A DNA stretch of 64,000 nucleotides from Escherichia coli. Its GTDB lineage: Bacteria > Pseudomonadota > Gammaproteobacteria > Enterobacterales > Enterobacteriaceae. The translations under genes and the position numbers were made by a program. Below, piece after piece: positions 1 to 64,000 of the stretch; within the stretch, counting starts at the first letter, position 1; each line of letters starts with the position of its first letter. Location of the stretch: NCBI GenBank assembly GCA_902500125.1, contig GCA_902500125.1_4132.1. One strand, written 5' to 3'. Under the pieces are notes generated by a model, which saw nothing but the letters and a program-made list of their open reading frames with translations, had not been told where the DNA came from and did no database searches.

Positions 1-168
1 GGTTATAAGAAAGAAGTACAGAAGATTGATGTATTTGTTCGTGCATTAAGTCCAACACATGCACTATTTAAATTGTTTGATGAAGTAACTAAGTACAACA
101 CACCAAAAACACAACGCTATATTGAAACAGTACATAGTGTAATACTCACTGAATATGATGGAGAATGA
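1..168 (+). CDS. 3' end of ORF continuing upstream of window (hypothetical)
   Basis: Open frame from window edge to TGA at 166-168. Confidence 0.3.
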   Translation, partial: GYKKEVQKIDVFVRALSPTHALFKLFDEVTKYNTPKTQRYIETVHSVILTEYDGE

Positions 169-171
169 CAA

Positions 172-390
172 ATGAATTTATATCTAGTTGAAGGGTCAGT
201 ACAAGTATCCAAGCAAGACGGAGAAGGGTATCGTTTTTCACATGTAGAATATTTTAAGTACGTAGTAAAGGCCGATGGTCAGTACGACGCAGAAATTCAG
301 GTTGAAGAATCATTCCGTAAGAAGAATGATATTGGTAAATTTGAATACCAAGACTTACAATTCACTGTATGGCCTAGCATTAATGACTAA
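172..390 (+). CDS. hypothetical protein (72 aa)
   Basis: Track ORF; ATG 4 nt after upstream stop. Confidence 0.5.
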   Translation: MNLYLVEGSVQVSKQDGEGYRFSHVEYFKYVVKADGQYDAEIQVEESFRKKNDIGKFEYQDLQFTVWPSIND

Positions 391-391
391 G

Positions 392-595
392 ATGTGGTGG
401 TGTCATGGTGTCTACAATGTCTATGAATATGGTAGATTCAAAATGAGCAGCACCTATGCCAGACGTGTTAATGCGAAAAACCAAGTTGATGCTGCTTGTG
501 AGATTGTAGAGTGGTATGCAGAGTTCAATGCAATTGATTTTATGTACGAAATAGTTACAATAAATGTTGTACAAATTGACACGTCTTTGATATAA
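392..595 (+). CDS. hypothetical protein (about 67 aa)
   Basis: In-frame ATG just after previous stop inside track ORF 275..595. Confidence 0.4.
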   Translation: MWWCHGVYNVYEYGRFKMSSTYARRVNAKNQVDAACEIVEWYAEFNAIDFMYEIVTINVVQIDTSLI

Positions 596-629
596 TAACT
601 GTATCAAAACAACCGCAACTGAGGATACT

Positions 630-1292
630 ATGTTAGTTAATCTTAATTTCATCACTTCTCCTGATTGGGCATTGCGTGGTGTTTCTTTGAACTTTAAAGA
701 AACTAATTTCGACTACATTGGTGATTGTACTTTAGTTAATGCTACATTTGATCCTCATCATCCTTTTTGGGCTGAAATTCATGATCCTAATGTAAACAAT
801 AGTACATCTGTTATGACTATTGTACAGACGAAACATACAGGTATCCTCGCAGGTTACAGACCAGGACATGCGATTGAACACTTCACTGATTATGATGTAG
901 TAGATGAGTATCCAATGATCCATGAAGATGGAAGTTTATACACGTCAGAAGACTTCCGTGCTATCTTTAATAGTACTGATGACATTCTACCAAGTGGTCG
1001 TCCACGCCCTGAGTCTTATCTTATGCACTCGTCTTATGGTGTAGCAGATACGCTTGAACAGATTTTGACGAAGTACAAGAACCTTATTGAAGGTCCTGAA
1101 GAAATTGTCATGTGCTATCATCCAGTACTGAAGTCTGACCAACCAGAGAGTGGTGGGTGGCGTTGGCATAAGAATGGTGAGTACATCGGTACTAAGCGTA
1201 GTAAAGAACGCTTTGAGTACTTGTATGATGAGCCAGATGTTGAGGTTGTTTTATGTTATAATTTTCTTAAGGTGAAAAAGAAATGTATCTAG
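630..1292 (+). CDS. hypothetical protein (220 aa)
   Basis: Track ORF; GAGGA RBS upstream. Confidence 0.6.
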   Translation: MLVNLNFITSPDWALRGVSLNFKETNFDYIGDCTLVNATFDPHHPFWAEIHDPNVNNSTSVMTIVQTKHTGILAGYRPGHAIEHFTDYDVVDEYPMIHEDGSLYTSEDFRAIFNSTDDILPSGRPRPESYLMHSSYGVADTLEQILTKYKNLIEGPEEIVMCYHPVLKSDQPESGGWRWHKNGEYIGTKRSKERFEYLYDEPDVEVVLCYNFLKVKKKCI

Positions 1293-1525
1293 TATTGAGT
1301 TTTGTAGTTGCATTATTGTTTATGTTCTACCCTACACTAGTAGCAGTAGCCACTAAACGAAAGCTGGTGGATATCACTACTGTATTCTTGCTAAACGTGG
1401 CACTCGTTCTAGTGTCTATTATCATTCCCGTGAGCTTTACGGTTATTGATATTATTTCGGTATTACTCTTCGTGTTAAGTTATCTTATGCTTATTGAAGA
1501 AACAAATGTTGACAAACGTTCGTAG
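1283..1525 (+). CDS. small membrane protein
   Basis: Track ORF; two hydrophobic segments; overlaps upstream stop. Confidence 0.5.
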   Translation: MYLVLSFVVALLFMFYPTLVAVATKRKLVDITTVFLLNVALVLVSIIIPVSFTVIDIISVLLFVLSYLMLIEETNVDKRS

Positions 1526-1582
1526 TACTGTATAATGGTTCCTGTAGTCTGAAACTTAACACTTAAACTTGAGGTAAAAAAT

Positions 1583-1909
1583 ATGCTATCAGTACTAATT
1601 TCAATTCCGTCTTTAATTCTGATTTGGCTTCTGGTTTACGAATGCTTTATTACTGATGATAATGATAAAAAAGAGTTCTCTGAGTTGTTTATGCTTGATT
1701 CACCGATTGTGCGTATTTTCTATACAGTCGTTGTGGTTTCAGTAATTGTATGGGTTTTGAGTTTTATCTTCCCACTCGGTGCAGTAGTTAAAACTTTGGA
1801 TTTAGTTGAGAACTTTGTTGCAATTATGTGGCTAATCAAAGCACTATTTGCAGGAAATGTTAAAATTTGGATTGATATTATCAAATTCAAGTTCACGAAT
1901 AAGATGTAA
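1583..1909 (+). CDS. membrane protein (108 aa)
   Basis: Track ORF; hydrophobic helices; GAGG RBS. Confidence 0.55.
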   Translation: MLSVLISIPSLILIWLLVYECFITDDNDKKEFSELFMLDSPIVRIFYTVVVVSVIVWVLSFIFPLGAVVKTLDLVENFVAIMWLIKALFAGNVKIWIDIIKFKFTNKM

Positions 1910-1933
1910 CAGTGAAAATATCTCTATAGTATT

Positions 1934-1970
1934 AAATACTTCTGTACATATATATAGTACAGAAGTATTT
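1934..1970 (+). terminator. perfect inverted repeat hairpin (terminator-like)
   Basis: TACTTCTGTAC-(ATATATATA)-GTACAGAAGTA after gene end. Confidence 0.45.
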
Positions 1971-1987
1971 CTCGTTAGAGGTTTGTT

Positions 1988-2347
1988 ATGAAGAGTTATA
2001 TAAAATTAATAGCACTTGTGTGTGCATTATTTTCATGTTTTAGTTATGGTGCAGCAGCAGAAACATATTGTCGTAGTACTAAGGGAACGTGGCATGTATT
2101 GACTAACGACCCTAGAAATGGTAAAAATATAGTTGTTGATGGTGTGATTTATCGTTTTAAAGTAGCAAGTATTATCGGTAATAAAAAAATCTCGACTTAT
2201 AGAGATGATTCTGGTACATTAGCAAACGTAATATTAATTGTAGACCCAAGAACTGGTAATGGTGATATCTATATAGTAATTTACTTGGACTCATCGGTAC
2301 GCCGTGACCTAGATATAGATAAATTGAACTTACACTGTGAAATATAG
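1988..2347 (+). CDS. secreted protein with signal peptide
   Basis: Track ORF; N-term MKSYIKLIALVCALFSCFSYGAAA. Confidence 0.55.
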   Translation: MKSYIKLIALVCALFSCFSYGAAAETYCRSTKGTWHVLTNDPRNGKNIVVDGVIYRFKVASIIGNKKISTYRDDSGTLANVILIVDPRTGNGDIYIVIYLDSSVRRDLDIDKLNLHCEI

Positions 2348-2358
2348 GACTTAAAAAA

Positions 2359-2736
2359 ATGGTAAACACTATTTTACTTTTGTTGTTGAATATTCCAATT
2401 ATTCTGTCTTTTTTAATTTCTATTTTTATGGCAGGATATTGTTTAGTTGCAGTAATTCATTTCATTTTAACAAACAAATATGTCCTAATTTCTAAGCTTG
2501 ATTCTATTTTTGCTTGCGATTCGATTGCTTATAACTTGTGGTTAATTTGTTCTTGCATTATGGGAGTAACTTTCCTTCTGTATGTATTTGATGTCCTTGA
2601 CCAAAAGTTCGTATATATCAGTACTGGATTGGCTCTTTATCCTGCTACGTGGTACTTGATTTACGTTGGTGATATATGGTATAGTACTTATAAAGAATAT
2701 CAGTACAAGAAATCACTTAACGTTGGAGGAAAATAA
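2359..2736 (+). CDS. membrane protein (125 aa)
   Basis: Track ORF; multiple hydrophobic segments. Confidence 0.55.
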   Translation: MVNTILLLLLNIPIILSFLISIFMAGYCLVAVIHFILTNKYVLISKLDSIFACDSIAYNLWLICSCIMGVTFLLYVFDVLDQKFVYISTGLALYPATWYLIYVGDIWYSTYKEYQYKKSLNVGGK

Positions 2737-2738
2737 TC

Positions 2739-3089
2739 ATGAAAATTATTTTATTTTTTGTATGTATGTTAATGTGTGGATTGTCATATGCTGAACCATT
2801 GGAAGGTTTAGTTTGTACAGATGGTAATATTAAACATATCTATCAAGGTGATAGTGACGATCGAGATATTGTATATATTGATGGACAATCATATACGTTT
2901 GTTAAAGAGCATACAGTAGGCGACATTAGCTTCACTGAGTTTTCTAACGACACAGACCCTAACTTCTTAGCGTTTATTGAAGTAGATGTATATGAAGATA
3001 GTAATGGTACACAATATGCTAAATTAGTTATGATGCGTCGTGGTGCTAAAGAAACTAGTTTTGGTGGCTTGTGTAAATATAAGGATTGA
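2739..3089 (+). CDS. secreted protein with signal peptide
   Basis: Track ORF; N-term MKIILFFVCMLMCGLSYA; GGAGG RBS. Confidence 0.55.
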   Translation: MKIILFFVCMLMCGLSYAEPLEGLVCTDGNIKHIYQGDSDDRDIVYIDGQSYTFVKEHTVGDISFTEFSNDTDPNFLAFIEVDVYEDSNGTQYAKLVMMRRGAKETSFGGLCKYKD

Positions 3090-3093
3090 TATT

Positions 3094-3285
3094 ATGTTGA
3101 TTTATCAAAGTGATAATATTCGTGTTATGCAGCATCCCTACTTACAAATCTTTGATGTGCAGCAGTATATGGAAGGTGATGACCCAAGAACCTATGGTCG
3201 TAAGTATGATTACTTCACTGTAAAGCAGTGTAATAATATTAACGAAGTACGACAATTAGTTCAAGAACTTCAAAACAAAGGTTGA
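3094..3285 (+). CDS. hypothetical protein (63 aa)
   Basis: Internal ATG of track ORF 3040..3285 with AAGGA RBS; stop lies in terminator stem. Confidence 0.45.
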   Translation: MLIYQSDNIRVMQHPYLQIFDVQQYMEGDDPRTYGRKYDYFTVKQCNNINEVRQLVQELQNKG

Positions 3286-3311
3286 CTTCGGTCAGCCTTT
3301 TTTGTTATAAT
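3278..3311 (+). terminator. terminator hairpin (UUCG loop) fused to promoter
   Basis: GGTTGAC-TTCG-GTCAGCC plus T-run; TTGACT of stem is -35, TATAAT about 17 nt downstream. Confidence 0.6.
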
Positions 3312-3339
3312 TCTCTTAATAAATTAGAGGATTTTAATT

Positions 3340-3780
3340 ATGTATGTATATCGTTTTGAACTTAAATTTAGTTACATTGAACCTAACTTAGATCCTGCAC
3401 GAACTGTAGGTCCGTTTGCACGGTATTCAACCAGATACAGTACTAAAAATGGATTTGACCGTTTGCTTATGACTACACCTTCTCAATTCCAACCTGAACC
3501 AACTGAGGATGGGATCTATTCAATCAAAAGTGGATGGGTATTTGGCTGTCAAAGTTTGAAAGATTTGTTCAGATTCTTCACTATGGACTTAGGTAAATTG
3601 CATCGTGCTGGGTTTGCTATATCTGTATATGAAGTTCCAGACCACCATGTAGACATTGGTCGTAATCAGGTTCAGTACTATTGCGGTAGTGCTAAATTAG
3701 TTCGTATCATGTCAGTTAAGGAAGCAAAGGATGAGTTCCGACAAAGTAAAAGAGAAACACATGAGGTAATATATGGATAA
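3340..3780 (+). CDS. hypothetical protein (146 aa)
   Basis: Track ORF; GAGG RBS. Confidence 0.6.
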   Translation: MYVYRFELKFSYIEPNLDPARTVGPFARYSTRYSTKNGFDRLLMTTPSQFQPEPTEDGIYSIKSGWVFGCQSLKDLFRFFTMDLGKLHRAGFAISVYEVPDHHVDIGRNQVQYYCGSAKLVRIMSVKEAKDEFRQSKRETHEVIYG

Positions 3781-4117
3781 AACTCAAATAGAATTAAAGA
3801 AATTTGTTTCATTCTATCTTCCTGATGACCCACGTAATTCACAAAAAGATATTGAATATTATAATATCCTATCTAAACAGTTAATGAGAAAGTTTCAACA
3901 GTGTTTAACTATATTCAATACAGATGGAAGACGTAGATACCGAATCGTTTCAATGAATGATGAAAACGCAAATTTCTTTGATTACGATGTAGTTTTTAGA
4001 GCATATAATGATGATCGTATAAAATTAAATTATGATCAAATTATACTTGACCTGAATGTTATATGTGTTATAATCACTCACGTAGCCGAACTTAATGGTT
4101 TTAAAGAATGGTATTGA
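3773..4117 (+). CDS. hypothetical protein (114 aa)
   Basis: Track ORF; start overlaps upstream stop. Confidence 0.55.
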   Translation: MDKTQIELKKFVSFYLPDDPRNSQKDIEYYNILSKQLMRKFQQCLTIFNTDGRRRYRIVSMNDENANFFDYDVVFRAYNDDRIKLNYDQIILDLNVICVIITHVAELNGFKEWY

Positions 4118-4131
4118 ATAGAGGATAACAT

Positions 4132-4398
4132 ATGAAGCTTAAATTACAATATAATGGATTTACTTTACGTAATGATACTGAATTTATTAATCGTTCTCCT
4201 GGTGCTGAACTGTTTTTACGAGAGATGAACATTCCTTTCATCATTACTACAGTGGGCGACCGTGAAGTTCTACAATATGCAGAGCATCCGATTATTGATG
4301 TTCCTTGGTACTCTGAGCATATGTACATGGATATGGCACGTCGCTACAACTGTAAGTTCGTAGTTGAAGGTGATAAAATTACAGTCGAATTTAAATAA
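4132..4398 (+). CDS. hypothetical protein (88 aa)
   Basis: Track ORF; GAGGA RBS. Confidence 0.55.
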   Translation: MKLKLQYNGFTLRNDTEFINRSPGAELFLREMNIPFIITTVGDREVLQYAEHPIIDVPWYSEHMYMDMARRYNCKFVVEGDKITVEFK

Positions 4399-4409
4399 GG
4401 TAAATTAAA

Positions 4410-4703
4410 ATGATCAGTACTTCAGTTAATGAAAGCATCGTCGCTGACGTAGAAATGGTTAAAGAATGTGCAGATGAAACTCTTCGTGATATGTACATTA
4501 ATGATTTAATTACTGAATACGGTAGTCGTGGTGTACACGAATTTATTCGTTTAAGTGGAGAGTTGATGAAAAATCGAATTCGTATGAAGCTTAACGTACA
4601 TCCAAAAGCATGGGCATTTACATTAAAATACGCAGAAGATATTGTGAATTTGCGTCGAACTGAAGTATATGAACGTTTACACAATGGTATGTTAGATAAA
4701 TGA
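4410..4703 (+). CDS. hypothetical protein (97 aa)
   Basis: Track ORF. Confidence 0.55.
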   Translation: MISTSVNESIVADVEMVKECADETLRDMYINDLITEYGSRGVHEFIRLSGELMKNRIRMKLNVHPKAWAFTLKYAEDIVNLRRTEVYERLHNGMLDK

Positions 4704-4712
4704 TTGTAAAAT

Positions 4713-4739
4713 AGGAATTCTTAAATGAATTCCTTTTTG
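4713..4739 (+). terminator. rho-independent terminator
   Basis: AGGAATTC-TTAAAT-GAATTCCT hairpin followed by TTTTT. Confidence 0.6.
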
Positions 4740-4755
4740 TTTATAAGGTATAGTA

Positions 4756-4977
4756 ATGAAATATATAGTACTTGTACTGATATTATTCAGTACTGTTGTA
4801 AGTGCTAAACAAAAAGAATATATTAAATGTATAAATTATGAAGAGAAATATGTTGAAACATATAAAAAAAGTATAATTAAAAACGTTTCGATTACTAACA
4901 GAGCAACAATCATTGTACTTAAAAATGGGTTAATTATGCTATATAAACCACACGTTAAATGTGAAATTATTAATTGA
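4756..4977 (+). CDS. small secreted protein
   Basis: Track ORF; N-term MKYIVLVLILFSTVVSA. Confidence 0.5.
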   Translation: MKYIVLVLILFSTVVSAKQKEYIKCINYEEKYVETYKKSIIKNVSITNRATIIVLKNGLIMLYKPHVKCEIIN

Positions 4978-4984
4978 GGAAATT

Positions 4985-5557
4985 ATGAATCGTAAAGGTC
5001 GTTTTAAAGTATCAAAAAAGAACAAAAGTTCTAGGTTTAAACCTATTGTTTTAACAGTTAAATCTAACAAAGATTTAACTGCACTTAGTAAAAAGATAAT
5101 TTCATCTAAGATTGAAGTATCATACGTAAATTCATTAAAATATATGAATGTCAAACCACTGGACCAACTCATTTCACTTATATTTGAACGTAATGATTTT
5201 GAGATATCAGTAGATGATTATAGAGCCTATAATGCTGGTTTCATTAATGTTACTTGTAATAAAAAACTAACTGAGTTGGAAAATTTGTCATGTATAATAA
5301 ATCTAGATAAAGGTGTTGTGAAGTACCATTTTGTACATTTCACTAATATCAATAATGGAATGGGTGTACAATCCAGACCTATAGTGCCTACGTGTGATGT
5401 TACTAAATTAGCAAAGCTCAATGATGAAGAATATTTTCAAGAAAGCATTGTAACTGAGCATTTAGATGATATAATAGCTACTTACAAAGAATGCATATGG
5501 GTGTTGAATGCTATAAAACCTAAATTGTGTTTAATGAATATTGTTCGTGATTTATGA
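4985..5557 (+). CDS. family C paralog (EEYFQESI motif)
   Basis: Internal ATG of track ORF 4961..5557 with GAGGA RBS; NDEEYFQESIV matches 59-63.7 kb family. Confidence 0.55.
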   Translation: MNRKGRFKVSKKNKSSRFKPIVLTVKSNKDLTALSKKIISSKIEVSYVNSLKYMNVKPLDQLISLIFERNDFEISVDDYRAYNAGFINVTCNKKLTELENLSCIINLDKGVVKYHFVHFTNINNGMGVQSRPIVPTCDVTKLAKLNDEEYFQESIVTEHLDDIIATYKECIWVLNAIKPKLCLMNIVRDL

Positions 5558-5570
5558 ATGGGGAATCGTA

Positions 5571-6014
5571 ATGAGTTGGGTAAATGTTAATAGTATTGAA
5601 CTTAACGAACAAGATATTTTTGCATTTGTAAATTTAACTAATAACACAGTACTAAAAGGGCGTTTGTTCAGTGCGAGTGATGGATATAAATGGATCTCTT
5701 TGATGGATGATAGTGGTGTGATTTATAATGTAATGCAATTACCCCAATGGGTATATAGTAACACTGCCGACGATGTTCTTGCCGCAGTTATGCGTGAGTT
5801 TGAAAAACTCCCAGGTGGTGATATCAAAAACAAAGTTTTTAATGCAGAACGGAAAAATTATACAGCACAGCAGTTGGAATCCCTTGCCATTGCTGCTTAT
5901 CAAGCTGCTATTAAGAAGCCAGAGTGCGTTATTCTTAAGTATGTACCAGACTTAAAACTTACGTTGGAAGACATGGATGCATTCATTTTTACATCTGAAC
6001 TTGATCAGTACTAA
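5571..6014 (+). CDS. hypothetical protein
   Basis: Internal ATG of track ORF 5541..6014 placed after upstream stop. Confidence 0.5.
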   Translation: MSWVNVNSIELNEQDIFAFVNLTNNTVLKGRLFSASDGYKWISLMDDSGVIYNVMQLPQWVYSNTADDVLAAVMREFEKLPGGDIKNKVFNAERKNYTAQQLESLAIAAYQAAIKKPECVILKYVPDLKLTLEDMDAFIFTSELDQY

Positions 6015-6129
6015 TTTAACTTTGGGACAACCATTCTTATTATGATATAATGTTTTATGTCATTCGATATAAATGACAACGGAACTATAAATATTATAGT
6101 AAAATTTATCTCTTATAGGAGTTATAAAA

Positions 6130-6513
6130 ATGGTTGGTAAATGGAATAAGAAAGATCCATCACATGATGTTGATATTTCTGGTCTAGACAATGCACATAA
6201 GCACAAGTATCTAGATTCACTAGGTCTTCTAAAACCAGACCAAAGTCTTGCACATGATCGTCCATCCCGTGAAAAAGCATTTAGCCTAGAATCACTAGGC
6301 CATGAGCTTAATCGTGTGTTTGAGGATCACCCAATCTATGTACGTGATATTATCGAGAAACTTAAAGTAACTCCTAAAGAGCACTTTAAAGCAACTGTAC
6401 ACTCTGCATTCCGTGCATTACATGAATCTCTAAAGAAAACTCACAATCTTCGTAAAATTCATGATGAAATCGTGAATGCAATCGAAAGTGAAAAACATAA
6501 GTTCAAGAAGTAA
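6130..6513 (+). CDS. hypothetical protein, paralog of N-terminus of 7880..9118
   Basis: Track ORF; KHKYLDSLGLL and KVTPKEHFK match KLRYVNSLGLL and QSVPKEELK in 7880..9118. Confidence 0.55.
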   Translation: MVGKWNKKDPSHDVDISGLDNAHKHKYLDSLGLLKPDQSLAHDRPSREKAFSLESLGHELNRVFEDHPIYVRDIIEKLKVTPKEHFKATVHSAFRALHESLKKTHNLRKIHDEIVNAIESEKHKFKK

Positions 6514-6520
6514 TAAAAAT

Positions 6521-6552
6521 GGTTGACTAAGGTCAGCCCTTTGTTGTATCAT
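6521..6552 (+). terminator. terminator hairpin fused to promoter-like element
   Basis: GGTTGAC-TAAG-GTCAGCC hairpin; TTGACT and TATCAT spaced about 18. Confidence 0.45.
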
Positions 6553-6581
6553 AACTTCTCAATATAACTGAGGTATCATAT

Positions 6582-6695
6582 ATGCAAGGTTTGAAATTTG
6601 TAGTTGCTGCCCTAATCGCTGCTGTTGTAGTGGGTACAGTATGTTATTCAATTGACACCTATATCAATACACCTAGTGTTGAACAAACCAAATAA
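6582..6695 (+). CDS. small hydrophobic peptide (37 aa)
   Basis: ATG after TGAGG RBS; MQGLKFVVAALIAAVVVGTV...; below track size cutoff. Confidence 0.3.
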   Translation: MQGLKFVVAALIAAVVVGTVCYSIDTYINTPSVEQTK

Positions 6696-6703
6696 GGGAT
6701 ATC

Positions 6704-6967
6704 ATGGCTGAAACATTATCACTATATGCGTTAGTACTGTTATTTGTCGGATTTCTTCCCGCACTCATTACAGCCATTCGTGTTGTTAAACATGAAGCTG
6801 CATTGATTGTATGTAGTATTGGGTCGAACATTCTATTGTATTTCTTTTTGACAAATACTATTGTACTGTTTGCTTTCTTTATCATGATTCTGTGGGTACT
6901 TGTAATTCTCGGATTCTTCATTTGGTCATTGGTTGATCCTAAGAAAAAATCAGGAGAAGTGAAATGA
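6704..6967 (+). CDS. membrane protein (87 aa)
   Basis: Track ORF; hydrophobic. Confidence 0.5.
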   Translation: MAETLSLYALVLLFVGFLPALITAIRVVKHEAALIVCSIGSNILLYFFLTNTIVLFAFFIMILWVLVILGFFIWSLVDPKKKSGEVK

Positions 6968-7260
6968 AATTAATTATAGCAATGATAATGTGTTTGGCTT
7001 TCCCTGTACTGGCTACTCCTAATCTGGACTGCACACTGTTGCGTTCAGATGGTGACACACTTGAAATCAACACATATGAACTCTTTGGTCCAAGTGTAGT
7101 GGAGAATGAAACCACCTACAATTTCAAAGCTATTGACTTTGAAGGTAATGTTCCAGTACTAACTACAATGACTATTGACAAAACTACTTTACTCGGACGA
7201 ATCACCACACAACGCGGAGAAAGTAAAACATTCACAGCGAAAGCTGACTGTAACTACTAA
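6964..7260 (+). CDS. secreted protein with signal peptide
   Basis: Track ORF; ATGA overlap with upstream; N-term MKLIIAMIMCLAFPVLA. Confidence 0.55.
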   Translation: MKLIIAMIMCLAFPVLATPNLDCTLLRSDGDTLEINTYELFGPSVVENETTYNFKAIDFEGNVPVLTTMTIDKTTLLGRITTQRGESKTFTAKADCNY

Positions 7261-7282
7261 TGGTATAGTACAGTGAAAATAG

Positions 7283-7312
7283 GGTTGACTTCGGTCAACC
7301 TTTATATATAAT
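7283..7312 (+). terminator. terminator hairpin (UUCG loop) fused to promoter
   Basis: GGTTGAC-TTCG-GTCAACC perfect stem, T-run, TATAAT downstream. Confidence 0.6.
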
Positions 7313-7325
7313 GGAAGAAATAAAC

Positions 7326-7883
7326 ATGGAACGTTGGAAATTAATTCCTGATTATGACTATTCAATTTCTGATCATGGAAGAGTAAGAAACGAACAAACT
7401 GGATATATAAGTTGTGGATTTAAAAATAAAGATGGGTATGTGAAGGTCGATTTGTATCGCAATTCTGTGAAAAATAGAAAGGCGATTCATCGACTAGTAG
7501 CTGAAGCATTTTTACCACCACCCACACAGAAACAGTTACAGTGGGCGAGTAGAACAAAGAAAAAAGTTGTTCACATAAACCATAAAGATTGTAATAGAAG
7601 TAACAATCACTATTTGAATTTGGAATGGAACACAGCATCTGAAAACGTACTATATTCTTATTCACATGGTAACGCAACAACTAATCGTGGTGCTGCTGTG
7701 TTGACATGGGAAATTGTAAGAGAAATAAGAAAAGATTATAATGATAATTATAATGATGTGATAGAATATGCACGAGAAAATTGTAATAAATACCGTGTAT
7801 GTAAAAAAAACAATACGTCGTATTTTATACAATCAAACATGGATAGAGGATTAAAAATATGCCACAAGATAATGGGGATATGA
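7326..7883 (+). CDS. HNH homing endonuclease (NUMOD4-like N-terminus)
   Basis: ERWKLIPDYDYSISDHGRVRN and HINHKDCNRSNNHYLNLEWNTASEN motifs; start could be 7311. Confidence 0.8.
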   Translation: MERWKLIPDYDYSISDHGRVRNEQTGYISCGFKNKDGYVKVDLYRNSVKNRKAIHRLVAEAFLPPPTQKQLQWASRTKKKVVHINHKDCNRSNNHYLNLEWNTASENVLYSYSHGNATTNRGAAVLTWEIVREIRKDYNDNYNDVIEYARENCNKYRVCKKNNTSYFIQSNMDRGLKICHKIMGI

Positions 7884-9118
7884 AACATCGTAATGGTGGA
7901 CTAGTACAACACTCGGATAAATGGGCCGACCGAAATCGTCGCAAAAATAGTTATCAAGCAGGACAAGGTTCACGTGGTTCCAGAAACCAAGGAACGGGAC
8001 TTGCTGGTAAGGCAAACGCAGAAGCAGGTGAAGTTAAGAGTACTGAGAACATGACTGAGCTAGAAAAGCTACGTTATGTTAATTCATTGGGACTTCTTAA
8101 TGCTACACAAAAACAACGTCTAGCTGATATGGAACGTGAAGAAAAAGAAAAGTCTGCTCCTGCGAAAGAAGAACCAAAACAAGAAGCACCAAAGGCGGTT
8201 AACCCTGTCAAAGAACTGTCTGATAAGTTAGGTAAGATTTTTGCTAATAAACCACAACTTATCCAAGGTATTGTGAAAGAATTGCAATCTGTACCTAAAG
8301 AAGAATTAAAAGTCAAAGCACAAGCTGTACTTGATGCAATGAGTGGAAATACCAGTACTGAACCAACTGAAGTATTCAGTACTATAATGCGTGCACTTGA
8401 AGGTACGCAACAAGGTGATGTGCCTGCACAAGAGGAAGTAAGTCTTGAAAGCGTACTTAAAACATTTGATAGTATTGGTAAAGAAGACCGTGCTAATGCT
8501 CAACAAGTTAAGAATGTACTAGCTAAGTTAGAAAACCGTCTGGAAGGTAAAGACGATAAGATTAAATTAGTATCTGATGCAGTTAACGATGCACTTAAAT
8601 CTTATGTACAAGGTGAAAAGAGTCGTTTTGTAACTGCAATGGATGCTGCATTCAATACTATGAAAAAGTATGAAGCTGATCATGGTGAGAAGGTTACACG
8701 AGATGGTTATCTGATGCGTGATGATGAAGAAGGTGCAGTAGAACAGAATGATGTTCATTCAGACGAAGAAATTGATGACATGGAAGCTGAACTGTCACAA
8801 GACCGCCAAATGACTGAAAAATCCCATAACGAACTACAGAAATTAATGCAATGGGTTGCAGATGTTGGTGAAAAAGCTGGTGCTGATAAGAAGAGTATAA
8901 ACCGAAATCTTAGTTGGATTAAAGATAAAGTTGGTAACAACGCTCGTAAACTACAAAAAGCGTGGACTGATGTAGTGAATGGTGCTGTTGACATTGATGT
9001 TGAATCCGGTGAGGCATATGATTATGCATTGACTACACTTGATGACTCTTTCCGTGATTACGAAAATGGAAATGTAACTCCTTGGGAAAAGGATATCATG
9101 AGCAAATACGGTAAATGA
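7880..9118 (+). CDS. acidic, coiled-coil-rich hypothetical protein
   Basis: Track ORF 7859..9118; ATGA overlap with HNH stop chosen as start; N-terminal region paralogous to 6130..6513. Confidence 0.6.
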   Translation: MKHRNGGLVQHSDKWADRNRRKNSYQAGQGSRGSRNQGTGLAGKANAEAGEVKSTENMTELEKLRYVNSLGLLNATQKQRLADMEREEKEKSAPAKEEPKQEAPKAVNPVKELSDKLGKIFANKPQLIQGIVKELQSVPKEELKVKAQAVLDAMSGNTSTEPTEVFSTIMRALEGTQQGDVPAQEEVSLESVLKTFDSIGKEDRANAQQVKNVLAKLENRLEGKDDKIKLVSDAVNDALKSYVQGEKSRFVTAMDAAFNTMKKYEADHGEKVTRDGYLMRDDEEGAVEQNDVHSDEEIDDMEAELSQDRQMTEKSHNELQKLMQWVADVGEKAGADKKSINRNLSWIKDKVGNNARKLQKAWTDVVNGAVDIDVESGEAYDYALTTLDDSFRDYENGNVTPWEKDIMSKYGK

Positions 9119-9127
9119 TAAAACAAA

Positions 9128-9160
9128 AGGTTGACTTCGGTCAGCCTTTTTTGTTATGAT
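9128..9160 (+). terminator. terminator hairpin (UUCG loop) fused to promoter
   Basis: GGTTGAC-TTCG-GTCAGCC plus TTTTTT; TTGACT as -35. Confidence 0.6.
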
Positions 9161-9188
9161 GTTGGTATTAACTACAGAGGATAAAGTA

Positions 9189-9830
9189 ATGACTAAGCAA
9201 GACATATTCAAAACTTTAATTGACATTTTGCGTCCATCAAAAACTCGTTGTGCGATGGAGTTTGATATTCCTTATGCTGAACGCGTAATCTTTCCACAAG
9301 TTAAAGCTGCTGGACTTACTTTGCTTGGAATGGGGATGTACTCTGTAGTAGTTGAACATAAAAACTATCCTGGACGTGCATTTAAAGTAACCACTTCACG
9401 CTGGGATGGTTTTCGTGCTTATGCAAAGTACTGCATTGAAAACGCAGGAACCAAGTTTCTTCCAGTGATCTACAGTGCCAACGAACAAGGAAACTTTGGA
9501 TGGTATGAGATGGACAAGTACTATCCTATAATTAAACAAAAAAATAATTATGATGACTTTGTTAGTACTAAAATTGGAGATTTATATTCTTATGCACATG
9601 CTGGTCAGTACGCTACTTCAGTGAATGATATGCGTGGAAATTCTGAAGAGATTGCTATTGCAACGGTCGCTGCTAACATCATGAAAGAGTTTCACGGGCG
9701 TTTTGTACCAGACATTCATTCAAGTAATGTGATGATGGATAAAGATGGCAATGTATTCATTACTGATCCTCTTTCGTGTGATGTACGTAGAGAAATACCA
9801 GTTACTGAAGAAGATCCAGTTTTTTATTGA
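9189..9830 (+). CDS. protein-kinase-like protein
   Basis: GMGMYSVV..AFKV Gly-loop/Lys and DIHSSNVMMDKDGNVFITD catalytic-loop-like motifs; GAGGA RBS. Confidence 0.5.
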   Translation: MTKQDIFKTLIDILRPSKTRCAMEFDIPYAERVIFPQVKAAGLTLLGMGMYSVVVEHKNYPGRAFKVTTSRWDGFRAYAKYCIENAGTKFLPVIYSANEQGNFGWYEMDKYYPIIKQKNNYDDFVSTKIGDLYSYAHAGQYATSVNDMRGNSEEIAIATVAANIMKEFHGRFVPDIHSSNVMMDKDGNVFITDPLSCDVRREIPVTEEDPVFY

Positions 9831-9891
9831 CAGAACTGATGTTCTGGTGTATTCTTAATAAACCATAAAAATTGCGGTAAAGGATAAAATC

Positions 9892-10173
9892 ATGCGTTCA
9901 TTTGAAAACTTAATAGGTAAGCATCTTTTATCTGAAATTGATGCAGACGTTAAAGAATTATCCAAATCAAAAAGTTACATTCATTTGGATGAACTGTTTA
10001 TTAAGTACGGTGAGATTGGTTTTAAGTCATTATTTGTTTTTACTATGAAAGTACATAGTTTAAAGTACTTCGATTTGAGTTCTAAAGATGGTGAACCGAA
10101 TCTATATTACATGTATTACCTTAAGAACAAAGATGAAGCTAATACATTACTCTCTGAATATATATTGGGGTAA
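9892..10173 (+). CDS. hypothetical protein (93 aa)
   Basis: Track ORF; AAGGA RBS. Confidence 0.5.
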   Translation: MRSFENLIGKHLLSEIDADVKELSKSKSYIHLDELFIKYGEIGFKSLFVFTMKVHSLKYFDLSSKDGEPNLYYMYYLKNKDEANTLLSEYILG

Positions 10174-10175
10174 AA

Positions 10176-10514
10176 ATGGAACAATATTTTGAATTAATAA
10201 ACAAAGTATCATTTTATGTAGTATCTTTGGTTTGGGTGTATTATATGTTTTGCTATATTATTGCATTCTTCCGATATACTACTTTATATGAACGTATCTA
10301 CTATGATGCCCCAATTTCATTCTTGATGTTTTGTGCATGTACGTGGGGAATATTAGAAGTACTGATATGTGGGTATAGTACTGATGAATTAAATCTGGTA
10401 TCGGTGTTGACTGGGTTTTCATTTGTTGTTATGATAGCTGCCGTTCCAGTATGGTTGTTCTTTGGACTAGTTCATCGCATTGATATATGGCGTTCTAATA
10501 TCCCTGAAAAGTAA
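10176..10514 (+). CDS. membrane protein, paralog family (C-terminal RxN[ILM]PE)
   Basis: Track ORF; hydrophobic helices; ends WRSNIPEK. Confidence 0.55.
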   Translation: MEQYFELINKVSFYVVSLVWVYYMFCYIIAFFRYTTLYERIYYDAPISFLMFCACTWGILEVLICGYSTDELNLVSVLTGFSFVVMIAAVPVWLFFGLVHRIDIWRSNIPEK

Positions 10515-10517
10515 GGA

Positions 10518-10865
10518 TTGGAAATGATTTATTACACTAACATGTTTGCCTATGCTGTTGCTTGCATTTACATTGTTTACTTCTTATTCGGTGGAGTACT
10601 GTGCTTCTTTAAGTACAAAACGTTGTTCAACCGAATGTACCCAAATCATCCAATTGTAGTTGTACTTTTGATTCTTTCAGTTTCTCAAATAATCGTTGAA
10701 ACTACAATGGGTATCAGTAGTGTACATTATAGTTTTGGCACTATAGTAATTATTACTATGCTTATTGCATACATTTTAGTACTTGGATATGGTATCTTTG
10801 GTAATATTGGTATGAAAATGTATCATCGAATTAAAACATTACGTGATAATCTACCGGAGCGTTGA
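10518..10865 (+). CDS. membrane protein, paralog family
   Basis: Track ORF; ends LRDNLPER. Confidence 0.55.
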   Translation: MEMIYYTNMFAYAVACIYIVYFLFGGVLCFFKYKTLFNRMYPNHPIVVVLLILSVSQIIVETTMGISSVHYSFGTIVIITMLIAYILVLGYGIFGNIGMKMYHRIKTLRDNLPER

Positions 10866-10866
10866 T

Positions 10867-11211
10867 ATGTATAATTTGAACCTAATCTCATATATTATAA
10901 CAACACTGTTTACATTCTATGCCTTTGTTGGTATAATCCTACTGTACTTTAAATTTTATAAAGTGTTTAACCGTTTCTATCCTTCAATGGAGAATGAGTT
11001 TTTCTTTGTGTTGTACGTAGGTTACACATTAATGGCTACATGTTTCACTGTAGCCGATGGTGTCATCGGCATTAAAACTGATTCCCCAAATGGTAGTACG
11101 CTGGTTGCATTTATTCTTACTGGATTCCTTGCAACTTATATTGCCTTCATTACAACATGGTCAGTGGTTGAATTTCTCTTGCGACTACGAAAGAATATGC
11201 CGAATCGATAG
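10867..11211 (+). CDS. membrane protein, paralog family
   Basis: Internal ATG of track ORF 10843..11211 after GGAG; ends LRKNMPNR. Confidence 0.55.
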   Translation: MYNLNLISYIITTLFTFYAFVGIILLYFKFYKVFNRFYPSMENEFFFVLYVGYTLMATCFTVADGVIGIKTDSPNGSTLVAFILTGFLATYIAFITTWSVVEFLLRLRKNMPNR

Positions 11212-11220
11212 GAGACATAT

Positions 11221-11475
11221 ATGTTTGCGTTGCGTAATAAAAACACTAAAGAATTATTATGTATTGATACCGTATGGGATTGTGCGGGATCAACTACAGT
11301 TCTTGAAGAAGGAACTGGATATTGCGTGTTTGTTGTTCATGATAGGAATGAACTCGAATTATTACTTGCTGAGTTCAATGCTGGTGGTAATCCTAACAGT
11401 ACTGAATACCCTGAGATTATCAATCCAGCACCACCAGGCTCTTATGAAATTCTACAACTGTGGGAGTTGAAGTAA
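11221..11475 (+). CDS. hypothetical protein (84 aa)
   Basis: Track ORF; GGAG RBS. Confidence 0.5.
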   Translation: MFALRNKNTKELLCIDTVWDCAGSTTVLEEGTGYCVFVVHDRNELELLLAEFNAGGNPNSTEYPEIINPAPPGSYEILQLWELK

Positions 11476-11855
11476 TGCGTCAAATGCACAAAGTAACCGA
11501 GCTAAACAAGCGTCTGGTTAAACAATCAATGTTCGAGGATAAAGAGTCTTATTATAACTTTAAACGTGCTGTAGAGGCTGCTATCCACATTCAGAAGCTT
11601 AAAGAACGTGGTTGTATTATTCTGGAAAATGGGTCGGAAGTTGTAACGGATGACTTTAGTGTAGCGTTTGATGTTTCACCTGACGGGACGCTATCAATGC
11701 CCCGCTTAGGAACTGGAAACATGACTGTTTGGGTTGGCTTCACTATGGGGAATGTACCTGGTACTGTGTACGTAGATGATGCGGAATTGAAAGACAGTTT
11801 CAAAAACTTATCTTATCTTGAACCACAATACGCACATGAAATGAATTTATTTTGA
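11475..11855 (+). CDS. hypothetical protein
   Basis: TAATG overlap start inside track ORF 11460..11855. Confidence 0.5.
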   Translation: MRQMHKVTELNKRLVKQSMFEDKESYYNFKRAVEAAIHIQKLKERGCIILENGSEVVTDDFSVAFDVSPDGTLSMPRLGTGNMTVWVGFTMGNVPGTVYVDDAELKDSFKNLSYLEPQYAHEMNLF

Positions 11856-11931
11856 GTTGACAAACACATTCAGTACTGTATAATGCTTATCAAGGGGATG
11901 AACTTCTCATCCCTACAATCGAGGAACTACC

Positions 11932-12486
11932 ATGATTACTTTTAAGAAAACTGCTAACCACATCCATGAAATCTACATTAACGGTCACAAAGCTGGCCTT
12001 CTTCGTTTACTCGCCCATCATCCTGATGTTACCGTATCTGATAATGAACCTAAAGATTGGCGTGTATTTTTCTTTGGAAAGTACAGTGATTTTCAAGTAT
12101 CAAACCTGAAGAACATTCGTTCAGTATGCACGTTAACTGAAATTAAAGAAAAGTTAGAAAAAGCATTGAAAACTAATCCAGATGGTGTTCTTCCACCTGA
12201 TAACTTTGTAGAGAAAGGTTATGCATTAGCTCATTTCAAAGATGGTACTATTCAATCTATCAGTACTGAATATGAATATCAATGGACTGAGTACTTCACT
12301 TATGGATCGCGTAATACATTGATGGCTTCACGTAGTAAATTGGAAGAAGTACTGACTCGTATGAATGAACGCGAACGTCAATTTTATGACAAACCAGAAA
12401 TGTGGAGTTCAACTTACATTGACCGTATTGACTATGTTATTATGACTCCAATCTTTGACACTGCTTACTATGATTCTTTGAAATAA
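11932..12486 (+). CDS. hypothetical protein (184 aa)
   Basis: Track ORF; GAGGA RBS. Confidence 0.6.
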   Translation: MITFKKTANHIHEIYINGHKAGLLRLLAHHPDVTVSDNEPKDWRVFFFGKYSDFQVSNLKNIRSVCTLTEIKEKLEKALKTNPDGVLPPDNFVEKGYALAHFKDGTIQSISTEYEYQWTEYFTYGSRNTLMASRSKLEEVLTRMNERERQFYDKPEMWSSTYIDRIDYVIMTPIFDTAYYDSLK

Positions 12487-12497
12487 GGATAACTTAT

Positions 12498-12674
12498 ATG
12501 AAACTACGTACTCGTAATCGACTGATGGATGCACTGTACCATGAACAGCTTTCACTGAATGAAGTGAAGCGACAGTTAATGTACACATATCTGTTACCCG
12601 ATCGCATTGCAAAACAACGTGCTAAAGAATTGCTGAAAGAAGCAATCGAGTACTGGGAATCTGATTCGTACTAA
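12498..12674 (+). CDS. hypothetical protein (58 aa)
   Basis: ATG after AAGGA RBS; below track cutoff; coding-like composition. Confidence 0.4.
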   Translation: MKLRTRNRLMDALYHEQLSLNEVKRQLMYTYLLPDRIAKQRAKELLKEAIEYWESDSY

Positions 12675-12702
12675 TTGTCACGTTAATTAAGTGAGGCGAT
12701 AA

Positions 12703-12954
12703 ATGAAAATTTTATTAGTTCTAATACTACTAATTGTTTTACCATTTACGTTAGTATCCCCTGAACTTGCATGGAATGTGTTTGTGTACTTAGTATGTAC
12801 TATTGTAGTAAATGGTATCTTGTTCTTAGTTCTATTCATAAATGGAATAGGACACGGTGGAGGATGGACCAGTACTGCTGATATTGTACATAAAACCACT
12901 ATGTCTTTATTTGTAATGTGGAATTTATTCTGGACTTGGTTTGTGTTCTTCTAA
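12703..12954 (+). CDS. small membrane protein
   Basis: Track ORF; hydrophobic; GAGG RBS. Confidence 0.5.
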   Translation: MKILLVLILLIVLPFTLVSPELAWNVFVYLVCTIVVNGILFLVLFINGIGHGGGWTSTADIVHKTTMSLFVMWNLFWTWFVFF

Positions 12955-12962
12955 TTAAAAAT

Positions 12963-13334
12963 ATGAATATAGATTTGAAAGGTGCAACCCGAACTGTCAT
13001 ACTCATTGGGGAATATGCTATCAAGATTCCAACCTTTAAAAGTTGGAAGCTATTCTTAACAGGGATGATAGCTAACCTCAATGAACGTTCGTGGATGCAG
13101 TACTCCAATCGTAGTGATAGTAGTATCTGTCCTACGTTGTGGTCATCATGTACTGGACTAGTAACTGTACAGAAACGTTGTAAGCCAGTGCAACATAGGG
13201 GTTTATTTTGGGTGGAGTTGTGTGCTTTAGCATTGAATTCAGAGTTAAGTACTGACTTCTTCTATTCAGATGCGAAGCCAGAAAACTTTGGGTATCTGTG
13301 TGGTAAGTTGGTTAAACTTGATTATGGAGATTAA
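12963..13334 (+). CDS. mini protein-kinase-like protein
   Basis: GATRTVILIGEYAIK, DAKPENFG and KLDYGD in kinase motif order; internal ATG of track ORF. Confidence 0.45.
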   Translation: MNIDLKGATRTVILIGEYAIKIPTFKSWKLFLTGMIANLNERSWMQYSNRSDSSICPTLWSSCTGLVTVQKRCKPVQHRGLFWVELCALALNSELSTDFFYSDAKPENFGYLCGKLVKLDYGD

Positions 13335-13335
13335 T

Positions 13336-13605
13336 ATGTACGCATTGTATAATAAAGAAAAGAAACGATTTGCTAAGGTTGAAATTTCGATTGATACATT
13401 TGACATGTTGGAGTACTGTATTGTAACGGACTTATATGCTAACTTGTATTACGTTCTTGATGACGTATCAGTACTGCAACGATTGCTTGAGAATTCCAAA
13501 AGTCAATGCCAGGACATCCATGATGGTTCATCTTATGAAACACCTGAGTGTCCCCACGGGCAACTCGATGGGTATGAGATTGTTAAGTTGGGAATTGTTG
13601 AGTAA
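13336..13605 (+). CDS. hypothetical protein
   Basis: Internal ATG after GGAG within track ORF 13270..13605. Confidence 0.45.
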   Translation: MYALYNKEKKRFAKVEISIDTFDMLEYCIVTDLYANLYYVLDDVSVLQRLLENSKSQCQDIHDGSSYETPECPHGQLDGYEIVKLGIVE

Positions 13606-13670
13606 AAGGTATTGACACCGTACTCATTTAACTGTATTATGTATGTACACCAACTAATGAGGAATCGGAA

Positions 13671-14030
13671 ATGGCATCTTTATCTGAAATCACTGAACTG
13701 AATCCACTGGTAATTAGTACTGTTCAACGCACCAAGACGTTTTACTTCCGTCCTGCTGATGGATGGAAACGTGGAATGAATGGTGACTATCGAGTACTGG
13801 AAGATTCGCTCATCGAGCGTATCAACTCTGAACTACAGAAGTATGAAGGTGTTAAAGTTGTCCGTTCAACTTCTCGTTATTTTGAGTACTACATTGAGTC
13901 TTCAACTGTAAATGAAAACTCATCATTCTCGGTGGATAACACTGATATTCTTCGCAATGCAGTTGGTTTGCTATGCAACATTGCAGAAGAAATGGGATTA
14001 ACTATCACCACAATGAGTGAGTTAGAATAG
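13671..14030 (+). CDS. hypothetical protein (119 aa)
   Basis: Track ORF; GAGG RBS. Confidence 0.55.
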   Translation: MASLSEITELNPLVISTVQRTKTFYFRPADGWKRGMNGDYRVLEDSLIERINSELQKYEGVKVVRSTSRYFEYYIESSTVNENSSFSVDNTDILRNAVGLLCNIAEEMGLTITTMSELE

Positions 14031-14040
14031 AATAAAAAAA

Positions 14041-14073
14041 GGGTTGACTTAGGTCGGCCCTTTTGCTATTATA
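14041..14073 (+). terminator. terminator hairpin fused to promoter
   Basis: GGGTTGAC-TTAG-GTCGGCCC hairpin with wobble pairs, T-run, TTGACT/TATTAT. Confidence 0.55.
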
Positions 14074-14100
14074 TCTATATCGAAACGAAGGAGACAAACC

Positions 14101-14874
14101 ATGACCCGTCAAGAGAAAGCAATCCAAATCGAAAAAAACTTCAATAGCATGATGGCTGCACTGGAATGCCTTCTTGATACACAAGCTAACTCTATCAACT
14201 CTCTGATCGTATCAGGTAAAGGTGGTGTTGGTAAAACTTATAACGTTGACCAACGGTTGCAGAAAGCTGATGATAACTTTGAAATCGACTACAAGAAAAT
14301 CAGTGGTAAAGTAACTACTTTGGGTCTGTACGAAGCACTGTATCGTTCACGTCATGCCGCATCAGTACTGTTACTTGATGACGTTGATATCTTCTCTGAC
14401 GAGACTAATATTGATTTGCTTAAAGCTGTGTTGGATACGTCAGAGAAGCGTGTAGTTTCTTACGCGACTTCTGCTAAGTACCTGGAACAGCAGGGTATCC
14501 CTAAGCAGTTTGAATTCCGTGGTAAAGTAATCTTTCTGACTAACAAAAACCTGTCACAGATTGCTAAAGGTAAAAGCAGCTTAGCACCACACATCGATGC
14601 ACTGATCACTCGTAGTATCTTTGTTGACCTGCAACTGTTCACCAACGAAGAAGTGATGATTCACATTGAGAACATCATGAACAAAACTAACATCCTTGAA
14701 AACAATGGTGTTAACAAAAATGGTTGTAAAGCAATCCTGAATTGGATGCTGAACAACGAAGAACGTTTGCGTAGTCCATCACTGCGTATGCCAGTACTGA
14801 TCGCTGGTTTGTATAATAAATTCCCATACGATTGGGAATCAATGGCAGAGAATATGTTCCTTGAGAAAATTTAA
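14101..14874 (+). CDS. P-loop NTPase (Walker A GKGGVGKT, Walker B LLLDDVD)
   Basis: Track ORF; deviant Walker A resembling ParA/MinD-type; GGAG RBS. Confidence 0.65.
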   Translation: MTRQEKAIQIEKNFNSMMAALECLLDTQANSINSLIVSGKGGVGKTYNVDQRLQKADDNFEIDYKKISGKVTTLGLYEALYRSRHAASVLLLDDVDIFSDETNIDLLKAVLDTSEKRVVSYATSAKYLEQQGIPKQFEFRGKVIFLTNKNLSQIAKGKSSLAPHIDALITRSIFVDLQLFTNEEVMIHIENIMNKTNILENNGVNKNGCKAILNWMLNNEERLRSPSLRMPVLIAGLYNKFPYDWESMAENMFLEKI

Positions 14875-14941
14875 TTACATGTATTGACAGTACTACACTA
14901 TGGTAGTACTATAACTTAATATTCACCACCGGAGATACGAT

Positions 14942-15280
14942 ATGCTTGAGTTTTTTAATTCAGATACAATGATTAGTATTACTTTGATTTATCTGTTTGG
15001 TTTTTTCTTTTATCATGCACTGGTTGTAGTACTGTGGTATTTTAAAAAGAAAATTGTTTTTAAACTGTATCCAGTAAGGAATTCATCACTAGTTCTTTAC
15101 ACACTAGTTCAAGGTTTGTTTGCAATTGTTGGTCTTATGGCACACTTAATTTATTGTGCCAATCCTCACTTGAACTCAATCTCACAATATATTGTATTCT
15201 TTGGGTTGTTCATTTGGTTAGTTGTATACTTAATCCATCTCATTATTCATGGTAGAGATAAAATTCGCGGAGACTTCTAA
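14942..15280 (+). CDS. membrane protein, paralog family
   Basis: Track ORF; hydrophobic; GGAG RBS. Confidence 0.55.
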   Translation: MLEFFNSDTMISITLIYLFGFFFYHALVVVLWYFKKKIVFKLYPVRNSSLVLYTLVQGLFAIVGLMAHLIYCANPHLNSISQYIVFFGLFIWLVVYLIHLIIHGRDKIRGDF

Positions 15281-15627
15281 TGTTTGAAGCTTATCTTGAG
15301 TTTTTAAGGAGTAGTTCAGTTGCACATTCACTTGCAGGGATTATTCTAACAACTTATGTATCATTTTGGGTAGTTATGTTTCTAGGATGGTATTTTAAAC
15401 GACAATTCTATAAACGTAATGGTGAAGATTTTATGAATTCTGCCATTAATCAATCGTTGTTTGCATCAACATTGATTGCATGTATTGTAGCAACACTCAC
15501 AGGAAAGGTACTACCAGCTTTTTCCGCAGTTTACGGCACACTTGGGATGATATGTTTAACTTTTATATTGACCATTAAAATTTGTTGTGTTATGATTGAA
15601 CTTCGAAATAAGATACCGGAGGAATGA
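15280..15627 (+). CDS. membrane protein, paralog family
   Basis: Track ORF; ends LRNKIPEE; overlapping start. Confidence 0.55.
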   Translation: MFEAYLEFLRSSSVAHSLAGIILTTYVSFWVVMFLGWYFKRQFYKRNGEDFMNSAINQSLFASTLIACIVATLTGKVLPAFSAVYGTLGMICLTFILTIKICCVMIELRNKIPEE

Positions 15628-15962
15628 TGGAGTACTTTATTGATTTACTGCCGTGGTATATGAAAGTTAGTACCATGTACTATATTATTAGTGCTGGATT
15701 CTACTTTCTGATGTGGTTCTTTAAACGACCAATTTCAGTATTCATCGCTGATAACATGCTGCAATTAAAATTACACGCATGGTTTGGTATGGCGATGATT
15801 ATGCCTATTATTCACTACTCAATGATTAGTAGAGGTTTCCGTTCTAATGGTGAACCAATTGTATTAGTATTCTATTGGGGTTCAACTATTGCATATGTAA
15901 GTTTGTTGTTGTTCCCAGTCGTTCATAAGTTACGTGCTAAAGTTCCTGATGCGAGGTACTAA
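15624..15962 (+). CDS. membrane protein, paralog family
   Basis: Track ORF; ATGA overlap; ends LRAKVPDARY. Confidence 0.55.
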   Translation: MMEYFIDLLPWYMKVSTMYYIISAGFYFLMWFFKRPISVFIADNMLQLKLHAWFGMAMIMPIIHYSMISRGFRSNGEPIVLVFYWGSTIAYVSLLLFPVVHKLRAKVPDARY

Positions 15963-16276
15963 TGGATATAGTAACATTGATTTACACGTTGTATTCATTC
16001 TATTTCATTATGTGTTGGGTTGGATTTTTATTTGTACTCAAGATGTTTGATTATGTTGAAAAACAGATAAAAGAATTTTGTATTCCTTTTATCGGTTCAA
16101 CCATTATTAGTGTTTCTTGTGTGTATTTTTTGGTTTTTGATCCACCAGATAACACTGCAATGATTGACTTGATGTTACTACCAACAACTGTTACTTTTTT
16201 ATGTAGTCTGATGCCGCCGATTAGCCGTGGACTAACAGAATTTAGACGCAATCAAAAGCGTAAACGAGGGATGTAA
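15962..16276 (+). CDS. membrane protein, paralog family
   Basis: Track ORF; overlapping start. Confidence 0.55.
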   Translation: MDIVTLIYTLYSFYFIMCWVGFLFVLKMFDYVEKQIKEFCIPFIGSTIISVSCVYFLVFDPPDNTAMIDLMLLPTTVTFLCSLMPPISRGLTEFRRNQKRKRGM

Positions 16277-16644
16277 TGGAAATTGCTCTTATTATCTTAA
16301 CTGCTATGCTGTTTATTAGTACTGTGGTTATAATTGGTAAATTCTTTTGTGTATCATTTTTAGAAACGGTATACGATGAAATTGCTGATGATTATGAATT
16401 ACAAGCCGGATTTTTCATTACGTATTGGCTTAGTTTATTTTGTCTAGTCATTGCTTGGATTTTACATATCTTTAAATGGGGTATGGTAGACGGTGATCCT
16501 ATTATGGCAATTATTGTTCTAGTGTTTGGTATCCTTGGTGGTGCAGTGCATAATCTAATGGTTATCTGGCAAACTGTTCAATATGTTTTGGTTCCCTATT
16601 TCGAAAAGATGCACAGTACAATTAAAAAACGTAAACGAGGTTAG
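16276..16644 (+). CDS. membrane protein, paralog family
   Basis: Track ORF; overlapping start. Confidence 0.55.
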   Translation: MEIALIILTAMLFISTVVIIGKFFCVSFLETVYDEIADDYELQAGFFITYWLSLFCLVIAWILHIFKWGMVDGDPIMAIIVLVFGILGGAVHNLMVIWQTVQYVLVPYFEKMHSTIKKRKRG

Positions 16645-16645
16645 T

Positions 16646-17008
16646 ATGAACGGGATAGAATTATCTTTCGTTGGTCAATTACTAGTAATGGCGTATACAT
16701 TTATCTTCTCACTGAATGCATTCGTGTGCATTGGGAAGTACTTCCATAAGCGACCATTATCAAATATATATGATGTAATCCAAAAGAGATATAGTCCAGC
16801 ATATACTGTGTTGGGTACAGTATTCAATTTTGGTTTTATTGTATTAATAATTGGACTGTTCACATCCTCTTTGAATACAATAACCTTCGGTCTTATGATA
16901 TGTTCATTGGTATTAGCCGTAATTATATGTTGTTTAGTACTGCACCTTGTGGTACTATTGTATATAAAGATCTCTGAAATCCACCAACGTTTGGGTATGA
17001 GGAAATAA
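16646..17008 (+). CDS. membrane protein, paralog family
   Basis: Internal ATG of track ORF 16583..17008 after upstream stop. Confidence 0.5.
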   Translation: MNGIELSFVGQLLVMAYTFIFSLNAFVCIGKYFHKRPLSNIYDVIQKRYSPAYTVLGTVFNFGFIVLIIGLFTSSLNTITFGLMICSLVLAVIICCLVLHLVVLLYIKISEIHQRLGMRK

Positions 17009-17009
17009 T

Positions 17010-17381
17010 ATGAGTTACCGTGAGATATTTTCCATTATTTCAATTATTATGTTCAGTACTGGAACACTGGTATGGTTATTATACTTCTTCTGTATTAATC
17101 CAGTGTATAATATGTTATGTAATATTAAATCAAGTGCCGGATATATCACTTTTATGGTCTTTATGGGATATTATTGTCTAAGCATTTTAGGTGTTGTTTT
17201 GGTTGTTATATTTGATGTGGGACCAAATAGTGATGGTATGGAAATACATGAATTAATAACCATGTTTGGATGTATGATACCAACAGCACTACTGTTTGTA
17301 GCTACTGGTAGTGGATTGATAAAATTATATAATTATTTAAAATCCATTCATAATTCCATTCATAATAAGCGTATGTCATAA
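17010..17381 (+). CDS. membrane protein, paralog family
   Basis: Track ORF. Confidence 0.55.
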   Translation: MSYREIFSIISIIMFSTGTLVWLLYFFCINPVYNMLCNIKSSAGYITFMVFMGYYCLSILGVVLVVIFDVGPNSDGMEIHELITMFGCMIPTALLFVATGSGLIKLYNYLKSIHNSIHNKRMS

Positions 17382-17388
17382 TAAAAAA

Positions 17389-17410
17389 TCCAGTACTATT
17401 AAGTACTGGA
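17389..17410. other. AGTACT-containing hairpin
   Basis: TCCAGTACT-ATTA-AGTACTGGA inverted repeat between genes. Confidence 0.4.
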
Positions 17411-17423
17411 TGTATAAGGAGTT

Positions 17424-18086
17424 ATGATGAAATCAAAATTAGGTTTGTTTTATAAAAACTATTTTGTTAAACAACGTAAATTTATAAAAAAATATTTCTC
17501 TGGCGAGAAGTCTAGTCCTATAATCTTTAAAAGACCAAGTTATAATACTTACTTAGCTGGTGCTAAACAGTCTAAGAAATTTATTACTCTTTTACATAAA
17601 AACAAAATTAAAGCTTCTTATGTTGAAACGAGAAGAAACTCATCAATAACTCCTGGTGATTTTATTGAGTACGGATGTTTCAATATTAAGTACAATGATA
17701 ATACATACTTTATGGATATTGATTGTAATACATCCAATCTTTTTAACATTGTAGTAAATCCATTAAAACAATATAATGTTTATGGTGATTCTATTATCAA
17801 ATTAATCAAAAACAAAGATAGCTTTGATTTTGAAATAAATGTTTTAGATGATAATTTTGACGAAGTACCAGTAAACCCTGAAATCTGTGATATTTTAAAC
17901 AGTTTAAAAGGTAGTACCTACACTATATCATCTGATTTAATGTTTCAGTACTCATTAATCCATAAAGATATTGAAAAGTATATTGAATGCTCCAAAATTT
18001 TGAATTATCTTTACGATGAATTTAAAAAGAGTTCTAAAATAACCGCATACACTTTGTACAATATTCCTAAAATGGTGAATCTTTGA
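17424..18086 (+). CDS. hypothetical protein (220 aa)
   Basis: Track ORF; GGAG RBS. Confidence 0.55.
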   Translation: MMKSKLGLFYKNYFVKQRKFIKKYFSGEKSSPIIFKRPSYNTYLAGAKQSKKFITLLHKNKIKASYVETRRNSSITPGDFIEYGCFNIKYNDNTYFMDIDCNTSNLFNIVVNPLKQYNVYGDSIIKLIKNKDSFDFEINVLDDNFDEVPVNPEICDILNSLKGSTYTISSDLMFQYSLIHKDIEKYIECSKILNYLYDEFKKSSKITAYTLYNIPKMVNL

Positions 18087-18490
18087 CAAATACAGTACTG
18101 GCAACTCCACCGTCTGTAACATATTGTCCAGTACTGTAAATTTGTATACCATCGGTTAAGTAAGTTCTGTATAAAGTTGCTGTAACATATACGTTATTCA
18201 TATTCATCTCTATTGGTAGTACACATTTGGTATAGGCTGAGACATCTGTTTGTGTACCTATACCTAATTGACCTGCGTTATCGCCTGTGTTATAACCAGT
18301 TGCGTAAACACCTAATGAAGTTATAATATGATTAGAAAAATATGAATAACCCAAACTCTTGAGATTCTCTACTGTACAACGTACCATCTGACATAAGGGC
18401 AAAAACTGTTGTATCAGATGAAGCTATTTTTGTTACAGAAGGTTGTATGTTCTGTTTTGATGATGTGATAATTCTTCGAAAGGGTAGCAT
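18067..18490 (-). pseudogene. truncated, frameshifted remnant of MLPF-tag family
   Basis: ATG at 18490 after GGAGGA encodes MLPFRRIITS.. then stops; family C-terminus (LGIGTQTDVS..TVFVKDSPF) continues in another frame. Confidence 0.5.
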
Positions 18491-18536
18491 TGTATCCTCC
18501 AAATGTAAATCGTTATTATATTTAGGACAAAAAAAT

Positions 18537-18555
18537 GCCAGTACAAAATACTGGC
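18537..18555 (-). terminator. terminator hairpin
   Basis: GCCAGTA-N-TACTGGC stem with T-run on minus strand. Confidence 0.55.
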
Positions 18556-18561
18556 TTTATT

Positions 18562-28756: not shown

Positions 28757-28969
28757 ATGAAAACTATGAACATTCATCAGTACTACTTGGATATTCTCCC
28801 TAAAGATGTACAGTTCATCCTTAAACAAGAATACAGTACTTTAAAAAACCTTAAAAGAACCGCACCGAATGTATTAATCCTGCACCAAGAAAATGTAGTT
28901 GATAATATTCTACAAGGTGTACCAGGAACCGAGTACTTTAACATAATAAGGCTAATTACATTACCATGA
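28757..28969 (+). CDS. family A small tandem paralog
   Basis: Track ORF. Confidence 0.55.
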   Translation: MKTMNIHQYYLDILPKDVQFILKQEYSTLKNLKRTAPNVLILHQENVVDNILQGVPGTEYFNIIRLITLP

Positions 28970-29151
28970 ATCATATATTATACTATTACCAAAATCTATC
29001 CGACAGGGACAAGTACACCCACAACTCCCATGTATGGTACTACAAACGCGGTAGTATAAGGGACAAACAACATTACTTCAGTACTGCTATAAAAGAAACA
29101 CTAACAACTAAGTACACGTACAGAGCAGTACTGAAACTTATTGATATGTAA
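28966..29151 (+). CDS. family A small tandem paralog
   Basis: Track ORF; ATGA overlap. Confidence 0.55.
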   Translation: MNHILYYYQNLSDRDKYTHNSHVWYYKRGSIRDKQHYFSTAIKETLTTKYTYRAVLKLIDM

Positions 29152-29161
29152 AGAGAATACT

Positions 29162-29347
29162 ATGAATACATTTGAGTACTATACAAATAAACTATCTATG
29201 CCAGAAAGATCTCATCTCTATGTGTGGAGAAATGCGTATAAAAGCGGCAATAAACTTATACAAAGAAATTCCCTTACAGTGTGTACAAATTTAATTAAAG
29301 CAGAGTACCGCACATATATTGAAGTACTGAAACTAATCTCTATCTAA
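29162..29347 (+). CDS. family A small tandem paralog
   Basis: Internal ATG (MNTFEYY) of track ORF 29141..29347. Confidence 0.5.
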   Translation: MNTFEYYTNKLSMPERSHLYVWRNAYKSGNKLIQRNSLTVCTNLIKAEYRTYIEVLKLISI

Positions 29348-29355
29348 GGTACTCT

Positions 29356-29535
29356 ATGCAAGAATTCTATATCTATAAACTTCAGCACAAAGATAGATAC
29401 AACTATAATAAATTCCAAAGGTACTACACAGTCGGGAACAAAAGAGATAAAAAACGATACTTTCTATCATGTACAGTAGAAGCACAAAACGAAAAGTACA
29501 CGTACAGAGAAGTACTGAAACTCATCTCTATGTAA
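29356..29535 (+). CDS. family A small tandem paralog (59 aa)
   Basis: MQEFYIYKL..VLKLISM; below track cutoff. Confidence 0.45.
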   Translation: MQEFYIYKLQHKDRYNYNKFQRYYTVGNKRDKKRYFLSCTVEAQNEKYTYREVLKLISM

Positions 29536-29543
29536 GGAATAAT

Positions 29544-29723
29544 ATGCAAGAATACTATATAGAACACATAAACATTAAAGACCGTTTCATGTACGACACC
29601 TTCGTGAAGTACTACAACCTGGCAACTAACAGTACTAAAAATATTAATCTCAATAGCTGCATTCATCACGCACTAACAAAAGATAATCCCTTCAGGGAAA
29701 TCCTCGCACTAGCATCTGTATAA
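29544..29723 (+). CDS. family A small tandem paralog
   Basis: Internal ATG (MQEYYIEH) of track ORF 29469..29723. Confidence 0.5.
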   Translation: MQEYYIEHINIKDRFMYDTFVKYYNLATNSTKNINLNSCIHHALTKDNPFREILALASV

Positions 29724-29733
29724 AGGAAACCAA

Positions 29734-30393
29734 ATGAAACTTAATGCACACAGCAAACAATACCTTAAGCACTTTAAGTACCTCAACAGTATTCAAGCAG
29801 AATCTATTACATCTGCATATACGTATCACCCTAATGTACTAAAGAAACGAAATAAAAAGAAAAAATCCAGAAATGTTCTCGTATCTAAGAACCTCAAATC
29901 GTACTTGAAGAAAAATAATATAGCTCTTGCTTTTATTAATATCTATCATACTGATTTAAAAGTATTGAGTACTAATACCAGCACAAAAGCACTAAAGAAT
30001 GCATCTATCTATATACACATGGATAATATCCCGTGCACTATAATTCTATCTTTCGGGAATGTATACTTCTTCGGGAATTGTAATAGCACCCATGATATCA
30101 GTACTGCACAATTCCAAATCGGCGATATGTACTGCATGGGTTCAGAAAAAATACACGATAACATGCACTTCTTCCAAAAGCAACGTACTAACGAAACTGA
30201 TACAGTACTGCAATTCCTCAAAGAACTACAAAACAAAGAATTAACACCAGAAGAAGAATTCATGTACAGTACTGTAATCGATAATCCAGAACTCTATAAA
30301 AACGCGTACAAACTAACAAAACATGTACAGGAACTTATCAGTACTGATAAGAAATTTCATAACCTCATTACGTATATTACAAACTATGTATAA
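29734..30393 (+). CDS. hypothetical protein (219 aa) embedded in family A array
   Basis: Track ORF. Confidence 0.55.
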   Translation: MKLNAHSKQYLKHFKYLNSIQAESITSAYTYHPNVLKKRNKKKKSRNVLVSKNLKSYLKKNNIALAFINIYHTDLKVLSTNTSTKALKNASIYIHMDNIPCTIILSFGNVYFFGNCNSTHDISTAQFQIGDMYCMGSEKIHDNMHFFQKQRTNETDTVLQFLKELQNKELTPEEEFMYSTVIDNPELYKNAYKLTKHVQELISTDKKFHNLITYITNYV

Positions 30394-30571
30394 AGAATAC
30401 TACATAGAGAAACTCCCAATGTATCTCCAACACCTTCTACCAACAGAACCATTGGGTATAGAAAAAAACTACGAAAAAGACTACTTCATTCAGTGCACTA
30501 AATCCTCGATATATATTGAAGACTATAATCGAGTACTGTATCACATCCTTTTACTAATATATAGGTACTAA
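30386..30571 (+). CDS. family A small tandem paralog
   Basis: Internal ATG (MYKEYYIEKL) of track ORF 30323..30571; ends LLIYRY. Confidence 0.5.
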   Translation: MYKEYYIEKLPMYLQHLLPTEPLGIEKNYEKDYFIQCTKSSIYIEDYNRVLYHILLLIYRY

Positions 30572-30572
30572 T

Positions 30573-30755
30573 ATGCACAAAGAATACTACACACAATTTC
30601 TCCCCAGCATTTTTGAACACTACGCCAGATACAAAGTCCCTATGGATAACGATTTGGCAGTACTGGGATTCAATAACTGCATAGAACGAAGTATAGAAAA
30701 TAGTAGTAGTTATGACCAGCTATATAACACTATCCTACTTATATTCAGGTACTAA
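30573..30755 (+). CDS. family A small tandem paralog
   Basis: Track ORF; MHKEYYTQF..LLIFRY. Confidence 0.55.
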   Translation: MHKEYYTQFLPSIFEHYARYKVPMDNDLAVLGFNNCIERSIENSSSYDQLYNTILLIFRY

Positions 30756-30756
30756 T

Positions 30757-30945
30757 ATGCATAAAGAATACTACACAAAATATTTCCCAATGTACCTCAG
30801 TACTAATCTATTAGATAAACCTCGCGGTATCAATGCACAAAACGATAAAGTGTACTTTACTATGTGCACTAAAGCATGTATACTAGATTTTGACAGCTAT
30901 CATCGAGTACTGTATCATACCCTGTACCTAGCTTTCGTATTCTAA
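30757..30945 (+). CDS. family A small tandem paralog
   Basis: Internal ATG (MHKEYYTKY) of track ORF 30712..30945. Confidence 0.5.
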   Translation: MHKEYYTKYFPMYLSTNLLDKPRGINAQNDKVYFTMCTKACILDFDSYHRVLYHTLYLAFVF

Positions 30946-30954
30946 AAGAACAAT

Positions 30955-31140
30955 ATGCATAAAGAATTCTACTTAAGCCATCTCGATCTAAACTCCCAAA
31001 TGCTTATACCACTAATCCCAATAGATATCAAGGATAAGAAAAATACCGAACAATTCATTTACCATACACAGTGTGCGATCACCCCAAATTACATTCCATA
31101 TGAATTGTACTACATTATCGCCCTAATATATAGGTACTAA
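30955..31140 (+). CDS. family A small tandem paralog
   Basis: Track ORF; ends ALIYRY. Confidence 0.55.
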   Translation: MHKEFYLSHLDLNSQMLIPLIPIDIKDKKNTEQFIYHTQCAITPNYIPYELYYIIALIYRY

Positions 31141-31141
31141 T

Positions 31142-31327
31142 ATGCATAGAGAATACTACACACAATTTGTTAAAGGGAACTACAAACATGCCGTACCCAG
31201 AACCCCTTTAAATTCTCATGACCCAAGTACTATATTCTTGTTTAATGACGCAATACGTACAGTACTCAATACTAAAGATGAACAAGTGCAGTACGTATTC
31301 TTACTATTACTTATATACAGACACTAA
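31142..31327 (+). CDS. family A small tandem paralog
   Basis: Track ORF; ends LLLIYRH. Confidence 0.55.
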   Translation: MHREYYTQFVKGNYKHAVPRTPLNSHDPSTIFLFNDAIRTVLNTKDEQVQYVFLLLLIYRH

Positions 31328-31332
31328 CTAAT

Positions 31333-31542
31333 ATGAATAAAGAACATAAAGAATACTACTCCAAACACCTCAGCCCCTCAGAACAAATGTTTCTAAGGAC
31401 TACTCCACCTTTAAGTACTAATACATTTTTCGGCAGAGTATGCTACAATAATTGTATTCAAATGACTTTAAACGCAAACGAAGATGGTAACAGTACTAAC
31501 CTGTACTCAGGTATCATAGGTATACTATTCCTGTATGAATAA
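31333..31542 (+). CDS. family A small tandem paralog
   Basis: Track ORF; near-duplicate of 28349..28558. Confidence 0.55.
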   Translation: MNKEHKEYYSKHLSPSEQMFLRTTPPLSTNTFFGRVCYNNCIQMTLNANEDGNSTNLYSGIIGILFLYE

Positions 31543-31723
31543 TTACAAAGACTTCTATTTGAATACACTACCTACTGTACTTTCTCTAAGTGCTCAATGT
31601 AAAATCCCGCTGGATAATGCTTACGCCAGATATAGCTATTCCATAACTGTTAATCGATGTATAGAGAATCATTGCAGTACTAACCAGTACTATAACATAA
31701 TCCTACTTATATTCAGGTACTAA
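31535..31723 (+). CDS. family A small tandem paralog
   Basis: Track ORF; ends LLIFRY. Confidence 0.55.
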   Translation: MNNYKDFYLNTLPTVLSLSAQCKIPLDNAYARYSYSITVNRCIENHCSTNQYYNIILLIFRY

Positions 31724-31724
31724 T

Positions 31725-31907
31725 ATGAATAAAGAACATAAAGAATTCTATATACGAAAACTAACATTCGTCCCCGTAAGAATATATAAAGAATGCGACC
31801 CAAGATTATACCTATGGCACTTCAATGAGTGCATAAAAGATTCTATATACCATAAGAACTATAAAGAACAATTGTGCTCAGTACTAACACTAGTACTATC
31901 ATATTAA
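31725..31907 (+). CDS. family A small tandem paralog
   Basis: Track ORF. Confidence 0.55.
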   Translation: MNKEHKEFYIRKLTFVPVRIYKECDPRLYLWHFNECIKDSIYHKNYKEQLCSVLTLVLSY

Positions 31908-31922
31908 TTAATAGAGAATACT

Positions 31923-32114
31923 ATGTATAAAAACTTCTATATAAGTAAACTAAAAGAAAATGAACAAGTATGGATTAGATCTATAATTCCACTGGCATTT
32001 AATAGATATGCATTTAACAGATGTACCGAGATTGCTATAGACCCTTATAATATTAAAGAGAATGTACAGTATAATCAGTACTACTATATCTTAATGCTTA
32101 TATATAGAAAGTAA
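31923..32114 (+). CDS. family A small tandem paralog
   Basis: Track ORF; ends MLIYRK. Confidence 0.55.
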   Translation: MYKNFYISKLKENEQVWIRSIIPLAFNRYAFNRCTEIAIDPYNIKENVQYNQYYYILMLIYRK

Positions 32115-32127
32115 TTAAACACATAGA

Positions 32128-32218
32128 GACAGGGGAAGCTCCTAGTGAACAACCTTTATGTACAGGCGAATTGTTAAAATTCAGCCTGGACAAATGCGAT
32201 CACTAGGATTCTCCCCAG
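32128..32218. repeat. imperfect long inverted repeat
   Basis: GGGGAAGCTCCTAGTG ... CACTAGGATTCTCCCC arms enclosing about 60 nt. Confidence 0.35.
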
Positions 32219-32762
32219 GCTAAACCCCGTAATCATAGGTAGTCATAAGTAATCATATATAAACATTTATATGAGCACCGTAGAATCACAGAATGATTAT
32301 ATATGATTCAGTACTGATTAGTATAGACAAGATTGCTCAAGAATGCACGGAAATGTGTGTGAATGATTATATATGATTCAGTACTGATATGCCACTAAGT
32401 AGGCAGAGGAAGTCTGCCGTACTTTGTAGTTTCCAAGCTCCTTTTCCATTTTGCAAATTACATCAAATGTAATCAAAAGTAATCACACAATGATTAGTAC
32501 TGAATTATTACTTTCACCTTAATTACAATTACCCTTTTACCCTTCGGGGTAAAATTCCATTACCCCTTGAGGCTCCAGCAAAAAGTTGGTTAGTACTCCA
32601 TCCTAAATCTCGATCCTAAAAATTTTGGAGTACCTATGAAATAAAAGTTGGATCTTCGAAAGTTGAAATTTACGTTGGGACGTTTATGATTTGTGGGATA
32701 TAATGATGTTTGTAGTCGGGTAGTTCTCAAGAATATCAGTACTGAATAATGAAAGAAAGCTA

Positions 32763-32790
32763 TTGACATTATGATTCAGTACTGTATAAT
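32763..32790 (+). promoter_or_regulatory. sigma70-like promoter in non-coding island
   Basis: TTGACA-N16-TATAAT with no ORF downstream. Confidence 0.45.
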
Positions 32791-32796
32791 GTTCTA

Positions 32797-32912
32797 CATA
32801 GAGAGATGAGTTGCCGCAAACAATTCATTCACTCTACCTCCTGTCGTGAGACAGTACTGAAAGGATAGTTCCTCCTATGGGTGGTACATCTTTTTATAAC
32901 CTCTTTTTTCGT
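32797..32912 (+). ncRNA. candidate small RNA
   Basis: Promoter upstream, no ATG-initiated ORF, GNRA-loop hairpin CTGTC-GTGA-GACAG, T-run at 3' end. Confidence 0.25.
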
Positions 32913-33180
32913 AATATAAACAGTACTGATATTAACAGAATGGTGTCAGTACTGATTTTAATCTAAAGCATTATGCCACCAGCTTGTGCTGGTGGATTCC
33001 CTCTAACAGTATTCAGTACTACATGATGGTCTTCATCCTCCTAGGGTAACATAGTGAGGGCTATGATGGCAGTACTGAATACTCCCTTTCAAAAGATAGA
33101 TCTATGGTATAGTACTGACGGATTTTGGGTGTAGTTACCCTGGGTGGATTTTGGACGTAGATATGTCTAGCCCTCCAGAA

Positions 33181-33332
33181 GTCTGGAAGTAAAGATGGCT
33201 ATCCATCTAGACGGCTAAACGGCTAGATTTCTGGATGGCTGGATGGCTAGATTTCTGGATGGCTGGATGGCTAGACGTTTGGACGGCTAAACGGCTAGAT
33301 GGTTACACGTCTGGAAGTATAGACGGCTAAAT
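33181..33332. repeat. iteron-like short direct repeats
   Basis: GGATGGCT/GACGGCTA units; 24-bp ATTTCTGGATGGCTGGATGGCTAG duplicated in tandem; flanked by GTCTGGAAGTA. Confidence 0.55.
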
Positions 33333-33949
33333 CAAAATTTTATTTTGTTTTTTCCAATAGTTCCCCTACCGCGTGGGGATAGTTTCCCCGCAGTATCTGG
33401 AGTTAGATTTTTCTGAATCTGGAATCATTATCTTATAAACTGGGGGCAATGTCAACGGCCTGGACGGATATTTTTAAAAATTTTTTCAGTACTGAATTTT
33501 GGGCGTAACTATGCACCCGGTGGGCTTGAGTCTTTCTCGACTTGATGGAACTATTATACAGTACTGAAAAAATAAAGCAATACCCTGGAAGCAAAAAAAT
33601 TTTAATTAATTTGCTTGCTATCCTGGGCCGGACTATGGTACTATATTTCAGTACTGAGAAAGTGCGTTTGCCTGCTAGGGTGCGGGAGTGTATCCTTTTT
33701 TTATATCTTGAATTTTGGGCGTAATTCCGCACCCCCTGGGGTTTCCGCTTTCTCGCGTCTATGTAGTAATTATACGCTTTTTCAGGATCAAGTCAATACC
33801 TAAAAACAAAATAATTGAAAATAATTTAACGCGTTTAAACGGCCCGTAAAGCCCTGGAATGATTAGAATGGTGCAAATGTATAGCTTAGGTGTATTAATG
33901 CGTTAGAATGCGTCTGAGGCCGTTTTACGGGGTATAGGGATGATTTAGT

Positions 33950-34110
33950 GGATTGATTCAGTACTGAATAATAGTACTCCTATATAGAAAGATAGTTCCC
34001 CTGGATTGATTCAGTACTGAATAATAGTACTCCTATATAGAAAGATAGTTCCCCTGGATGGTTGCAGTACTGAATGATAGTACTGAATAATAGTTCCCCT
34101 ATATAGAAAG
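33950..34110. repeat. 53-bp direct repeat, two copies plus partial third
   Basis: GGATTGATTCAGTACTGAATAATAGTACTCCTATATAGAAAGATAGTTCCCCT repeated in tandem. Confidence 0.6.
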
Positions 34111-34142
34111 AAAACTATTTTAAAAGTATTTGTAGAAAGTAC

Positions 34143-34202
34143 TTGCAAACTAAGTTTAACGGCGTATAATGTTTTACATCGAGAGCGGGAACACTTCCCG
34201 CT
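34143..34202 (+). promoter_or_regulatory. promoter plus leader hairpin unit
   Basis: TTGCAA-N16-TATAAT then AGCGGGA-loop-TCCCGCT hairpin. Confidence 0.55.
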
Positions 34203-34225
34203 ACATATTACGAGAGATTAAAACG

Positions 34226-34588
34226 ATGGCGACTCAAATCACTAAAATTATTGCTAACCTGGTTAACTTTCGCGACGAGATGAAAGATCTTCCGGCAGAA
34301 ACGGTAAAAATTCACATTTCAGCTTATCGGGAACTTATTGCAATGTTACCGCTTAAGCGTGAACAATACGCCGCGACCGTGATGCTTGATGCGATGATCC
34401 ATAAGATGATCGCCAGTGATTTAACGATGGTTTATCAGTATATGGGCGAAAATTTCGCGGTGTATAGTAAACCAGTACCAGGAATGGAAAGTACAGAAGT
34501 ATTACACGGTTTAAATTTAAAACAAGATGCATGGGATAATATGCCTCGTTTCCTGGTATGGGCTGACAGTGGCAAGATTTACGAATAA
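34226..34588 (+). CDS. hypothetical protein (120 aa)
   Basis: Internal ATG of track ORF 34169..34588; track start lies in -10 box. Confidence 0.55.
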   Translation: MATQITKIIANLVNFRDEMKDLPAETVKIHISAYRELIAMLPLKREQYAATVMLDAMIHKMIASDLTMVYQYMGENFAVYSKPVPGMESTEVLHGLNLKQDAWDNMPRFLVWADSGKIYE

Positions 34589-34602
34589 GTTTTAGAAAGT
34601 AC

Positions 34603-34660
34603 TTGCAAACTAAGTTTAAAAGCGTATAATGTTTTACATCAGGTGGGGAATAGTTCCCCA
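34603..34660 (+). promoter_or_regulatory. promoter plus leader hairpin unit
   Basis: TTGCAA-N16-TATAAT then GGGGAA-TAGT-TCCCC. Confidence 0.55.
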
Positions 34661-34681
34661 CTATATAAGAGGATTAAAAAA

Positions 34682-34921
34682 ATGGCTAAATCAAAAATGT
34701 TCTTAGGTCACAAAAACAAAACTCATTGGAATGTAAGCCTTTGGATTAATAACGATGAGTCATTGTACCGGTTGGCCCAGGACTTTATTAACGATAGCAC
34801 TAATCGCAATGATGCGGCCCGTCATATGATGTTATTTTTAGAACAGACTGGACAAGATAAAACACCGGACGGATTCAAATATAGCACTACTGCGATCCGT
34901 GCGGCTATGGTTGGAATGTAA
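34682..34921 (+). CDS. hypothetical protein, paralog of 36724..36963
   Basis: Internal ATG of track ORF; GHKNKTHWNVSLWINN..TPDGFKYSTTAIRAAMVGM shared. Confidence 0.55.
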   Translation: MAKSKMFLGHKNKTHWNVSLWINNDESLYRLAQDFINDSTNRNDAARHMMLFLEQTGQDKTPDGFKYSTTAIRAAMVGM

Positions 34922-35009
34922 TAGAATAGAATTTATTTAAAGTACTATTGCACGGGGATAGTACTTTATAATAGTGTTTTATTCATACACCAACGATAAG
35001 GGCAACAGC

Positions 35010-35276
35010 ATGAATATTAAGTATTTTGCGACGCGTGAACAAGCTCGGATCGCCGCTCGCCAGGACGGGGCAACGTTTAAAGATATGGGCGTACAATCGG
35101 AACGTGGTAAACGTTGGGCCATTGTAAAGCGTAGTACAGCCAGATCATTACAGTACTGGTTAGCGGCGTTAAAAAGTCCCGATAGTGTATCGCGTCGAGT
35201 GGTAGAAATAAAGCTCGACCGAAAGGGCAACCGCGTGACCGTGTACCGTACTAAAAAGATTGCAGTACTTGAATAA
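35010..35276 (+). CDS. hypothetical protein, paralog of 46942..47337
   Basis: Internal ATG of track ORF; YFATREQARIAAR..DRKGNRVTVY shared. Confidence 0.55.
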   Translation: MNIKYFATREQARIAARQDGATFKDMGVQSERGKRWAIVKRSTARSLQYWLAALKSPDSVSRRVVEIKLDRKGNRVTVYRTKKIAVLE

Positions 35277-35283
35277 AAAGTAC

Positions 35284-35342
35284 TTGCACCGTACTGATAA
35301 AAGCGTATAATGTTTTACATCGAGAGCGGGAACTCTTCCCGC
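35284..35342 (+). promoter_or_regulatory. promoter plus leader hairpin unit
   Basis: TTGCAC-N16-TATAAT then GCGGGAA-CTC-TTCCCGC. Confidence 0.5.
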
Positions 35343-35363
35343 CTATAACCTGGAGTAATGAAA

Positions 35364-35594
35364 ATGACTAATATGTATATGACTGAAGTTAAAACCGTAA
35401 AAGATACTACCACGAATAAAACTACTTACTTACAGCGGATCTGTGGTGTATGGCAACGTATCAGCAAATCAAAGTACTTTAAATTAACATCATATGCAAA
35501 CCGTTCGGATTCATTCAGTACTGAAATAAAAGGTAATAAAGTACACCAATACGGCACTTATTATTATTACAGCCTGGACGCGATTGCAGTATAA
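35364..35594 (+). CDS. hypothetical protein
   Basis: Track ORF 35358..35594; second ATG has better RBS spacing. Confidence 0.5.
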   Translation: MTNMYMTEVKTVKDTTTNKTTYLQRICGVWQRISKSKYFKLTSYANRSDSFSTEIKGNKVHQYGTYYYYSLDAIAV

Positions 35595-35843
35595 GCAGTT
35601 TACAAATCTTTACAATTGCCGGTATTGACTTATTTTGTCAGTACTGGCATAATGTATTCATTGGCAGATAAGCCGTAGCCCATAGGGTGCGGGAGTGTAT
35701 CTATAGAAAAATTAGTTTAGTATAGTTACAATTGTGCACCCGGTGGGTTAGCTGTTGTCATGGGGTATATTATGCCAGTACTTGATAATGCTGTCAATAC
35801 TTTTTTTTAATATTCAGTACTGAAAACTATTTTTAAAAAGTAC

Positions 35844-35989
35844 TTGTAAACTATGTTTAAAGGCGTATAATGTTTTACATCAGGACGGGGAACGAAATAA
35901 GTAACTTCCCGTTAAGTAGCCCAGGAGTAAGGCACACGAAAAACTCCCCTGATAAAATAGTTTGACAATAGAAAGTAAAAGCGTATAAT
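35844..35989 (+). promoter_or_regulatory. dual-promoter module enclosing conserved about 80-nt element (copy 1)
   Basis: TTGTAA..TATAAT, conserved ATG-free 35882-35960 with hairpin, then TTGACA-N16-TATAAT. Confidence 0.45.
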
Positions 35990-36021
35990 ACTTACATCAA
36001 CTACTGAATGAGGGTTACAAA

Positions 36022-36633
36022 ATGAAAACTATCACTACTACTACTTTTGTTATGGCTTTTTCTGAACTGAACGCAGAACAAAAAACGGCGGCTATCGAAC
36101 TGGTTCGGGATCGTGAGCGTTCATGTGAGGATAATTTCTTTGCTGAGGGCGTTATCGAGTACTATAAAGAAACAGTACTACCAGAATACGGCATAGATGA
36201 AGCTGAATTGCAATACAGTGGTTTTTGGTCGCAAGGTGACGGTGCATCAATCAGTACTAACCACGTTGACGCTGAGAAGTTTTTACGCAAGGTTAAGGCG
36301 TTAACGAAATATCGTTCAATCCGTCACCTGTTGAACGAGGATGATTTAGAAATGAGTGTAGAACGTTTCCAATCACGCTACGCACACGAAAACACGGTAG
36401 GCGGTTGCGTTGATACTCGCTACACTGATTTAACTGTAAAACAGGCGGCATTGGCTGAGGATCTGGAAAACTTACTGACTGATGCGATCCGTGAATTATC
36501 TCGTAAGTTGTACCGTGATTTAGAGAATGCATATGAGGATCAATTCACTACTGAAAACATTACTGCACTGATTGAGGGTAACGAATATCAATTCAATGTT
36601 ATTGATGGCGTAGTGGAATCAATCGAATATTAA
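36022..36633 (+). CDS. hypothetical protein (203 aa)
   Basis: Track ORF; GAGGG RBS. Confidence 0.6.
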   Translation: MKTITTTTFVMAFSELNAEQKTAAIELVRDRERSCEDNFFAEGVIEYYKETVLPEYGIDEAELQYSGFWSQGDGASISTNHVDAEKFLRKVKALTKYRSIRHLLNEDDLEMSVERFQSRYAHENTVGGCVDTRYTDLTVKQAALAEDLENLLTDAIRELSRKLYRDLENAYEDQFTTENITALIEGNEYQFNVIDGVVESIEY

Positions 36634-36645
36634 TTTAAAAAGTAC

Positions 36646-36706
36646 TTGTAAACTAAGTTTAAAAGCGTATAATACTTTACATCAAGGCGGGGAGTGGTTC
36701 CCCGCT
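36646..36706 (+). promoter_or_regulatory. promoter plus leader hairpin unit
   Basis: TTGTAA-N16-TATAAT then GCGGGGA-GTGG-TTCCCCGC. Confidence 0.55.
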
Positions 36707-36723
36707 CAAACGAGGATTTAAAA

Positions 36724-36963
36724 ATGGCTAGTACTAAAACTTACAACGGACACAAAAACAAAACTCATTGGAATGTAAGCCTTTGGATTAATAACGGTGA
36801 GTCATTGTATCGGCTTGCTCAAAGTTGCATCGCACAAAGTAGAACTAAAGATATTGCTGCGGAATGTATGTACCGCAGATTAAAAGCCAACGGTACTACT
36901 ACAACGCCGGACGGCTTTAAGTATAGCACTACTGCGATCCGTGCTGCAATGGTTGGAATGTAA
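36724..36963 (+). CDS. hypothetical protein, paralog of 34682..34921
   Basis: Internal ATG of track ORF 36694..36963. Confidence 0.55.
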   Translation: MASTKTYNGHKNKTHWNVSLWINNGESLYRLAQSCIAQSRTKDIAAECMYRRLKANGTTTTPDGFKYSTTAIRAAMVGM

Positions 36964-37020
36964 TATTCAGTACTGAGATAATGGCGGGTAATAGTTCCCG
37001 CCTTTACTGAGGGTTATCTA

Positions 37021-37281
37021 ATGAGTAAAGTAATTAGCTATACAGCACTAAGCAAGTCATTATCTATTAGCCAGTGCACCGATGGTTATTGGCTTTATGA
37101 TGAAACGCGTGGAATGAATTTAGCTATGCGTGCAAAAACTGCTGAGGCGGCGTATCTTGAGGCACTGGAATACTACCAGGAACGTTTAACGGAAGTAGAA
37201 GAAGATTATAAAAGCCTCAAAGCGAAAGTAGATCATTTCGTCGGTCAATTCATCGAGGAAGACGACGATAAACAATACTGA
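37021..37281 (+). CDS. hypothetical protein (86 aa)
   Basis: Track ORF; GAGGG RBS. Confidence 0.55.
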   Translation: MSKVISYTALSKSLSISQCTDGYWLYDETRGMNLAMRAKTAEAAYLEALEYYQERLTEVEEDYKSLKAKVDHFVGQFIEEDDDKQY

Positions 37282-37291
37282 AAAAAAGTAC

Positions 37292-37350
37292 TTGCAATTA
37301 GTTTTCAGTACTGTATAATGGTTTACATCAAAGGGAGAAATGGTTCTCCC
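37292..37350 (+). promoter_or_regulatory. promoter plus leader hairpin unit
   Basis: TTGCAA-N16-TATAAT then GGGAGAA-ATGG-TTCTCCC. Confidence 0.55.
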
Positions 37351-37369
37351 TGGTAATGAGGAAAATAAA

Positions 37370-37591
37370 ATGGCTAATATCACTACTCTTTCCCAACTGG
37401 AAGCACTGGTGAAATCTATGCGGGAACATGCCGACAAAATCGGCGTACAAGATCCAGCCGTTTGCTTCTGCGACGAATTGAATGATGATACCCTGGTAAT
37501 AGCAGAAGTCCAGGACGTTTCTAACTATTCATCGCGTTACACTGGCGGCGTAGCAAATAAAGGCGACTTCTGTTTATACCTTACAAAATAA
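37370..37591 (+). CDS. hypothetical protein
   Basis: Internal ATG of track ORF 37340..37591 after GAGGAAAATAAA. Confidence 0.55.
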   Translation: MANITTLSQLEALVKSMREHADKIGVQDPAVCFCDELNDDTLVIAEVQDVSNYSSRYTGGVANKGDFCLYLTK

Positions 37592-37760
37592 CAACGCGGG
37601 GAGATAATAACTCCCCGTTACTTTTTCAGTACTGAATCATTTAATAGACGGATCTCGGCACCCGGTGGGTTAGTGACTGTTTCGTCTTGATGTAGTAATT
37701 ATGCCAGTACTGGATGCACTTGTCAACAACTATTTTTCAAATACTTTTTATTAAAATACT

Positions 37761-37816
37761 TGCAATTAGTTTTTAAACGCGTATAATGTTTTGCATAGGG
37801 GGAGCGGTTCCCCCTG
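37761..37816 (+). promoter_or_regulatory. promoter plus leader hairpin unit
   Basis: TTGCAA-N16-TATAAT then GGGGGA-GCGG-TTCCCCC. Confidence 0.55.
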
Positions 37817-37835
37817 GTAACTAAGGAATAATAAA

Positions 37836-38072
37836 ATGCTTGAACAAATCAAATCAACGACTTCGAATGTAACGGGAACGGTAGCACACTTTACTAGTGA
37901 TGAATCGCGGGGCGTACCCTATTGTGCTGTACATGTAAACACTGATGGCAACTACTGGTTTACTGTTTACGGATCATATTCCTTTGGACGACCAGGGCAT
38001 CAAAAAATTCTGGATAAAGTACAGCCAACGGGTAAAAATATCACTGCTGAAATGTTTTATAAAAAATCATAA
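37836..38072 (+). CDS. hypothetical protein (78 aa)
   Basis: Track ORF; AAGGA RBS. Confidence 0.55.
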   Translation: MLEQIKSTTSNVTGTVAHFTSDESRGVPYCAVHVNTDGNYWFTVYGSYSFGRPGHQKILDKVQPTGKNITAEMFYKKS

Positions 38073-38077
38073 AGTAC

Positions 38078-38137
38078 TTGATAATAGTTTTTAGTACTGT
38101 ATAATATTTTACATCGCAAGGGGGAGCGGTTCCCCCT
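38078..38137 (+). promoter_or_regulatory. promoter plus leader hairpin unit
   Basis: TTGATA-N16-TATAAT then GGGGGA-GCGG-TTCCCCC. Confidence 0.5.
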
Positions 38138-38156
38138 GGTAACTAAGGATAATCAA

Positions 38157-38456
38157 ATGAAAATTGCAATCATCGCCCTGGCTTTATCTGTTTCCTCTTT
38201 CGCTGTTAATGCGTCATTAGATGTAAGTAGTGAAAAATTCATTCAGTGCACTGTTGCAATGACCGATGAAAGTACTGGCGAGATTGTATTAAAGGATCTG
38301 GAGATTCAGCCGGAAGCATTTAAAAACGGCCCGTTCCATGAAGAAGACGAAAACGGTAGCACGACAATTTATTATGATGCCAGTACTAAACGCGGTTCGG
38401 TCACTGTAATGGATACTGAGAAAGTAACGCATACCGGCGTTATTAATTGCCGTTGA
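38157..38456 (+). CDS. secreted protein with signal peptide
   Basis: Track ORF; N-term MKIAIIALALSVSSFAVNA. Confidence 0.55.
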   Translation: MKIAIIALALSVSSFAVNASLDVSSEKFIQCTVAMTDESTGEIVLKDLEIQPEAFKNGPFHEEDENGSTTIYYDASTKRGSVTVMDTEKVTHTGVINCR

Positions 38457-38477
38457 TAGATACTACGGGGTAACATC

Positions 38478-38708
38478 ATGACTAAGCGAATTGTTTTACT
38501 TAACGAAAGCAGTACTACACAACTACTTAACGCCGTGCATTATGATATTGAAACGAGCGTTAATCTTATCAGTACTGTAGTACTGTTGGACACTGGAAAG
38601 GTCGCCAATGATAAAGCGATTGCAGGTATATTAACGGATCTTGAGCCTGGTAGCAGTGCACCAATAACGTTAAATGGTAAAGTGTTTAATATTTTACTCA
38701 CTGATTAA
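38478..38708 (+). CDS. hypothetical protein (76 aa)
   Basis: Track ORF. Confidence 0.5.
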   Translation: MTKRIVLLNESSTTQLLNAVHYDIETSVNLISTVVLLDTGKVANDKAIAGILTDLEPGSSAPITLNGKVFNILLTD

Positions 38709-38714
38709 GTACAT

Positions 38715-38737
38715 AGCCCACCTGGTGGGCTTTTTTG
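38715..38737 (+). terminator. rho-independent terminator
   Basis: AGCCCACC-T-GGTGGGCT plus TTTTTT. Confidence 0.75.
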
Positions 38738-38790
38738 TTTTTGTAGTATCGTAGTACTGAGATACTTTGAAAATAGTTTTAAGAAAGTAG

Positions 38791-38818
38791 TTGACATTAC
38801 CGCAGAAAAGCGTAGAAT
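38791..38818 (+). promoter_or_regulatory. sigma70-like promoter
   Basis: TTGACA-N16-TAGAAT. Confidence 0.45.
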
Positions 38819-38941
38819 GTATTACATCAAGACGGGGAGCACTAAGTAGACCGCCAGTAAGTCGAACGAAAAACTGGACACGTCGAGAAAACTTTGATAC
38901 ACTAATAAACGTAAACTAAACTTTAATTGAGGATTTATAAA

Positions 38942-39424
38942 ATGGCTAATGTAAAATCATTCATCAAAGCACTGGTAGCAAATGAAACTAACGTCGCGGC
39001 TGAGATCCTGGCTGAACTGGATAACGATACCATGAAAGCGGTACGCAATAATTTTAACATCGCGTACAGTACTGCGAAAGAACTACAAGCAAATAAAGCG
39101 GCAGAGATTGAAGCAGCGAAGGCGGCCCGTGAAGCAGAACTACAAGCAACAATTGAAAGTATCCAGGCGGCAGTAGTTGGGCTGGATCTGGAAGTAGTTA
39201 CCGAGATGGCACAAAAAGCCCTGGCGGTTAAGTACGGGGAAGATAAGCCGGAATCTAAGCCTAAAAAATGGATTCAAGAACGTGTAGCGGTAGTACTTGA
39301 TAACGGGGAAGAATATCTGATTCCGGTGCGTGGTAACTGCATTGCGGTAGTACTGGATGCTATCAAAGAAAGCGGATTGACTCGCGAGGAATGGATCGAA
39401 GCTCATCGCAAAGTTGAAGCATAA
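38942..39424 (+). CDS. hypothetical protein (160 aa), Ala/Glu-rich
   Basis: Internal ATG of track ORF 38927..39424 after GAGGA. Confidence 0.55.
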   Translation: MANVKSFIKALVANETNVAAEILAELDNDTMKAVRNNFNIAYSTAKELQANKAAEIEAAKAAREAELQATIESIQAAVVGLDLEVVTEMAQKALAVKYGEDKPESKPKKWIQERVAVVLDNGEEYLIPVRGNCIAVVLDAIKESGLTREEWIEAHRKVEA

Positions 39425-39445
39425 CAATTAAAGTACTGAATCATT

Positions 39446-39471
39446 AGCCCACTTATACAGTGGGCTTTTTT
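39446..39471 (+). terminator. rho-independent terminator
   Basis: AGCCCACT-TATAC-AGTGGGCT plus TTTTTT. Confidence 0.75.
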
Positions 39472-39625
39472 GTGTTTATCGTTTACCAGGCCACCAGCAC
39501 CGCCTAGAAACGATTCTAACGTATTAAACTGTTTATCTGATGCATTGCCCTAGCTGGTGGCGTTAAAGTCGTTAGAATGCGATTGAGTGCGTTTAAAGTA
39601 TTTTGCAAAAAGTAATAAAAAGTAC

Positions 39626-39684
39626 TTGCACGATTAAGAGATTAGCGTATAATGTTTTACATCGAGAGGGGGAAACGGTTCTCC
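39626..39684 (+). promoter_or_regulatory. promoter plus leader hairpin unit
   Basis: TTGCAC-N16-TATAAT then GGGGA-AACGGT-TCTCC. Confidence 0.5.
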
Positions 39685-39708
39685 TTCCAAATCAAAGGAA
39701 TCAAAACA

Positions 39709-39936
39709 ATGGCTATCGTAATCGCTTATGTAACTGGTACTACTGGCACTTCTTCTACTGTTGCTGTAATTACCAACAAGAAAGGTGCGGAATTACATTC
39801 TGCAATGGATACCTGGGCGGTAAATGAGTTCGGTCAGTGGGCAAGTGTAGCATATGTTGAAACCTATCAAGTGCCAACCATTAGCTTAACGGATCTCGGT
39901 GTAGATCGTATCCTTTGCCTGGATGAATTAAATTAA
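39709..39936 (+). CDS. hypothetical protein (75 aa)
   Basis: Internal ATG of track ORF 39652..39936. Confidence 0.55.
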   Translation: MAIVIAYVTGTTGTSSTVAVITNKKGAELHSAMDTWAVNEFGQWASVAYVETYQVPTISLTDLGVDRILCLDELN

Positions 39937-39944
39937 AAAAGTAC

Positions 39945-40005
39945 TTGCAAAGTAAGTTGGATAAAGTATAATACATTACATCAAGGGGAGAAAATGGTTC
40001 TCCCC
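39945..40005 (+). promoter_or_regulatory. promoter plus leader hairpin unit
   Basis: TTGCAA-N16-TATAAT then GGGGAGA-AAATGG-TTCTCCCC. Confidence 0.55.
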
Positions 40006-40023
40006 ACTAAGAGGAAACTAAAA

Positions 40024-40167
40024 ATGAAAACTTGTCAATGTGGTAAAAAATCTATTACTGGTTTGAAACGGGGCGTTGCTCTTTGTCAGTATCACTATAA
40101 CGCTCAGGTATGGGGTAAAGAGTGGGCCGACCAGGTGGAAGCAGTAAAGAAAGCAAAAAGTAAGTAA
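40024..40167 (+). CDS. small Cys/His-containing protein (47 aa)
   Basis: ATG after AAGAGGAAA RBS; MKTCQCGKK..CQYHY; below track cutoff. Confidence 0.45.
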   Translation: MKTCQCGKKSITGLKRGVALCQYHYNAQVWGKEWADQVEAVKKAKSK

Positions 40168-40186
40168 AATTATTATCACAGTACTA

Positions 40187-40215
40187 TTGACATAGATTGA
40201 TAGTACTGGCATAAT
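40187..40215 (+). promoter_or_regulatory. sigma70-like promoter
   Basis: TTGACA-N17-CATAAT flanked by AGTACT. Confidence 0.5.
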
Positions 40216-40248
40216 AGATTTTATCAAGACAACTAAGAGGAAACAATA

Positions 40249-40461
40249 ATGGCTATCATCACAAAAATCAAAGTAAACAAATCACTGGTTAAGCTGGAAG
40301 AAGTGAAAGAAGGTTATAAAGTATCGTGGTGCGGCATGTATCGGATTTTTACAGATGTTGACGATGCAATCAATTACTACACTGACACGGTAAAAAACTT
40401 TGTTCGTGCTGATGTGGTTATGGCAGTGGCAACACACAAAGCATCGAAAGAAAGTAAGTAA
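40249..40461 (+). CDS. hypothetical protein (70 aa)
   Basis: Track ORF; AAGAGGAAA RBS. Confidence 0.55.
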   Translation: MAIITKIKVNKSLVKLEEVKEGYKVSWCGMYRIFTDVDDAINYYTDTVKNFVRADVVMAVATHKASKESK

Positions 40462-40480
40462 AAATATTATCACAGTACTA

Positions 40481-40509
40481 TTGACATAGTTTGATAGTAC
40501 TGGCATAAT
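40481..40509 (+). promoter_or_regulatory. sigma70-like promoter (duplicate of 40187 unit)
   Basis: Same about 70-nt promoter/leader repeated. Confidence 0.5.
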
Positions 40510-40542
40510 AGATTTTATCAAGACAACTAAGAGGAAATTAAA

Positions 40543-40887
40543 ATGGCTAATATCAACACTATCGCAAAACAAAATATCAACCTGTCTTCTGTTGAAGTTG
40601 TACATATTGCCGCTCGGCGTTGGTTCCAGGCTTCATATGGTAACACTTATTTCTCTTTAAGTGTAGACGTAGAAATTGATGGTAATTTTATTGAAGTAGT
40701 AAACGTGCCGTTCCAATATGGATACGGGGATCACTTTGACACTGTAGCAATGGAAGAATTTAGCAAGGTTATTAATATGGAAGATAAAGAGTTTTTACGC
40801 GGTTCTTATCTTTCCCGTTTTTGCCGTGACAATAATATCACTGTTTACAGTTCGGTAACTGATGTTAAACGCAAAAAAGATCTTTAA
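40543..40887 (+). CDS. hypothetical protein, paralog of 46523..46846
   Basis: Track ORF; shared ..YGYG.. and C-terminal DVKRKKD. Confidence 0.55.
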   Translation: MANINTIAKQNINLSSVEVVHIAARRWFQASYGNTYFSLSVDVEIDGNFIEVVNVPFQYGYGDHFDTVAMEEFSKVINMEDKEFLRGSYLSRFCRDNNITVYSSVTDVKRKKDL

Positions 40888-40967
40888 TTAGCTTTACTTT
40901 ATGCAGATACTTTGATATAGTGTCTGCATAGGGGAAAGAAATTAAATTAACTTAAGAGGATCGTATA

Positions 40968-41237
40968 ATGAAAAATATCAGTACTTTAATCGATGCAGGT
41001 ACACATGTTCGGCGGTCTATGGTTGCAACCAGTACTACAAAACAAGTAGCGAGCGGTTATCTTGTATTTGTGCACGATGGTAAACTCCTGGAACGTTCAA
41101 TCAATTTTGATGTTAAAAACAATTGCCGTTTTATTATCTTTCGCCGTGAACAATATAAGATCGACATTCCAGCGAAGCCCATTAGCGGTGCGTACAATGT
41201 GCAATCATTGTTTGAGCGTCAACCATACACCTATTAA
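40968..41237 (+). CDS. hypothetical protein (89 aa)
   Basis: Track ORF; AAGAGGA RBS. Confidence 0.5.
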   Translation: MKNISTLIDAGTHVRRSMVATSTTKQVASGYLVFVHDGKLLERSINFDVKNNCRFIIFRREQYKIDIPAKPISGAYNVQSLFERQPYTY

Positions 41238-41288
41238 TCAAAACATCGTTAGCGGTCGATTCAGGCCGCTTATATTGGGGATTATACC

Positions 41289-41561
41289 ATGAACGTTAAT
41301 CAAGTACTGAATGAGATCGAAAGCATCATTAAACCGATGAAGCGTACTGATGCTATGTTAACACCGGAAGAATGCCGCCTTTATGAGCGTTACAGCGTCG
41401 AACAAGTCCAGGCAATGGCTATGGCTACCCCAGCCGTTAAACCGCCTGAGAATGCGTTACAGGACGTTACAGGGGATTATATCATCAATCCAGTACTAGG
41501 GAAGATGGCTGCAATCACCGAAGATCAACAAGACTACTTAAGCCAGTACTTAAAAGGTTAA
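41289..41561 (+). CDS. hypothetical protein (90 aa)
   Basis: Track ORF. Confidence 0.5.
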   Translation: MNVNQVLNEIESIIKPMKRTDAMLTPEECRLYERYSVEQVQAMAMATPAVKPPENALQDVTGDYIINPVLGKMAAITEDQQDYLSQYLKG

Positions 41562-41566
41562 TTAAT

Positions 41567-41776
41567 ATGCTTACTGTACAGGATAAGATCGACATCTTAA
41601 AGGTTAATATGTATGTGATTGATGCCGTACCTGGTAAAGTATTTGCATACGATGACACTACTGTAAGCGATTTCTACTATAGCCAGGCCGTGGGGGATCT
41701 TTCTGTACAGTCGGTTATTGAAAACGTAGTTAATGCAGCGTATGAGCATTTACTTTCAAATAGTACTTGCAATTAG
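41567..41776 (+). CDS. hypothetical protein (69 aa)
   Basis: Track ORF. Confidence 0.5.
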   Translation: MLTVQDKIDILKVNMYVIDAVPGKVFAYDDTTVSDFYYSQAVGDLSVQSVIENVVNAAYEHLLSNSTCN

Positions 41777-41826
41777 TTTTTAAACGCGTATAATGTTTTA
41801 CATGAAGGGGAGAAATGATTCTCCCC
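41766..41826 (+). promoter_or_regulatory. promoter plus leader hairpin unit
   Basis: TTGCAA-N17-TATAAT then GGGGAGA-AATGAT-TCTCCCC. Confidence 0.55.
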
Positions 41827-41845
41827 ACTAATTAAGGAATATGAA

Positions 41846-41992
41846 ATGAAAGCATCAAAAAAGAGTAATACTAAGAAAGCACGTTCACCTTTCGCTGGGG
41901 TATTCCCTTTACGTTTCGTTGATGAAGTAGTTTCCTACCCGCCGGGCCTTACTCCTGAGATGGTAGAAAGTTTGCGTAAATCTAAAAAATAG
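41846..41992 (+). CDS. small basic protein (48 aa)
   Basis: ATG after AAGGAATATGAA; below track cutoff. Confidence 0.4.
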   Translation: MKASKKSNTKKARSPFAGVFPLRFVDEVVSYPPGLTPEMVESLRKSKK

Positions 41993-41995
41993 TAC

Positions 41996-42055
41996 TTGCA
42001 ATTAGTTTTTAGTACTGTATAATAGTTTACATGAAGGGGAGAAATGATTCTCCCC
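41996..42055 (+). promoter_or_regulatory. promoter plus leader hairpin unit
   Basis: TTGCAA-N16-TATAAT then GGGGAGA-AATGAT-TCTCCCC. Confidence 0.55.
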
Positions 42056-42073
42056 AATAACAGGAGAAACAAA

Positions 42074-42226
42074 ATGAAACAATACAACGCTCGGTTTGAT
42101 GTTACTATCGGTAACGGCAAAGGTCAATTCTCTTTCAGTACTCGCAAAAGTTATACAGAAAACTTCCTGCGTAATTGTGCACTGACCGCCGCTCAAATTA
42201 AACATTATTTTCAGGCTAAAAAATGA
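42074..42226 (+). CDS. hypothetical protein (50 aa)
   Basis: Internal ATG of track ORF 42044..42226 after CAGGAGAAACAAA. Confidence 0.5.
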   Translation: MKQYNARFDVTIGNGKGQFSFSTRKSYTENFLRNCALTAAQIKHYFQAKK

Positions 42227-42312
42227 AATCATTAGCTTATTACAGTTCAGCGGTGATCGGTGCATTGATCGCGGCATTGTTAGTAACCTATCTATTCTTT
42301 ATGGTGATTTAA
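42223..42312 (+). CDS. small hydrophobic peptide (29 aa)
   Basis: ATGA-coupled to upstream gene; single TM-like segment. Confidence 0.3.
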   Translation: MKSLAYYSSAVIGALIAALLVTYLFFMVI

Positions 42313-42453
42313 ATGAATCCTAACGGTTTAATTTACAGTACTCCTAAAACGAAAGCAGATAAAGCGAAAGCACGTAAAGCGAAAGTAAAGGAGTACATTA
42401 AGCAAGGCATGACGCGAAAGGCCGCACTACTCAGAGTAAAGGCTGAAAAATAA
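42313..42453 (+). CDS. small Lys-rich protein (46 aa)
   Basis: Translationally coupled; followed by terminator module. Confidence 0.3.
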   Translation: MNPNGLIYSTPKTKADKAKARKAKVKEYIKQGMTRKAALLRVKAEK

Positions 42454-42462
42454 TTGAAAAAA

Positions 42463-42545
42463 GGGTTGACTCCGGTCAGTCCCTTTGCTATTATATATAC
42501 ATACCAGCGATACACTGGCGGCCCATAGGGTGCACAAATGTATCT
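42463..42545 (+). promoter_or_regulatory. extended terminator-promoter module with CCCATAGGGTGC motif
   Basis: GGGTTGAC-TCCG-GTCAGTCCC hairpin, TTGACT/TATTAT, then GCCCATAGGGTGCACAAATGTATC. Confidence 0.55.
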
Positions 42546-42588
42546 ATTATATAAGTATTGAGTACTGAAAACTATTTTTAAAAAGTAC

Positions 42589-42647
42589 TTGCAAACTATC
42601 TCAATAAGCGTATAATGTTTTACATCGAAAGGGGAAACGGTTTCCCC
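42589..42647 (+). promoter_or_regulatory. promoter plus leader hairpin unit
   Basis: TTGCAA-N16-TATAAT then GGGGAAA-CGG-TTTCCCC. Confidence 0.55.
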
Positions 42648-42667
42648 TGGTAATAAGGAAACAAATC

Positions 42668-43009
42668 ATGACTATCTCAATTGCTCAATCTAACTTTGAA
42701 AATGAAATCATCGCCCAGGCACTGCGTTTAAATGATGGTCGGGCCGAAATTAATTACGGTTTCAATTCAGGCGGTTGTGAAAAATATCAGTACTTTGTAA
42801 CGGCTGATGGCGGTGTCCTGGGTATCAATACAGTTATTGTAAACATCCAAAAAATTAATTTCAATGATCCAGACGATAGCCAGTTTTACATCACGGGCGT
42901 AGACGTGAACTATGAGGATGACTCACTAACTGATGACTACACTGGTGAAACGTTAGAAAGTGCATACTGTGAAGATGATTATCAGTCCGGTCCAGAAGAT
43001 TTCGAATAA
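42668..43009 (+). CDS. hypothetical protein (113 aa)
   Basis: Track ORF; AAGGAAACAAA RBS. Confidence 0.55.
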   Translation: MTISIAQSNFENEIIAQALRLNDGRAEINYGFNSGGCEKYQYFVTADGGVLGINTVIVNIQKINFNDPDDSQFYITGVDVNYEDDSLTDDYTGETLESAYCEDDYQSGPEDFE

Positions 43010-43023
43010 TATAAAAAAATAGT

Positions 43024-43083
43024 TTGACAATAGATTATAGTACTGTATAATAGTTTACATCAAGGGGAGAAAAACTTCTCCCC
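43024..43083 (+). promoter_or_regulatory. promoter plus leader hairpin unit
   Basis: TTGACA-N16-TATAAT then GGGGAGAA-AAAC-TTCTCCCC. Confidence 0.55.
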
Positions 43084-43105
43084 ACTAACAGAGAGAGAAA
43101 ACAAA

Positions 43106-43318
43106 ATGGCTAATATCTGCACTGTACTGAAAAATGCAAAACAAGTTTTATTTTCTGATCACGATCATTTAAACAAGGATATTACTGGCGTTCGGAATAT
43201 CAAAGATGTAAAAAGTGTTATGGGTATCTATTGCAATATGAAACGTGTTGGAACGTTCGGCGACAAAGTACTATACCAGGCAGGGGATTACAATTTTACA
43301 CTGACTATCATTAACTAA
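43106..43318 (+). CDS. hypothetical protein (70 aa)
   Basis: Track ORF. Confidence 0.55.
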   Translation: MANICTVLKNAKQVLFSDHDHLNKDITGVRNIKDVKSVMGIYCNMKRVGTFGDKVLYQAGDYNFTLTIIN

Positions 43319-43337
43319 AAATATATTACCAGTACTA

Positions 43338-43365
43338 TTGACATAGTTTGATAGTACTGTATAAT
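43338..43365 (+). promoter_or_regulatory. sigma70-like promoter
   Basis: TTGACA-N16-TATAAT. Confidence 0.5.
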
Positions 43366-43409
43366 AAGTTTTATAAACAGTAGTTAACTTAACCTAAGAG
43401 AGAAATAAA

Positions 43410-43553
43410 ATGATCGCACTGGATTCATTCATCGACGCAGTACTGGCAAAAACTGGCGAGGATCTGACCGCAGAACAATACGCGATGATCGAGCAATGTC
43501 AGCAAGACGGTAAATCGGTGAAAGATACTGTTAAGATTATCCGCAAGATGTAA
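43410..43553 (+). CDS. small protein (47 aa)
   Basis: ATG after AAGAGAGAAATAAA; below track cutoff. Confidence 0.4.
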   Translation: MIALDSFIDAVLAKTGEDLTAEQYAMIEQCQQDGKSVKDTVKIIRKM

Positions 43554-43560
43554 TATTATA

Positions 43561-43590
43561 GCCCACTGGTCAACGCTGGTGGGCTTTAAT
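43561..43590 (+). terminator. rho-independent terminator
   Basis: GCCCAC-loop-GTGGGC plus TTT. Confidence 0.55.
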
Positions 43591-43652
43591 CCTTTACCCT
43601 ATACAATGCCAGTACTAAACCGTTTATCTCGTTAGAATGCGTTACAGGACGT

Positions 43653-43856
43653 TTGACAATGATTAGCATGAAATCAGTACAAAAACAAATAGAAACATTA
43701 TCAAAAATTAAACGTAAACAGTACTCGTTAGAATATACAATCAATGGTAACTATCATCTAATGAAAGAGAATAATTTTATTGTCATTGATGAATCATTGC
43801 AAATCATTAGTATAGTACTGAAAGCATTAATCAATGACAGAAAAAAATTAAAATAA
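43653..43856 (+). CDS. hypothetical protein (AT-rich)
   Basis: Track ORF; start uncertain, alternative ATGs at 43659 and 43668. Confidence 0.4.
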   Translation: MTMISMKSVQKQIETLSKIKRKQYSLEYTINGNYHLMKENNFIVIDESLQIISIVLKALINDRKKLK

Positions 43857-44185
43857 TCTATTGACAATATCATCCAGTACTGGCATAATACTTACATCAA
43901 GACGAGAACGTCACTAACCCATAGGGTGCACAAATGTAACTATATAATATCGATCAATAAATGATCAAAAAAGTACTGGATCAATTTAACATAAGGAGTA
44001 TAATTCTGATCAATTCTTGATCAAAGGCAATATACGCAGTTGAATTTATATAGACATTACAAAGGCGTTACTATCCGTGGTAATGCTGGTGGATATGTAG
44101 TATCATATGGTTTGAATAAGATTAGCACTAGTAGTATTATTGTAGCATTACAGTACTATAGTATTTTTATAATGAGGTTAAAATA

Positions 44186-44443
44186 ATGGCAGTAGGATAC
44201 GCGAAAGACGGGGCCGAACAAGACGAGATTCACGCAGTGATTCAGGCCGCCGTTAACCACGCTAGAAAGCAAATTAACGCACAAAGAGAATCACTGGTAC
44301 ATTGCCTCGACTGCGGCGATAAAATCCCTGAGAATCGACGCCAGGCCGTTATAGGGTGCATGTATTGTATTACTTGCCAGGAGGATCATGATAGTACTTT
44401 TAAAAGAGATCCGCGTAATTGTTGGCATAGATCTATGAGATAA
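44186..44443 (+). CDS. C4 zinc-finger protein, DksA/TraR-like
   Basis: CLDCGDKIPENRR..VIGCMYCITCQ spacing matches TraR/DksA-type finger. Confidence 0.55.
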   Translation: MAVGYAKDGAEQDEIHAVIQAAVNHARKQINAQRESLVHCLDCGDKIPENRRQAVIGCMYCITCQEDHDSTFKRDPRNCWHRSMR

Positions 44444-44450
44444 AAAGTAA

Positions 44451-44478
44451 TTGACAGTACTGAAAGATAGTGTATAAT
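44451..44478 (+). promoter_or_regulatory. sigma70-like promoter
   Basis: TTGACA-N16-TATAAT. Confidence 0.5.
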
Positions 44479-44507
44479 GTTTTATATCTTAACTGAGGAT
44501 AGTAATC

Positions 44508-44864
44508 ATGGGAATACAACATATCACGCGTACTACTGACAATGGAGAGATCACTGGTTATCAGGTACAGGGCAAAGTAGCACAATTGCAGTACTGGTTT
44601 GTTAAACGTGGAATCATTGCACCGGATCTTGATTATGACCGTGTAGCGTTTATTGATTCTCTTTATGTTGATCCTGATAGTCGGGGCAATGGTGAAGGTA
44701 ACGAATTAATGAATGCCTTTATCGATGCCGCCGATGATTCAGATTGTATCATCTTAGAATGCGATACGGGAGAAGATAACGCCTTTAATCTTAAAGAATG
44801 GTACGAAGGTTTCGGATTCGAGGTATTGATAGATAGTGAATATCCTATCATGATTTTATCATAG
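44508..44864 (+). CDS. possible small GNAT-type acetyltransferase
   Basis: Track ORF; LYVDPDSRGNGEGNELMNAF resembles acetyl-CoA-binding motif; weak. Confidence 0.35.
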   Translation: MGIQHITRTTDNGEITGYQVQGKVAQLQYWFVKRGIIAPDLDYDRVAFIDSLYVDPDSRGNGEGNELMNAFIDAADDSDCIILECDTGEDNAFNLKEWYEGFGFEVLIDSEYPIMILS

Positions 44865-44867
44865 TAC

Positions 44868-44924
44868 TTGCATTTAGTTTTCAGTACTGTTATAGTACTT
44901 GCATCAAGGGGAAACATCTTCCCC
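44868..44924 (+). promoter_or_regulatory. promoter plus leader hairpin unit
   Basis: TTGCAT-N17-TATAGT then GGGGAA-ACATC-TTCCCC. Confidence 0.5.
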
Positions 44925-44942
44925 TACTAAGAGGAAATAAAA

Positions 44943-45131
44943 ATGGAAAACTTATCAAGTATTTTAGTACAAGATGATTTCGGTAATCCTGGAAGTGCTA
45001 TCATTGTTCGGGGCAATAAAGCAACGTTTGTTATTGCTGGTGGACCCGTACAGCGTAGCATTAAAAATAATGCTGTTACCATTAATAATGTACGCTATCG
45101 CTTAGATAAAGAATTAATTCATAAACTGTAA
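44943..45131 (+). CDS. hypothetical protein (62 aa)
   Basis: Track ORF; AAGAGGAAATAAA RBS. Confidence 0.55.
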   Translation: MENLSSILVQDDFGNPGSAIIVRGNKATFVIAGGPVQRSIKNNAVTINNVRYRLDKELIHKL

Positions 45132-45161
45132 AAAAGTACTGGATAATAGATTATAGTACTG

Positions 45162-45199
45162 TATAATAGTTTACATGAAGGGGAGAAATGATTCTCCCC
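45162..45199 (+). promoter_or_regulatory. promoter -10 plus leader hairpin
   Basis: TATAAT then GGGGAGA-AATGAT-TCTCCCC. Confidence 0.5.
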
Positions 45200-45216
45200 A
45201 CTAAGAGGAAAGAAAA

Positions 45217-45429
45217 ATGCAAGGTCAACTAATCGTTCGTAAATGGTCTGATACTAACGAAAAACCGTGGGATGTACAATACATCGCCCCCAATGGTGAA
45301 TCCAGATATCAACCAGGTGTAACGCATAGTACTGAGCAATTCGCCGCCGCTCATCGCGAACGTCTGTTACAATCAATGCAGCAAGGTTTCGGTGAAAAAT
45401 TCATTCAGGATCATTGGCTGAAAGATTAA
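45217..45429 (+). CDS. hypothetical protein (70 aa)
   Basis: Track ORF. Confidence 0.55.
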   Translation: MQGQLIVRKWSDTNEKPWDVQYIAPNGESRYQPGVTHSTEQFAAAHRERLLQSMQQGFGEKFIQDHWLKD

Positions 45430-45436
45430 AAAGTAC

Positions 45437-45494
45437 TTGCACTGTACTGAATAAAGTGTATAATGTTTTATATCGGAAGGGGAATAGTTCCCCT
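45437..45494 (+). promoter_or_regulatory. promoter plus leader hairpin unit
   Basis: TTGCAC-N16-TATAAT then GGGGAA-TAGT-TCCCC. Confidence 0.55.
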
Positions 45495-45515
45495 CCTAAC
45501 AAAGAGGAAAGTATA

Positions 45516-45689
45516 ATGGTCCAGGTAGAATTAACAGTACTGAAAGATCTGTTTTATCGGATTGGTACTACTGGCGAATATCCGAAGGGTGATAATGCAA
45601 AACTTTACGTATCACTCGACTTATGGCAACGCGAACAATTAGCAACGGCCTGGCGTAAAGGCAAAGCAGATAGCGAGGTGAAAGCATGA
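45516..45689 (+). CDS. hypothetical protein (57 aa)
   Basis: Internal ATG of track ORF 45414..45689 after AAGAGGAAAGTATA. Confidence 0.5.
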   Translation: MVQVELTVLKDLFYRIGTTGEYPKGDNAKLYVSLDLWQREQLATAWRKGKADSEVKA

Positions 45690-45835
45690 AAGAATTCTTA
45701 TTTGAAGTAGTGTTTCAAGGTGTCGGTAGTAACCAACTGATTCGCTCAAGTGGTTATAATGTTAACCAGGCATGGAATAACATTAAACAAATGTACCCGA
45801 ACGCTATCACCTATCGCAACCCGAAAGAAGTTTAA
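45686..45835 (+). CDS. small protein (49 aa)
   Basis: ATGA-coupled; below track cutoff. Confidence 0.35.
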   Translation: MKEFLFEVVFQGVGSNQLIRSSGYNVNQAWNNIKQMYPNAITYRNPKEV

Positions 45836-45849
45836 AAATAATTGAAAAA

Positions 45850-45930
45850 GGGATTGACTCCGGTCAGTCCCTTTGCTATTATATACGCATAGAAACAAAT
45901 TAGCCCACCGGGTGCATAAATGTATCTATT
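45850..45930 (+). promoter_or_regulatory. extended terminator-promoter module with CCCACCGGGTGC motif
   Basis: Same module as 42463, 48857 and 51610. Confidence 0.55.
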
Positions 45931-45982
45931 GTTTGCTGGTGGCTAGTACTATCAAGTACTGAAAACTATTTTTAAAAAGTAC

Positions 45983-46126
45983 TTGCATTGTAATTAGAAT
46001 CAAGTATAATGTTTTACATCAGGACGGGGAACGAAACAAGTAACCCCGTTAAGTAGTCCAGGAGTAAGACATACGAAAAACTCCCCTGATAAAATAGTTT
46101 GACAATAGAAAGTAAACGAGTATAAT
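45983..46126 (+). promoter_or_regulatory. dual-promoter module enclosing conserved about 80-nt element (copy 2)
   Basis: Near-identical to 35844..35989, including element 46021-46098. Confidence 0.45.
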
Positions 46127-46159
46127 ACTTACATCAACCACTGATAAGGAAACATTAAA

Positions 46160-46435
46160 ATGCGGATTCTACTGACAGCTAACGAAATCGAACAAGTACT
46201 GACTACTAACCTGGAACAATGGAAACGTGATGCAGATATCCAGGCGGTTCAATGGCTTAACGATAAGTTAACGCCGGATGACTTAAGCAAGATTGTAGAT
46301 CCTCAATTCTACGAAGATATTCACGACACGGCTTTAAGCGTCGAGGATGTACTTGATAAGCATTACATTAATACCGATTTACAGGTTTACGGGCGTAAAA
46401 ACTTTATCACTATTCACGACATTTACAATACTTAA
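46160..46435 (+). CDS. hypothetical protein (91 aa)
   Basis: Track ORF. Confidence 0.55.
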   Translation: MRILLTANEIEQVLTTNLEQWKRDADIQAVQWLNDKLTPDDLSKIVDPQFYEDIHDTALSVEDVLDKHYINTDLQVYGRKNFITIHDIYNT

Positions 46436-46438
46436 GTA

Positions 46439-46500
46439 TTGACAAAGTATCTTAGTACTGTATAATAGTTTACATCAAGGCGGGGAAATGGTTCCCCTCC
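46439..46500 (+). promoter_or_regulatory. promoter plus leader hairpin unit
   Basis: TTGACA-N16-TATAAT then GGGGAA-ATGG-TTCCCC. Confidence 0.55.
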
Positions 46501-46522
46501 TAACAAAGAGAGAGAAATAAAA

Positions 46523-46846
46523 ATGGCTATGATCCTTACCCAGAAAGTGGAATTGAAAATTGTAACCTCCTTTGACATTAAAGTTAATCGCTGGACTGAT
46601 CGGAACGGCAATACTTACCACTCTTGCTACGTGTCTGCGTTAATTGGCGACCGCTGGGAAGACCTGGGACACGAAACCTTTACATACGGTTACGGTACGC
46701 AAGGCGAATACACTGGTTTGGAGATCATTAAAGAAACCGTTATAGGTTTCAACCCGAAAGAAAAAGTTATGCACCGCATCGAAAAAGAGATTAACAAAGA
46801 AATAACAGTTCGCTACTACGATGTAAAACGTAAGAAAGACATGTAA
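46523..46846 (+). CDS. hypothetical protein, paralog of 40543..40887
   Basis: Track ORF. Confidence 0.55.
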   Translation: MAMILTQKVELKIVTSFDIKVNRWTDRNGNTYHSCYVSALIGDRWEDLGHETFTYGYGTQGEYTGLEIIKETVIGFNPKEKVMHRIEKEINKEITVRYYDVKRKKDM

Positions 46847-46868
46847 TAGAATCCATTTAAAGTACTAT

Positions 46869-46897
46869 TTGACATTGCCCAGATAGTACTTTATAAT
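46869..46897 (+). promoter_or_regulatory. sigma70-like promoter
   Basis: TTGACA-N17-TATAAT. Confidence 0.5.
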
Positions 46898-46941
46898 AGA
46901 CTCTAACTTGTAGTACTAACTCAACTAATAGGATGTATACC

Positions 46942-47337
46942 ATGATTACTAAATTCTACGCTACCCGTGAAGCTGCCCGTATTGTTGCACGCGAGGAAGG
47001 AGCAGCATTTAAAGACATGGGAACGACAGCACCGAAAGGTCAACGCTGGGCCGTACAGTTCAAAGAAATCTCTGATATTGTGAATTCACCTGAGCCAGTA
47101 CTAACAGCAGCAGAACTAAAACGAGCGGATATGCTGGCGGCAATACTTGACGCACAAGATGAGTTTATCGCTGATTCTGATATCAAAGTACAGGTAAACC
47201 ACACCGCATGGACTCACGCGGATCACCTGGCAAACCTTAAGCGTCCAAGTGAACTGATTCGCAACCAGAAAGAGATCCGACATGATCGTAAGGGTAATCG
47301 TGTAACAGTATACAGTAAACGCCGCCAGGTTATCTAA
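46942..47337 (+). CDS. hypothetical protein, paralog of 35010..35276
   Basis: Internal ATG of track ORF 46933..47337. Confidence 0.55.
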   Translation: MITKFYATREAARIVAREEGAAFKDMGTTAPKGQRWAVQFKEISDIVNSPEPVLTAAELKRADMLAAILDAQDEFIADSDIKVQVNHTAWTHADHLANLKRPSELIRNQKEIRHDRKGNRVTVYSKRRQVI

Positions 47338-47359
47338 TAACTTGCAGTACTAACAACAC

Positions 47360-47384
47360 GGCGGGATCAGTTCCCGCCTTTTTT
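47360..47384 (+). terminator. rho-independent terminator
   Basis: GGCGGGA-TCAG-TTCCCGCC plus TTTTTT. Confidence 0.7.
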
Positions 47385-47398
47385 ATAGGACAAACAAA

Positions 47399-47653
47399 AT
47401 GATTAAGGTTCAACTATATAAAGATAACATCTTACGGGTACACTATAAAGCACCGAAGAGAATCATCACAAAGGCCGTACAGCTTGCTAATGAGTTTATT
47501 AATGGTAACCTATTACCAAGGAAGTTAAGCAACGGGAAACTGCGTGTAATCGACGTGGACACTAACAACAGGATAGTAATCGAGAACACAGGAAAAATAA
47601 ACCTTTATGAGCATCAACAATACAATAAGAAAATAAAACTAATATCACGTTGA
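47399..47653 (+). CDS. hypothetical protein (84 aa)
   Basis: Track ORF; TAGGACAAACAAA upstream. Confidence 0.5.
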   Translation: MIKVQLYKDNILRVHYKAPKRIITKAVQLANEFINGNLLPRKLSNGKLRVIDVDTNNRIVIENTGKINLYEHQQYNKKIKLISR

Positions 47654-47678
47654 CAGTACTCAAATGTTTTAGTATTAT
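47650..47678 (+). promoter_or_regulatory. sigma70-like promoter
   Basis: TTGACA-N17-TATTAT. Confidence 0.45.
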
Positions 47679-47706
47679 GTACACATACCAACACGGGAGA
47701 AACAAA

Positions 47707-47925
47707 ATGAAATTATCTAAAATCGAAAAGAAAACTATTGATGAAGCAGTTAAGCACGGTTATACCTTTCGTAATGATTCACATTTTACCAATTTTCAAC
47801 AGGGGTATCGTACTATTAAAAAACTAATTGACAAAGGTTTATTAGTTGAAGTCAATAATGGGAACGGTATCGAGTATCAGCCAACCCAAGACGCATTATC
47901 TTTAAAGAAATATAATATTATCTAA
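47707..47925 (+). CDS. hypothetical protein (72 aa)
   Basis: Internal ATG of track ORF 47650..47925 after GGGAGAAACAAA. Confidence 0.5.
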   Translation: MKLSKIEKKTIDEAVKHGYTFRNDSHFTNFQQGYRTIKKLIDKGLLVEVNNGNGIEYQPTQDALSLKKYNII

Positions 47926-47954
47926 TTGACAGTACTCAAATGTTTTAGTACTAT
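47926..47954 (+). promoter_or_regulatory. sigma70-like promoter
   Basis: TTGACA-N17-TACTAT. Confidence 0.45.
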
Positions 47955-47983
47955 ATGTACATACCAACACGGGGAAAAACAAA

Positions 47984-48226
47984 ATGATTACTTTAGAAAA
48001 ACGTATCAAAGAAACTACATCGCTGGTGGAATTGTTAACAGTACTCAAATGTAAAACAACACCATTCAGCACGCCGGACTTTATTAATATGGTTGATGTT
48101 AATGGTCGCTATCGTATCACGGTCGAACAAGGAGCGGCGAAAGTATTCAGTACTAAAAACACGAAGGAAGTGATCCACGCCGTTAATGTTAAAAAAGTAG
48201 TTGCCATTGATAGTAAAGTACTGTAA
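47984..48226 (+). CDS. hypothetical protein (80 aa)
   Basis: Track ORF. Confidence 0.5.
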   Translation: MITLEKRIKETTSLVELLTVLKCKTTPFSTPDFINMVDVNGRYRITVEQGAAKVFSTKNTKEVIHAVNVKKVVAIDSKVL

Positions 48227-48257
48227 TATAGTTTCATTAACTCAAGGAGAACATGCA

Positions 48258-48842
48258 ATGCGTAATTATACTAAATTCATCCGTACACTGTCAGAAATGG
48301 AAACCAACAAAGAGATCCTTTCAGCTTGTCGGTTAGCTGGCCTGGAGATCATCGGTGCTGGTTCTTCCCGTATAGTTTTCGCTTTAAATGATCGGTTAGT
48401 GATTAAGGTCGCGAATTGTGATGCGGGTGTAGAACAAAATGAAACTGAATGTAAGGTATGGAATTTTTTAGACTATGACCGCCCTCAGTTGAAACAGTAC
48501 TTTGCAAAGGTGCATATGCATTTATGCGATCCTGATAATATGTTTATCGTTATGGATCGGTTGAGTACTGCAAGCAAAGGTAGTGTGAAGCACGTAAACG
48601 CGTGCAATGAATTAAAGTACAATATTAAACGTAATGCAATCGAACGCCAGCACCGCTTTGCTGATGCACTACAACACGTCGATGATACATTATCAACACT
48701 AACGATAAGAGATATCAGAAAACAGAATATCGGCCAGGATCGTAATGGCCTTATTAAAGTACTTGATTACGGTTTAACCTGCAATATCTGGAATCAGTAC
48801 TATAAAAAGCGTGATGTGGCAGCAAGTAAGGTAACACGATAA
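48258..48842 (+). CDS. protein-kinase-like protein
   Basis: IGAGSSRIVFALNDRLVIKVA and IRDIRKQNIGQDRNGLIKVLDYG motifs; AAGGAGA RBS. Confidence 0.5.
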   Translation: MRNYTKFIRTLSEMETNKEILSACRLAGLEIIGAGSSRIVFALNDRLVIKVANCDAGVEQNETECKVWNFLDYDRPQLKQYFAKVHMHLCDPDNMFIVMDRLSTASKGSVKHVNACNELKYNIKRNAIERQHRFADALQHVDDTLSTLTIRDIRKQNIGQDRNGLIKVLDYGLTCNIWNQYYKKRDVAASKVTR

Positions 48843-48856
48843 AAAAGATTAAAAAA

Positions 48857-48930
48857 GGGATTGACTCCGGTCAGTCCCTTTGCTATTATATATCCATTGA
48901 GAGATAACTCACTGACCCATAGGGTGCGGA
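48857..48930 (+). promoter_or_regulatory. extended terminator-promoter module with CCCATAGGGTGC motif
   Basis: Same module as 42463. Confidence 0.55.
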
Positions 48931-48983
48931 AGTGTATCTATTATATAAGTATTCAGTACTGAAAACTATTTTTTAAAAAGTAC

Positions 48984-49043
48984 TTGCATTGTACTTAGAA
49001 TCAAGTATAATGTTTTATATCGAGAGGGGGAAATGGTTCTCCC
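48984..49043 (+). promoter_or_regulatory. promoter plus leader hairpin unit
   Basis: TTGCAT-N16-TATAAT then GGGGGAA-ATGG-TTCTCCC. Confidence 0.55.
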
Positions 49044-49065
49044 TGGTATATTAAGGAATAAAATC

Positions 49066-49287
49066 ATGACTACAATGACTTGCATTTACGCTTCCAATCG
49101 TCTGAATGATGCGGCCTTTAATGTTGATTCAGAATATCAATGTTATCGGGATGAAAATAAAAAAGTTTTTGTAGTTGATAATAATGGTTTCCATATTGAA
49201 TTACAATCCGGCTTCACTGGTGTTGATGGTAAATCAGTATGGGGCGTACAGGATGATAAAGGTACATATCATTTTAAACGTAATTAA
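49066..49287 (+). CDS. hypothetical protein (73 aa)
   Basis: Internal ATG of track ORF 49033..49287. Confidence 0.55.
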   Translation: MTTMTCIYASNRLNDAAFNVDSEYQCYRDENKKVFVVDNNGFHIELQSGFTGVDGKSVWGVQDDKGTYHFKRN

Positions 49288-49291
49288 GTAT

Positions 49292-49350
49292 TTGACAAAG
49301 TATCTTAGTACTGTATAATAGTTTACATCAAGGGGAGAATAGTTCTCCCC
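49292..49350 (+). promoter_or_regulatory. promoter plus leader hairpin unit
   Basis: TTGACA-N16-TATAAT then GGGGAGA-ATAG-TTCTCCCC. Confidence 0.55.
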
Positions 49351-49371
49351 GATACTAAAAGGAATAAAATC

Positions 49372-49776
49372 ATGACTACTACTAATCTTGCTCGGAATAT
49401 CGCCAACGATAAAAATCATGCTGCAATGGTCGCTGGTTACATTGAAGCTATGCAATTCAGTACTGTACATAATGATAACGGCGATTACCTGGAAGATTAT
49501 GAGTTATCTGATGAAGCACGTCAAGCGGCGGTGATTGCATGTTCTCGCTTCATTGAGAAACACGGTAATGATCTGGAAGTAGTTCGCGGTATGTTTATTG
49601 ATTACGGTTATGAGCAAGCTGGTCATGATCTGTTCCTTACCCGCGAAGGTCACGGAACTGGTTTTTGGGATCGTGGTTTAGGTCACTATGGCGATGTATT
49701 CACGAAGTACTGCGAAGAAATCAACGTTTGCGATCCCTATGTAGGCGATGATAACTTAATCTATATGGGCGAATAA
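49372..49776 (+). CDS. hypothetical protein (134 aa)
   Basis: Track ORF. Confidence 0.6.
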   Translation: MTTTNLARNIANDKNHAAMVAGYIEAMQFSTVHNDNGDYLEDYELSDEARQAAVIACSRFIEKHGNDLEVVRGMFIDYGYEQAGHDLFLTREGHGTGFWDRGLGHYGDVFTKYCEEINVCDPYVGDDNLIYMGE

Positions 49777-49782
49777 AAGTAT

Positions 49783-49841
49783 TTGACAAAGTATATCAGT
49801 ACTGTATAATAGTTTACATCAAGGGGAGAATAGTTCTCCCC
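49783..49841 (+). promoter_or_regulatory. promoter plus leader hairpin unit
   Basis: Near-duplicate of 49292 unit. Confidence 0.55.
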
Positions 49842-49863
49842 AATACTAAAAGGAAACAAAATT

Positions 49864-50136
49864 ATGTCCAGCTACTCCGCTACTATGATCATTAAAGATA
49901 TGAACGGTAATCCTACTTCTGCTGGTGGATCATTTGGAAATATTAACTTAGATGGGCGGTTATCCATGCAATCAGCCATCGATGCAGCGAAAGAAGTTTT
50001 TAAGAATGAATGTACTGTTAGTAAGCTGGATTATATGGGTTTCGCTATCGAGAAAACTACTCGTTTTGTGAACTACAAAAATCCACTGATGATTGATACT
50101 AACCTGAAAGCTAACGAAGTGGGGTACTTATTATGA
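49864..50136 (+). CDS. hypothetical protein (90 aa)
   Basis: Track ORF. Confidence 0.55.
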   Translation: MSSYSATMIIKDMNGNPTSAGGSFGNINLDGRLSMQSAIDAAKEVFKNECTVSKLDYMGFAIEKTTRFVNYKNPLMIDTNLKANEVGYLL

Positions 50137-50324
50137 CAGTAGAAGAAGTAAAAAAAGTACTGGCAGTACTACGATATCATAATCATTGCAAGGTGAAGAA
50201 TGATCCTGATTATCTTGATTCATCCCTGGAGGAAGACACCTTGAACGCTATAAGCCATATGCAGACATTAGCAAAGCGTATGACTGAAAAGAACATGCCG
50301 GACTATATCGGAAATAAAATTTAA
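50133..50324 (+). CDS. hypothetical protein (63 aa)
   Basis: Track ORF; ATGA overlap. Confidence 0.5.
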   Translation: MTVEEVKKVLAVLRYHNHCKVKNDPDYLDSSLEEDTLNAISHMQTLAKRMTEKNMPDYIGNKI

Positions 50325-50331
50325 AAAGTAC

Positions 50332-50391
50332 TTGCATTGTAGTTAGATTAACGTATAATGTTTTATATCGAGAGGGGGAAATGGTTTCCCC
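50332..50391 (+). promoter_or_regulatory. promoter plus leader hairpin unit
   Basis: TTGCAT-N16-TATAAT then GGGGGAA-ATGG-TTTCCCCT. Confidence 0.55.
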
Positions 50392-50411
50392 TCAAGTCCA
50401 GGAGATACACA

Positions 50412-50675
50412 ATGAACACTATCGAAATCACTATCAATGCACACGTATACGACAACGTAGTACTGCAAACTACTATGACCGCTAATGATACCAGTACTTT
50501 GCGGAATACTGTTATTAGTGCCGTATGTGCTGCAATCGGTGATGTATCCCTGGAAAATGCAGAACATATCAACAACGGTTTCACTATGTGCAAGCGTGAT
50601 AACGCAAAACATATCATCGTGGAAGGTTACGGCGGTGTAGAATTTAATGTTTATATGAAAAAAGTACTTGCATAA
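50412..50675 (+). CDS. hypothetical protein (87 aa)
   Basis: Internal ATG of track ORF 50358..50675. Confidence 0.55.
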   Translation: MNTIEITINAHVYDNVVLQTTMTANDTSTLRNTVISAVCAAIGDVSLENAEHINNGFTMCKRDNAKHIIVEGYGGVEFNVYMKKVLA

Positions 50676-50724
50676 TAACTAAAACAAAGTATAATGTTTT
50701 GCATAGGGGGAGATATCCTCCCCC
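50668..50724 (+). promoter_or_regulatory. promoter plus leader hairpin unit
   Basis: TTGCAT-N16-TATAAT then GGGGGAG-ATAT-CCTCCCCC. Confidence 0.55.
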
Positions 50725-50742
50725 ACTAAAAGGAGTAATAAA

Positions 50743-50967
50743 ATGGCTAACTTTGATGAACTGATGCGGGAAGTAGCTAACCTGGCAGAAGAGAAGAAAT
50801 CATTCGATTCTATCTATAACACCGCTCACCGTGATTCAGTACTGGCATGTAACCAGGATCAAAAAGATGAACTAATCGCCACCTATCATGAAGCATGGAA
50901 GTACTACCGACAATGGGAGAAAGAAGAAAGTGAGTCTACCATTGACGGCCTCAATAATCTAATCTAA
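50743..50967 (+). CDS. hypothetical protein (74 aa)
   Basis: Track ORF. Confidence 0.55.
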   Translation: MANFDELMREVANLAEEKKSFDSIYNTAHRDSVLACNQDQKDELIATYHEAWKYYRQWEKEESESTIDGLNNLI

Positions 50968-50986
50968 AAGTTTTATTTCAGTACTA

Positions 50987-51017
50987 TTGACATAGCTTGA
51001 TAGTACTGATGTAATAA
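50987..51017 (+). promoter_or_regulatory. sigma70-like promoter
   Basis: TTGACA then weak -10; same architecture as 40187. Confidence 0.4.
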
Positions 51018-51043
51018 CTTTACTAACTACAAGGGGAAACATA

Positions 51044-51301
51044 ATGGATCAGTTCACACAATATCGGGTAAATCCTCAAGCTATGGCCTACGTAGAAGAC
51101 CATAAAACGTTACCAGTACTGCAACCAGTTAAAGGCCATATCTATCGTGCAATGTCGTGGTGTGCGGCCCAGGATGGCTATAAAACCGTAGCCGTTGGTA
51201 TGTACTGCGGTAATGGTGAATGGTTTGATCCAAATAATCCGGTATCCATTGACAGTACTGAAAAAATGAAATGGGCCGACTACATCGAAGATATTTCATA
51301 A
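51044..51301 (+). CDS. hypothetical protein (85 aa)
   Basis: Track ORF. Confidence 0.55.
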   Translation: MDQFTQYRVNPQAMAYVEDHKTLPVLQPVKGHIYRAMSWCAAQDGYKTVAVGMYCGNGEWFDPNNPVSIDSTEKMKWADYIEDIS

Positions 51302-51307
51302 AAACTA

Positions 51308-51368
51308 TTTGACAGTACTAACCAGTAATGTATAATGTTTTACATAGAGCGGGGGAATAGTTCTCCCG
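51308..51368 (+). promoter_or_regulatory. promoter plus leader hairpin unit
   Basis: TTGACA-N16-TATAAT then GCGGGGGAA-TAG-TTCTCCCGC. Confidence 0.55.
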
Positions 51369-51391
51369 CCAATAGTTTGGAGTAAAACATT

Positions 51392-51592
51392 ATGTCTATC
51401 GCTATCGCCCTGGTTGAAGTACTGAAAGAAGCTAAAGCCAACCAGATCGACGTAAAGATCCAGGAACTACAAAACGGCTTAATCGGCTGTACTTGTACCG
51501 CTGGTGGAGCGGCAGACTATCGAGAACACGAATCACTCGAATCACTGGTTCGGTATCTTACCATGATCGTTGATGATTGGAGAATCATCTAA
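51392..51592 (+). CDS. hypothetical protein (66 aa)
   Basis: Track ORF. Confidence 0.55.
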   Translation: MSIAIALVEVLKEAKANQIDVKIQELQNGLIGCTCTAGGAADYREHESLESLVRYLTMIVDDWRII

Positions 51593-51609
51593 CAAAAAAG
51601 AATAAAAAA

Positions 51610-51690
51610 GGGATTGACTCCGGTCAGTCCCTTTGCTATTATATACGCATAGACAAAAACTAGCCCACAGGGTGCATAGGTGTATCCAAA
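51610..51690 (+). promoter_or_regulatory. extended terminator-promoter module with CCCACAGGGTGC motif
   Basis: Same module as 42463. Confidence 0.55.
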
Positions 51691-51836
51691 ATATATAGTT
51701 AATAACGGTGAGTAACTATCTGCTGGTGGAACTAAAACTATTAATAAAAAAGTATTGACAAAGTATATCAGTACTGCAATAATGTATCTCGTAGGGCGGC
51801 AATGGTGCGACGGCCCACAAAGTTAGGAGATTCAAA

Positions 51837-52169
51837 ATGACTACTTCAATCGCTATCGTTAAAGCTTTCATCCGTACTAATGTTTCCTCTGTATTCATCG
51901 ACGGCCTCGACCGTAACGTAGAATACTCAATCATTATCGCACAAACGGCAAACGGTTCTCGGTACATCCTGAATGATAGTGAAGCAAATCACTACTACTT
52001 CACTAAAGCCACTGGCTTTAAACGCATCGATGCTGATGTAGTATACGCTAAGATGAATAAGCTGGTAGACAAGATTAACGCGAAAGGTACTATCGATTTA
52101 CAGTACTGGACCGAAACCGATCCAGAATATGGATCTCACCGCTACCTGAATCCAGGTATTAAAATGTAA
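51837..52169 (+). CDS. hypothetical protein (110 aa)
   Basis: Track ORF; TAGGAGA RBS. Confidence 0.6.
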   Translation: MTTSIAIVKAFIRTNVSSVFIDGLDRNVEYSIIIAQTANGSRYILNDSEANHYYFTKATGFKRIDADVVYAKMNKLVDKINAKGTIDLQYWTETDPEYGSHRYLNPGIKM

Positions 52170-52176
52170 AAAGTAC

Positions 52177-52238
52177 TTGCATAGTACTTAGAATCAAGTA
52201 TAATGTTTTACATAGAGAGGGGGAAATGGTTCTCCCTC
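52177..52238 (+). promoter_or_regulatory. promoter plus leader hairpin unit
   Basis: TTGCAT-N16-TATAAT then GGGGGAA-ATGG-TTCTCCC. Confidence 0.55.
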
Positions 52239-52258
52239 CTAAATTAAGGAGTTTTATC

Positions 52259-52660
52259 ATGACCTTCTCAATCAATTCCTTCGCTGACGTTTTAGTACTG
52301 GCCCGGACTTTTGGTAAAGCTGGCCTTGAACACGCTGTAAGTAATGGTCATATGCACCCTGAATATTGCCGCATCATTGGAAGCTGTAAACGTTGGGCCG
52401 TGTCCCGTAACATTGAGATTGAAAACTTCAATGACGGTAACAACGAATATACAGTTGATGCAGTATTCGAATCCGTTGATCTCGGCGGTATCTATAACAC
52501 TAACCTGAATGATGTGCGTATCGTTCGCACGGGGTTCGGTGCTTATGATGTATCTATCCGTGAAGCTATGGACAAGGGATACATTAGCAAGGACCAGTTA
52601 GCTTACATCATGCAGCAAACTAAGGAACGTAACGAAGCACGTACTATCTTAGGGCTGTAA
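52259..52660 (+). CDS. hypothetical protein (133 aa)
   Basis: Internal ATG of track ORF 52226..52660. Confidence 0.6.
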   Translation: MTFSINSFADVLVLARTFGKAGLEHAVSNGHMHPEYCRIIGSCKRWAVSRNIEIENFNDGNNEYTVDAVFESVDLGGIYNTNLNDVRIVRTGFGAYDVSIREAMDKGYISKDQLAYIMQQTKERNEARTILGL

Positions 52661-52728
52661 GCAATACACATCACCAAACATCATAGGCCGCTCTCTAGCG
52701 GCCTTAACTATATCAGGAGGGCATACAT

Positions 52729-52938
52729 ATGTTCTATACAGTATACAGCGTTCTAGGCACTATTGCAGGCGTACATGATAACGTCGATAGTGCTATGCGT
52801 ACAGTACTGCAACAGGTTCCACTAAAGCCTAAGACCATTAAGCAGATGACAGCACGACTAACCAGGGCGACGGCTGGCGTGGAAGTATGGCAGGACTATG
52901 GGGATACACAGATAATCGTAAGCGTAACGAAGGATTAA
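52729..52938 (+). CDS. hypothetical protein (69 aa)
   Basis: Track ORF; CAGGAGG RBS. Confidence 0.55.
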   Translation: MFYTVYSVLGTIAGVHDNVDSAMRTVLQQVPLKPKTIKQMTARLTRATAGVEVWQDYGDTQIIVSVTKD

Positions 52939-52970
52939 TGCGTAAAAGGATTTAGTACTGAATCATAAAA

Positions 52971-53028
52971 AAGTCAAGGCATTTTTAAAAATCAGCGTTA
53001 AAAAAATGCATAGGTAATCCCTTGACTT
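52971..53028. terminator. long inverted repeat, possible bidirectional terminator
   Basis: AAGTCAAGG ... CCTTGACTT arms with A-run before and T-run after. Confidence 0.4.
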
Positions 53029-53129
53029 TTATGAATAAAAAGGGATTGGACTATGGCAAAATGCGTAGGGGGCTTAACTGCGGGTAACCTTAGCGACTTC
53101 GATAAAGGGGTATTACTAATAAAATGTTA

Positions 53130-53158
53130 TTGACTTTTTATACGAATCGTATATTATA
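53130..53158 (+). promoter_or_regulatory. sigma70-like promoter for family B array
   Basis: TTGACT-N17-TATTAT. Confidence 0.5.
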
Positions 53159-53187
53159 GGATTGATATTATTTTTAATGGAGTCCCT

Positions 53188-53385
53188 ATGCGTATTTTAA
53201 CTCAAGCAGAACATCACGAAAGACTTATCAATAACATGGCATATATCCTACATATGTCACATATCCGTGGTATTGCATATAAGCGTGAATTGGTTATGGC
53301 ACTATTCATTGGAACTAACTTTCAGGAAAGGTATGTCAAGGATTGGATTTCATATTTAATTGAAGATATAACGGGTAAACTATGA
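53188..53385 (+). CDS. family B small tandem paralog
   Basis: Track ORF; IGTNFQERY motif. Confidence 0.55.
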   Translation: MRILTQAEHHERLINNMAYILHMSHIRGIAYKRELVMALFIGTNFQERYVKDWISYLIEDITGKL

Positions 53386-53590
53386 AAATTATCACACAAT
53401 TTCAACTATATAATCTTATGATCGAATATAGAAAGAATATATATATATACCAGATGAGTTATCTAGGGATGAAAAAAAGTTTATTCTATCGGAGTGGTGG
53501 ATGATGGCTGGACTGGGAACCAACTTCCAAGAAAGTTTTGTTAATGATTGGATTTTACATTTAATAAAAGATATAAAGAGTAAACAATGA
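53382..53590 (+). pseudogene. family B member interrupted by frameshift at (AT)n tract
   Basis: N-terminus stops at 53502; LGTNFQESF..DIKSKQ continues in another frame; AT dinucleotide run about 53436-53449. Confidence 0.5.
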
Positions 53591-53796
53591 AAACTATAAC
53601 ACGAACCCAATCATTAGGTCTTATCTTGAAATACATGGACTTAATGTTGGATATCAGCAAAGACCTTCCTAAAACTGAAATCCAAGTTGCAAGAGCAGAG
53701 ATCCGCATGTTGGCTGTACTGAACACAAACCATCAGGAAGATTATGTTGAAGAATGGATTCGATTTTTAATAGAAGATATAAAGAGTAAATTATGA
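53587..53796 (+). CDS. family B small tandem paralog
   Basis: Track ORF; ATGA overlap; LNTNHQEDY. Confidence 0.55.
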   Translation: MKTITRTQSLGLILKYMDLMLDISKDLPKTEIQVARAEIRMLAVLNTNHQEDYVEEWIRFLIEDIKSKL

Positions 53797-54008
53797 TTAT
53801 TATAGAAAACTCATATCAATATACTGAACGCATCGCTGCCAGACAACTTGAAATCCTCATAATATACGAAGAGACTTCTGATTTAAACTTAGCCGAGGTA
53901 TTGGAAAATGATATACTATTGGGTGCATTCTTAGGAACAGACTATCAGAAGTATTATGAGGAAAAGTATTTGTCATCTCTTGAGAAATATATCAGGAGCA
54001 AATTATGA
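53793..54008 (+). CDS. family B small tandem paralog
   Basis: Track ORF; LGTDYQKYY. Confidence 0.55.
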   Translation: MIIIENSYQYTERIAARQLEILIIYEETSDLNLAEVLENDILLGAFLGTDYQKYYEEKYLSSLEKYIRSKL

Positions 54009-54217
54009 TTTTTTTAACACCAGAAGAATATAAGAAACGTTTCAATTCCGCACAGGGTGAAATCTTACTTATATACCTTTCAAATGCAGACCTTAACTTA
54101 TCAAGGGTATTAGAAAAAGATTTACTTATGGGTGCATTCCTTGATACAGACTTTCAGGTGTATTATGTAGGGGAATACTTAATTGCACTTCAGAATTATA
54201 TCAGGAGTAAACTATGA
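54005..54217 (+). CDS. family B small tandem paralog
   Basis: Track ORF; LDTDFQVYY. Confidence 0.55.
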   Translation: MIFLTPEEYKKRFNSAQGEILLIYLSNADLNLSRVLEKDLLMGAFLDTDFQVYYVGEYLIALQNYIRSKL

Positions 54218-54441
54218 AACATTTAAGTAATTCCGAGAAGAATAAAATTATCATTGCTGCAATAAACAAATATTTTACACTTCCTCACAAAGAAGGTTTA
54301 TGTATAAGAGAACACAGGATAAACACCACCGATATACGCATGATGGCTGTACTGGGGACGAACTTCCAGGAAGAGTATGTTATTGCACACATAGTTGCAC
54401 TCAAGAATTACATTATGGACAAATGTAATGAACATCATTAA
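54214..54441 (+). CDS. family B small tandem paralog
   Basis: Track ORF; LGTNFQEEY. Confidence 0.55.
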   Translation: MKHLSNSEKNKIIIAAINKYFTLPHKEGLCIREHRINTTDIRMMAVLGTNFQEEYVIAHIVALKNYIMDKCNEHH

Positions 54442-54652
54442 TAACTTTGAATACGAGGCCCGTGCTAAGAGTGCCAGAAAAAAAGAGAACACCATTTACT
54501 TCACTATGATGTACTTACAATGGACTGAAATTGAAGAAAAGGTTGCTGAAGTATGGATGTTGGAATTCATGGGGACGCAGTATCAGAATAGGTTTGCGGG
54601 TGAGTATATCAATGTTCTTATGAAACAAATAGAAAGAAAGGAAAAGAACTAA
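54428..54652 (+). CDS. family B small tandem paralog
   Basis: First ATG in track ORF 54395..54652 (track start is TTG); MGTQYQNRF. Confidence 0.5.
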   Translation: MNIINNFEYEARAKSARKKENTIYFTMMYLQWTEIEEKVAEVWMLEFMGTQYQNRFAGEYINVLMKQIERKEKN

Positions 54653-54810
54653 TGGTTTTCATTAACATATCTGACCAACTCGATACTAAACTAGAAGTCG
54701 AGCAGAGTGAGGGATGGATGTTGTACTTTCTTGGAACTTCTCATCAGAATTTTTATATCCATGAACACATAGTTGCACTCACAAATCTAATAAGGGATAA
54801 ATGTAAATGA
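54652..54810 (+). CDS. family B small tandem paralog (short, 52 aa)
   Basis: TAATG-coupled; LGTSHQNFY; below track cutoff. Confidence 0.45.
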   Translation: MVFINISDQLDTKLEVEQSEGWMLYFLGTSHQNFYIHEHIVALTNLIRDKCK

Positions 54811-55064
54811 AACACTTGACGAACGATGAATATTCACTTAGAATTCGAAAGCTCACCCCAGAAGCAAGAGTAATCTACGATGACGATGCACTTTCATGGA
54901 ACGAGATGAAAGTTAAAGTTCATGAGCTATGGTTGCTGTACTTTGTGGGAACCCAATATCAAGAGAAATATTGTACCGATTATCTTGAACAACTAATGGA
55001 TCTTATACAGATAAAACTAAATGAACGAATTGTGGAAAAATATGAAAACTTTATCAAGCACTGA
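54807..55064 (+). CDS. family B small tandem paralog
   Basis: Track ORF; VGTQYQEKY. Confidence 0.55.
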   Translation: MKHLTNDEYSLRIRKLTPEARVIYDDDALSWNEMKVKVHELWLLYFVGTQYQEKYCTDYLEQLMDLIQIKLNERIVEKYENFIKH

Positions 55065-55293
55065 GTATCAAACTGCCCTCTTCTCCCTTCTAAACACCCT
55101 CCGCACGAACAATAAACTTTATAATTCCCGTGAAGCTGATATCGTCAACGCTGATGTATATCTTAATAAATTCATAGGGACTAACTATCAAGAACTGTTC
55201 ACTCTACGATATATCGCTGCATTGAGAAACGAAATATCAGATAAAACCCGTCAAGCCAGAAGAGAATGGAATAAACAATGCGACAAAGACTAA
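55042..55293 (+). CDS. family B small tandem paralog
   Basis: Internal ATG of track ORF 55021..55293; IGTNYQELF. Confidence 0.5.
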   Translation: MKTLSSTEYQTALFSLLNTLRTNNKLYNSREADIVNADVYLNKFIGTNYQELFTLRYIAALRNEISDKTRQARREWNKQCDKD

Positions 55294-55514
55294 ATCACAA
55301 AATGTATTGTAAACTATTGCAGACACTGGCACAGAAACACTATGACACTGTATCTGAAATATTACCCTATGATATCATGCGTTTAATTCATAGTGAGGCA
55401 GAGATGCTTGTACTGATGACAGGCACTGATAAAAAAGCAATTGCCAAATCAATAGATATGTTCATCGAAGCACAATGTCAACACATTAGAACCGAGATAT
55501 GGAGACGAGAATGA
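55278..55514 (+). CDS. family B small tandem paralog (divergent motif)
   Basis: Track ORF; MTGTDKKAI. Confidence 0.5.
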   Translation: MRQRLNHKMYCKLLQTLAQKHYDTVSEILPYDIMRLIHSEAEMLVLMTGTDKKAIAKSIDMFIEAQCQHIRTEIWRRE

Positions 55515-55726
55515 TAACACTAAATGAGTTTCAGTATCATTGGAGGTTACAAACTATCAAATCAAAAGTGTATAGTATTGTGTTAAACAAATCTATTGCA
55601 CAAGAGGACAAATGTGTTATAATAGCTGAAATGAAGTTGGGTGCTTTCGTAGGGACAAACTATCAAAACATCTACACTGACGTATTGTTAAGTGCCTTAC
55701 GTAACAAGGTGGTATCCAAAATATGA
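55511..55726 (+). CDS. family B small tandem paralog
   Basis: ATGA-coupled ATG in track ORF; VGTNYQNIY. Confidence 0.55.
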   Translation: MITLNEFQYHWRLQTIKSKVYSIVLNKSIAQEDKCVIIAEMKLGAFVGTNYQNIYTDVLLSALRNKVVSKI

Positions 55727-55941
55727 GAAATTTACAAGGCTTTGAATACATCAGACTCCTGAAAACATGCACCAGCAGAAGGAAAATCTTATCAAGCGAT
55801 AAGAGCATCCAAGCTAACCTTAAGCACGCACTAGTAACTGAACTCTATGTAGGTGCACTCTTAGGCACAAACTATCAACAAATGTATGTGGATCTATGGA
55901 TTGACGCTCTACAGAAAGAGGTTAAAAGTAAATGCAAATGA
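55723..55941 (+). CDS. family B small tandem paralog
   Basis: Track ORF; LGTNYQQMY. Confidence 0.55.
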   Translation: MRNLQGFEYIRLLKTCTSRRKILSSDKSIQANLKHALVTELYVGALLGTNYQQMYVDLWIDALQKEVKSKCK

Positions 55942-56150
55942 TTAATTTAAGTAAAGATGAATATTATGAACGTCTTGCAAAAACTTATCCAGCACGTAAG
56001 GCCGTTTATGATAGTCACATTATTGAACGCTCAAAGAAGTTGATTGTAGTAAATGAGATTAAGATGCTTTCAGTCTTAGGAACAAACTATCAAGAGAATG
56101 CTGTACTGTTGTTAATTGATGCCCTCCAGAGAGAGATACAAAGTAAATGA
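55938..56150 (+). CDS. family B small tandem paralog
   Basis: ATGA-coupled ATG in track ORF; LGTNYQENA. Confidence 0.55.
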   Translation: MINLSKDEYYERLAKTYPARKAVYDSHIIERSKKLIVVNEIKMLSVLGTNYQENAVLLLIDALQREIQSK

Positions 56151-56395
56151 TTCATTTATCTTACCATGATTATCAAAAACGTTTAAATGCATCAAGGGAT
56201 ATAAGGATTCAAATCTTCAATAACAAAAAATTGAAACCTGACACCAGAAGAATCAAAATGATAGAAGCAGAGTTATGCAACTTCCTGGGGACGAACTATC
56301 AGGCAGGTAAGGTAAAAAACTATCTTAGAGAACTAATGATTTGTATCGAAAATAAATGTGAGGTTGATGAACATGCAAATGATCAATTTAAGTAA
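56147..56395 (+). CDS. family B small tandem paralog
   Basis: Track ORF; LGTNYQAGK. Confidence 0.55.
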   Translation: MIHLSYHDYQKRLNASRDIRIQIFNNKKLKPDTRRIKMIEAELCNFLGTNYQAGKVKNYLRELMICIENKCEVDEHANDQFK

Positions 56396-56636
56396 AGATG
56401 AATATACCGAGCGTATGACAAAAATTACGCACAAACGTAATACAATCTATCACAACCCAGAAATTCAACACAGTAAGAAAATGATTATGATGCGTGAGTT
56501 AAAGATGGGTGTATTCTTGGGAACAAACTATCAAGAGCCAGAAGTAAATCGATTAATTGCTGAGTTACTATTGGAAATCAAAGGTAAGCTGTACTTTCAT
56601 CAAATGACCCAGCCACTGAGGTGTACTGATCGATGA
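56379..56636 (+). CDS. family B small tandem paralog
   Basis: Internal ATG (MINLSKDEY) of track ORF; LGTNYQEPE. Confidence 0.5.
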   Translation: MINLSKDEYTERMTKITHKRNTIYHNPEIQHSKKMIMMRELKMGVFLGTNYQEPEVNRLIAELLLEIKGKLYFHQMTQPLRCTDR

Positions 56637-56884
56637 ATGCGATGAATATTGTGAATAACATCAGATTAGCAGAAAGATTTGATAGAATTGGGGAAGCACT
56701 GAGAAGATACGATAAAGAATATGGTCATTTGAGCTTTTCTATAGAAAAGAGATATGAACTTGAAGCAGAGTTTAAAATGCAGAGTCTCTTAGGCACACAG
56801 TATCAAAACCAATATATTCAAACTTGGATTGATTGTTTAATCCAGACAATTTACGTAAGAAACATTAAATGCAAAATGAAATGA
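56633..56884 (+). CDS. family B small tandem paralog
   Basis: Track ORF; LGTQYQNQY. Confidence 0.55.
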   Translation: MNAMNIVNNIRLAERFDRIGEALRRYDKEYGHLSFSIEKRYELEAEFKMQSLLGTQYQNQYIQTWIDCLIQTIYVRNIKCKMK

Positions 56885-57129
56885 TATACTTAACCTATAA
56901 TGAATACGTCGAGAGATTAGTTCGTGCCAAGAGATATACCAATAAACGTCCAATTGACCTAAACCAAACCCCAGCAGAAAGGAGTGCAGAAGTATTATTC
57001 CAATCACTACCATATCTTCTGGGAACTGATAGACAAGAGGAATATGTTGCACGTATGATTAGATATCTTAAAATCACTATTAAGGAAAAAGTAAATGCAA
57101 ATGCAAATGAAATACTTAACAGACGATGA
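56881..57129 (+). CDS. family B small tandem paralog
   Basis: ATGA-coupled ATG in track ORF; LGTDRQEEY. Confidence 0.55.
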   Translation: MIYLTYNEYVERLVRAKRYTNKRPIDLNQTPAERSAEVLFQSLPYLLGTDRQEEYVARMIRYLKITIKEKVNANANEILNRR

Positions 57130-57352
57130 GTTAAAAGAACGACTAATTAAATCCAGAAAACTTACAAATCAACTTCCAAACGACACAAACAAGTCACATG
57201 CCGAAAGGAGTGCAGAAGTTTTATACATTCAACTCATGTACTTTCTTGGTACTGACAGACAAGAGTATTACATTGAAAGTATGCTTCGATATCTTAAATT
57301 CTCTATAAAGGAAAAGATACATGCTCAAGAATTTAAAAATCCTAACAGTTAA
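57107..57352 (+). CDS. family B small tandem paralog
   Basis: Internal ATG (MKYLTDDE) of track ORF; LGTDRQEYY. Confidence 0.5.
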   Translation: MKYLTDDELKERLIKSRKLTNQLPNDTNKSHAERSAEVLYIQLMYFLGTDRQEYYIESMLRYLKFSIKEKIHAQEFKNPNS

Positions 57353-57563
57353 TGAATATCATAAGATTGTAATGAAAACTAATAGTGAAATTTCTAAAAA
57401 ATCAAACCCAAAGTACATACTGGAACACACATTCGAAGAACGTCAATTAGCTCTAGTTGAAGCAAAACTTCTTGCACTCCTAGGGACTAACTATCAAGAA
57501 GAATACATCAGAAAACTAATATACCTTTTAACTAAACATATAAGAAAAAGAAAAAATGCATGA
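57321..57563 (+). CDS. family B small tandem paralog
   Basis: Track ORF; LGTNYQEEY. Confidence 0.55.
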   Translation: MLKNLKILTVNEYHKIVMKTNSEISKKSNPKYILEHTFEERQLALVEAKLLALLGTNYQEEYIRKLIYLLTKHIRKRKNA

Positions 57564-57790
57564 AACACTTGACAGATGATGAACATGGGCTTATAGTAAT
57601 GGATGTAATCAACATCGAATACAAAAAGTTGATACGCTACCGTTGTTATGAAGATAAGCAACTCGTTCTAGCAGAACAGAAGTTGTTTCGACTCTTAAAC
57701 ACAAACTTCCAAGCACAATACGAAGAATCGTATATGTACCTTTTGGCGAGGAAAGCAAAAAGAGATTATGAAAATTTTAAGCAAAGGTGA
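57560..57790 (+). CDS. family B small tandem paralog
   Basis: Track ORF; LNTNFQAQY. Confidence 0.55.
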   Translation: MKHLTDDEHGLIVMDVINIEYKKLIRYRCYEDKQLVLAEQKLFRLLNTNFQAQYEESYMYLLARKAKRDYENFKQR

Positions 57791-57983
57791 TTCAGTAATA
57801 TTACTTATAGAGAGTTCAAGTAAATTCTTAAACATAACACTGTCTGATATAGATGAAGATGACAAAGAAGTACTGAGAGCAGATTTAAGAGTACTGTTAC
57901 ATATCGGAACAAACCTACAAGAAGAATATGTAGAGTGCTACATCAATGAACTTAAAGAATTAGTACTGAGAAAATGCAAATGA
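57768..57983 (+). CDS. family B small tandem paralog
   Basis: Track ORF; IGTNLQEEY. Confidence 0.55.
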   Translation: MKILSKGDSVILLIESSSKFLNITLSDIDEDDKEVLRADLRVLLHIGTNLQEEYVECYINELKELVLRKCK

Positions 57984-58201
57984 AAATCATTACCGATGCA
58001 GAATACCTAACAATCATAAATGGACTGTTTTTGAAGCTCTTCGTCATTAACACATCAGATATACCAGATATGGATAAAATTATTAAGAGAAATGAAGTCT
58101 ATGTTCTAGCTACCCTTGGAACGAACTATCAAGAACACGACATTAAAGATTATATTAATACACTTAAACGAGCGATTGAACTAAAATGCCAAAACCACTA
58201 G
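57980..58201 (+). CDS. family B small tandem paralog
   Basis: ATGA-coupled ATG in track ORF; LGTNYQEHD. Confidence 0.55.
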   Translation: MKIITDAEYLTIINGLFLKLFVINTSDIPDMDKIIKRNEVYVLATLGTNYQEHDIKDYINTLKRAIELKCQNH

Positions 58202-58401
58202 GAACAGCAGAATACATTGAACTAATGGGATTACACTTCTCATCCTTTCAGAAACTTATGCGAGAATCAAAGAATGATTTAGAATATACCATCAGAGGTT
58301 CCGATTTAAGAATGCTTCTCACCCTAGACACAGATTCCCAAGAGCGATTTGTCAATGAGCATATTAGAGCACTTTTAATGGAAATTCAAAGTAAACTATG
58401 A
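58186..58401 (+). CDS. family B small tandem paralog
   Basis: Track ORF; LDTDSQERF. Confidence 0.55.
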   Translation: MPKPLGTAEYIELMGLHFSSFQKLMRESKNDLEYTIRGSDLRMLLTLDTDSQERFVNEHIRALLMEIQSKL

Positions 58402-58613
58402 AGGTAATATCAAATCAAGAGTACTTGGCACTATTCAGGAAGAATAATCACAAATATATGGCACTTGATTCAAGAACTGATATAAGTGAACTTGAAAAAA
58501 ATCTTTTGCGTTCAGATATGATAGTACTGACACTCTTAGGAACACAGCATCAAGAGAGAACTGTTAATTCACACATAGGGATTCTAATGCAGATAGTACA
58601 GGAAAAGATATGA
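58398..58613 (+). CDS. family B small tandem paralog
   Basis: Track ORF; LGTQHQERT. Confidence 0.55.
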   Translation: MKVISNQEYLALFRKNNHKYMALDSRTDISELEKNLLRSDMIVLTLLGTQHQERTVNSHIGILMQIVQEKI

Positions 58614-58831
58614 GAATCATAACACAACAAGATATTCTTAAGTTCACAAGGGTTCATGCATCTGAATTTGATGCTATATTATCAAAAAGTTACAACAACC
58701 CTTATACAGAAGATGTACACTACAATGAATTATGGGTGTATATACTTTTAGGTACAGATCATCAAGAGCAAGCAGTACAGAAGTATTTGTTAGCTTTACG
58801 TGATGCTACTGCTAATGGAGTACGTGTTTAA
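58610..58831 (+). CDS. family B small tandem paralog
   Basis: Track ORF; LGTDHQEQA. Confidence 0.55.
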   Translation: MRIITQQDILKFTRVHASEFDAILSKSYNNPYTEDVHYNELWVYILLGTDHQEQAVQKYLLALRDATANGVRV

Positions 58832-58832
58832 T

Positions 58833-59075
58833 ATGAAAGTACTGACAGAACTAGAAATGTATCATAGATTTAATAAGTACTATCATTTACTTAAGCCTAT
58901 ACAGAGGATTAAATGTCCATTTGAAGAGAAACAGGTATTAATTTATGAGCATAAGTTATTTGTATCATTAGGTACAGATCAACAAGAGTACTATTTGACG
59001 TTGTACTTGATTACATTAATAGATTTAATTTACTATAAAACCAAACAAGCTAATAAAGAGAAATATGAAAACTAA
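58833..59075 (+). CDS. family B small tandem paralog
   Basis: ATG just after upstream stop in track ORF 58800..59075; LGTDQQEYY. Confidence 0.55.
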   Translation: MKVLTELEMYHRFNKYYHLLKPIQRIKCPFEEKQVLIYEHKLFVSLGTDQQEYYLTLYLITLIDLIYYKTKQANKEKYEN

Positions 59076-59409
59076 TATACAACTCAAGGTATATAAATCA
59101 TTTGAACATACATATATCAAAAGTAGTCTATGTAGAGATGTAATGGATTACAAGGGTAAGCCATTCACAATTACTTATGATTCTTATGTTGATGATTTAT
59201 ATATATCATTTGTTAATTACGAAAATAAAATATACAAGCACGTTGATATTAAAGATTTAAGTACTTTATCACCAGAGGAATACTTCCAGGAATCATTAGT
59301 ATGGGATTTAGAGTTCCCTATGCCATTAGTACATAAGATGATAGTACTAATGAAAGAATCTAAACAGGAGCCTAATAGTGCTTATGAAGAACACATTATT
59401 GAGTATTAA
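59065..59409 (+). CDS. family C paralog (EEYFQESL motif)
   Basis: Track ORF; PEEYFQESLVWDLEF. Confidence 0.55.
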   Translation: MKTNIQLKVYKSFEHTYIKSSLCRDVMDYKGKPFTITYDSYVDDLYISFVNYENKIYKHVDIKDLSTLSPEEYFQESLVWDLEFPMPLVHKMIVLMKESKQEPNSAYEEHIIEY

Positions 59410-59779
59410 GAGTACTGATAATATTAAGAGTTATACAAGCTCAAGTACTGTGACAATCGAAGTGAATTCTATTAATGCTGGTAATGCAGTAGATAAGTTC
59501 TTTATTGCTCAAGGGTACAGGAAAGATATTCATCAATATTGTTCAGTATATGGGGAGTACAATAGTACTGAAGATATAATTTATTGGTCAACACATCAAG
59601 ATTATCTAACTAAAATTGGAGTCCCAGATGTTAGTACTTTATCTGAAGAAGAATACTTTCAGTACAGCTTAATATGTGATGTACCTATACCTTTAGGGTT
59701 AATCAAGGGTATACAGGAAGAGGTTCATAAGCTTAAATCCATGAGTAAAGGTACTTTCATTAGAACAGTGCAATACTAG
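59384..59779 (+). CDS. family C paralog
   Basis: Track ORF 59378..59779; SEEEYFQYSLICDV. Confidence 0.55.
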   Translation: MKNTLLSIKSTDNIKSYTSSSTVTIEVNSINAGNAVDKFFIAQGYRKDIHQYCSVYGEYNSTEDIIYWSTHQDYLTKIGVPDVSTLSEEEYFQYSLICDVPIPLGLIKGIQEEVHKLKSMSKGTFIRTVQY

Positions 59780-59780
59780 C

Positions 59781-59809
59781 TTGACAGTACTTTTCATTAC
59801 TGATATAGT
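59781..59809 (+). promoter_or_regulatory. sigma70-like promoter
   Basis: TTGACA-N17-TATAGT. Confidence 0.4.
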
Positions 59810-59838
59810 ACACTAACGTTAATCATAGGGTAAAAATT

Positions 59839-60084
59839 ATGTTAAATTTTTTAAATTTCCTTATCGTTTTGTGTATTGTTCTTGGGATTGCACCATTTGT
59901 ATTGTATTTCATGGATTCAGATGAAATGCAGAAGATGAATTGTACAAGGACAGGACAGAGTAGAGAAGAGACGATTCTTATGCCTGTTACGGTTATTGTT
60001 AACAACATGCCCATTACAAACATGGTCCCTACCCTAACGACAACGTACCAGTACTCTTGTGCTGACGGAGAGAGGTGGAGATGA
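59839..60084 (+). CDS. small protein with N-terminal transmembrane segment
   Basis: Track ORF; MLNFLNFLIVLCIVLGIAPFVLYF. Confidence 0.5.
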   Translation: MLNFLNFLIVLCIVLGIAPFVLYFMDSDEMQKMNCTRTGQSREETILMPVTVIVNNMPITNMVPTLTTTYQYSCADGERWR

Positions 60085-60401
60085 AATTTAATATAGCAAA
60101 AACATCGAGTATATGTATTTTTGGTTATGCAGAAGAGTTAGGTGATATTGACATTCTTTTGTACAAAAAGGATGGTGTTATGCATTTCAAGTACCAGGAT
60201 GAAGAGGCAGACAATTATCTTTTACCTAATTTAGTACAAATGCAGGAAGAGGAATTATTCCAGTACAGCTTAGTATACGACATTGATATTTGCACGATGC
60301 CAGTACTAATTAGTATTCAAAAAGTGATGCTCGATATGTATGATAAGCTAATACAAGGTACATCAGGGAGAATCATTGAAATCGATATACAAGACAATTA
60401 A
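60081..60401 (+). CDS. family C paralog
   Basis: ATGA-coupled ATG in track ORF 60075..60401; EEELFQYSLVYDI. Confidence 0.55.
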   Translation: MKFNIAKTSSICIFGYAEELGDIDILLYKKDGVMHFKYQDEEADNYLLPNLVQMQEEELFQYSLVYDIDICTMPVLISIQKVMLDMYDKLIQGTSGRIIEIDIQDN

Positions 60402-60594
60402 TCAAGAATGGAAGACCCAAAAGTACAGGGAATTCAACAGGAATTTTACAAAAGATGCATTGAATTTAAAAACAACAGAGTTTGATATGTTTATTTTTCT
60501 TGGAACACGTTCACAAGAACAATTTGTTCATTATTATATAAATTCGTTGCGAACGGAGATAGTATGCAAAACACAGGGTATTATAAAAAGGTAA
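60376..60594 (+). CDS. family B-like small protein
   Basis: Track ORF; FLGTRSQEQFVHYYINSL. Confidence 0.5.
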   Translation: MKSIYKTINQEWKTQKYREFNRNFTKDALNLKTTEFDMFIFLGTRSQEQFVHYYINSLRTEIVCKTQGIIKR

Positions 60595-60830
60595 ACCAAT
60601 ATTTGTACGCTACAAAGTACAGGGATTTTTGTTTAAAGGGTGGTGATGAAGATTTTTCTTTGCGATTATCAGAATTTAATCTGTTATTTTATCTTGGTAC
60701 AAAAGAACAAGAAGAAATGGCACAGAAATTTATCAAGCACCTTTTACAAAAAATTAATATGCAAATTTTGATGCTTAAGTTACAGAATGAGATAAATGAA
60801 TATGAATCCAGAAATAGTACAGGATCTTAA
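60564..60830 (+). CDS. family B-like small protein
   Basis: Track ORF; YLGTKEQEEMAQKFI. Confidence 0.5.
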   Translation: MQNTGYYKKVNQYLYATKYRDFCLKGGDEDFSLRLSEFNLLFYLGTKEQEEMAQKFIKHLLQKINMQILMLKLQNEINEYESRNSTGS

Positions 60831-61188
60831 ACAAGTAATATTCCTTTTGAATACCAGAAGTGAATTGTATACAGAGTTAAAAGAGATTAATGCATTTTAT
60901 CAGAATTTTGTAATCCAAGAGTTCAGTGATTTAATTACAGATGCATTATTTGAATTCTCGGAGAAATACAAAGGAACAGAGTTCAGTGTTAAGAATGTTA
61001 TTCGTCCAAGTACAAGGAAAATTATATTATCACATTTTACATTTGACAATAAAGATTTATTCAGTCATAATCCAAGTACAGCTTTATATTTTATTCCTGA
61101 TTCAGACAAAAATCATCCTATTCATTACGGATGGATTTTGTCATATATAGTACAAGGAAAGGAGTATCCTATTAAATGGAAAGATTAG
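60802..61188 (+). CDS. hypothetical protein
   Basis: Track ORF 60796..61188. Confidence 0.5.
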   Translation: MNPEIVQDLKQVIFLLNTRSELYTELKEINAFYQNFVIQEFSDLITDALFEFSEKYKGTEFSVKNVIRPSTRKIILSHFTFDNKDLFSHNPSTALYFIPDSDKNHPIHYGWILSYIVQGKEYPIKWKD

Positions 61189-61337
61189 GGCGATTAGATT
61201 ATTACACAATTAATACAAATTATTTGTTGAGTAATATAAAATCCGATTACAAAATATGGATAAAGAACAGAGATAGCATGTGTTATGAATTTTATTTAGA
61301 TTATGCTATCAAACGATTTTTAAGAGAAGAACATTAA
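61176..61337 (+). CDS. small protein (53 aa)
   Basis: ATG overlapping upstream gene end, TAATG-coupled to next gene; below track cutoff. Confidence 0.35.
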   Translation: MERLGRLDYYTINTNYLLSNIKSDYKIWIKNRDSMCYEFYLDYAIKRFLREEH

Positions 61338-61540
61338 TGCAAAAGATTAATACGATAACATTAAATGCATTACAGGATTCATTATTAGATAGTATTAAGA
61401 TGTATTACAATATACATTTGAAGGGTGGTATTGATAATTACGATTATTATTTGAGTTTAATTACATTTGAGCACCTTTCAGTACAGGACAGGATTATACA
61501 TCCTACAAATCCTAGGTATCCATCGATAGGTAAATTATGA
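61337..61540 (+). CDS. hypothetical protein (67 aa)
   Basis: Track ORF. Confidence 0.5.
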   Translation: MQKINTITLNALQDSLLDSIKMYYNIHLKGGIDNYDYYLSLITFEHLSVQDRIIHPTNPRYPSIGKL

Positions 61541-62085
61541 ATGAGATAGATTTATTAGCACACAAGATAAGTACAATAATGCTTATCCTCAATAACAACC
61601 ATCCTATATCGCAGATAGATGGAATCCTGAGTCAGAGGACAGGTGGTAGTTTATATTTGTCCATAAACGCAGATATCGCAAGGAAATACATTGATATTGA
61701 TGTTGAAATCGAATATGATACAACGGGGATTGTTGATGTAGGAGCATTAATCAGTTCAAATCCAGTATCAGCATCCCCATTGACCAAAGATGTTAGTACA
61801 GGATTCGAAGGATATTTGTGGTACAATACCAATGATGATTATTTTATATATCAGCATTCCAATACAAATTATGATGAAGACAAATTTCAGTTCATAGACC
61901 CTTATGATGAAGCTGAAGTATTTCAAAAATCATTAATCACAAAACCGCATGAGATGATGTATCTAATGTTATTCAGTACAATGCATTTGAATCCATTAAT
62001 TAAAGGTTTAAAATTTTATATTCAATTAAATTTAGTCCATGTAGTTTATGATTTATTAATGCAAGGATATAGTTATGAAGTATAA
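61537..62085 (+). CDS. family C paralog
   Basis: Track ORF; DEAEVFQKSLIT. Confidence 0.55.
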   Translation: MNEIDLLAHKISTIMLILNNNHPISQIDGILSQRTGGSLYLSINADIARKYIDIDVEIEYDTTGIVDVGALISSNPVSASPLTKDVSTGFEGYLWYNTNDDYFIYQHSNTNYDEDKFQFIDPYDEAEVFQKSLITKPHEMMYLMLFSTMHLNPLIKGLKFYIQLNLVHVVYDLLMQGYSYEV

Positions 62086-62386
62086 AATGATGTATACCCC
62101 AGATATGATTTATGTTGAATTAGAAGATGATGACGATGGGTGGAATTTGATTTATTCAAGAAGTTCAGGTTGGTACATGGCACATTTAAATGATTCGATA
62201 GTTACAGATTATTTTGTAGATTTCAATACATTATCCGATGAAGAATTGTTCCAACAGCAATTAGTGATTGACACGGGTGGTTATGATGTCTTATTATTAA
62301 AAAAGATACAAAAAGCTGTTATTGATTTTAAGCCCATGATATGGCAAAGGAAATATTATGACCTCGAAGTACCATACCAGCAATGA
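62075..62386 (+). CDS. family C paralog
   Basis: Track ORF; SDEELFQQQLVID. Confidence 0.55.
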   Translation: MKYKMMYTPDMIYVELEDDDDGWNLIYSRSSGWYMAHLNDSIVTDYFVDFNTLSDEELFQQQLVIDTGGYDVLLLKKIQKAVIDFKPMIWQRKYYDLEVPYQQ

Positions 62387-62924
62387 AATTCAGTACACCT
62401 ACGCTAATGCAATCCTTATGGGACAAAAGTTAGCTTGTATTGTTGCAGCCTTATATAATGCCCAGAAATATCACAAGCGTCATTTCCACAAATGTATTGG
62501 TATTATTCCATCGAAGTACAATACATATATTGCGTGCACGAGTCATTTTGATAAACGATTCAATACACCTGATACCCCAAATGCCAGTAGTGTTATTGGT
62601 CTTTTGGATTTCGCACCTGGTGCTGTTATTGGAAAGAATGATTTAGAGTACACATGGTATAATAAAAATGCCCCGTTAGTAATGGGAAAATATGATACAG
62701 AAACGAATAAAACAATAGAGTACAATACATATAAATCAGAGGAAGAATTTTTCCAAGGTTCATTGCTTGTACCAGTGCGTTTGTTGTTTTATAATGTCCT
62801 TATTAGTACAGTACACAATAGTCCATTACACAAGAATCACAAAATTAATTTCAATTTTTGTGCTTATGCGATTGATGGTGTGTATGAGTGTTTAATGGAG
62901 GTATTGAGTTATGAAGCTGAATAA
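62358..62924 (+). CDS. family C paralog
   Basis: Track ORF; SEEEFFQGSLLVP. Confidence 0.55.
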   Translation: MTSKYHTSNEIQYTYANAILMGQKLACIVAALYNAQKYHKRHFHKCIGIIPSKYNTYIACTSHFDKRFNTPDTPNASSVIGLLDFAPGAVIGKNDLEYTWYNKNAPLVMGKYDTETNKTIEYNTYKSEEEFFQGSLLVPVRLLFYNVLISTVHNSPLHKNHKINFNFCAYAIDGVYECLMEVLSYEAE

Positions 62925-63252
62925 TACATTTGATATTAATAAGTTAAGAGAATGGTTTTATAGTATTGAAATTGAAGCCATCCCGTATCATAGATATGAA
63001 CAATATAATTTAACCAGTATTGATATCCGTGAGTTGTACGCGTATTATCAAAGTGCATTAGAGATGCATAAGTTATTTTTGAGTACAGATTTTGTTATAA
63101 ATTACAATTTTGAGGAATTTAATAATTATAATTTAGTACAGAAATATGTAGTAGCAAAGTACATGTACCTTCAAGGAATTACAAGTAATTTGGAATTCAA
63201 TACAGTCCTGGCTTTAGTTGAGGTAATTTTATGCAGTACATGTATGATTTAG
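62911..63252 (+). CDS. hypothetical protein (113 aa)
   Basis: Track ORF. Confidence 0.5.
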   Translation: MKLNNTFDINKLREWFYSIEIEAIPYHRYEQYNLTSIDIRELYAYYQSALEMHKLFLSTDFVINYNFEEFNNYNLVQKYVVAKYMYLQGITSNLEFNTVLALVEVILCSTCMI

Positions 63253-63737
63253 AGTTTAGTTTAGATGCTGCCTTTAAATTTGTTCACAAGATAGAAACAA
63301 TATACAGTACATTATGTGCAATACAATCAGTATCATCTGAGTTTGATGTTGGTGAAAAATATCAGGTATGGAATAATACATTTCTAAACAAAGAACGTTG
63401 CTCTACGGGGTTTAATATTTTAACATTTAATCCCAGCAATTGTTACCCAGAGAAGCATGAACGTTATCCGAATGACGACATGTGGTTTGATTACACAAAA
63501 GATGGTGATATGTCATCCCTTGTAGTTCCTGATGATTTTAATGCCGAAGATTTAACGAAAGAGTGGTGGTTTCAACAGAATTTAGTACACGATGATATTG
63601 ATTTATTTTTTTATGTAGTATTTAAAATGCTTTACCACAACAATATATTAAAAGATAGTGTGTTTTTTTCATGTCTATATATTGATGATTTGTACAATGA
63701 AATCCAAATCAACATGCCCAGAACGCCTGTATCGTAA
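63231..63737 (+). CDS. family C-like paralog
   Basis: Track ORF; TKEWWFQQNLVHDD. Confidence 0.5.
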   Translation: MQYMYDLEFSLDAAFKFVHKIETIYSTLCAIQSVSSEFDVGEKYQVWNNTFLNKERCSTGFNILTFNPSNCYPEKHERYPNDDMWFDYTKDGDMSSLVVPDDFNAEDLTKEWWFQQNLVHDDIDLFFYVVFKMLYHNNILKDSVFFSCLYIDDLYNEIQINMPRTPVS

Positions 63738-63762
63738 GATATGGGCTTTTTTCGTTTTGGTA

Positions 63763-63791
63763 TTGACAAAGAAGTGCAAAGCTGTTATCAT
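63763..63791 (+). promoter_or_regulatory. sigma70-like promoter
   Basis: TTGACA-N17-TATCAT. Confidence 0.45.
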
Positions 63792-63819
63792 GTGTAATCA
63801 TTTTAAAGGAGAACATATA

Positions 63820-64000: not shown

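Follow-up and report, generated by a model that had tools for sequence, protein, structure and literature searches.

The closest described counterparts of the sequences analysed here are the PeSLs (promoter-early stem-loops) of T4-like phages, in which a small repeated terminator stem-loop is joined to a near-consensus sigma-70 early promoter (PMC2839356, PMC4122927). Four modules of similar composition were found in a 64,000-nucleotide stretch of DNA deposited as Escherichia coli (assembly GCA_902500125.1), which we refer to as the window. PeSLs and modules alike are found in plastic early regions, flanked by small genes with no known function, and both stop upstream transcription and then restart it. 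Each module can be described as a PeSL-like terminator/promoter cassette joined to a single conserved non-coding unit, which it drives, whereas PeSLs drive an ORF. In addition, the -35 hexamer of the modules is inside the hairpin stem and loop and not downstream of the stem-loop, their hosts are Rak2-like jumbo phages and not T4-like phages proper, and the core motif of the units has no counterpart in PeSLs.

The units themselves resemble several other systems in part. The putL and putR sites of phage HK022 are also stem-loop RNA elements whose coding sequence comes right after an early sigma-70 promoter; a -10-like sequence follows putL, and put acts without translation. However, put, compared by description, is about 70 nt long with two long stems and a triplex, whereas the units are about 35 nt long with stems of 3-5 bp, and the two put copies per genome both face operons, while many of the 11 units face away from genes or are ended by a terminator. 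Lambda-type nut sites (boxA plus boxB) likewise have, close to where early transcripts begin, a short hairpin with a purine-rich loop beside a linear element that is conserved. Unlike nut, the units lack a boxA consensus, carry a hexaloop (GNGAAA or AGAUAA) instead of a GNRA-like pentaloop, and differ in the order and spacing of their parts, and an N-like protein was not identified for them. Bacterial sibling sRNAs, such as Qrr1-5 and OmrA/B, are paralogues with a common invariant segment and an exposed single-stranded seed. Like them, the units have kept one segment invariant during the divergence of the 5′ stem and the remainder, and they have their own promoter and, in some copies, their own terminator, but the invariant segment of the units is self-complementary and bistable, and convergent pairing of copies would be unusual for sibling sRNAs. 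A precedent for non-coding RNAs in such a location comes from PA5oct, a related Pseudomonas phage whose terminal repeat encodes two highly transcribed ones (PMC7318152). These are single-copy RNAs of 236 and 451 nt, and the PA5oct terminal repeat contains no copy of the core motif.

The repeat that houses the units belongs to an Asteriusvirus-like jumbo coliphage of E. coli with a genome of about 350 kb. The equivalent of its direct terminal repeat (about 20.7 kb, early and dense in promoters) is at 32398-53090; the first 600 bp of the annotated repeat of vB_Ec-M-J (21,525 bp) align to 32398-32983 and the last 600 bp to 52491-53090. A covariance model of the unit recovered 11 copies in the window, all at 33.5-51.7 kb and thus inside the terminal repeat. 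In the complete relative TH47 (352 kb) there were also 11 matches, confined to one 16-kb stretch. The family was found in all Rak2-like jumbo-phage groups sampled, and its conservation was restricted to jumbo-phage contigs of 345-378 kb. It was absent from the other viral contigs searched, its matches in bacterial genomes were not above chance, and neither Rfam nor the literature searched contained a counterpart.

The motif CCCAYMGGGTGC occurs in nine exact copies in the window, where none is expected (0 in 100 shuffles): 33513-, 35679+, 35736-, 37658-, 42522+, 43918+, 45904+, 48916+ and 51664+. Two further, degenerate copies, 33672+ and 33729-, were detected by the covariance model. The motif copies that the earlier note listed outside the modules are real, although their positions were 1-9 nt off and the degenerate pair was overlooked. 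Each unit continues from a linker YUAR into the core R-CCC-AYA-GGGU-GC, five mostly purine bases and a 3′ box U-N-Y-R-U-C-Y-A-U. Across genera, 11 of the 12 core positions are nearly invariant and the gap to the box is fixed at 5 nt, not the 6 nt previously given before TGTATC. A recurrence about every 3 kb had also been proposed. This applies to the four hairpin-promoter modules alone (gaps of 3387, 3007 and 2753; CV 0.10; P ~0.009 for four random points, in a test chosen post hoc), while the 11 units together are irregular (CV 0.84 against 0.92 under random placement). Hairpin-promoter units in the RaK2 and GAP32 loci are 0.6-2.6 kb apart. The orientation bias noticed before is present in a weak form, the initial 5.3 kb of the repeat containing all four minus-strand units but also two plus-strand ones (one-sided Fisher 0.045).

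The four modules, all on the plus strand, were found where they had been reported. Their terminator-like hairpins, each with the -35 within, are at 42463-42482 (GGGTTGAC-TCCG-GTCAGTCC, containing TTGACT), 45847-45874 (12 pairs, also containing TTGACT), 48854-48881 and 51607-51634. The pattern GGG(A/T)TTGAC-TCCG-GTCAGTCCC matched at these four places and, as a variant, at 14040, against an expectation of 0. An independent scan scored the hairpins as terminator-like and placed TTGACT-N17-TATTAT at 42466, 45854, 48861 and 51614, in agreement with the promoter and terminator described earlier. Hairpin-promoters lacking the motif are located at 3278 and 14040.

Behind the first module, unit 42522+ (42466-42547; predicted start ~42501; E 6e-6) has the hairpin CCAG-CGAUACA-CUGG, its core at 42522-42533 and the box TGTATCTAT at 42539-42547. 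Unit 45904+ (45854-45929; predicted start ~45889) has an A-rich leader, AUAGAAACAAAUUAG, in place of a hairpin, with the core at 45904-45915 and the box at 45921-45929; a Chi site follows at 45935. The best covariance-model match (E 1e-7) was unit 48916+ (48861-48941; predicted start ~48896), with the hairpin UGAG-AGAUAA-CUCA, the core at 48916-48927 and the box at 48933-48941. In unit 51664+ (51614-51689; predicted start ~51649) the leader AUAGACAAAAACUAG precedes the core at 51664-51675 and the box TGTATCCAA at 51681-51689. An ordinary early mRNA promoter and leader cassette lies downstream of module 1 at 42582-42649 (AAAGTACTTGCA-N16-TATAAT, a 5′ hairpin and a Shine-Dalgarno sequence), serving gene 42668-43009, and similar plus-strand cassettes follow modules 2 (45976-46043) and 3 (48977-49044). 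After module 4 the next promoter is TTGACA-N17-AATAAT at 51755-51783 (plus strand), ahead of gene 51837-52169. No convincing terminator was found between the unit and the next promoter in any of the four modules, and the element there may be just a leader.

The remaining seven units occupy other settings. Unit 43918+ (43861-43943) has the promoter TTGACA-N17-CATAAT without a terminator hairpin, a predicted start at ~43896, the hairpin GACG-AGAA-CGUC, the core at 43918-43929 and the box TGTAACTAT; five GATC/TGATCAA motifs cluster downstream of it. Units 35679+ (35625-35704; hairpin GGC-AGAUAA-GCC; core 35679-35690) and 35736- (35722-35797; TTGACA-N17-CATAAT; leader CAUGACAACAGCUAA; core 35747-35736) converge, with exactly 45 nt from GGGTGC to GCACCC. 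The degenerate units 33672+ (33615-33703; weak promoter TTGCTA-N18-TACTAT; core CTGCTAGGGTGC; E 0.03) and 33729- (33715-33796; TTGACT-N16-TATAAT; hairpin CGC-GAGAAA-GCG; core CCCAGGGGGTGC at 33740-33729; E 0.01) also converge 45 nt apart, and in 33672+ a GGGUGC/GUAUCC hairpin with U7 was scored as terminator-like. Unit 33513- (33499-33580; E 9e-4) has a weaker -35, TTGCTT, with TATAAT, the hairpin AGUC-GAGAAA-GACU, the core at 33524-33513 and the box variant UUACGCCCAA. Unit 37658- (37644-37726; predicted start ~37691; hairpin GAC-GAAACA-GUC; core 37669-37658; box TCCGTCTAT) stands alone, antisense to the gene direction. It runs into a bidirectional terminator, CGGGGAG-UUAUUAU-CUCCCCG (37597-37617, minus strand), which is the predicted end of both the unit, giving an RNA of about 100 nt, and the plus-strand gene 37340-37591.

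Every window copy has its own sigma-70 promoter in the same orientation, with a predicted start 13-22 nt upstream. All 11 window units, and 77 distinct units drawn from 19 related loci plus the window, were preceded on their own strand by a sigma-70-like promoter, its -10 ending 19-31 nt upstream. Among the 11 window units, all but one have a strong promoter; the spacer is mostly 17 bp and the -10 mostly CATAAT or TATTAT, and the first base of every predicted unit transcript is A. Three settings recur: a unit directly behind a terminator hairpin that holds its -35, about 90 bp before an ordinary mRNA promoter, as in the four modules; a stand-alone unit facing against genes and ended by a bidirectional terminator; and convergent pairs whose cores are exactly 45 nt apart, a geometry found in several distinct jumbo-phage contigs despite different spacer sequences. 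Canonical terminators follow the core after 36-40 nt in 37658- and in several copies in RaK2 and other loci, and the terminator-ended copies that were checked are on the non-coding strand. The suggestion in the earlier note that the motif is non-random and punctuates transcription is borne out in that units lie where one transcription unit gives way to the next, either immediately behind a terminator or with their -35 embedded in it. Short transcripts from the upstream promoter, which the note had envisaged, fit the predicted anatomy.

A 5′ hairpin is present in seven of the 11 window units and in about 70% of the family, the other 30% or so lacking it. Its stem (3-5 bp) covaries and its loop (6-8 nt) is purine-rich. 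The leaders had a mean folding energy of -2.73 kcal/mol, compared with -0.72 in shuffles (z = -13.6), and included 29 distinct stem/loop combinations. Among 20 hexaloop hairpins, pre-selected by folding, 92.5% of cells were paired against 44.8% in shuffles, and double-sided changes occurred in 40 cells against 12.6 (neither value was reached in 500 shuffles). The GGGU of the core has two mutually exclusive partners, the upstream RCCC (P2) or the downstream RYCY (P2′; GGGUG/YRYCY). P2, which is also the RNAalifold consensus structure, was 95.6% paired, with double changes to CCU..AGG twice (8 of 500 shuffles). The inner five pairs of P2′ were 94-100% paired, and its always-paired positions change only between G-U and G-C or U-A and U-G; variable box positions tolerate only bases still able to pair with the invariant GGGUG. 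True covariation is missing from P2′ because the 5′ strand, within the core, is invariant, and transition bias could be another source of this pairing-compatible variation. Mean energies are similar (P2 -3.5, P2′ -3.0 kcal/mol), and in 33 of 56 units P2′ is favoured over P2. When the stand-alone RNAs were folded as single sequences, the structures were inconsistent and only weakly better than shuffles (z -0.3 to -5.4).

Co-oriented promoters, a covarying hairpin containing G-U pairs and a box limited by pairing point to a transcribed RNA element, and this identity is well supported by the sequence comparisons. Such an element could, like HK022 put or lambda nut, act in cis by modifying the RNA polymerase that transcribes it, which we regard as unlikely. 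Nascent hairpins near the promoter would make the polymerase resist pausing and termination, and transcription restarted at each cassette could cross the terminators of the next block and leave the repeat. The element does lie always immediately downstream of an early sigma-70 promoter, like putL (PMC9378689), has two small neighbouring hairpins (P1 and P2), and in 37 of 56 units includes a -10-like TATANT from box position 7 or 9 reminiscent of the sigma-dependent pause element in putL. Gene blocks with predicted terminators follow five rightward units, and the genes just past the repeat (53.6-56 kb) overlap each other as in a single operon. Nevertheless, four of the 11 window units face against genes, as do the checked terminator-ended units in RaK2 (L005) and in locus L018, and stand-alone units meet their terminator just 36-40 nt past the core. 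The element is also about half the size of put with short stems, no boxA or ops is tied to the units (counts in the window were at chance level), and processive read-through would give no reason for convergent pairs. A double-stranded DNA site, whether bound by a phage or host protein, as operator or roadblock, near +15 to +45 of some early promoters or forming the upstream box of a phage-specific promoter (CCCACA-N17-TATANT), is rather improbable and less likely than an RNA element, judging from the same comparisons. The near-invariant core with its fixed gap, the dyad formed by convergent pairs with differing spacers, and the promoter-like succession of core, 17-nt interval and -10-like hexamer would suit such a site. 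However, such a site has no obvious need for the promoter co-orientation and similar distance seen in all units, the covarying hairpin with G-U pairs is strand-specific, the box varies only so as to keep its pairing with GGGUG, the core is not palindromic, and a promoter there would start about 30 nt ahead of the terminator in stand-alone copies. The binding site for a phage protein put forward previously is thus not the best reading, while the location at boundaries stands.

Early replication in T4-type phages starts from promoter-derived R-loops, and the units might supply primer or R-loop transcripts for origins such as T4 oriF/oriG or that of ColE1, in which case the GGG/CCC clamp of a short RNA from a strong promoter would stabilise an RNA-DNA hybrid beside an AT-rich unwinding region. 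The order of strong promoter, GC-rich core and very AT-rich DNA, the GATC/TGATCAA cluster after 43918+ and the AT-rich 17-nt spacer within convergent pairs would agree with this. We nonetheless find it quite unlikely: 11 copies per repeat are many for origins, priming needs neither a conserved 5′ hairpin nor terminator-ended copies, and AT-richness near the units carries little information since the whole genome is AT-rich (35% GC). It is very doubtful that the ~90-bp modules serve mainly as homology for gene-block shuffling, with a functionless transcript, as this leaves unexplained a 12-mer invariant across genera while flanks, stems and spacers diverge, as well as the compensatory changes in the 5′ hairpin. 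PeSLs do mediate such shuffling in T4-like phages (PMC2839356, PMC4122927), the repeat is strongly mosaic among Asteriusviruses (the best relative covers just 76%, in 15 pieces), and the gene families after the four modules are mutually unrelated and of unknown function. Least probable are minigenes acting as start-stop translation traps like lambda bar, with GGGUG as the Shine-Dalgarno sequence, AUG, GUG or UUG as the start and 1-7 codons (MYL*, AUG-UAA). NUG occurs 5 nt past GGGUGC in 34 of 56 units, and frames such as AUG UAU CUA UAG, with CUA a rare codon in E. coli, and AUG UAA are present. However, only 61% of units have G as the last base of the putative start codon, many showing AUC, GUC or UUA instead, neither frame nor peptide is conserved, and the Shine-Dalgarno-like bases are sequestered in both alternative helices.

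We therefore return to an RNA reading as the best explanation, to which we give about an even chance as a whole: the motif would be the invariant core of multi-copy early non-coding RNAs of about 100 nt, or of 5′ leader elements, with a proposed role as a trans-acting decoy or regulator. By analogy with phage T5, injection is assumed to begin with the terminal repeat, and transcription of the units by host RNA polymerase would fall within the first minutes after infection. The products would be abundant structured RNAs with ends and abundance as predicted, or, in the modules, perhaps a structured 5′ leader continuing into the next gene. The 5′ hairpin may stabilise the RNA, and the alternative P2 and P2′ pairings may set the exposure of the core, which would be recognised sequence-specifically, with a host or phage protein as the most probable partner. 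As our best guess only, the unit RNAs would then act in trans during early infection, as a decoy, sponge or RNP component.

The regions at 42.3-46.1 kb and 32.3-53.6 kb of the window matched jumbo coliphages of the genus Asteriusvirus in megablast searches, at 90-96% identity, including WPEC5, Ecwhy_1, vB_Ec-M-J, phAPEC6, 121Q and PBECO4. In vB_Ec-M-J the counterpart is annotated as a direct terminal repeat of 21,525 bp, the ends of which align to positions 32398 and 53090. The terminal repeats of relatives are ~20-22 kb long, and this region has been treated as probably early (PMC5259590, PMC13070987). The repeat was crowded with small plus-strand ORFs, and most of these had an individual promoter close to the sigma-70 consensus, a hairpin in the 5′ leader and an SD. 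A common early mRNA cassette was represented by 23 copies between 34136 and 52237 (AAAGTACTTGCA-N16-TATAAT, with ACAUCAAG at +1), followed by a 5′ hairpin (GGGGAGAA..UUCUCCCC), ACUAA and the SD. Short matches of 80-87% to phages of ~150 kb (Phapecoctavirus and others) may correspond to these cassettes. Two paralogous gene arrays were found outside the repeat. One, on the minus strand at 19718-27859, held about eight genes ~1.2 kb apart with near-identical start regions, and the other, on the plus strand at 53902-58143, just past the repeat, consisted of small overlapping ORFs with a common GGNACNAACTATCAA segment.

The core 12-mer of the motif, CCCAYMGGGTGC, was found in nine exact copies in the window, compared with none in 100 shuffles. 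With 56 non-redundant cores as input, a covariance model detected exactly 11 copies in the 64 kb, all between 33,491 and 51,697. Each copy together with its promoter is referred to here as a unit, named by core position and strand. The earlier note had listed the nine exact copies and overlooked two degenerate ones (33672+ and 33729-), and the gap to TGTATC, which it gave as 6 nt, is 5 nt. It had also proposed a whole-genome scan, which we carried out on the complete relative TH47 (MT446416, 352,450 bp). All nine exact matches and all 11 model hits fell within 88.9-104.9 kb, the 16-kb terminal-repeat equivalent. Since this is only 4.6% of the genome, the distribution of the motif is far from random. 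Outside the TH47 terminal repeat, two perfect palindromes made of the GGGTGC half of the core (GCACCCATTGGGTGC and GCACCTCTAGGGTGC, at 7123-7137 and 12569-12583) may be ordinary terminator stems.

The suggested recurrence about every 3 kb held for the four units that follow a hairpin and promoter (CV 0.10, P ~0.009 for a subset chosen post hoc). It was not supported for the whole family, as the spacing of all 11 units had a CV of 0.84 vs 0.92 for random placement, and it was likewise missing from the equivalent units of the Rak2-like phages RaK2 and GAP32. The orientation bias was weak. All four minus-strand units fall within 5.3 kb of the start of the repeat, but two plus-strand units are also found there; the five distal units are all on the plus strand (one-sided Fisher 0.045).

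Among 2.9 million viral contigs, two exact-pattern scans detected the motif only in contigs of 345-378 kb, most of which had several copies, and in a few fragments. In size these contigs agree with RaK2, 121Q, GAP32, CBB and fHe-Yen9-04, the sizes of the last two being confirmed from the literature. The related loci, 257 kb in all, contained 118 model copies (103 distinct). A scan of bacterial and archaeal genomes (596 Gb) yielded 111 single matches, scattered and never clustered, compared with ~280 expected by chance (our own calculation, assuming equal base frequencies), and a bacterial counterpart or host mimic was therefore rejected. The motif was absent from the related Pseudomonas jumbo phage PA5oct, and an extension of the family to that phage was rejected. 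Neither a known RNA family nor a tRNA could be assigned to the units: Rfam gave no match at gathering thresholds over the 64 kb and nothing overlapping any unit even at E up to 10 (33.0-52.5 kb), and ARAGORN found no tRNA or tmRNA genes in the window. Full-text literature searches with the 12-mer returned unrelated primers only. The motif-bearing units are a real, clade-wide and apparently unannotated family of RNA-level elements.

Promoters were surveyed in the 11 window units and, across the window and 19 related loci, in 77 distinct units, with copies aligned on the motif. Every unit had a sigma-70 promoter on the same strand, with the -10 ending 19-31 nt upstream, and the core began 13-22 nt past the predicted transcription start in all of them. 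Predicted window starts are at about 33546-, 33762-, 35660+, 35762-, 37691-, 42501+, 43896+, 45889+, 48896+ and 51649+. Two window promoters had a weak -35, those of 33513- (TTGCTT) and 33672+ (TTGCTA, N18). The unit promoters mostly had 17-bp spacers with CATAAT or TATTAT, and the neighbouring mRNA promoters had 16-bp spacers with TATAAT. At most early promoters the palindrome AGTACT occurred around -40 and -15, and it also followed many units (TTCAGTACTGAA). Over window positions 1-64000 it gave 278 strand-matches (~139 sites) vs 21 strand-matches expected, a more than ten-fold excess, and may be a regulator site or a site related to modification or restriction.

Four units (42522+, 45904+, 48916+ and 51664+) belong to modules in which a terminator-like hairpin and a promoter precede the motif. 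Reading the sequence at these sites bore out their earlier description. The promoters, TTGACT-N17-TATTAT at 42466, 45854, 48861 and 51614, each matched 10 of 12 consensus positions and had TG upstream of the -10. The hairpins, of 8-12 pairs, were scored as terminator-like in sequence-level prediction, with a short and interrupted T tract (TTTGCTATTAT). An A tract precedes each hairpin, and the -35 extends over the 5′ side of the stem into the beginning of the loop. Both the hairpins and the promoters were called by a neutral scan, and the hairpin pattern was recurrent (four copies and one variant vs 0 expected). The hairpin-promoter is separable from the motif, as variants at 3278-3310 and 14040-14075 (GGTTGACTTCGGTCAGCC, GGGTTGACTTAGGTCGGCCC), outside the terminal repeat, lie directly before ordinary genes, which they drive, and are without the core. 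Four unrelated PHROG families, none with an assigned function, account for the genes behind the modules, and gene duplication was therefore rejected as the origin of the modules. Among relatives the region is mosaic, and the genes flanking the modules are from unrelated families. Just upstream of the third module, the ORF at 48201-48842 had a weak match to the Pfam domain for protein kinases (E = 0.004, short of the curated cutoff); the annotation of relatives near this ORF is serine/threonine kinase.

The units were found in three settings. In the first, that of the four modules, the unit stands behind the terminator hairpin holding its -35, an ordinary mRNA promoter follows ~90 bp further on, and no convincing terminator was found between unit and mRNA promoter. 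RaK2 has the same tandem design. The second setting comprises stand-alone copies, represented by 37658- in the window and by copies in the related loci L005, L017 and L018. These have canonical terminators 36-40 nt past the core, giving predicted RNAs of ~100 nt, and those compared with ORF maps were on the strand opposite to the genes. Unit 37658- has its promoter at 37726-37698 and its terminator at 37617-37597, on the minus strand, and its predicted RNA of ~100 nt contains no ORF. This unit and the related-locus copies have the layout of a stand-alone small-RNA gene (own promoter and intrinsic terminator, 50-300 nt), which the modules fail to show, having no terminator before the next promoter.

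The third setting consists of convergent pairs, 35679+/35736- and 33672+/33729-, with exactly 45 nt from GGGTGC to GCACCC. This distance recurs in several other jumbo-phage contigs despite differing spacer sequence. In some relatives there were instead 56 or 63 nt between the convergent cores, with a Fur-box-like palindrome midway. Six such palindromes (AATGATWATCATT) were detected in related loci, in L004 (2825, 8083), L006 (915, 961), L015 (3123) and L018 (6094). Four of the six lie between two convergent units, and one of the six agrees with the E. coli Fur box at 16 of 19 positions. The sequences hint at iron or Fur control of convergent pairs in some genera; as a feature of the window this was rejected, since no such box occurs there, though it is present in other genera.

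Several other repeats lie close to the units. The terminal repeat opens with 1.7 kb devoid of ORFs, in which three units are accompanied by ~2.5 tandem copies of a 53-bp sequence (33949-34120), two of the copies being identical. Directly downstream of 43918+, five GATC/TGATCAA motifs occur within ~80 bp (43950-44030), upstream of a gene for a DksA/TraR-type zinc-finger protein (44186-44443), and this cluster is kept in phage JP4. The Chi sequence of E. coli (GCTGGTGG) was present in 16 copies in the window vs 0.63 expected. The copies were dense at 43575-51729, with eight on the plus strand in the distal half of the repeat, two directly after units (45935 and 51722), and opposed pairs at 32976/32988, 0.6 kb from the left end of the repeat, and at 39491/39553. 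This enrichment could protect linear ends against RecBCD.

The predicted unit transcript has A as its first base. A 5′ hairpin (P1) of 3-5 bp with a purine-rich loop (GAGAAA, GCGAAA, AGAUAA or AGAACAA) opens it in about 70% of units; in the others the leader is A-rich, for example AUAGACAAAAACUAG. The leaders, among which stem and loop formed 29 distinct combinations, had a mean energy of -2.73 kcal/mol vs -0.72 in shuffles (z = -13.6). In 20 hexaloop hairpins, which were chosen for folding, 92.5% of cells pair vs 44.8% when shuffled, and double-sided changes numbered 40 vs 12.6 (0/500). The 5′ hairpin is real in the statistical sense. After the leader come, in turn, a linker (YUAR), the core (R-CCC-AYA-GGGU-GC), five bases that are mostly purines, a U that hardly varies and then, from column counts, a 3′ box N-Y-R-U-C-Y-A-U. 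Unit leaders and the mRNA cassette have an AUCAAG...ACUAA frame in common, as if the core motif had replaced the SD and ORF.

Two helices compete for the GGGU of the core. The helix RCCC/GGGU (P2), with a 3-nt loop, was 95.6-97% paired, was the RNAalifold consensus and showed the double change CCU..AGG twice. The helix GGGUG(C)/(G)YRYCY (P2′), with a 6-nt loop, was 88-91% paired overall and 94-100% in its five inner pairs. At its never-unpaired positions the only changes were U/C opposite G and A/G opposite U, and sliding the register lowered pairing to 31-67%. The rare core variants GGA and GGGUA both keep P2′, and one of them breaks P2. Mean energies were -3.5 kcal/mol for P2 and -3.0 for P2′, the latter being more stable in 33 of 56 units. 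Because its 5′ strand is invariant, P2′ is not provable by covariation. These folding models suggest that the core is probably bistable. Three further structures were discarded. Pairing of the leader (5′ end or hairpin loop AGAUA/AUAGA) with the box (UAUCU/UCUAU), as a pseudoknot or a closing helix, was rejected, matched duplexes having energies of -3.62 vs -3.40 kcal/mol for permuted pairings (P = 0.15). A third hairpin, between the purine 5-mer and the UCU of the box, was dropped as its register shifts between units, and a single global fold for stand-alone RNAs was rejected as six of them fold inconsistently.

The hairpin-plus-promoter half of the modules is a variant of the promoter-early stem-loop (PeSL) cassettes of T4-like phages (PMC2839356, PMC4122927). 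Both have a near-consensus sigma-70 early promoter and an adjacent stem-loop predicted to terminate upstream transcription. They differ in that the PeSL stem-loop precedes the AT-rich tract and the -35 and is distinct from both, whereas in the modules the -35 is inside the stem. PeSLs are further characterised by their place at indel junctions of close relatives, in hyperplastic regions next to ORFans, and by mini-circles that arise through recombination of one cassette with another. The motif-bearing unit is without a described counterpart. In their multi-copy layout the units resemble sibling small RNAs. The only experimental precedent comes from the terminal repeat of PA5oct, which has two abundant non-coding RNAs (PMC7318152), though their sequence is unrelated to the units; PA5oct is also the source of the one related transcript dataset located.

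We favour trans-acting RNAs (a decoy, a sponge or an RNP) over a cis-acting antitermination signal because many copies are stand-alone, directed away from genes and ended at a fixed distance. A cis-acting RNA similar to put of HK022 or nut of lambda was ranked below this. As with put, the units stand directly downstream of an early sigma-70 promoter (PMC9378689). However, put is ~70 nt long with two long stem-loops (PMC9378689), whereas P1 and P2 together span ~35 nt with stems of 3-5 bp. By its mode of action put binds the zinc-binding domain of the RNA polymerase beta′ subunit. In addition, put faces an operon whose terminators it overrides, while four of the 11 window units point against genes, as did the terminator-ended units checked in L005 and L018, and stand-alone units are terminated 36-40 nt past the core. 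The boxA consensus of nut (CGCUCUUA or UGCUCUUUA) occurred in no unit, with 52 matches in the window vs 50 expected. The boxB of nut is a hairpin with a GNRA-like pentaloop; P1 partly resembles it, as a small hairpin whose loop is rich in purines but has 6-8 nt. The RfaH-binding ops element (GGCGGTAGNNTG) was likewise found in no unit, with 22 window matches at up to two mismatches vs 17.5 expected. With matches at chance level only, ops and boxA were rejected as unit components, and the units fail defining features of put, nut and ops. The elements in modules may double as leaders.

Trans-acting RNAs were also preferred to three other readings, namely an operator in duplex DNA or an alternative promoter, a replication origin of the R-loop type, and pure recombination cassettes. 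At a T4-type R-loop origin a persistent RNA-DNA hybrid derived from a promoter primes the leading strand; of this, the sequence showed the layout of a promoter with AT-rich DNA. The units are coupled to promoters, have strand-specific structure, are confined to the terminal repeat and are conserved across the clade. Minigenes, in which the short transcripts would be translated, were rejected since the would-be start codon is not conserved among units.

In the favoured reading, host RNA polymerase would make the short RNAs at the very start of infection, assuming by analogy with phage T5 that the terminal repeat is the first DNA to enter the cell. Each virion genome carries two repeats and would therefore hold ~22 unit gene copies. 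The 5′ hairpin would stabilise the RNA, and the invariant core, alternately exposed or sequestered, would be a recognition element. A fuller reading, which we put forward as speculative and rather unlikely, is that all Rak2-like jumbo phages possess a new class of bistable early RNA. Its genes, ~20 copies in each virion genome, would be expressed from the terminal repeats during the first minutes of infection. Such RNAs would dock on the RNA polymerase of the host or titrate one of its proteins for RNA binding or defence, and part of the host take-over would then be done by RNA in place of protein; convergent copies would add defined double-stranded RNA.

The Rak2 group (Asteriusvirus, RaK2, GAP32, CBB and relatives from Yersinia and Erwinia) is under development for therapy. 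Its ~20-kb terminal repeats are annotated merely as dozens of hypothetical proteins, yet each also holds ~11 members of this conserved family of short RNA elements, which appears to be unannotated; every element has a promoter and an invariant core. The coordinates and predicted starts and ends listed here make the earliest phase of infection readily accessible to testing. The family is a candidate for Rfam, and the motif is a marker of the terminal-repeat (early) region in assemblies with a collapsed repeat. Should the units be only leaders or insulators, they would be a modest refinement of PeSL-type regulatory cassettes. If the target of the RNAs is RNA polymerase, or a host factor for defence or RNA binding, they would add a new case of host take-over by RNA.

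Follow-up and report, generated by a model that had tools for sequence, protein, structure and literature searches.

A tandem array of divergent genes for one predicted four-helix protein beside the terminal repeat of an Asteriusvirus jumbo phage

The array and its members

The window analysed, a stretch of 64,000 nucleotides, belongs to an Asteriusvirus (PBECO4/G17-like, about 350 kb), a RaK2-like jumbo phage. ORF listing and a motif scan confirmed the report of the first-pass annotation that 27 consecutive small paralogs lie on the + strand at 53188..59075, 26 of them being intact and one frameshifted. The motif [LIVMF][GDN]-T-x-x-Q was found in 26 intact + strand ORFs of this segment and, in such a context, the 64 kb window has it at only two other places, 60376..60594 and 60564..60830, so that the two further members announced at 60376..60830 were recovered by the scan and also by a family profile. 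This profile, built from the members, scored all 29 with E values of 1e-15 to 2e-27, compared with about 0.5 for the best match in the rest of the window, and the alignment among members extends over their full length and not over the motif alone.

Most junctions (16/27) are 4-nt ATGA overlaps, a further 10/27 overlap by 1 to 32 nt and one of the 27 is a 1-nt gap; the ATGA joins described previously were therefore retrieved, but TAATG was not seen as a class. Since the 27 genes follow each other without intergenic space and with overlapping stop and start codons, their layout fits one translationally coupled transcript. Counted from the consensus start MKxLTxxEY, the products measure 52-85 aa as first reported, some of the longest-ORF starts being over-extended.

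All members were recovered by the profile and, apart from the frameshifted member 2, as ORFs; PHROG matches were obtained for members 3 (phrog_28039 and phrog_4148), 5, 9, 13, 18, 20, 23, 25 and 28. The array opens with member 1 (53188..53385, 65 aa, IGTNFQE), followed by member 2 (53382..53590), in which a (TA)6 run at about 53436..53449 shifts the frame by +2: its N-terminal half is a 40-aa ORF (53382..53504) and its C-terminal half (ending in GLGTNFQESFVNDWILHLIKDIKSKQ and a stop) lies in another frame, while phage TH47 has (TA)5 and an intact gene of 68 aa. After member 3 (53587..53796, 69 aa, LNTNHQE) come members 4 (53793..54008, 71 aa) and 5 (54005..54217, 70 aa, LDTDFQ), which are 53% identical, member 6 (54214..54441, 75 aa) and member 7 (54428..54652, 74 aa from the consensus ATG, with the longest ORF starting from a TTG at 54395). 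Member 8 (54652..54810, 52 aa) is a natural N-terminally short form that covers profile positions 27-72 only, and this form is conserved in G17, CRJP21, PBECO4 and SD-15. Members 9 (54807..55064, 85 aa) and 10 (55042..55293, 83 aa from the consensus ATG, longest ORF from 55021) precede the outlier, member 11 (55278..55514), in which the motif region reads TGTDKKAIAKS with K for Q and a 5-residue insertion spans two alignment indel sites.

The central part of the array comprises members 12 (55511..55726, 71 aa), 13 (55723..55941, 72 aa), 14 (55938..56150, 70 aa), 15 (56147..56395, 82 aa), 16 (56379..56636, 85 aa from the consensus ATG and 51% identical to member 14) and 17 (56633..56884, 83 aa). 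Members 18 (56881..57129, 82 aa, LGTDRQE) and 19 (57107..57352, 81 aa) are 52% identical, and the ortholog of member 20 (57321..57563, 80 aa) is fused to the next member in the metagenomic protein P0001. The array ends with members 21 (57560..57790, 76 aa, LNTNFQ), 22 (57768..57983, 71 aa), 23 (57980..58201, 73 aa), 24 (58186..58401, 71 aa, LDTDSQ), 25 (58398..58613, 71 aa), 26 (58610..58831, 73 aa) and 27 (58833..59075, 80 aa from the consensus ATG, longest ORF from 58800). The outlying members 28 (60376..60594, 72 aa, LGTRSQE) and 29 (60564..60830, 88 aa, LGTKEQE) are also on the + strand.

Motif, predicted fold and database relatives

In an alignment of 28 members, T49 is invariant (28/28) and Q52 and L63 are each present in 27/28, whereas the motif G is found in 24/28 and E or N after the Q in 22/28; the residue following T is N in 13, D in 8, Q in 4 and otherwise S, R or K. 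The statement that every member carries the whole core thus stands for T and Q and is too strong for the flanking positions. An AF2 model of member 13 (pLDDT 97.5, pTM 0.82) displays four helices (residues 6-14, 17-25, 31-45 and 52-71) with the G-T-x-x-Q motif forming the turn between helix 3 and helix 4, and a bridge between residues 2 and 49 through which the N-terminal strand (MKxLT) pairs with the invariant Thr. The model of the outlier, member 11, retains the helix layout at a pLDDT of 79. As shown by modelling, each gene is predicted to encode an independent four-helix module, a small soluble protein of about 70 aa.

Conserved columns are mostly hydrophobic or located at the helix 3/4 turn, 19 columns that are at least 70% hydrophobic match the conserved set, and variable columns are polar, several of them being partly hydrophobic (fraction 0.4-0.6). 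Paralog entropy and ortholog change per column are correlated (rho 0.60, p 3e-8), the highest ortholog change being located in helix 4 at positions 53, 54, 57, 58, 61, 64, 66 and 68. The pI of the members extends from 4.4 to 9.8 with a median of 8.6, and the net charge from -6 to +8. On the model, sequence and charge are shown to differ widely on the outer faces, most of all on the exposed side of helix 4, and the earlier description of a conserved scaffold with a variable surface is borne out. That T and Q are strictly invariant in three lineages could reflect a shared functional site rather than an element of the fold.

The family had not been recognised in the first reading, in keeping with database searches in which Pfam, NCBIfam, PADLOC and the PDB gave no significant relative and only PHROG 4148, of unknown function, matched. 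This profile covers about positions 1-72 of its 74 in nine of ten tested members (E 7e-9 to 7e-24), the exception being member 11 (55278), and longer fusion proteins match it as well. PHROG 4148 and PHROG 28039, both groups of phage proteins of unknown function, represent the same family as the array, and the PHROG 4148 entry carries no description of function, structure or array. One member displayed a weak Sar-family match below the cutoff (E 0.02), and PADLOC gave only isolated matches at E 0.0015 or weaker, each with one member of 28. Structural neighbours of the AF2 model are generic helical bundles, and a Foldseek comparison with T4 Vs.4 (7uq2), of the Acb2/Vs.4 anti-defence fold, yielded an E value of 6.1 and a TM score of 0.45, no relationship being indicated. 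Profile searches (Pfam, NCBIfam and PADLOC) and fold searches revealed no homology to antitoxin families, characterised binders, inhibitors or anti-defence proteins.

Duplication history and genomic context

Paralogs are on average 24% identical. Immediate neighbours (lag 1) share an identity of 0.30, against 0.24 for copies eight or more places apart (permutation p<1e-4), and the highest three pairwise identities belong to pairs at lag 1-2. With full-length homology, adjacency, co-orientation and neighbours more alike than distant copies, the family has the characteristics of tandem duplication and, by sequence comparison, is an old, tandemly duplicated multigene family. Seven related genomes have 28-31 copies in the same slot order, the separate-ORF state of the units is conserved in >30 genomes, and copies are kept as intact ORFs, with their order unchanged, in genomes from several continents. 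Single slots are missing, truncated or frameshifted, and the phage persists. The family is also present in Klebsiella RaK2-like phages, with 12 copies in Muenster scattered in groups of 1-3, and in an uncultured relative with 12-16 copies.

Among orthologs, pN/pS is 0.41 compared with 0.32 in flanking genes; this is slightly above the flanks, and gene-wide positive selection, such as an arms race might produce, was not seen. Columns conserved among paralogs are also conserved among orthologs. Some ortholog slots diverge strongly (45-75% identity) and, since neighbouring non-family genes do likewise, this divergence may reflect general mosaicism. Because the paralogs are ancient, the slots retained and pN/pS close to that of flanking genes, the term "hypervariable" previously applied to the surface is not supported in the sense of ongoing diversification. 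Between 53000 and 61000, no long or high-identity DNA repeats were detected, the repeats present being copies of 25-98 nt with roughly 60-84% identity, mostly at motif codons and gene junctions, and the neighbouring ORFs that were scanned contained no RT domain. The target of a diversity-generating retroelement, or a set of programmed hypervariable genes, was rejected on these grounds.

In vB_Ec-M-J, 99 nt separate the first array gene from the annotated end of the direct terminal repeat (DTR) at record position 21525, and homology to this junction placed the inner boundary of the left DTR at about 53090 in the window. The array comes first after this boundary, and in Klebsiella phage Muenster the first two genes past the annotated DTR end are family members, so that the family starts just past the repeat in two genera. 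A sigma-70-like promoter candidate at 53130..53157 (+ strand; TTGACT, 16 nt spacer, TATTAT; 10/12 consensus match) precedes the array, with GGAG 7 nt ahead of the first ATG (53188); the promoter-like site is shared by vB_Ec-M-J and, with a variant -10 box, by G17. One upstream promoter for the whole array, as supposed in the first reading, is plausible on this evidence, although the candidate is weaker than the promoters in the terminal repeat; an 11/12 match at 57569 inside the array lies within the coding sequence of N-terminal MKHLTD codons. The DTR-like 20 kb upstream have 19 near-consensus sigma-70 promoters, 11 of them perfect, and encode ParE-like, DksA/TraR and GNAT proteins; a ParE-like domain is also encoded in the uncultured relative, and the Muenster DTR has YeeU-like and YafQ-like genes. 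The equivalent region of the RaK2-like phage CBB was proposed to be an early or host-takeover region (PMC5259590). The virion proteome of phAPEC6 comprises 62 proteins, with none of 8-10 kDa and none from the array's part of the genome (PMC7247149). Small proteins can escape mass spectrometry of virions.

Proposed function and comparison with known systems

A giant E. coli virus devotes about 30 back-to-back genes to very different versions of one predicted four-helix protein of unknown function. Most plausibly, the array would be a panel of early binders of host proteins, and we tentatively propose that these diversified binders may serve host takeover or counter-defence, a reading drawn from context that is close to the binder or inhibitor library, for example against defence, suggested at first. 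Host RNA polymerase would transcribe the array early in infection, after the repeat-encoded early genes; we infer this early class from the 10/12 site and the position beside the promoter-dense terminal repeat. The proteins would then act as stoichiometric binders, each paralog with its own host-protein partner, for takeover of the host or for counter-defence including neutralisation of toxins or effectors. Such a panel would have arisen by repeated tandem duplication, after which each copy diverged and became fixed.

A narrower version of the binder idea, which we consider unlikely, is an immunity or antitoxin-type set in which each paralog neutralises one polymorphic toxin variant, whether from host abortive-infection or toxin-antitoxin systems, from bacteriocins or from the phage's own or its competitors' repertoire. 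Small all-helical proteins in tandem resemble the orphan-immunity arrays of polymorphic toxin loci, and the toxin-antitoxin type genes noted above (ParE-like in the DTR-like region and in the uncultured relative, YeeU-like and YafQ-like in Muenster) adjoin the family. However, the array has no cognate toxin genes between its members, and no match to colicin/pyocin immunity proteins (PF01320 in Pfam, Im7/Im9 in structure) or to antitoxin families was obtained by sequence or fold. A precedent is T4 TifA, a small protein with which the phage inhibits a host toxin (PMC9391042).

Slightly less likely still, the paralogs could be subunits of one hetero-oligomeric intracellular assembly or scaffold with stoichiometry set by translational coupling, as the tight coupling of the genes, the retention of all slots across genomes, the partly hydrophobic variable columns (possible interfaces) and the natural two-domain fusion P0001 would allow. 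A fixed complex is hard to square with the copy number and clustering, because these vary by lineage (28-31 copies in Asteriusvirus genomes, 12-16 in the uncultured one, and 12 in Muenster, where they are scattered); in addition, the phage survives the loss, truncation or frameshift of single slots, the charge of the members spans -6 to +8, and none of the proteins was detected in virions (phAPEC6, PMC7247149).

A role as small regulators that bind nucleic acids, or as RNA chaperones, with the DNA or RNA of host or phage as target, is improbable. The pI exceeds 8 in 17/28 members and A-x-x-L-G-T-x-x-Q superficially recalls the turn of a helix-turn-helix (HTH), but 11 members are neutral or acidic (pI down to 4.4) and no HTH family (Cro/CI or XRE type) or other DNA-binding family of Pfam or NCBIfam matches them. 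Moreover, the modelled geometry is not that of an HTH, because helices 3 and 4 are long (15 and 20 residues) and the loop of 6 residues that connects them is tied to the N-terminus. Just as improbable is a largely redundant, near-neutral expansion kept by dosage or weak selection without distinct functions of the copies: the relaxed pN/pS (0.41), one frameshifted and one truncated copy and the tolerance of jumbo phage capsids for extra DNA are compatible with it, whereas at 24% mean identity every copy stays an intact ORF in the same order on several continents, paralog-conserved columns are ortholog-conserved and the family persists in a second genus and an uncultured lineage. The reading of the ORFs as remnants of a single large decayed gene, the outcome that the first reading named as its refutation, or as an artefact of annotation, with only the frameshifted copy in its favour, is scarcely credible and is refuted because the units have their own Met starts and stops, align end to end, fold singly (pLDDT 97.5), are conserved as separate ORFs in >30 genomes and have a pN/pS below 1.

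Several known systems come close to the array described here. In the large coliphage T4, recombination amplifies tifA, a small early accessory gene, in tandem because its product binds directly to a host defence toxin and inhibits it, and this segmental amplification documents one way in which such an array can form (Srikant, Guegler and Laub 2022, PMC9391042). Those copies are recent, near-identical and act by dosage, whereas the array copies are 24% identical, fixed across genomes and without long DNA repeats. None of the profile or fold searches of members pointed to TifA.

The terminal redundancy genes of SPO1 and the pre-early genes of T5 are host-takeover modules in terminal repeats of large virulent phages. 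These modules, the proposed early region of CBB and the array region all have dozens of short genes without assigned function in or beside the terminal repeat, with host-type sigma-70 promoters, reading inward from the genome end; the modules, on the other hand, consist of unrelated genes with their own promoters, while the array is one family of about 30 copies in a single overlapping operon just outside the repeat.

The DNase immunity proteins of colicins and pyocins (Im7/Im9 type) have four helices in about 85 aa; they combine a conserved hot-spot with variable helices that determine specificity, and often occur as tandem orphan copies. Their likeness to the array lies in small four-helix proteins with conserved and variable parts, in tandem copies. 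The vaccinia Bcl-2-like proteins and the African swine fever virus (ASFV) families MGF110/360/505 consist of many divergent paralogs of a small, mostly helical scaffold, encoded in clusters towards the genome ends, and each paralog binds a different host defence component; these multigene families of large eukaryotic DNA viruses are the functional model that we propose for the array.

Array layout and source phage

Megablast of the array and the 15 kb upstream of it against a phage collection identified the window as Asteriusvirus DNA, this being a genus of PBECO4/121Q/G17-type jumbo myoviruses with genomes of 350-380 kb and with E. coli and Salmonella as hosts. The array is matched by 36 phage records with nucleotide identities of about 85-95%; all genes that these matches cover are annotated as 'hypothetical protein'. 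An ORF list and a six-frame motif scan recovered 26 intact + strand ORFs with the motif [LIVMF][GDN]-T-x-x-Q at 53188-59075, in each case about 45 residues into the ORF. Two outlying + strand members were found by the motif scan at 60376..60594 and 60564..60830, and no comparable match was observed elsewhere in the 64 kb. A 40-aa ORF at 53382 represents the front half of a 27th member, the second in the array, whose back half lies in another frame. The break results from a (TA)6 run at about 53436..53449; in phage TH47 the run is (TA)5 and the gene is intact, encoding 68 aa. The (TA)6 run could reflect either a site genuinely prone to slippage or an error in the sequencing. At this array position (slot 2), the allele of the window is also very unlike the slot-2 gene of G17, CRJP21 and vB_Ec-M-J.

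All 29 members belong to one family: a profile built from them scores each at E 1e-15 to 2e-27 and non-members in the window at 0.5 or worse, while the independent PHROG 4148 profile matched 9 of 10 tested members over the full length of the profile. The tandem array of small paralogs described in the first-pass annotation is thus confirmed by ORF list, motif scan and profile. The genes form an uninterrupted overlapping string, with ATGA overlaps at 16 of the 27 junctions, overlaps of 1 to 32 nt at 10 and a 1-nt gap at one, intergenic space being absent throughout. The Shine-Dalgarno sequence of the next gene often lies in the purine-rich codons for a conserved C-terminal ..[KR]-S-K.., and consequently the ribosome-binding site of a gene is part of the duplicated unit that precedes it. 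At the junctions 53775..53796, 53987..54008 and 54196..54217, for example, the ..[KR]-S-K-L codons (AAGAGTAAA / AGGAGTAAA) supply the Shine-Dalgarno and the next ATG overlaps the stop (ATGA). About 30 copies in a single operon, amounting to about one gene in twenty (~5%) of the genes of these 350-kb phages, represent an unusual scale for a bacteriophage.

A second, smaller paralog family is found directly downstream of the array, interleaved with the two outlying members, at 59065..59409, 59378..59779 and 60075..60401, with weaker members at 61537..62085 and 62060..62921. It carries the motif ..EE(E)(Y/L)FQxSL...P.., gives pairwise BLAST E values of 3e-8 and 1e-5 and matches phrog_13866 (function not annotated).

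Fold, duplication history and selection

The members align from end to end, with an N-terminal M-K-x-L-T-x-x-E-Y, a central E...L-G-T-N-Y-Q-E-x-Y-V and a C-terminal I-x-x-L-x-x-x-I-x-x-K. The motif T is invariant and Q is present in 27 of 28, the remaining motif positions being looser than the strict core initially claimed. AlphaFold2 modelling from the 28-sequence paralog alignment (pLDDT 97.5, pTM 0.82) gave an independent small fold of four helices (residues 6-14, 17-25, 31-45 and 52-71), with a predicted beta-bridge joining residue 2 to the invariant Thr49. By these helix limits, G-T-x-x-Q forms the turn that leads from helix 3 into helix 4, and the bridge fastens it to the N-terminal strand. 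Judging from the DSSP string of the model, T5-x-x-E8 before helix 1 and [ND]50-x-x-E53 before helix 4 resemble helix N-capping boxes. The helix layout is retained, with a pLDDT of 79, by the most divergent member (55278), which has K for Q and an insertion. The 19 columns that are at least 70% hydrophobic match the conserved set, the conserved polar positions are E8, E/D40, G48, T49, Q52 and K70, and the variable columns are polar, in support of the suggestion of a conserved scaffold with a variable surface. Across the members, pI ranges from 4.4 to 9.8 and net charge from -6 to +8. Transmembrane-like hydrophobicity was not seen among the members. A helix-turn-helix reading of A-x-x-L-G-T-x-x-Q was ruled out by the model geometry and by the lack of HTH neighbours.

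Sequence-profile searches of Pfam, NCBIfam, PADLOC and PDB gave nothing above noise, and HMMER, run exhaustively against 1.84 billion representative proteins, returned no more than 90 clusters with E up to 1e-3. Each of the 29 lower-scoring clusters retrieved has L-G-[TS]-x-x-Q or a close variant of it. No solved structure is related to the predicted fold, and the family's only catalogue entry is a PHROG of unknown function. No description of the array was found in the literature, the Avs5/JADA jumbo-phage paper being about another phage family.

Paralogs in the window share a mean pairwise identity of 24% (maximum 53%). Adjacent copies are more similar than distant ones (0.30 vs 0.24, permutation p<1e-4), and the three closest pairs are adjacent or next-but-one. 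Only short, low-identity DNA repeats remain, over motif codons and gene junctions, and therefore the array derives from tandem duplication long ago; the confinement of these repeats, together with the maximum paralog identity, rules out recent accordion expansion or gene conversion. Each copy has been kept, since the same slot order with 28-31 members is present in seven comparison genomes, four of which also retain the short 52-aa form of member 8. Orthologs are mostly 95-100% identical, some slots differing by 25-55% between strains, and similar mosaicism is observed in neighbouring non-family genes. Pooled ortholog pN/pS is 0.41 for the family against 0.32 for the flanks, which indicates purifying but fairly relaxed selection; gene-wide positive selection was not seen, and these values do not bear out the term 'hypervariable' used previously. 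Column variability agrees between paralogs and orthologs (Spearman 0.60, p 3e-8), and the fastest-changing positions are located on the exposed face of helix 4.

Terminal-repeat boundary and distribution among relatives

The first array gene of vB_Ec-M-J starts 99 nt after the annotated end of the direct terminal repeat. By alignment, the equivalent boundary lies at ~53090 in the window, 40 nt before a conserved TTGACT-16-TATTAT site. The upstream 20 kb (about 32.7-53.1 kb) is unlike the array in that its short genes are separated by 60-100 nt spacers, and it contains 19 near-consensus sigma-70 promoters, 11 of them perfect (32.7-51.4 kb). Among the 46 short ORFs of 34169..52938, Pfam recognised a ParE-like toxin domain, a DksA/TraR C4 zinc finger, a GNAT acetyltransferase and two DUF7249 proteins, the remaining ORFs giving no Pfam match. 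An RpoD-type promoter/short-ORF region beside the terminal repeat of the related phage CBB has been proposed to be early and to act in host takeover (PMC5259590). A sigma factor of its own is encoded by phAPEC6. The literature search found no transcriptome for Asteriusvirus or for RaK2-like coliphages.

Intergenic promoter/5'-hairpin cassettes are repeated 8-9 times at about 44400..52260 (for example 45969..46031, 48970..49032, 50318..50380 and 52163..52225), each standing before a short gene of the terminal-repeat-like region and consisting of a AAAAAGTACTTGCA/TTGACA -35 box, a TATAAT -10 box, a GGGGGAA..TTCCCC hairpin and an RBS. Three copies of a hairpin with a 12-bp stem (AAAGGGATTGACTCCGGTCAGTCCCTTT), at 45847..45874, 48854..48881 and 51607..51634, hold a TTGACT -35 box inside the stem, followed by TATTAT, and look like combined terminator and promoter units. 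GC skew and coding strand switch twice in the window, being + to 18 kb, - from 18 to 32 kb and + from 32 kb, where the terminal-repeat-like region starts. No tRNA genes were detected anywhere in the window.

Weak matches from the representative search led to metagenomic contigs (loci L012-L014) of a more distant phage with 12-16 members, ~13 of them in a tight array after a region of spaced small genes. The region upstream is ~76% identical to the Klebsiella phages RaK2, K64-1 and Muenster. In Muenster (genus Alcyoneusvirus), a profile scan covering the first 45 kb found 12 members in groups of one to three at 20231-37484; its annotated terminal repeat ends at 20030 and the next two genes are members. 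RaK2, K64-1, RCIP0023, KP13-7 and phiKp_21 also matched in tblastn with a Muenster member, the Klebsiella phage members having been missed by single-sequence tblastn and found by the locus profile scan and a Klebsiella query. In two genera, the family thus begins directly where the terminal repeat gives way to unique sequence. This conserved placement is unusual, and so is the absence of a structural relative.

Longer forms were also encountered. The metagenomic protein P0001 is a natural two-domain fusion of two adjacent members, and MAFFT put all of its homologs on one of the two domains. P0183 and P0189 (from L012 and L013), which are 121-133-aa forms of the Klebsiella-like lineage, carry C-terminal extensions. 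In UB-like Asteriusvirus strains (L009-L011, 10001..10810), the 269-aa P0191 is encoded just downstream of the array; its C-terminal part of ~200 aa is unrelated to the family, and showed no significant similarity to the neighbouring second paralog family either.

Proposed function and alternatives

The reading preferred here, a reasonable one but possible rather than probable, is that host polymerase would transcribe the array early in infection and that the products would form a panel of diversified protein binders of host targets, serving takeover or counter-defence and possibly toxin neutralisation. A more elaborate version, which is considered doubtful, would make the family a repertoire of ~30 specificities built on a single scaffold: all members would dock onto one common partner (for instance a host protease, RNA polymerase or a phage effector) through the invariant N-terminal strand and G-T-x-x-Q turn, and each variable helix face would capture a different host defence or housekeeping protein. 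Such an adaptor/inhibitor library would follow a logic comparable to that of the poxvirus Bcl-2-like family and, if real, would be the largest single-family counter-defence repertoire known in bacteriophage.

An immunity or antitoxin array is unlikely; a ParE-like toxin domain is encoded among the upstream short genes, but the members match no antitoxin family and no colicin/pyocin immunity protein in sequence or fold. Assembly of the paralogs into a hetero-oligomer is quite unlikely; the virion proteome of phAPEC6 contains no protein matching the array in size or genomic position (PMC7247149). That the members bind nucleic acids is very unlikely: the pI exceeds 8 in 17 of 28, but eleven are neutral or acidic. 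Near-neutral expansion is given the same low probability: selection is fairly relaxed but purifying, and the copies persist in order. The reading of the array ORFs as fragments of one degraded gene is rejected, since the units align from end to end, a single unit is predicted to fold on its own and pN/pS is below 1.

Viruses are known to evolve in this way, a small accessory gene expanding into a multigene family close to an end of the genome. Should the paralogs prove to be distinct binders of host proteins that act early, they would provide a ready natural set of ~30 probes or inhibitors for targets in E. coli and Salmonella, as well as a case of long-term phage gene amplification followed by divergence; to our knowledge, such amplification has so far mainly been seen as short-lived and in the laboratory. 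The repeat-boundary position shared by two genera makes the timing and role of the family directly testable. In laboratory evolution of T4, the small toxin inhibitor gene tifA was tandem-amplified to overcome toxIN (PMC9391042), which shows how such an array can start; the array of the present family would be the long-term, diverged outcome.

Follow-up and report, generated by a model that had tools for sequence, protein, structure and literature searches.

Gains and losses of repeat units by slipped-strand mispairing at short microsatellites (the Streisinger model) provide the background against which the locus described here should be read. In Haemophilus influenzae the promoter spacer of hifA/hifB contains (TA)9-11, and the tract length varies among isolates. 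In bacteriophages, Sorensen et al. are said to have described in 2021 hypermutable polyG tracts in receptor-binding genes of Campylobacter phages. More recently, a preprint reported that homopolymer simple sequence repeats (SSRs) of at least 6 nt in phages undergo reversible frameshifts at ~7e-4 and function in T2 and T4 as contingency loci (Gomez, Barrick and Waters 2025, 10.1101/2025.10.21.683753). Here we describe an Asteriusvirus gene that is interrupted at a (TA)6 tract. The reading that we favor, with a probability of about 0.72, is a real and fixed slippage insertion, (TA)5 to (TA)6, which is specific to one lineage and frameshifts one of 26 paralogs in a tandem array.

The interrupted gene and its TA tract

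The gene at slot 2 of the array does not form one ORF but is split into two on the plus strand (Table 1). The first, MKIITQFQLYNLMIEYRKNIYIYQMSYLGMKKSLFYRSGG, starts with the ATG at 53382 and has its stop codon at 53502-53504. Its 40-aa product consists of 22 native residues, ending in NIYI, followed by 18 out-of-frame residues. The conserved C-terminal half, MMAGLGTNFQESFVNDWILHLIKDIKSKQ, is encoded by the 29-aa ORF, which is offset by 119 nt from the 40-aa ORF and thus lies in the -1/+2 frame. A sequence-only reading of this DNA had already placed the conserved half in another frame, as the ORF list confirmed. It also had the first ORF stop right after ..RKNI, which is incorrect since reading continues out of frame to 53504.

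The frames are separated by a 13-nt tract, ATATATATATATA, at 53437-53449, which contains the (TA)6 repeat. This repeat is the sole dinucleotide run of at least 5 units in the window, by which we mean the whole 64-kb stretch of DNA that was analyzed. An HMM derived from the array matched the locus in two frames, with HMM positions 1-29 and 22-70 overlapping at the tract. The earlier assignment of the frame break to an AT/TA run was correct in this respect, and the run was found where it had been placed (53436-53449) except for a shift of about 1 nt. Deletion of one TA in silico gave a 207-bp ORF encoding 68 aa, as compared to 209 bp for the split gene. That loss of one unit would restore a full-length member, also part of the sequence-only reading, was borne out both by the match of the 68-aa protein to phrog_4148 and by the existence of a natural allele with exactly (TA)5.

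The chance occurrence of such tracts was estimated from dinucleotide-preserving shuffles of the window. The expectation per window was 0.07 for (TA)6, with at least one occurrence in 7 of 100 shuffles, and 0.63 for (TA)5. The (TA)5 tract is therefore at chance level for the AT-rich DNA found here, and it arises as a side effect of the codons for N-I-Y-I.

Table 1. Position of the interrupted gene, its parts and the surrounding array in the window.
Feature	Position	Strand	Basis
Tandem array of 26 phrog_4148 paralogs, of which only the slot-2 gene is split	53188..59072	+	ORF list, family HMM
Sigma-70-like promoter candidate TTGACT-16-TATTAT, upstream of first array gene	53130..53157	+	Consensus match only
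Interrupted phrog_4148 array member, slot 2	53382..53590	+	ORF list; TA-repaired form identical to P0001
(TA)6 tract, +2 insertion site; ancestral (TA)5 encodes N-I-Y-I (AAT ATA TAT ATA)	53438..53449	+	Sequence, tract census
40-aa product, without LGTNxQ motif and helices 2-3	53382..53504	+	ORF list, alignment, predicted structure
29-aa C-terminal ORF with conserved motif	53501..53590	+	Sequence, ORF list
A7 run inside the gene	53472..53478	+	Homopolymer scan, fold test

The host phage and the tandem array

The window is part of a jumbo coliphage, an Asteriusvirus resembling PBECO4, 121Q and slurp01. Its best matches in the phage collection were 94-96% identical and the similarity was mosaic. 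The 26 tandem phrog_4148 paralogs range from 52 to 90 aa, and the start and stop codons of neighboring genes mostly overlap (ATGA). A single array-derived profile matched all array genes, and phrog_4148 was matched by those members that were tested. The other 25 ORFs are intact in the window and none has a comparable tract. A survey of 19 loci, with ~230 copies of array genes, showed no frame-split member other than the slot-2 gene of the window. Only one other damaged copy was found in this set, a gene of phage TH47 with an in-frame stop (L010:14231-14443).

TH47, which is an UNVERIFIED GenBank record, also lacks the two genes of the array which, in the window, come next after the interrupted gene (window 53587-54008; L003:1009 onward). 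The junction in TH47 is located in the conserved 3' end, ..GATATAAAGAGTAAAC, a position compatible with unequal recombination among paralogs.

The direct terminal repeat of 21.5 kb that is annotated in phage vB_Ec-M-J ends intergenically, just upstream of the first array gene, and in the window the array starts ~100 bp after the position homologous to this boundary. The combination of this boundary position with the promoter candidate upstream of the array (Table 1) makes it plausible that the array genes are early genes. The scan of promoters and terminators did not rise above shuffle expectation. The array is not described in the papers searched on the jumbo phages CBB and Sharanji.

Some further features of the region were observed. 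At 52990-52991, an intergenic site upstream of the array and near the inferred terminal-repeat boundary, the window has AA whereas CT is present in the contig assembled from run ERR3555816 and in other relatives; these are the sole differences from the ERR3555816 contig over 4.76 kb. Length differences of the A6/A7 type relative to close relatives occur at 51604, 51746 and other intergenic sites, where they adjoin AAAAAGTA(C)TTGACA-like motifs. These recurring motifs look like a repeated early-promoter element. A second run of ~20 tightly packed ORFs of 60-84 aa is located at 27920-32114 on the plus strand. It gave no match to the family-B HMM and is presumably what the sequence-only reading called 'family A'.

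Intact and broken alleles in other genomes

The repaired 68-aa protein is exactly identical to a deposited protein (P0001; EHV4444251.1, HHT8266173.1, VVZ32221.1) that occurs on 17 contigs. The truncated 40-aa product (P0003) has been deposited as well, under accessions VVZ33212.1 and VWN20621.1, from one contig of 348,047 bp that is labelled E. coli. An exact look-up of this 40-aa product in the contig index returned no record.

For a census of tract lengths, carriers were gathered via the contigs encoding P0001, via carriers of the neighboring gene and from one metagenome match. The sample comprised TH47, metagenome contig OERD01000139.1 and 14 further genomes or contigs from NCBI, ENA and Logan. 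All 16 of these independent genomes and metagenome contigs carry (TA)5 in frame; no other length was found, neither (TA)4 nor (TA)7 or (TA)8. Among the census loci, (TA)6 was present only in the window and in Logan contig ERR3555816_95. The latter was assembled independently from raw reads as an uninterrupted contig of 39.6 kb and is 99.96% identical to the window, with 2 mismatches and 0 gaps over 4762 bp.

In TH47 the tract is (TA)5 and the 68-aa ORF is intact, with 206 of 207 positions identical to the window gene after removal of one TA. Fifteen carriers have the 207-bp cassette with 100% identity, and their flanking genes are 87-100% identical (up to 12% divergent). The occurrence of an identical cassette, recognizable by its start MKIITQ, amid divergent neighbors suggests that recombination inside the array has recently spread it horizontally. 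Apart from the extra TA, the window copy does not differ from the intact natural allele by any substitution, and the insertion is therefore recent. An allele with 79% identity (P0002) reads AATGTATATATCC, which is an interrupted form of the tract, and in the nearest paralog the tract is absent.

Two quite different cassettes are found at slot 2 among these phages, MKIITQ.. (68 aa) and MKMRILNKEEY.. (64-66 aa). Among the 33 Asteriusvirus records in INPHARED the MKIITQ cassette occurs in TH47 only and the other records have a different paralog in its place, in most Asteriusviruses the unrelated-looking MKMRILNKEEY.. one, which indicates that the MKIITQ cassette is dispensable. An exact-pattern scan for the tract with its anchors gave 1 match in metagenomes and 0 matches among the viral contigs of IMG/VR or the genome contigs of GTDB. 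No match to the locus was present in PLSDB plasmids or in the complete E. coli genomes of RefSeq, and no paper was found by a literature search on the run and assembly accessions.

Protein family and predicted effect of the break

The repaired ORF matches phrog_4148 end to end, residues 1-68 aligning with positions 1-71 of 74 at an E value of 3.7e-17. The full-length profile match and the presence of the LGTNxQ motif identify the protein as a member of this family. An AlphaFold2 model of the intact protein showed a three-helix bundle with a pLDDT of 93.5 and helices at residues 6-17, 28-43 and 49-67. According to this model, the frameshift after residue 22 is predicted to remove helices 2 and 3. 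It also removes the LGTNxQ motif, together with all positions that are invariant in the family (T46, Q49 and L60), since these are downstream of the break. No credible Pfam domain was found in any array member. In Foldseek searches no PDB entry reached an E value below 1, and the matches in BFVD were family members only. Since the matches are limited to members of phrog_4148, the fold gives no clue to function.

The ATG of the 29-aa ORF overlaps the TGA of the 40-aa ORF (ATGA, 53501-53504), and a GGAG sequence is present at 53491-53494, 6 nt upstream of this ATG. Judging from this arrangement, termination-reinitiation at the ATGA may yield a C-terminal fragment and may keep ribosomes flowing to the next gene.

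Origin of the extra TA unit

The observations are best explained by a single recent event in which replication slippage would have added one TA unit to the (TA)5 tract. Slipped-strand mispairing, as put forward in the sequence-only reading, is the obvious candidate for the mutational mechanism, and the restored (TA)5 allele exists in nature. The insertion frameshifts the slot-2 paralog and would leave a null or split allele. Its loss would probably be tolerated: the cassette is accessory, being absent from most Asteriusviruses, and 25 paralogs are present alongside it. The ATGA overlap and the GGAG sequence may permit reinitiation, by which translational coupling to the next gene would be preserved, and the same slippage could revert the mutation. 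A caveat is that the lack of secondary decay is also expected of a reversible switch.

A sequencing or consensus error at the simple repeat, the real phage having (TA)5 and an intact gene, is unlikely in our estimate. Simple repeats are error-prone on some platforms and the (TA)6 allele is confined to one lineage. Furthermore, the window, the ERR3555816 contig and the two protein accessions may trace to one sample or library, in which case the (TA)6 observations are independent at the assembly step only. On the other hand, an independent assembler working on raw reads gave the same (TA)6 within an uninterrupted contig. Comparison to a 98.4%-identical relative over 6.2 kb showed that besides the TA the only uncompensated indels were two intergenic A6/A7 differences, and the intactness of the other 25 array ORFs argues against an error-ridden assembly. 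A dinucleotide run of 12 nt is well within short-read accuracy. An assembler artefact is unlikely because of the independent Logan assembly, the intact ORFs and the small number of indels; a systematic error at the level of the library or platform is possible. The sequence-only reading had considered an error equally possible. This view is weakened by the (TA)6 of ERR3555816 and by the absence of any other uncompensated coding indel over 6.2 kb.

Somewhat less likely again is that the TA tract is a hypermutable switch, with an early protein that is ON at (TA)5 and OFF at (TA)6. Within phage populations such a switch could serve bet-hedging, for instance where the protein is sensed by a host defence. 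Both tract lengths occur naturally in an otherwise identical gene, the OFF allele is undecayed and no dinucleotide run in the 64 kb is longer than the (TA)6 tract. The existence of SSR contingency loci in phages has been argued for (10.1101/2025.10.21.683753), and as in such loci the repeat is positioned to switch expression, being inside the ORF where removal of one unit restores the 68 aa. However, the tract length is not polymorphic among isolates: one lineage has (TA)6, and every one of the 16 other carriers, all independent, has (TA)5 even though their flanks diverge by up to 12%. Nor is the tract beyond chance or conserved across alleles. A (TA)5 tract is expected at this frequency and follows directly from the N-I-Y-I codons, the 79% allele has an interrupted repeat and the nearest paralog has none, 5-6 units is short as compared to classic dinucleotide switches, and the other 25 array members have no comparable tract. 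With no length polymorphism, no tract conservation and no length beyond chance, the locus does not display the hallmarks of a contingency locus, and nothing indicates that the tract is an evolved switch. The earlier description of the locus as a classic slipped-strand phase-variation signature could not be upheld for the same reasons. That the Logan contig runs unbroken through the tract argues only against a roughly balanced mixture of (TA)5 and (TA)6.

The most elaborate form of this idea is a dinucleotide contingency locus in a jumbo phage, at which rapid (TA)5/(TA)6 interconversion by the phage polymerase toggles an array member and allows sub-populations to escape a sensing host defence. 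We regard this as slightly more doubtful than a switch as such. If true, it would extend the concept of phage contingency loci from homopolymers to dinucleotides and multigene arrays, and if read-level switching were found the locus would become the first dinucleotide example for the contingency-locus hypothesis in phages.

Continued synthesis of the full-length protein from the (TA)6 gene by -1 (or +2) ribosomal frameshifting or by transcriptional slippage, at sites such as the A7 run or the TA tract, is very improbable: a -1 shift anywhere in 53432-53504 would restore the native C-terminus and the A7 run in that interval is the sole conceivable -1 slip site for frame rescue, but in the (TA)6 frame the heptamer reads G_AAA_AAA instead of a canonical X_XXY_YYZ, the downstream sequence folds no better than shuffles (MFE -11.2 kcal/mol, z = +1.58, 192 of 200 shuffles folding at least as well), and all other carriers are single-frame, so that frameshifting is not the normal mode of expression of the family. 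The candidate programmed -1 frameshift site was rejected on these grounds. In the intact frame the A7 run reads gaA AAA AAG, which is a dnaX-type slippery heptamer in phase. This is probably coincidental, with no downstream structure predicted.

A slippage insertion in a redundant gene, which we consider the best explanation, is an already-known kind of event. It does affect annotation. The locus should be described as a phrog_4148 paralog that is split, or a frameshifted pseudogene, instead of as two very small ORFs; nr at present lists the fragment of 40 aa as 'Uncharacterised protein [E. coli]'. The gene provides a clear natural case of a knockout by slippage that took one step and shows zero decay, in a phage array of redundant genes. 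Moreover, the (TA)5 form in GCA_902500055.1-like phages and the (TA)6 form described here make up a natural isogenic ON/OFF pair that could serve to probe the function of this Asteriusvirus-specific family.

Comparison to known systems

The resemblance to the H. influenzae hif system is that a TA unit changes by slippage. The tract studied here differs from hif in having 5-6 units, in being located in a coding sequence and in being essentially monomorphic. With the polyG tracts of Campylobacter phages it shares that a phage-encoded SSR switches a gene ON or OFF. Those tracts are long G runs that vary between and within stocks and affect host-range genes with a known phenotype, whereas the TA tract found here is short and has its variant form in one lineage.

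The T2 agt and T4 rIIA loci (10.1101/2025.10.21.683753) are similar in that slippage of a unit in a coding SSR reversibly disables a non-essential gene. The runs in agt and rIIA are mononucleotide and the preprint does not mention dinucleotides. Furthermore, the T2 and T4 loci rest on reversion that is ~1000-fold above SNP level and on read-level variation, whereas the present locus is known from assemblies and its length is invariant in the 16 carriers.

When compared to the small early-region paralogs of Asteriusviruses in phrog_4148 and phrog_28039, the repaired protein shares the LGTNxQ motif and the predicted three-helix fold, and the window member is distinguished by its being split by a frameshift. 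The category that fits the locus is slippage of the Streisinger type. There is the same gain of one unit in a perfect dinucleotide run, with the frame shifted and nothing else changed, and no substantive difference from such slippage was found; for the locus described here, relatives show the ancestral length at which the gene is intact.

Follow-up and report, generated by a model that had tools for sequence, protein, structure and literature searches.

A diverged superfamily of small proteins with an EEYFQ-type signature helix in Asteriusvirus jumbo coliphages

Introduction

Near the right end of a stretch of DNA assigned to Escherichia coli, several small genes encode variants of an acidic E-E-[YFL]-F-Q peptide, which raises the question of whether these genes form a true protein family, how far that family extends, and what its members might do. 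We analyzed the whole 64,000-nucleotide stretch (GCA_902500125.1_4132.1; hereafter the window), which is DNA of an Asteriusvirus jumbo coliphage and is 98% identical to phage phAPEC6. The reading that we favor, at a rough probability of 0.55 and, for the role, from context and by analogy, is that the genes would constitute an early-expressed multigene family that grew by tandem duplication, with diverged surfaces acting on host proteins outside the virion.

Results

Eight window genes share more than a short motif

A six-frame regular-expression scan located the motif in exactly eight window ORFs, seven at 59065-63737 and one at 4985-5557, the same ORFs that the original prediction had named as at least seven motif-sharing proteins and a distant copy. 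Its size range of 103-190 a.a. holds at the upper end for the outlying gene read from the ATG at 4985, whereas the array members span 103-188 a.a. The members and candidates are as follows.

59065..59409, + strand: F1, short form, 114 a.a., phAPEC6 gp466c; motif LSPEEYFQESLVWD, coded from 59263; phrog_13866 (1.9e-7); external-relative profile 1.1e-19
59378..59779, + strand: F2, short form, 133 a.a. from the GTG at 59378, gp465c; motif LSEEEYFQYSLICD
60075..60401, + strand: F3, short form, 108 a.a. as listed, gp463c; motif QEEELFQYSLVYD; phrog_13866 (4e-40); AlphaFold model
61537..62085, + strand: F4, long form, 182 a.a., gp460c; motif DEAEVFQKSLITK; phrog_19795 (3e-94); phmmer match to F6, 1.4e-7
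62075..62386, + strand: F5, short form, 103 a.a., gp459c; motif LSDEELFQQQLVID; phrog_33987, also phrog_13866
62358..62924, + strand: F6, long form, 188 a.a., gp458c; motif SEEEFFQGSLLV; AlphaFold model
63231..63737, + strand: F7, long form, 168 a.a., gp456c; degenerate motif TKEWWFQQNLVHD; phrog_34516; whole-genome profile 3.9e-14
4985..5557, + strand: F8, outlying member, 190 a.a. from the ATG at 4985, gp039c; motif LNDEEYFQESIVTE; phrog_33518
63790..64000, + strand: next array member, N-terminal ~70 a.a. only, cut by the window end; motif outside the window
17424..18086, + strand: candidate ninth, divergent member, 220 a.a., phrog_34359; SSDLMFQYSLIHKD 47 a.a. from the C-terminus

The start of F3 is most likely the ATG at 60081, giving 106 a.a., and F2 has an alternative ATG at 59384. 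The F8 ORF as listed begins at a GTG at 4961. The truncated gene at the window end may start at a GTG at 63820, and its ortholog in phage EC22.5-2 carries the motif GEDEYFQYSTV.

Composition-matched chance, the comparison named with the original prediction as able to refute it, does not account for the motif. With the residues of each of the 271 window ORFs shuffled 300 times to give the expectation, EE[YFL]FQ.S[LI][VIL] was observed 5 times in the real ORFs against 0.000 expected, and the looser E.[YFLVW]FQ..[LI][VIL] 7 times against 0.017. By sequence comparison, the likeness among the eight ORFs extends past the motif itself. Phmmer paired F1 with F2 (2e-7), F4 with F6, F2 with F3 and F3 with F5. 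A profile of the four short members, run as the proposed check against the 271 ORFs, ranked the other four next (F8 5e-5, F6 9e-5, F4 3e-4, F7 7e-3), with noise from 0.38. A profile built exclusively from external metagenome relatives recovered F1, F2, F3 and F5 at 6.5e-13 or better, F8 at 2e-7, F6 at 1e-5 and F4 at 1e-3, and an F8-only profile reciprocally matched F1 (3.6e-6) and F2 (8.9e-4). The degenerate F7 can be aligned with F4 and F6 across the helix and an H-N-x-L-K segment C-terminal to the motif. All eight members carry an invariant Tyr ~31-32 residues upstream of the motif F.

The link between the short forms, the long forms and F8 is carried by only ~25-35 residues. In hhalign comparisons, the short forms matched the long forms with 76% probability, the profile-profile likeness being confined to ~24 columns around the motif, and the external short profile matched F8 with 84% probability; no similarity was found between the long forms and F8. 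Intermediate sequences join the subfamilies in iterative searches with clean decoys. The ORF at 17424-18086 may be a ninth, divergent member: the whole-genome profile matched it at E 0.011, and BLASTP aligned it with F8 at E 0.14, with P..P..CD and Y.EC..LN in common, but the F8 profile did not recover it.

The window genes are the edge of a superfamily

An iterative profile search of the whole genome of the close relative EC22.5-2 converged on 65 family ORFs, all on the same strand, while the best of 2566 reversed or shuffled decoy sequences reached E 0.13. A single array, which extends beyond the right edge of the window, holds 41 of the 65. Thus, the paralogs first noticed are real but their scale was underestimated, since the array that begins with these seven genes numbers 41, and F8, read at first as a distant copy, is a family member but an outlier of a second cluster rather than a lone copy. 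A 350-kb E. coli phage genome of the window's type contains about 65 copies, roughly one-tenth of all its genes.

The family is common to these E. coli phages and to RaK2-type phages of Klebsiella, a second phage genus. RaK2 has 29 members within a 40-kb stretch, about half of which resemble some member from the E. coli phages more closely than they do any other RaK2 copy; RaK2 34391-34999, for example, reaches 49 bits with an E. coli-phage member and 15 bits with the best-matching RaK2 paralog. A metagenome contig carries 32 members within 16.7 kb, and 70 cluster representatives (50% identity) matched among the 1.84 billion proteins searched. The motif genes of the window are the visible edge of a large, diverged superfamily of small cytoplasmic proteins, which are mostly acidic (median pI 4.8; 53 of 65 below 5.5). 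F6 and F8 are not acidic, and the basic F8 (pI 9.1) occurs as one copy in each of 36 related phages.

No Pfam family matched the window proteins at the curated cut-off, the subfamily profiles found no relative among the sequences of solved structures, fold comparison gave no convincing match, and none of the libraries names a function. In PHROGs, the same eight proteins and their orthologs are distributed over phrog_13866, phrog_33987, phrog_19795, phrog_34516 and phrog_33518, separate families all labeled 'unknown function', whereas here they form one superfamily with ~57 further genes per genome. A description of an EEYFQ-type family was not found in the literature searched; the family is united here by a defined signature. 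Membership in DUF2283 (Pfam PF10049) was rejected: orthologs of F1 reached 13.9 bits (E 0.06), where the cut-off is 23, over 26 residues that exclude the motif, and the window's own proteins gave no match at E up to 1. The matching stretch in the F1 orthologs is a beta-hairpin, FTITYDSxxxDLYISF. In UniRef, the DUF2283 label is attached to one contaminating phage contig within an Actinomadura assembly.

A small domain with the motif as its signature helix

Rather than a stray peptide, the motif is the helix that marks a small alpha/beta domain. The common domain of ~75-100 residues consists of an antiparallel beta-sheet bearing the near-invariant Tyr, an Asp and the capped helix, and ends with an amphipathic second helix and one more strand. 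The helix reads [ST]-E-E-E-[FYL]-F-Q-x-S-[LT]-[VIL], with the Tyr ~31 and the Asp ~11 residues upstream and the second helix after it. Among 123 members from three phages, F is conserved in 98%, Q in 96%, S in 83% and each E in 74%, the Tyr at -31 in 88%, and Asp (or Glu/Asn) at -11 in 97%. The motif lies 39-56 residues from the C-terminus in all subfamilies; the long forms carry an extra N-terminal and a C-terminal helix, and the N-terminal region of F8 is different and basic. The hydrophobic helix-like segment originally proposed to follow the motif is indeed a predicted helix, but it forms the second, amphipathic helix of the domain and is not a membrane segment.

AlphaFold models of F3 and F6, of moderate quality (pLDDT 68 and 74), place the motif in a helix after the beta-sheet and before the second helix and strand, with block-averaged confidence highest just before or at the motif helix. 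Within the fold, the motif would chiefly serve as structural core, its F, S/L and [VIL] positions packing on the sheet and second helix and its x positions pointing to solvent. The residue after the Q varies (E, Y, K, Q, G, L, M, R, W and others).

Alternatively, these proteins could be adaptors, in which the invariant acidic helix docks one common partner, a machine of the host or of the phage, and the variable remainder brings differing targets to it, as in the F-box or BTB families of eukaryotes and eukaryotic viruses. The F-Q pair and acidic cap are held across ~20%-identical paralogs of three lineages more tightly than a helix with a purely structural task would normally require, the remaining sequence of each protein is almost fully diverged, the same C-terminal module follows unrelated-looking N-terminal regions in F8 and the long forms, and a natural chimera has its junction at the motif. 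We nevertheless consider adaptors unlikely: the motif is predicted as an intra-domain helix with a buried-type hydrophobic stripe, in or next to the highest-confidence segment, and the conserved Tyr and Asp fit a folded unit better than a linear motif.

The family grew by duplication and is under purifying selection

Growth by local duplication and shuffling, as originally suggested, agrees with the genome comparisons, which point to tandem duplication, loss and inter-paralog recombination. In the whole genome of the close relative, a member and its best paralog are separated by a median of 5 family ranks, versus 19 under permutation, and are direct neighbors in nine cases, versus 1.5 expected. 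The array is present in related phages with variable gene content: the region matching the 4.67 kb of the window is 4.0-5.9 kb in close isolates, and EC22.5-2 has an additional long-form gene between F4 and F5. The relatives also contain chimeras: in P0023 the N-part comes from F2 and the C-part from F1, with the junction at the motif, and in P0066 they come from ORF 62911 and F7, respectively. Genes of family B, also named in the original prediction, are interleaved.

60376..60594, + strand: family-B gene, 72 a.a., LGTxxQE motif, outside the EEYFQ family; family-B profile 1.7e-10
60564..60830, + strand: family-B gene, 88 a.a., outside the EEYFQ family; family-B profile 1.4e-7

Family B (~70 a.a.) has 27 copies in the window. 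The array of 'very similar genes' described in phage 121Q is probably this neighboring family, an assignment made on copy number and similarity because that paper gives no coordinates; the EEYFQ family is far more diverged, larger and arranged in several clusters. Lineage-specific expansions known from the same phage clade likewise involve tandem duplication. Phage G has about 35 zinc-ribbon copies (Iyer et al.).

The sequences indicate that the family genes are under purifying selection at the protein level. Ortholog dN/dS is 0.25, compared with 0.18 for other genes, a value not raised to an arms-race signature at the ortholog time scale. Motif codons differ synonymously among paralogs, Ser being TCN in some and AGC in others. 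This bears on the reading of the genes as neutral filler, mostly redundant tandem copies that pad the genome after capsid enlargement and have little individual function. Copy number does differ among isolates, and Salmonella-adapted relatives have array deletions; however, frames stay open at ~15-30% paralog identity, the low dN/dS and the amino-acid-level maintenance of the motif speak for selection, and particular paralogs such as RaK2 34391-34999 are kept across genera, which makes filler quite improbable.

Slightly less probable still is a 10-residue motif gained by convergence or transfer in otherwise unrelated short, long and F8 types, either of the clamp-binding kind (Qx[SD]L[VIL]) or like a 3C/TEV cleavage site (E-x-x-[YF]-F-Q). 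The peptide does resemble the QL[SD]LF motifs that bind the clamp, as well as the protease sites ENLYFQ/S and LEVLFQ/G, and the narrow ~24-column likeness would fit. Against this, all subfamilies share the Tyr and Asp spacing, the order of secondary structure and the C-terminal distance, co-occur in the same arrays of three phage lineages, and are linked by the intermediates. In addition, the freely varying post-Q residue misfits a protease P1′ or clamp-motif position 2, and the peptide is predicted to be helical rather than extended.

Proposed early expression and role

Returning to the multigene-family reading, we examined the signals around the array.

59781..59809, + strand: promoter-like site close to the sigma-70 consensus (TTGACA, 17-nt spacer, TATAGT, with TG), downstream of F2 in the gap that precedes ORF 59839 and F3
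63725..63746, + strand: terminator-like hairpin and T-run at the end of F7; a terminator in the phage G17 annotation
63763-63791, + strand: promoter-like site downstream of this hairpin; consensus match

Counted as consensus matches only, near-consensus sigma-70 promoters number 32 on the coding strand and 6 on the other, against ~2 expected; two of the 32 are in gaps within and after the array. In genomes with mapped ends, the array begins ~6 kb inside the 21-kb terminal repeat. The related phage PA5oct, within the same broad clade as the window phage, relies on the RNA polymerase of its host and has, as early genes, small uncharacterized genes in a long terminal repeat. Because of the sigma-70-type promoters, the terminal-repeat position and this precedent, we infer that host RNA polymerase would transcribe the family genes early. 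Their products would stay out of the virion: the phAPEC6 virion proteome (62 proteins) lacks gp456c-466c and gp039c, and none of its entries falls between gp347 and gp549. Packaged internal or ejected proteins, such as components of the phAPEC6 capsid inner body delivered with the DNA, are hardly credible given this mass spectrometry and the sigma-70-type promoter region remote from morphogenesis genes, even though phAPEC6 does have such an inner body and other large phages carry numerous small, acidic proteins inside the head.

From context and by analogy, diverged surfaces on one scaffold would bind different host proteins, for takeover or counter-defence. If so, the family would be a phage counterpart to the multigene families found in large eukaryotic DNA viruses, such as ASFV MGF360/505/110 and the poxvirus ankyrin/PRANC and Bcl-2-like families. 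Those families likewise comprise dozens of diverged, non-virion tandem paralogs towards the genome end, with isolate-variable copy number and an expected role in host range or in countering host defence; unlike them, the phage proteins have no sequence or fold relationship to these families, serve in a bacterial host, and have a predicted role. The small early ORFs of T4 and T5 and the terminal-repeat early genes of PA5oct are similarly small, unannotated and tightly packed, with strong host-type promoters near the genome end, but those blocks consist mostly of unrelated singletons, whereas here one fold recurs ~65 times.

Eight ORFs carry the EEYFQ motif

Motif-bearing ORFs had been proposed at 59065-63737 and at 4985-5557, and all eight were present there: F1-F7 in the array and the outlying F8 at 4961/4985-5557, all on the + strand. 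A six-frame regular-expression scan of the window found the motif in these ORFs alone. Each carries [ST]-E-E-x-[FYLVW]-F-Q-x-[SQN]-[LTI]-[VIL] at 39-56 residues from the C-terminus, the most degenerate version being that of F7 (KEWWFQQNLV). To compare these numbers with composition-matched chance, we shuffled residues within all 271 ORFs of the window 300 times. The strict pattern was observed 5 times versus a mean of 0.000 in the shuffles, and the looser pattern 7 times versus 0.017. The observed counts are far above the shuffled ones, and the motif thus exceeds the composition-matched chance level that would have told against the original prediction.

Escherichia phage phAPEC6 shares 97.9% identity with the 4.7-kb motif array (GC 31%, in an AT-rich window). 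Matches to the array came from 34 phage records (30 Escherichia and 4 Salmonella phages, among them G17, PBECO4 and 121Q); their genomes span ~310-386 kb, and those assigned to a genus are Asteriusvirus. Two further ORFs were entered beside the eight:

63790-64000, + strand: next EEYFQ member of the array; its N-terminal ~70 residues match the ortholog at 62390-62932 in the close relative EC22.5-2
17424-18086, + strand: possible ninth member, 220 aa, basic, phrog_34359, with SSDLMFQYSLIHKD 47 aa from the C-terminus

The first occupies the final 210 bases of the window, which encode only its N-terminus; the motif in the EC22.5-2 ortholog reads GEDEYFQYSTV. The second was the next match after the eight ORFs for the EC22.5-2 whole-genome profile (E 0.011). 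Its motif lies at the distance from the C-terminus typical of the family, and a few residues around it are common to F8, although the similarity is weak. The profile built from F8 did not recover it, and therefore it is listed only as a possible ninth member; from its sequence, it may be a divergent one.

Short forms, long forms and F8 are linked by a short common core

We next evaluated how the short forms (F1, F2, F3 and F5), the long forms (F4, F6 and F7) and F8 are related. Pairwise phmmer matches linked F1-F2, F2-F3, F3-F5 and F4-F6, and neither F7 nor F8 had a match among the eight. A profile of the four short forms ranked F8, F6, F4 and F7 next (E 5e-5 to 7e-3), with noise from 0.38; for the long forms, the alignment continued N-terminal to the motif into an "x-x-x-Y, turn, strand" segment. 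F7 was aligned to F4 and F6 via the helix and the H-N-x-L-K segment that follows the motif, and was also matched by the EC22.5-2 whole-genome profile, which includes its ortholog. A profile from 57 external representatives only recovered seven of the eight window members, F8 at 2e-7, with F7 outside the 1e-3 cut. The best non-self matches of the F8-only profile were F1 (3.6e-6) and F2 (8.9e-4). Invariant columns across the eight members and their orthologs are F, Q and a Tyr ~31-32 residues upstream of F.

In hhalign, short and long forms matched with 76% probability over 24 columns and external short forms matched F8 with 84% probability, while long forms and F8 showed no similarity. At the level of sequence comparison, F8 is thus joined to the superfamily through the short forms only. 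The subfamilies are thus linked by ~25-35 residues, a common architecture and intermediates, not by end-to-end similarity. Overall, we assign a probability of roughly 85% that the EEYFQ family and its structural description hold.

No family of known function matched in the libraries searched

None of the eight proteins matched a Pfam family at E values up to 1. In PHROGs, they fall into five families of unknown function (phrog_13866, phrog_33987, phrog_19795, phrog_34516 and phrog_33518) with weak cross-matches between them. Immunity and anti-defence families in Pfam gave no significant match, the relatives producing only sub-threshold noise (Imm27, E 0.1), and profile searches of PDB sequences returned nothing better than E 0.098. 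DUF2283 (PF10049) was rejected as an assignment, since the best score, from an F1 ortholog, was 13.9 bits (E 0.063) versus a gathering threshold of 23 bits. The family, its signature and its extent were absent from the libraries and papers searched.

An N-terminally truncated F1 ortholog (P0025), named "DUF2283 domain-containing protein" in UniRef, is found on a contig of 1057 bp that carries the label Actinomadura adrarensis; the explanation is almost certainly contamination by a coliphage, with a misleading automatic name.

The motif is read mainly as a structural signature

Among 123 members from three phages, the motif F is conserved in 98%, Q in 96%, S in 83%, each of the two E in 74%, [LT] in 88% and [VIL] in 93%, while the residues following Q and [VIL] vary freely. 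The upstream Tyr (~31 from F) occurs in 88% of the 110 members aligned, and position -11 is D/E/N in 97%. The codons of these residues vary among paralogs (Ser TCA/TCT/TCC or AGC, Q CAA/CAG, F TTT/TTC), indicating that conservation is at the protein level rather than due to a DNA repeat or to recent gene conversion.

AlphaFold models of two members, F3 (pLDDT 68, pTM 0.61) and F6 (pLDDT 74, pTM 0.78), predict with moderate confidence a beta-sheet followed by the motif helix, a longer helix and a terminal strand. The best 10-residue confidence block of the F3 model directly precedes the motif helix, and in the F6 model this helix lies within one of the better blocks. An S/T-x-E-E start is a typical helix cap, and the way F, S, L and V are spaced would suit a helix with more than one buried face. 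Taken together, the predicted position of the helix inside a domain, the cap and this spacing lead us to read the motif mainly as a structural signature of the domain. Given the near-invariant Q and the acidic cap, the members may also share a binding role.

Beta-clamp-binding motifs of the QL[SD]LF type have a hydrophobic second position and lie in a flexible terminus or loop; the EEYFQ motif has a freely variable second position and is predicted to be an internal helix, which argues against clamp binding. For 3C/TEV-like proteases, a substrate (E-x-x-[YF]-x-Q, then G/S) needs a small P1' residue in an accessible extended site; this reading was dismissed, since Q is followed by E, Y, K, Q, G, L, M, R, W or other residues and the site is predicted to be helical.

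The superfamily makes up roughly a tenth of the genes and spans at least two genera

In phage G17, the profiles matched a dozen further ORFs just past the right edge of the window. We therefore analysed the whole, unannotated genome of EC22.5-2 (351,992 bp) by searching its 1283 ORFs iteratively with profiles, using 2566 reversed or shuffled decoys (best decoy E 0.13). The search converged at 65 ORFs, all on the same strand. The main array at 57-86 kb holds 41 of the 65, with the counterparts of F1-F7 as its first members; a second cluster at 303-324 kb holds 18, and the few scattered ones include F8 and one ending 53 bp before the start of the window. Run on the window, the resulting profile picked out the eight ORFs alone, all with E values no higher than 8e-11. 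With ~65 members against the 551 predicted genes of phAPEC6, the superfamily accounts for roughly one gene in ten.

When 1.84 billion cluster representatives were searched exhaustively with HMMER, 70 matched at E 1e-3 or better; they originate from metagenome assemblies and from E. coli jumbo phages, A4 and JNE01 among them. Almost all have a length of 100-130 aa and carry [IV]PDL[ST]xLSEEE[FLY]FQxSLVWD together with [IV]-[EQ]-Y at the C-terminus; one, P0091 (1486 aa), is a Calx-beta repeat protein and was set aside as a false positive. The 16.7 kb retrieved from a 24-kb metagenome contig of an uncultivated relative (L011, Logan SRR31913103, GC 35%) holds 32 members, with genes for 110-130 aa preceding those for 170-230 aa, the same short-then-long order as in the coliphage array. 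With the 65-sequence alignment, a word-indexed protein search gave only 19 close matches, because the global alignment diluted the profile, and a related-locus search with a 21-sequence alignment confirmed the 121Q contig alone.

Beyond Asteriusvirus, a tblastn search using the consensus of the short forms matched nine Klebsiella phage records, and that of the whole family gave almost no matches. In a 40-kb stretch of Klebsiella phage RaK2 (genus Alcyoneusvirus), 29 ORFs matched the profile; their motif variant is TEEGYFQxS[TL]. About half of them resemble some E. coli-phage member more closely than any other RaK2 member (in one case, 49 vs 15 bits), and therefore, as judged from these similarities, the diversification is partly older than the genus split and partly lineage-specific. 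Foldseek against predicted viral structures gave weak matches in RaK2, GAP32, fHe-Yen9 and an Erwinia jumbo phage. The original prediction was thus right to see a paralog family here but underestimated its scale: the window shows the margin of a superfamily that takes up about a tenth of the genome and occurs in at least two genera.

The array changes by local duplication, deletion and fusion

In EC22.5-2, the best paralog of a member lies close by (median rank distance 5 vs 19 in permutations), with 9 directly adjacent versus 1.5 expected. The array differs between isolates by whole genes. Two chimeras were found: P0023, from an ENA metagenome, combines the F2 N-part with the F1 C-part, the junction lying at the conserved motif, and in P0066, from Salmonella phage SD-1_S14, a deletion fuses ORF 62911 to the C-part of F7. 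The features of tandem duplication, namely clustered paralogs, neighbouring nearest paralogs and isolate-dependent copy number, are all present. The proposal of local duplication with shuffling is borne out by paralogs lying nearer than by chance, indels, chimeras and interleaved genes of a separate family (family B). An hhalign match that made ORF 62911-63252 an N-domain relative of the long forms was an artefact, because the chimera P0066 belongs to the alignment used (A5); by BLASTP, this ORF matches F7 only at E 2.

The dN/dS ratio between the window and EC22.5-2 was 0.25 for family members and 0.18 for 85 other genes. At this scale there was no sign of positive selection, and by this sequence measure the family genes are maintained, not decaying copies.

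The proteins are probably early, non-structural and cytoplasmic

Mass spectrometry of the phAPEC6 virion identified 62 proteins, none listed between gp347 and gp549; gp456c, 458c, 459c, 460c, 463c, 465c, 466c and gp039c are absent from the virion table. The orthologs thus went undetected in the particles of phAPEC6, the 98%-identical phage to which these published data refer and not the window's own isolate, which argues against a virion or internal head protein. The translations, read by eye, showed no obvious signal peptide or membrane segment. The family is mostly acidic (median pI 4.8), with F6 (7.1) and F8 (9.1) as exceptions.

Sigma-70 promoter-like sites (at least 11 of 12 consensus matches) numbered 32 on the + (coding) strand, of which 14 were perfect (TTGACA-16/17-TATAAT), and 6 on the - strand, versus ~2 per strand in shuffles. 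They are densest at 43-52 kb; one is in the gap that follows F2, and another comes after the terminator-like hairpin closing F7.

1509, 11857, 32763, 35962, 43024, 43338 and 44451, + strand: examples of promoter-like sites
46099, 46439, 46869, 49292, 49783 and 51309, + strand: further examples
59839-60084, + strand: 81-aa ORF inside the array, phrog_8826, with a strongly hydrophobic N-terminal half, directly behind the near-consensus promoter-like site at 59781-59809

The last of these may encode a small membrane protein. The consensus matches suggest a large early region transcribed by the host polymerase. In relatives with mapped ends, the array starts ~6 kb inside a 21-kb terminal repeat, and in the distantly related phage PA5oct, which relies on the host polymerase, the early set consists of small unknown genes located in the long terminal repeat. 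Together, the absence from virions, the sequence features, the acidity, the promoter-like sites, the terminal repeat and the PA5oct precedent point to early, non-structural, cytoplasmic proteins.

A possible role in host interaction

One scaffold in dozens of copies with diverged surfaces would find its simplest explanation in binders or inhibitors of host proteins, acting in takeover or against defences, and resembles, by analogy, the multigene families of large eukaryotic viruses. We place a host-interaction role a little short of even odds. A more specific version, in which the phage keeps a repertoire of a scaffold or docking helix copied ~65 times, each surface neutralising or redirecting a different host protein or defence, seems to us unlikely. 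If true, about a tenth of the coding capacity of a RaK2-type jumbo phage would be a counter-defence and host-range arsenal resting on a hitherto undescribed protein fold.

More than 80% of the genes in such 350-kb phages have no known function. One signature unites ~65 genes per genome with arrays in Klebsiella phage RaK2 and uncultivated relatives, turning a block of "hypothetical proteins" into a single tractable family in which work on one member could inform dozens. It also offers a concrete case for jumbo phage genome growth by duplication, and a candidate explanation for host-range differences among phages considered for E. coli and Klebsiella therapy.

Other paralog arrays in the window

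Tandem paralog arrays are already known in jumbo phages, and the window holds two besides the EEYFQ genes:

53188-59075, 60376-60594 and 60564-60830: family B, 27 tightly spaced ORFs of ~70 aa with an LGTxxQE motif
18562-27816, - strand: RCC1-like beta-propeller array, at least 6 proteins of 370-410 aa (Pfam PF25390, PF00415, PF13540)

Family B adjoins the EEYFQ array upstream, and its copies at 60376-60594 and 60564-60830 lie inside it. Judged by copy number and similarity, the array of very similar genes published for 121Q, in a paper that gives no coordinates, is probably family B. The RCC1-like genes form a third kind of paralog array; their products probably correspond, as candidate orthologs, to the virion-associated "DNA condensation proteins" of phAPEC6 (gp003-010, gp549 and gp551).
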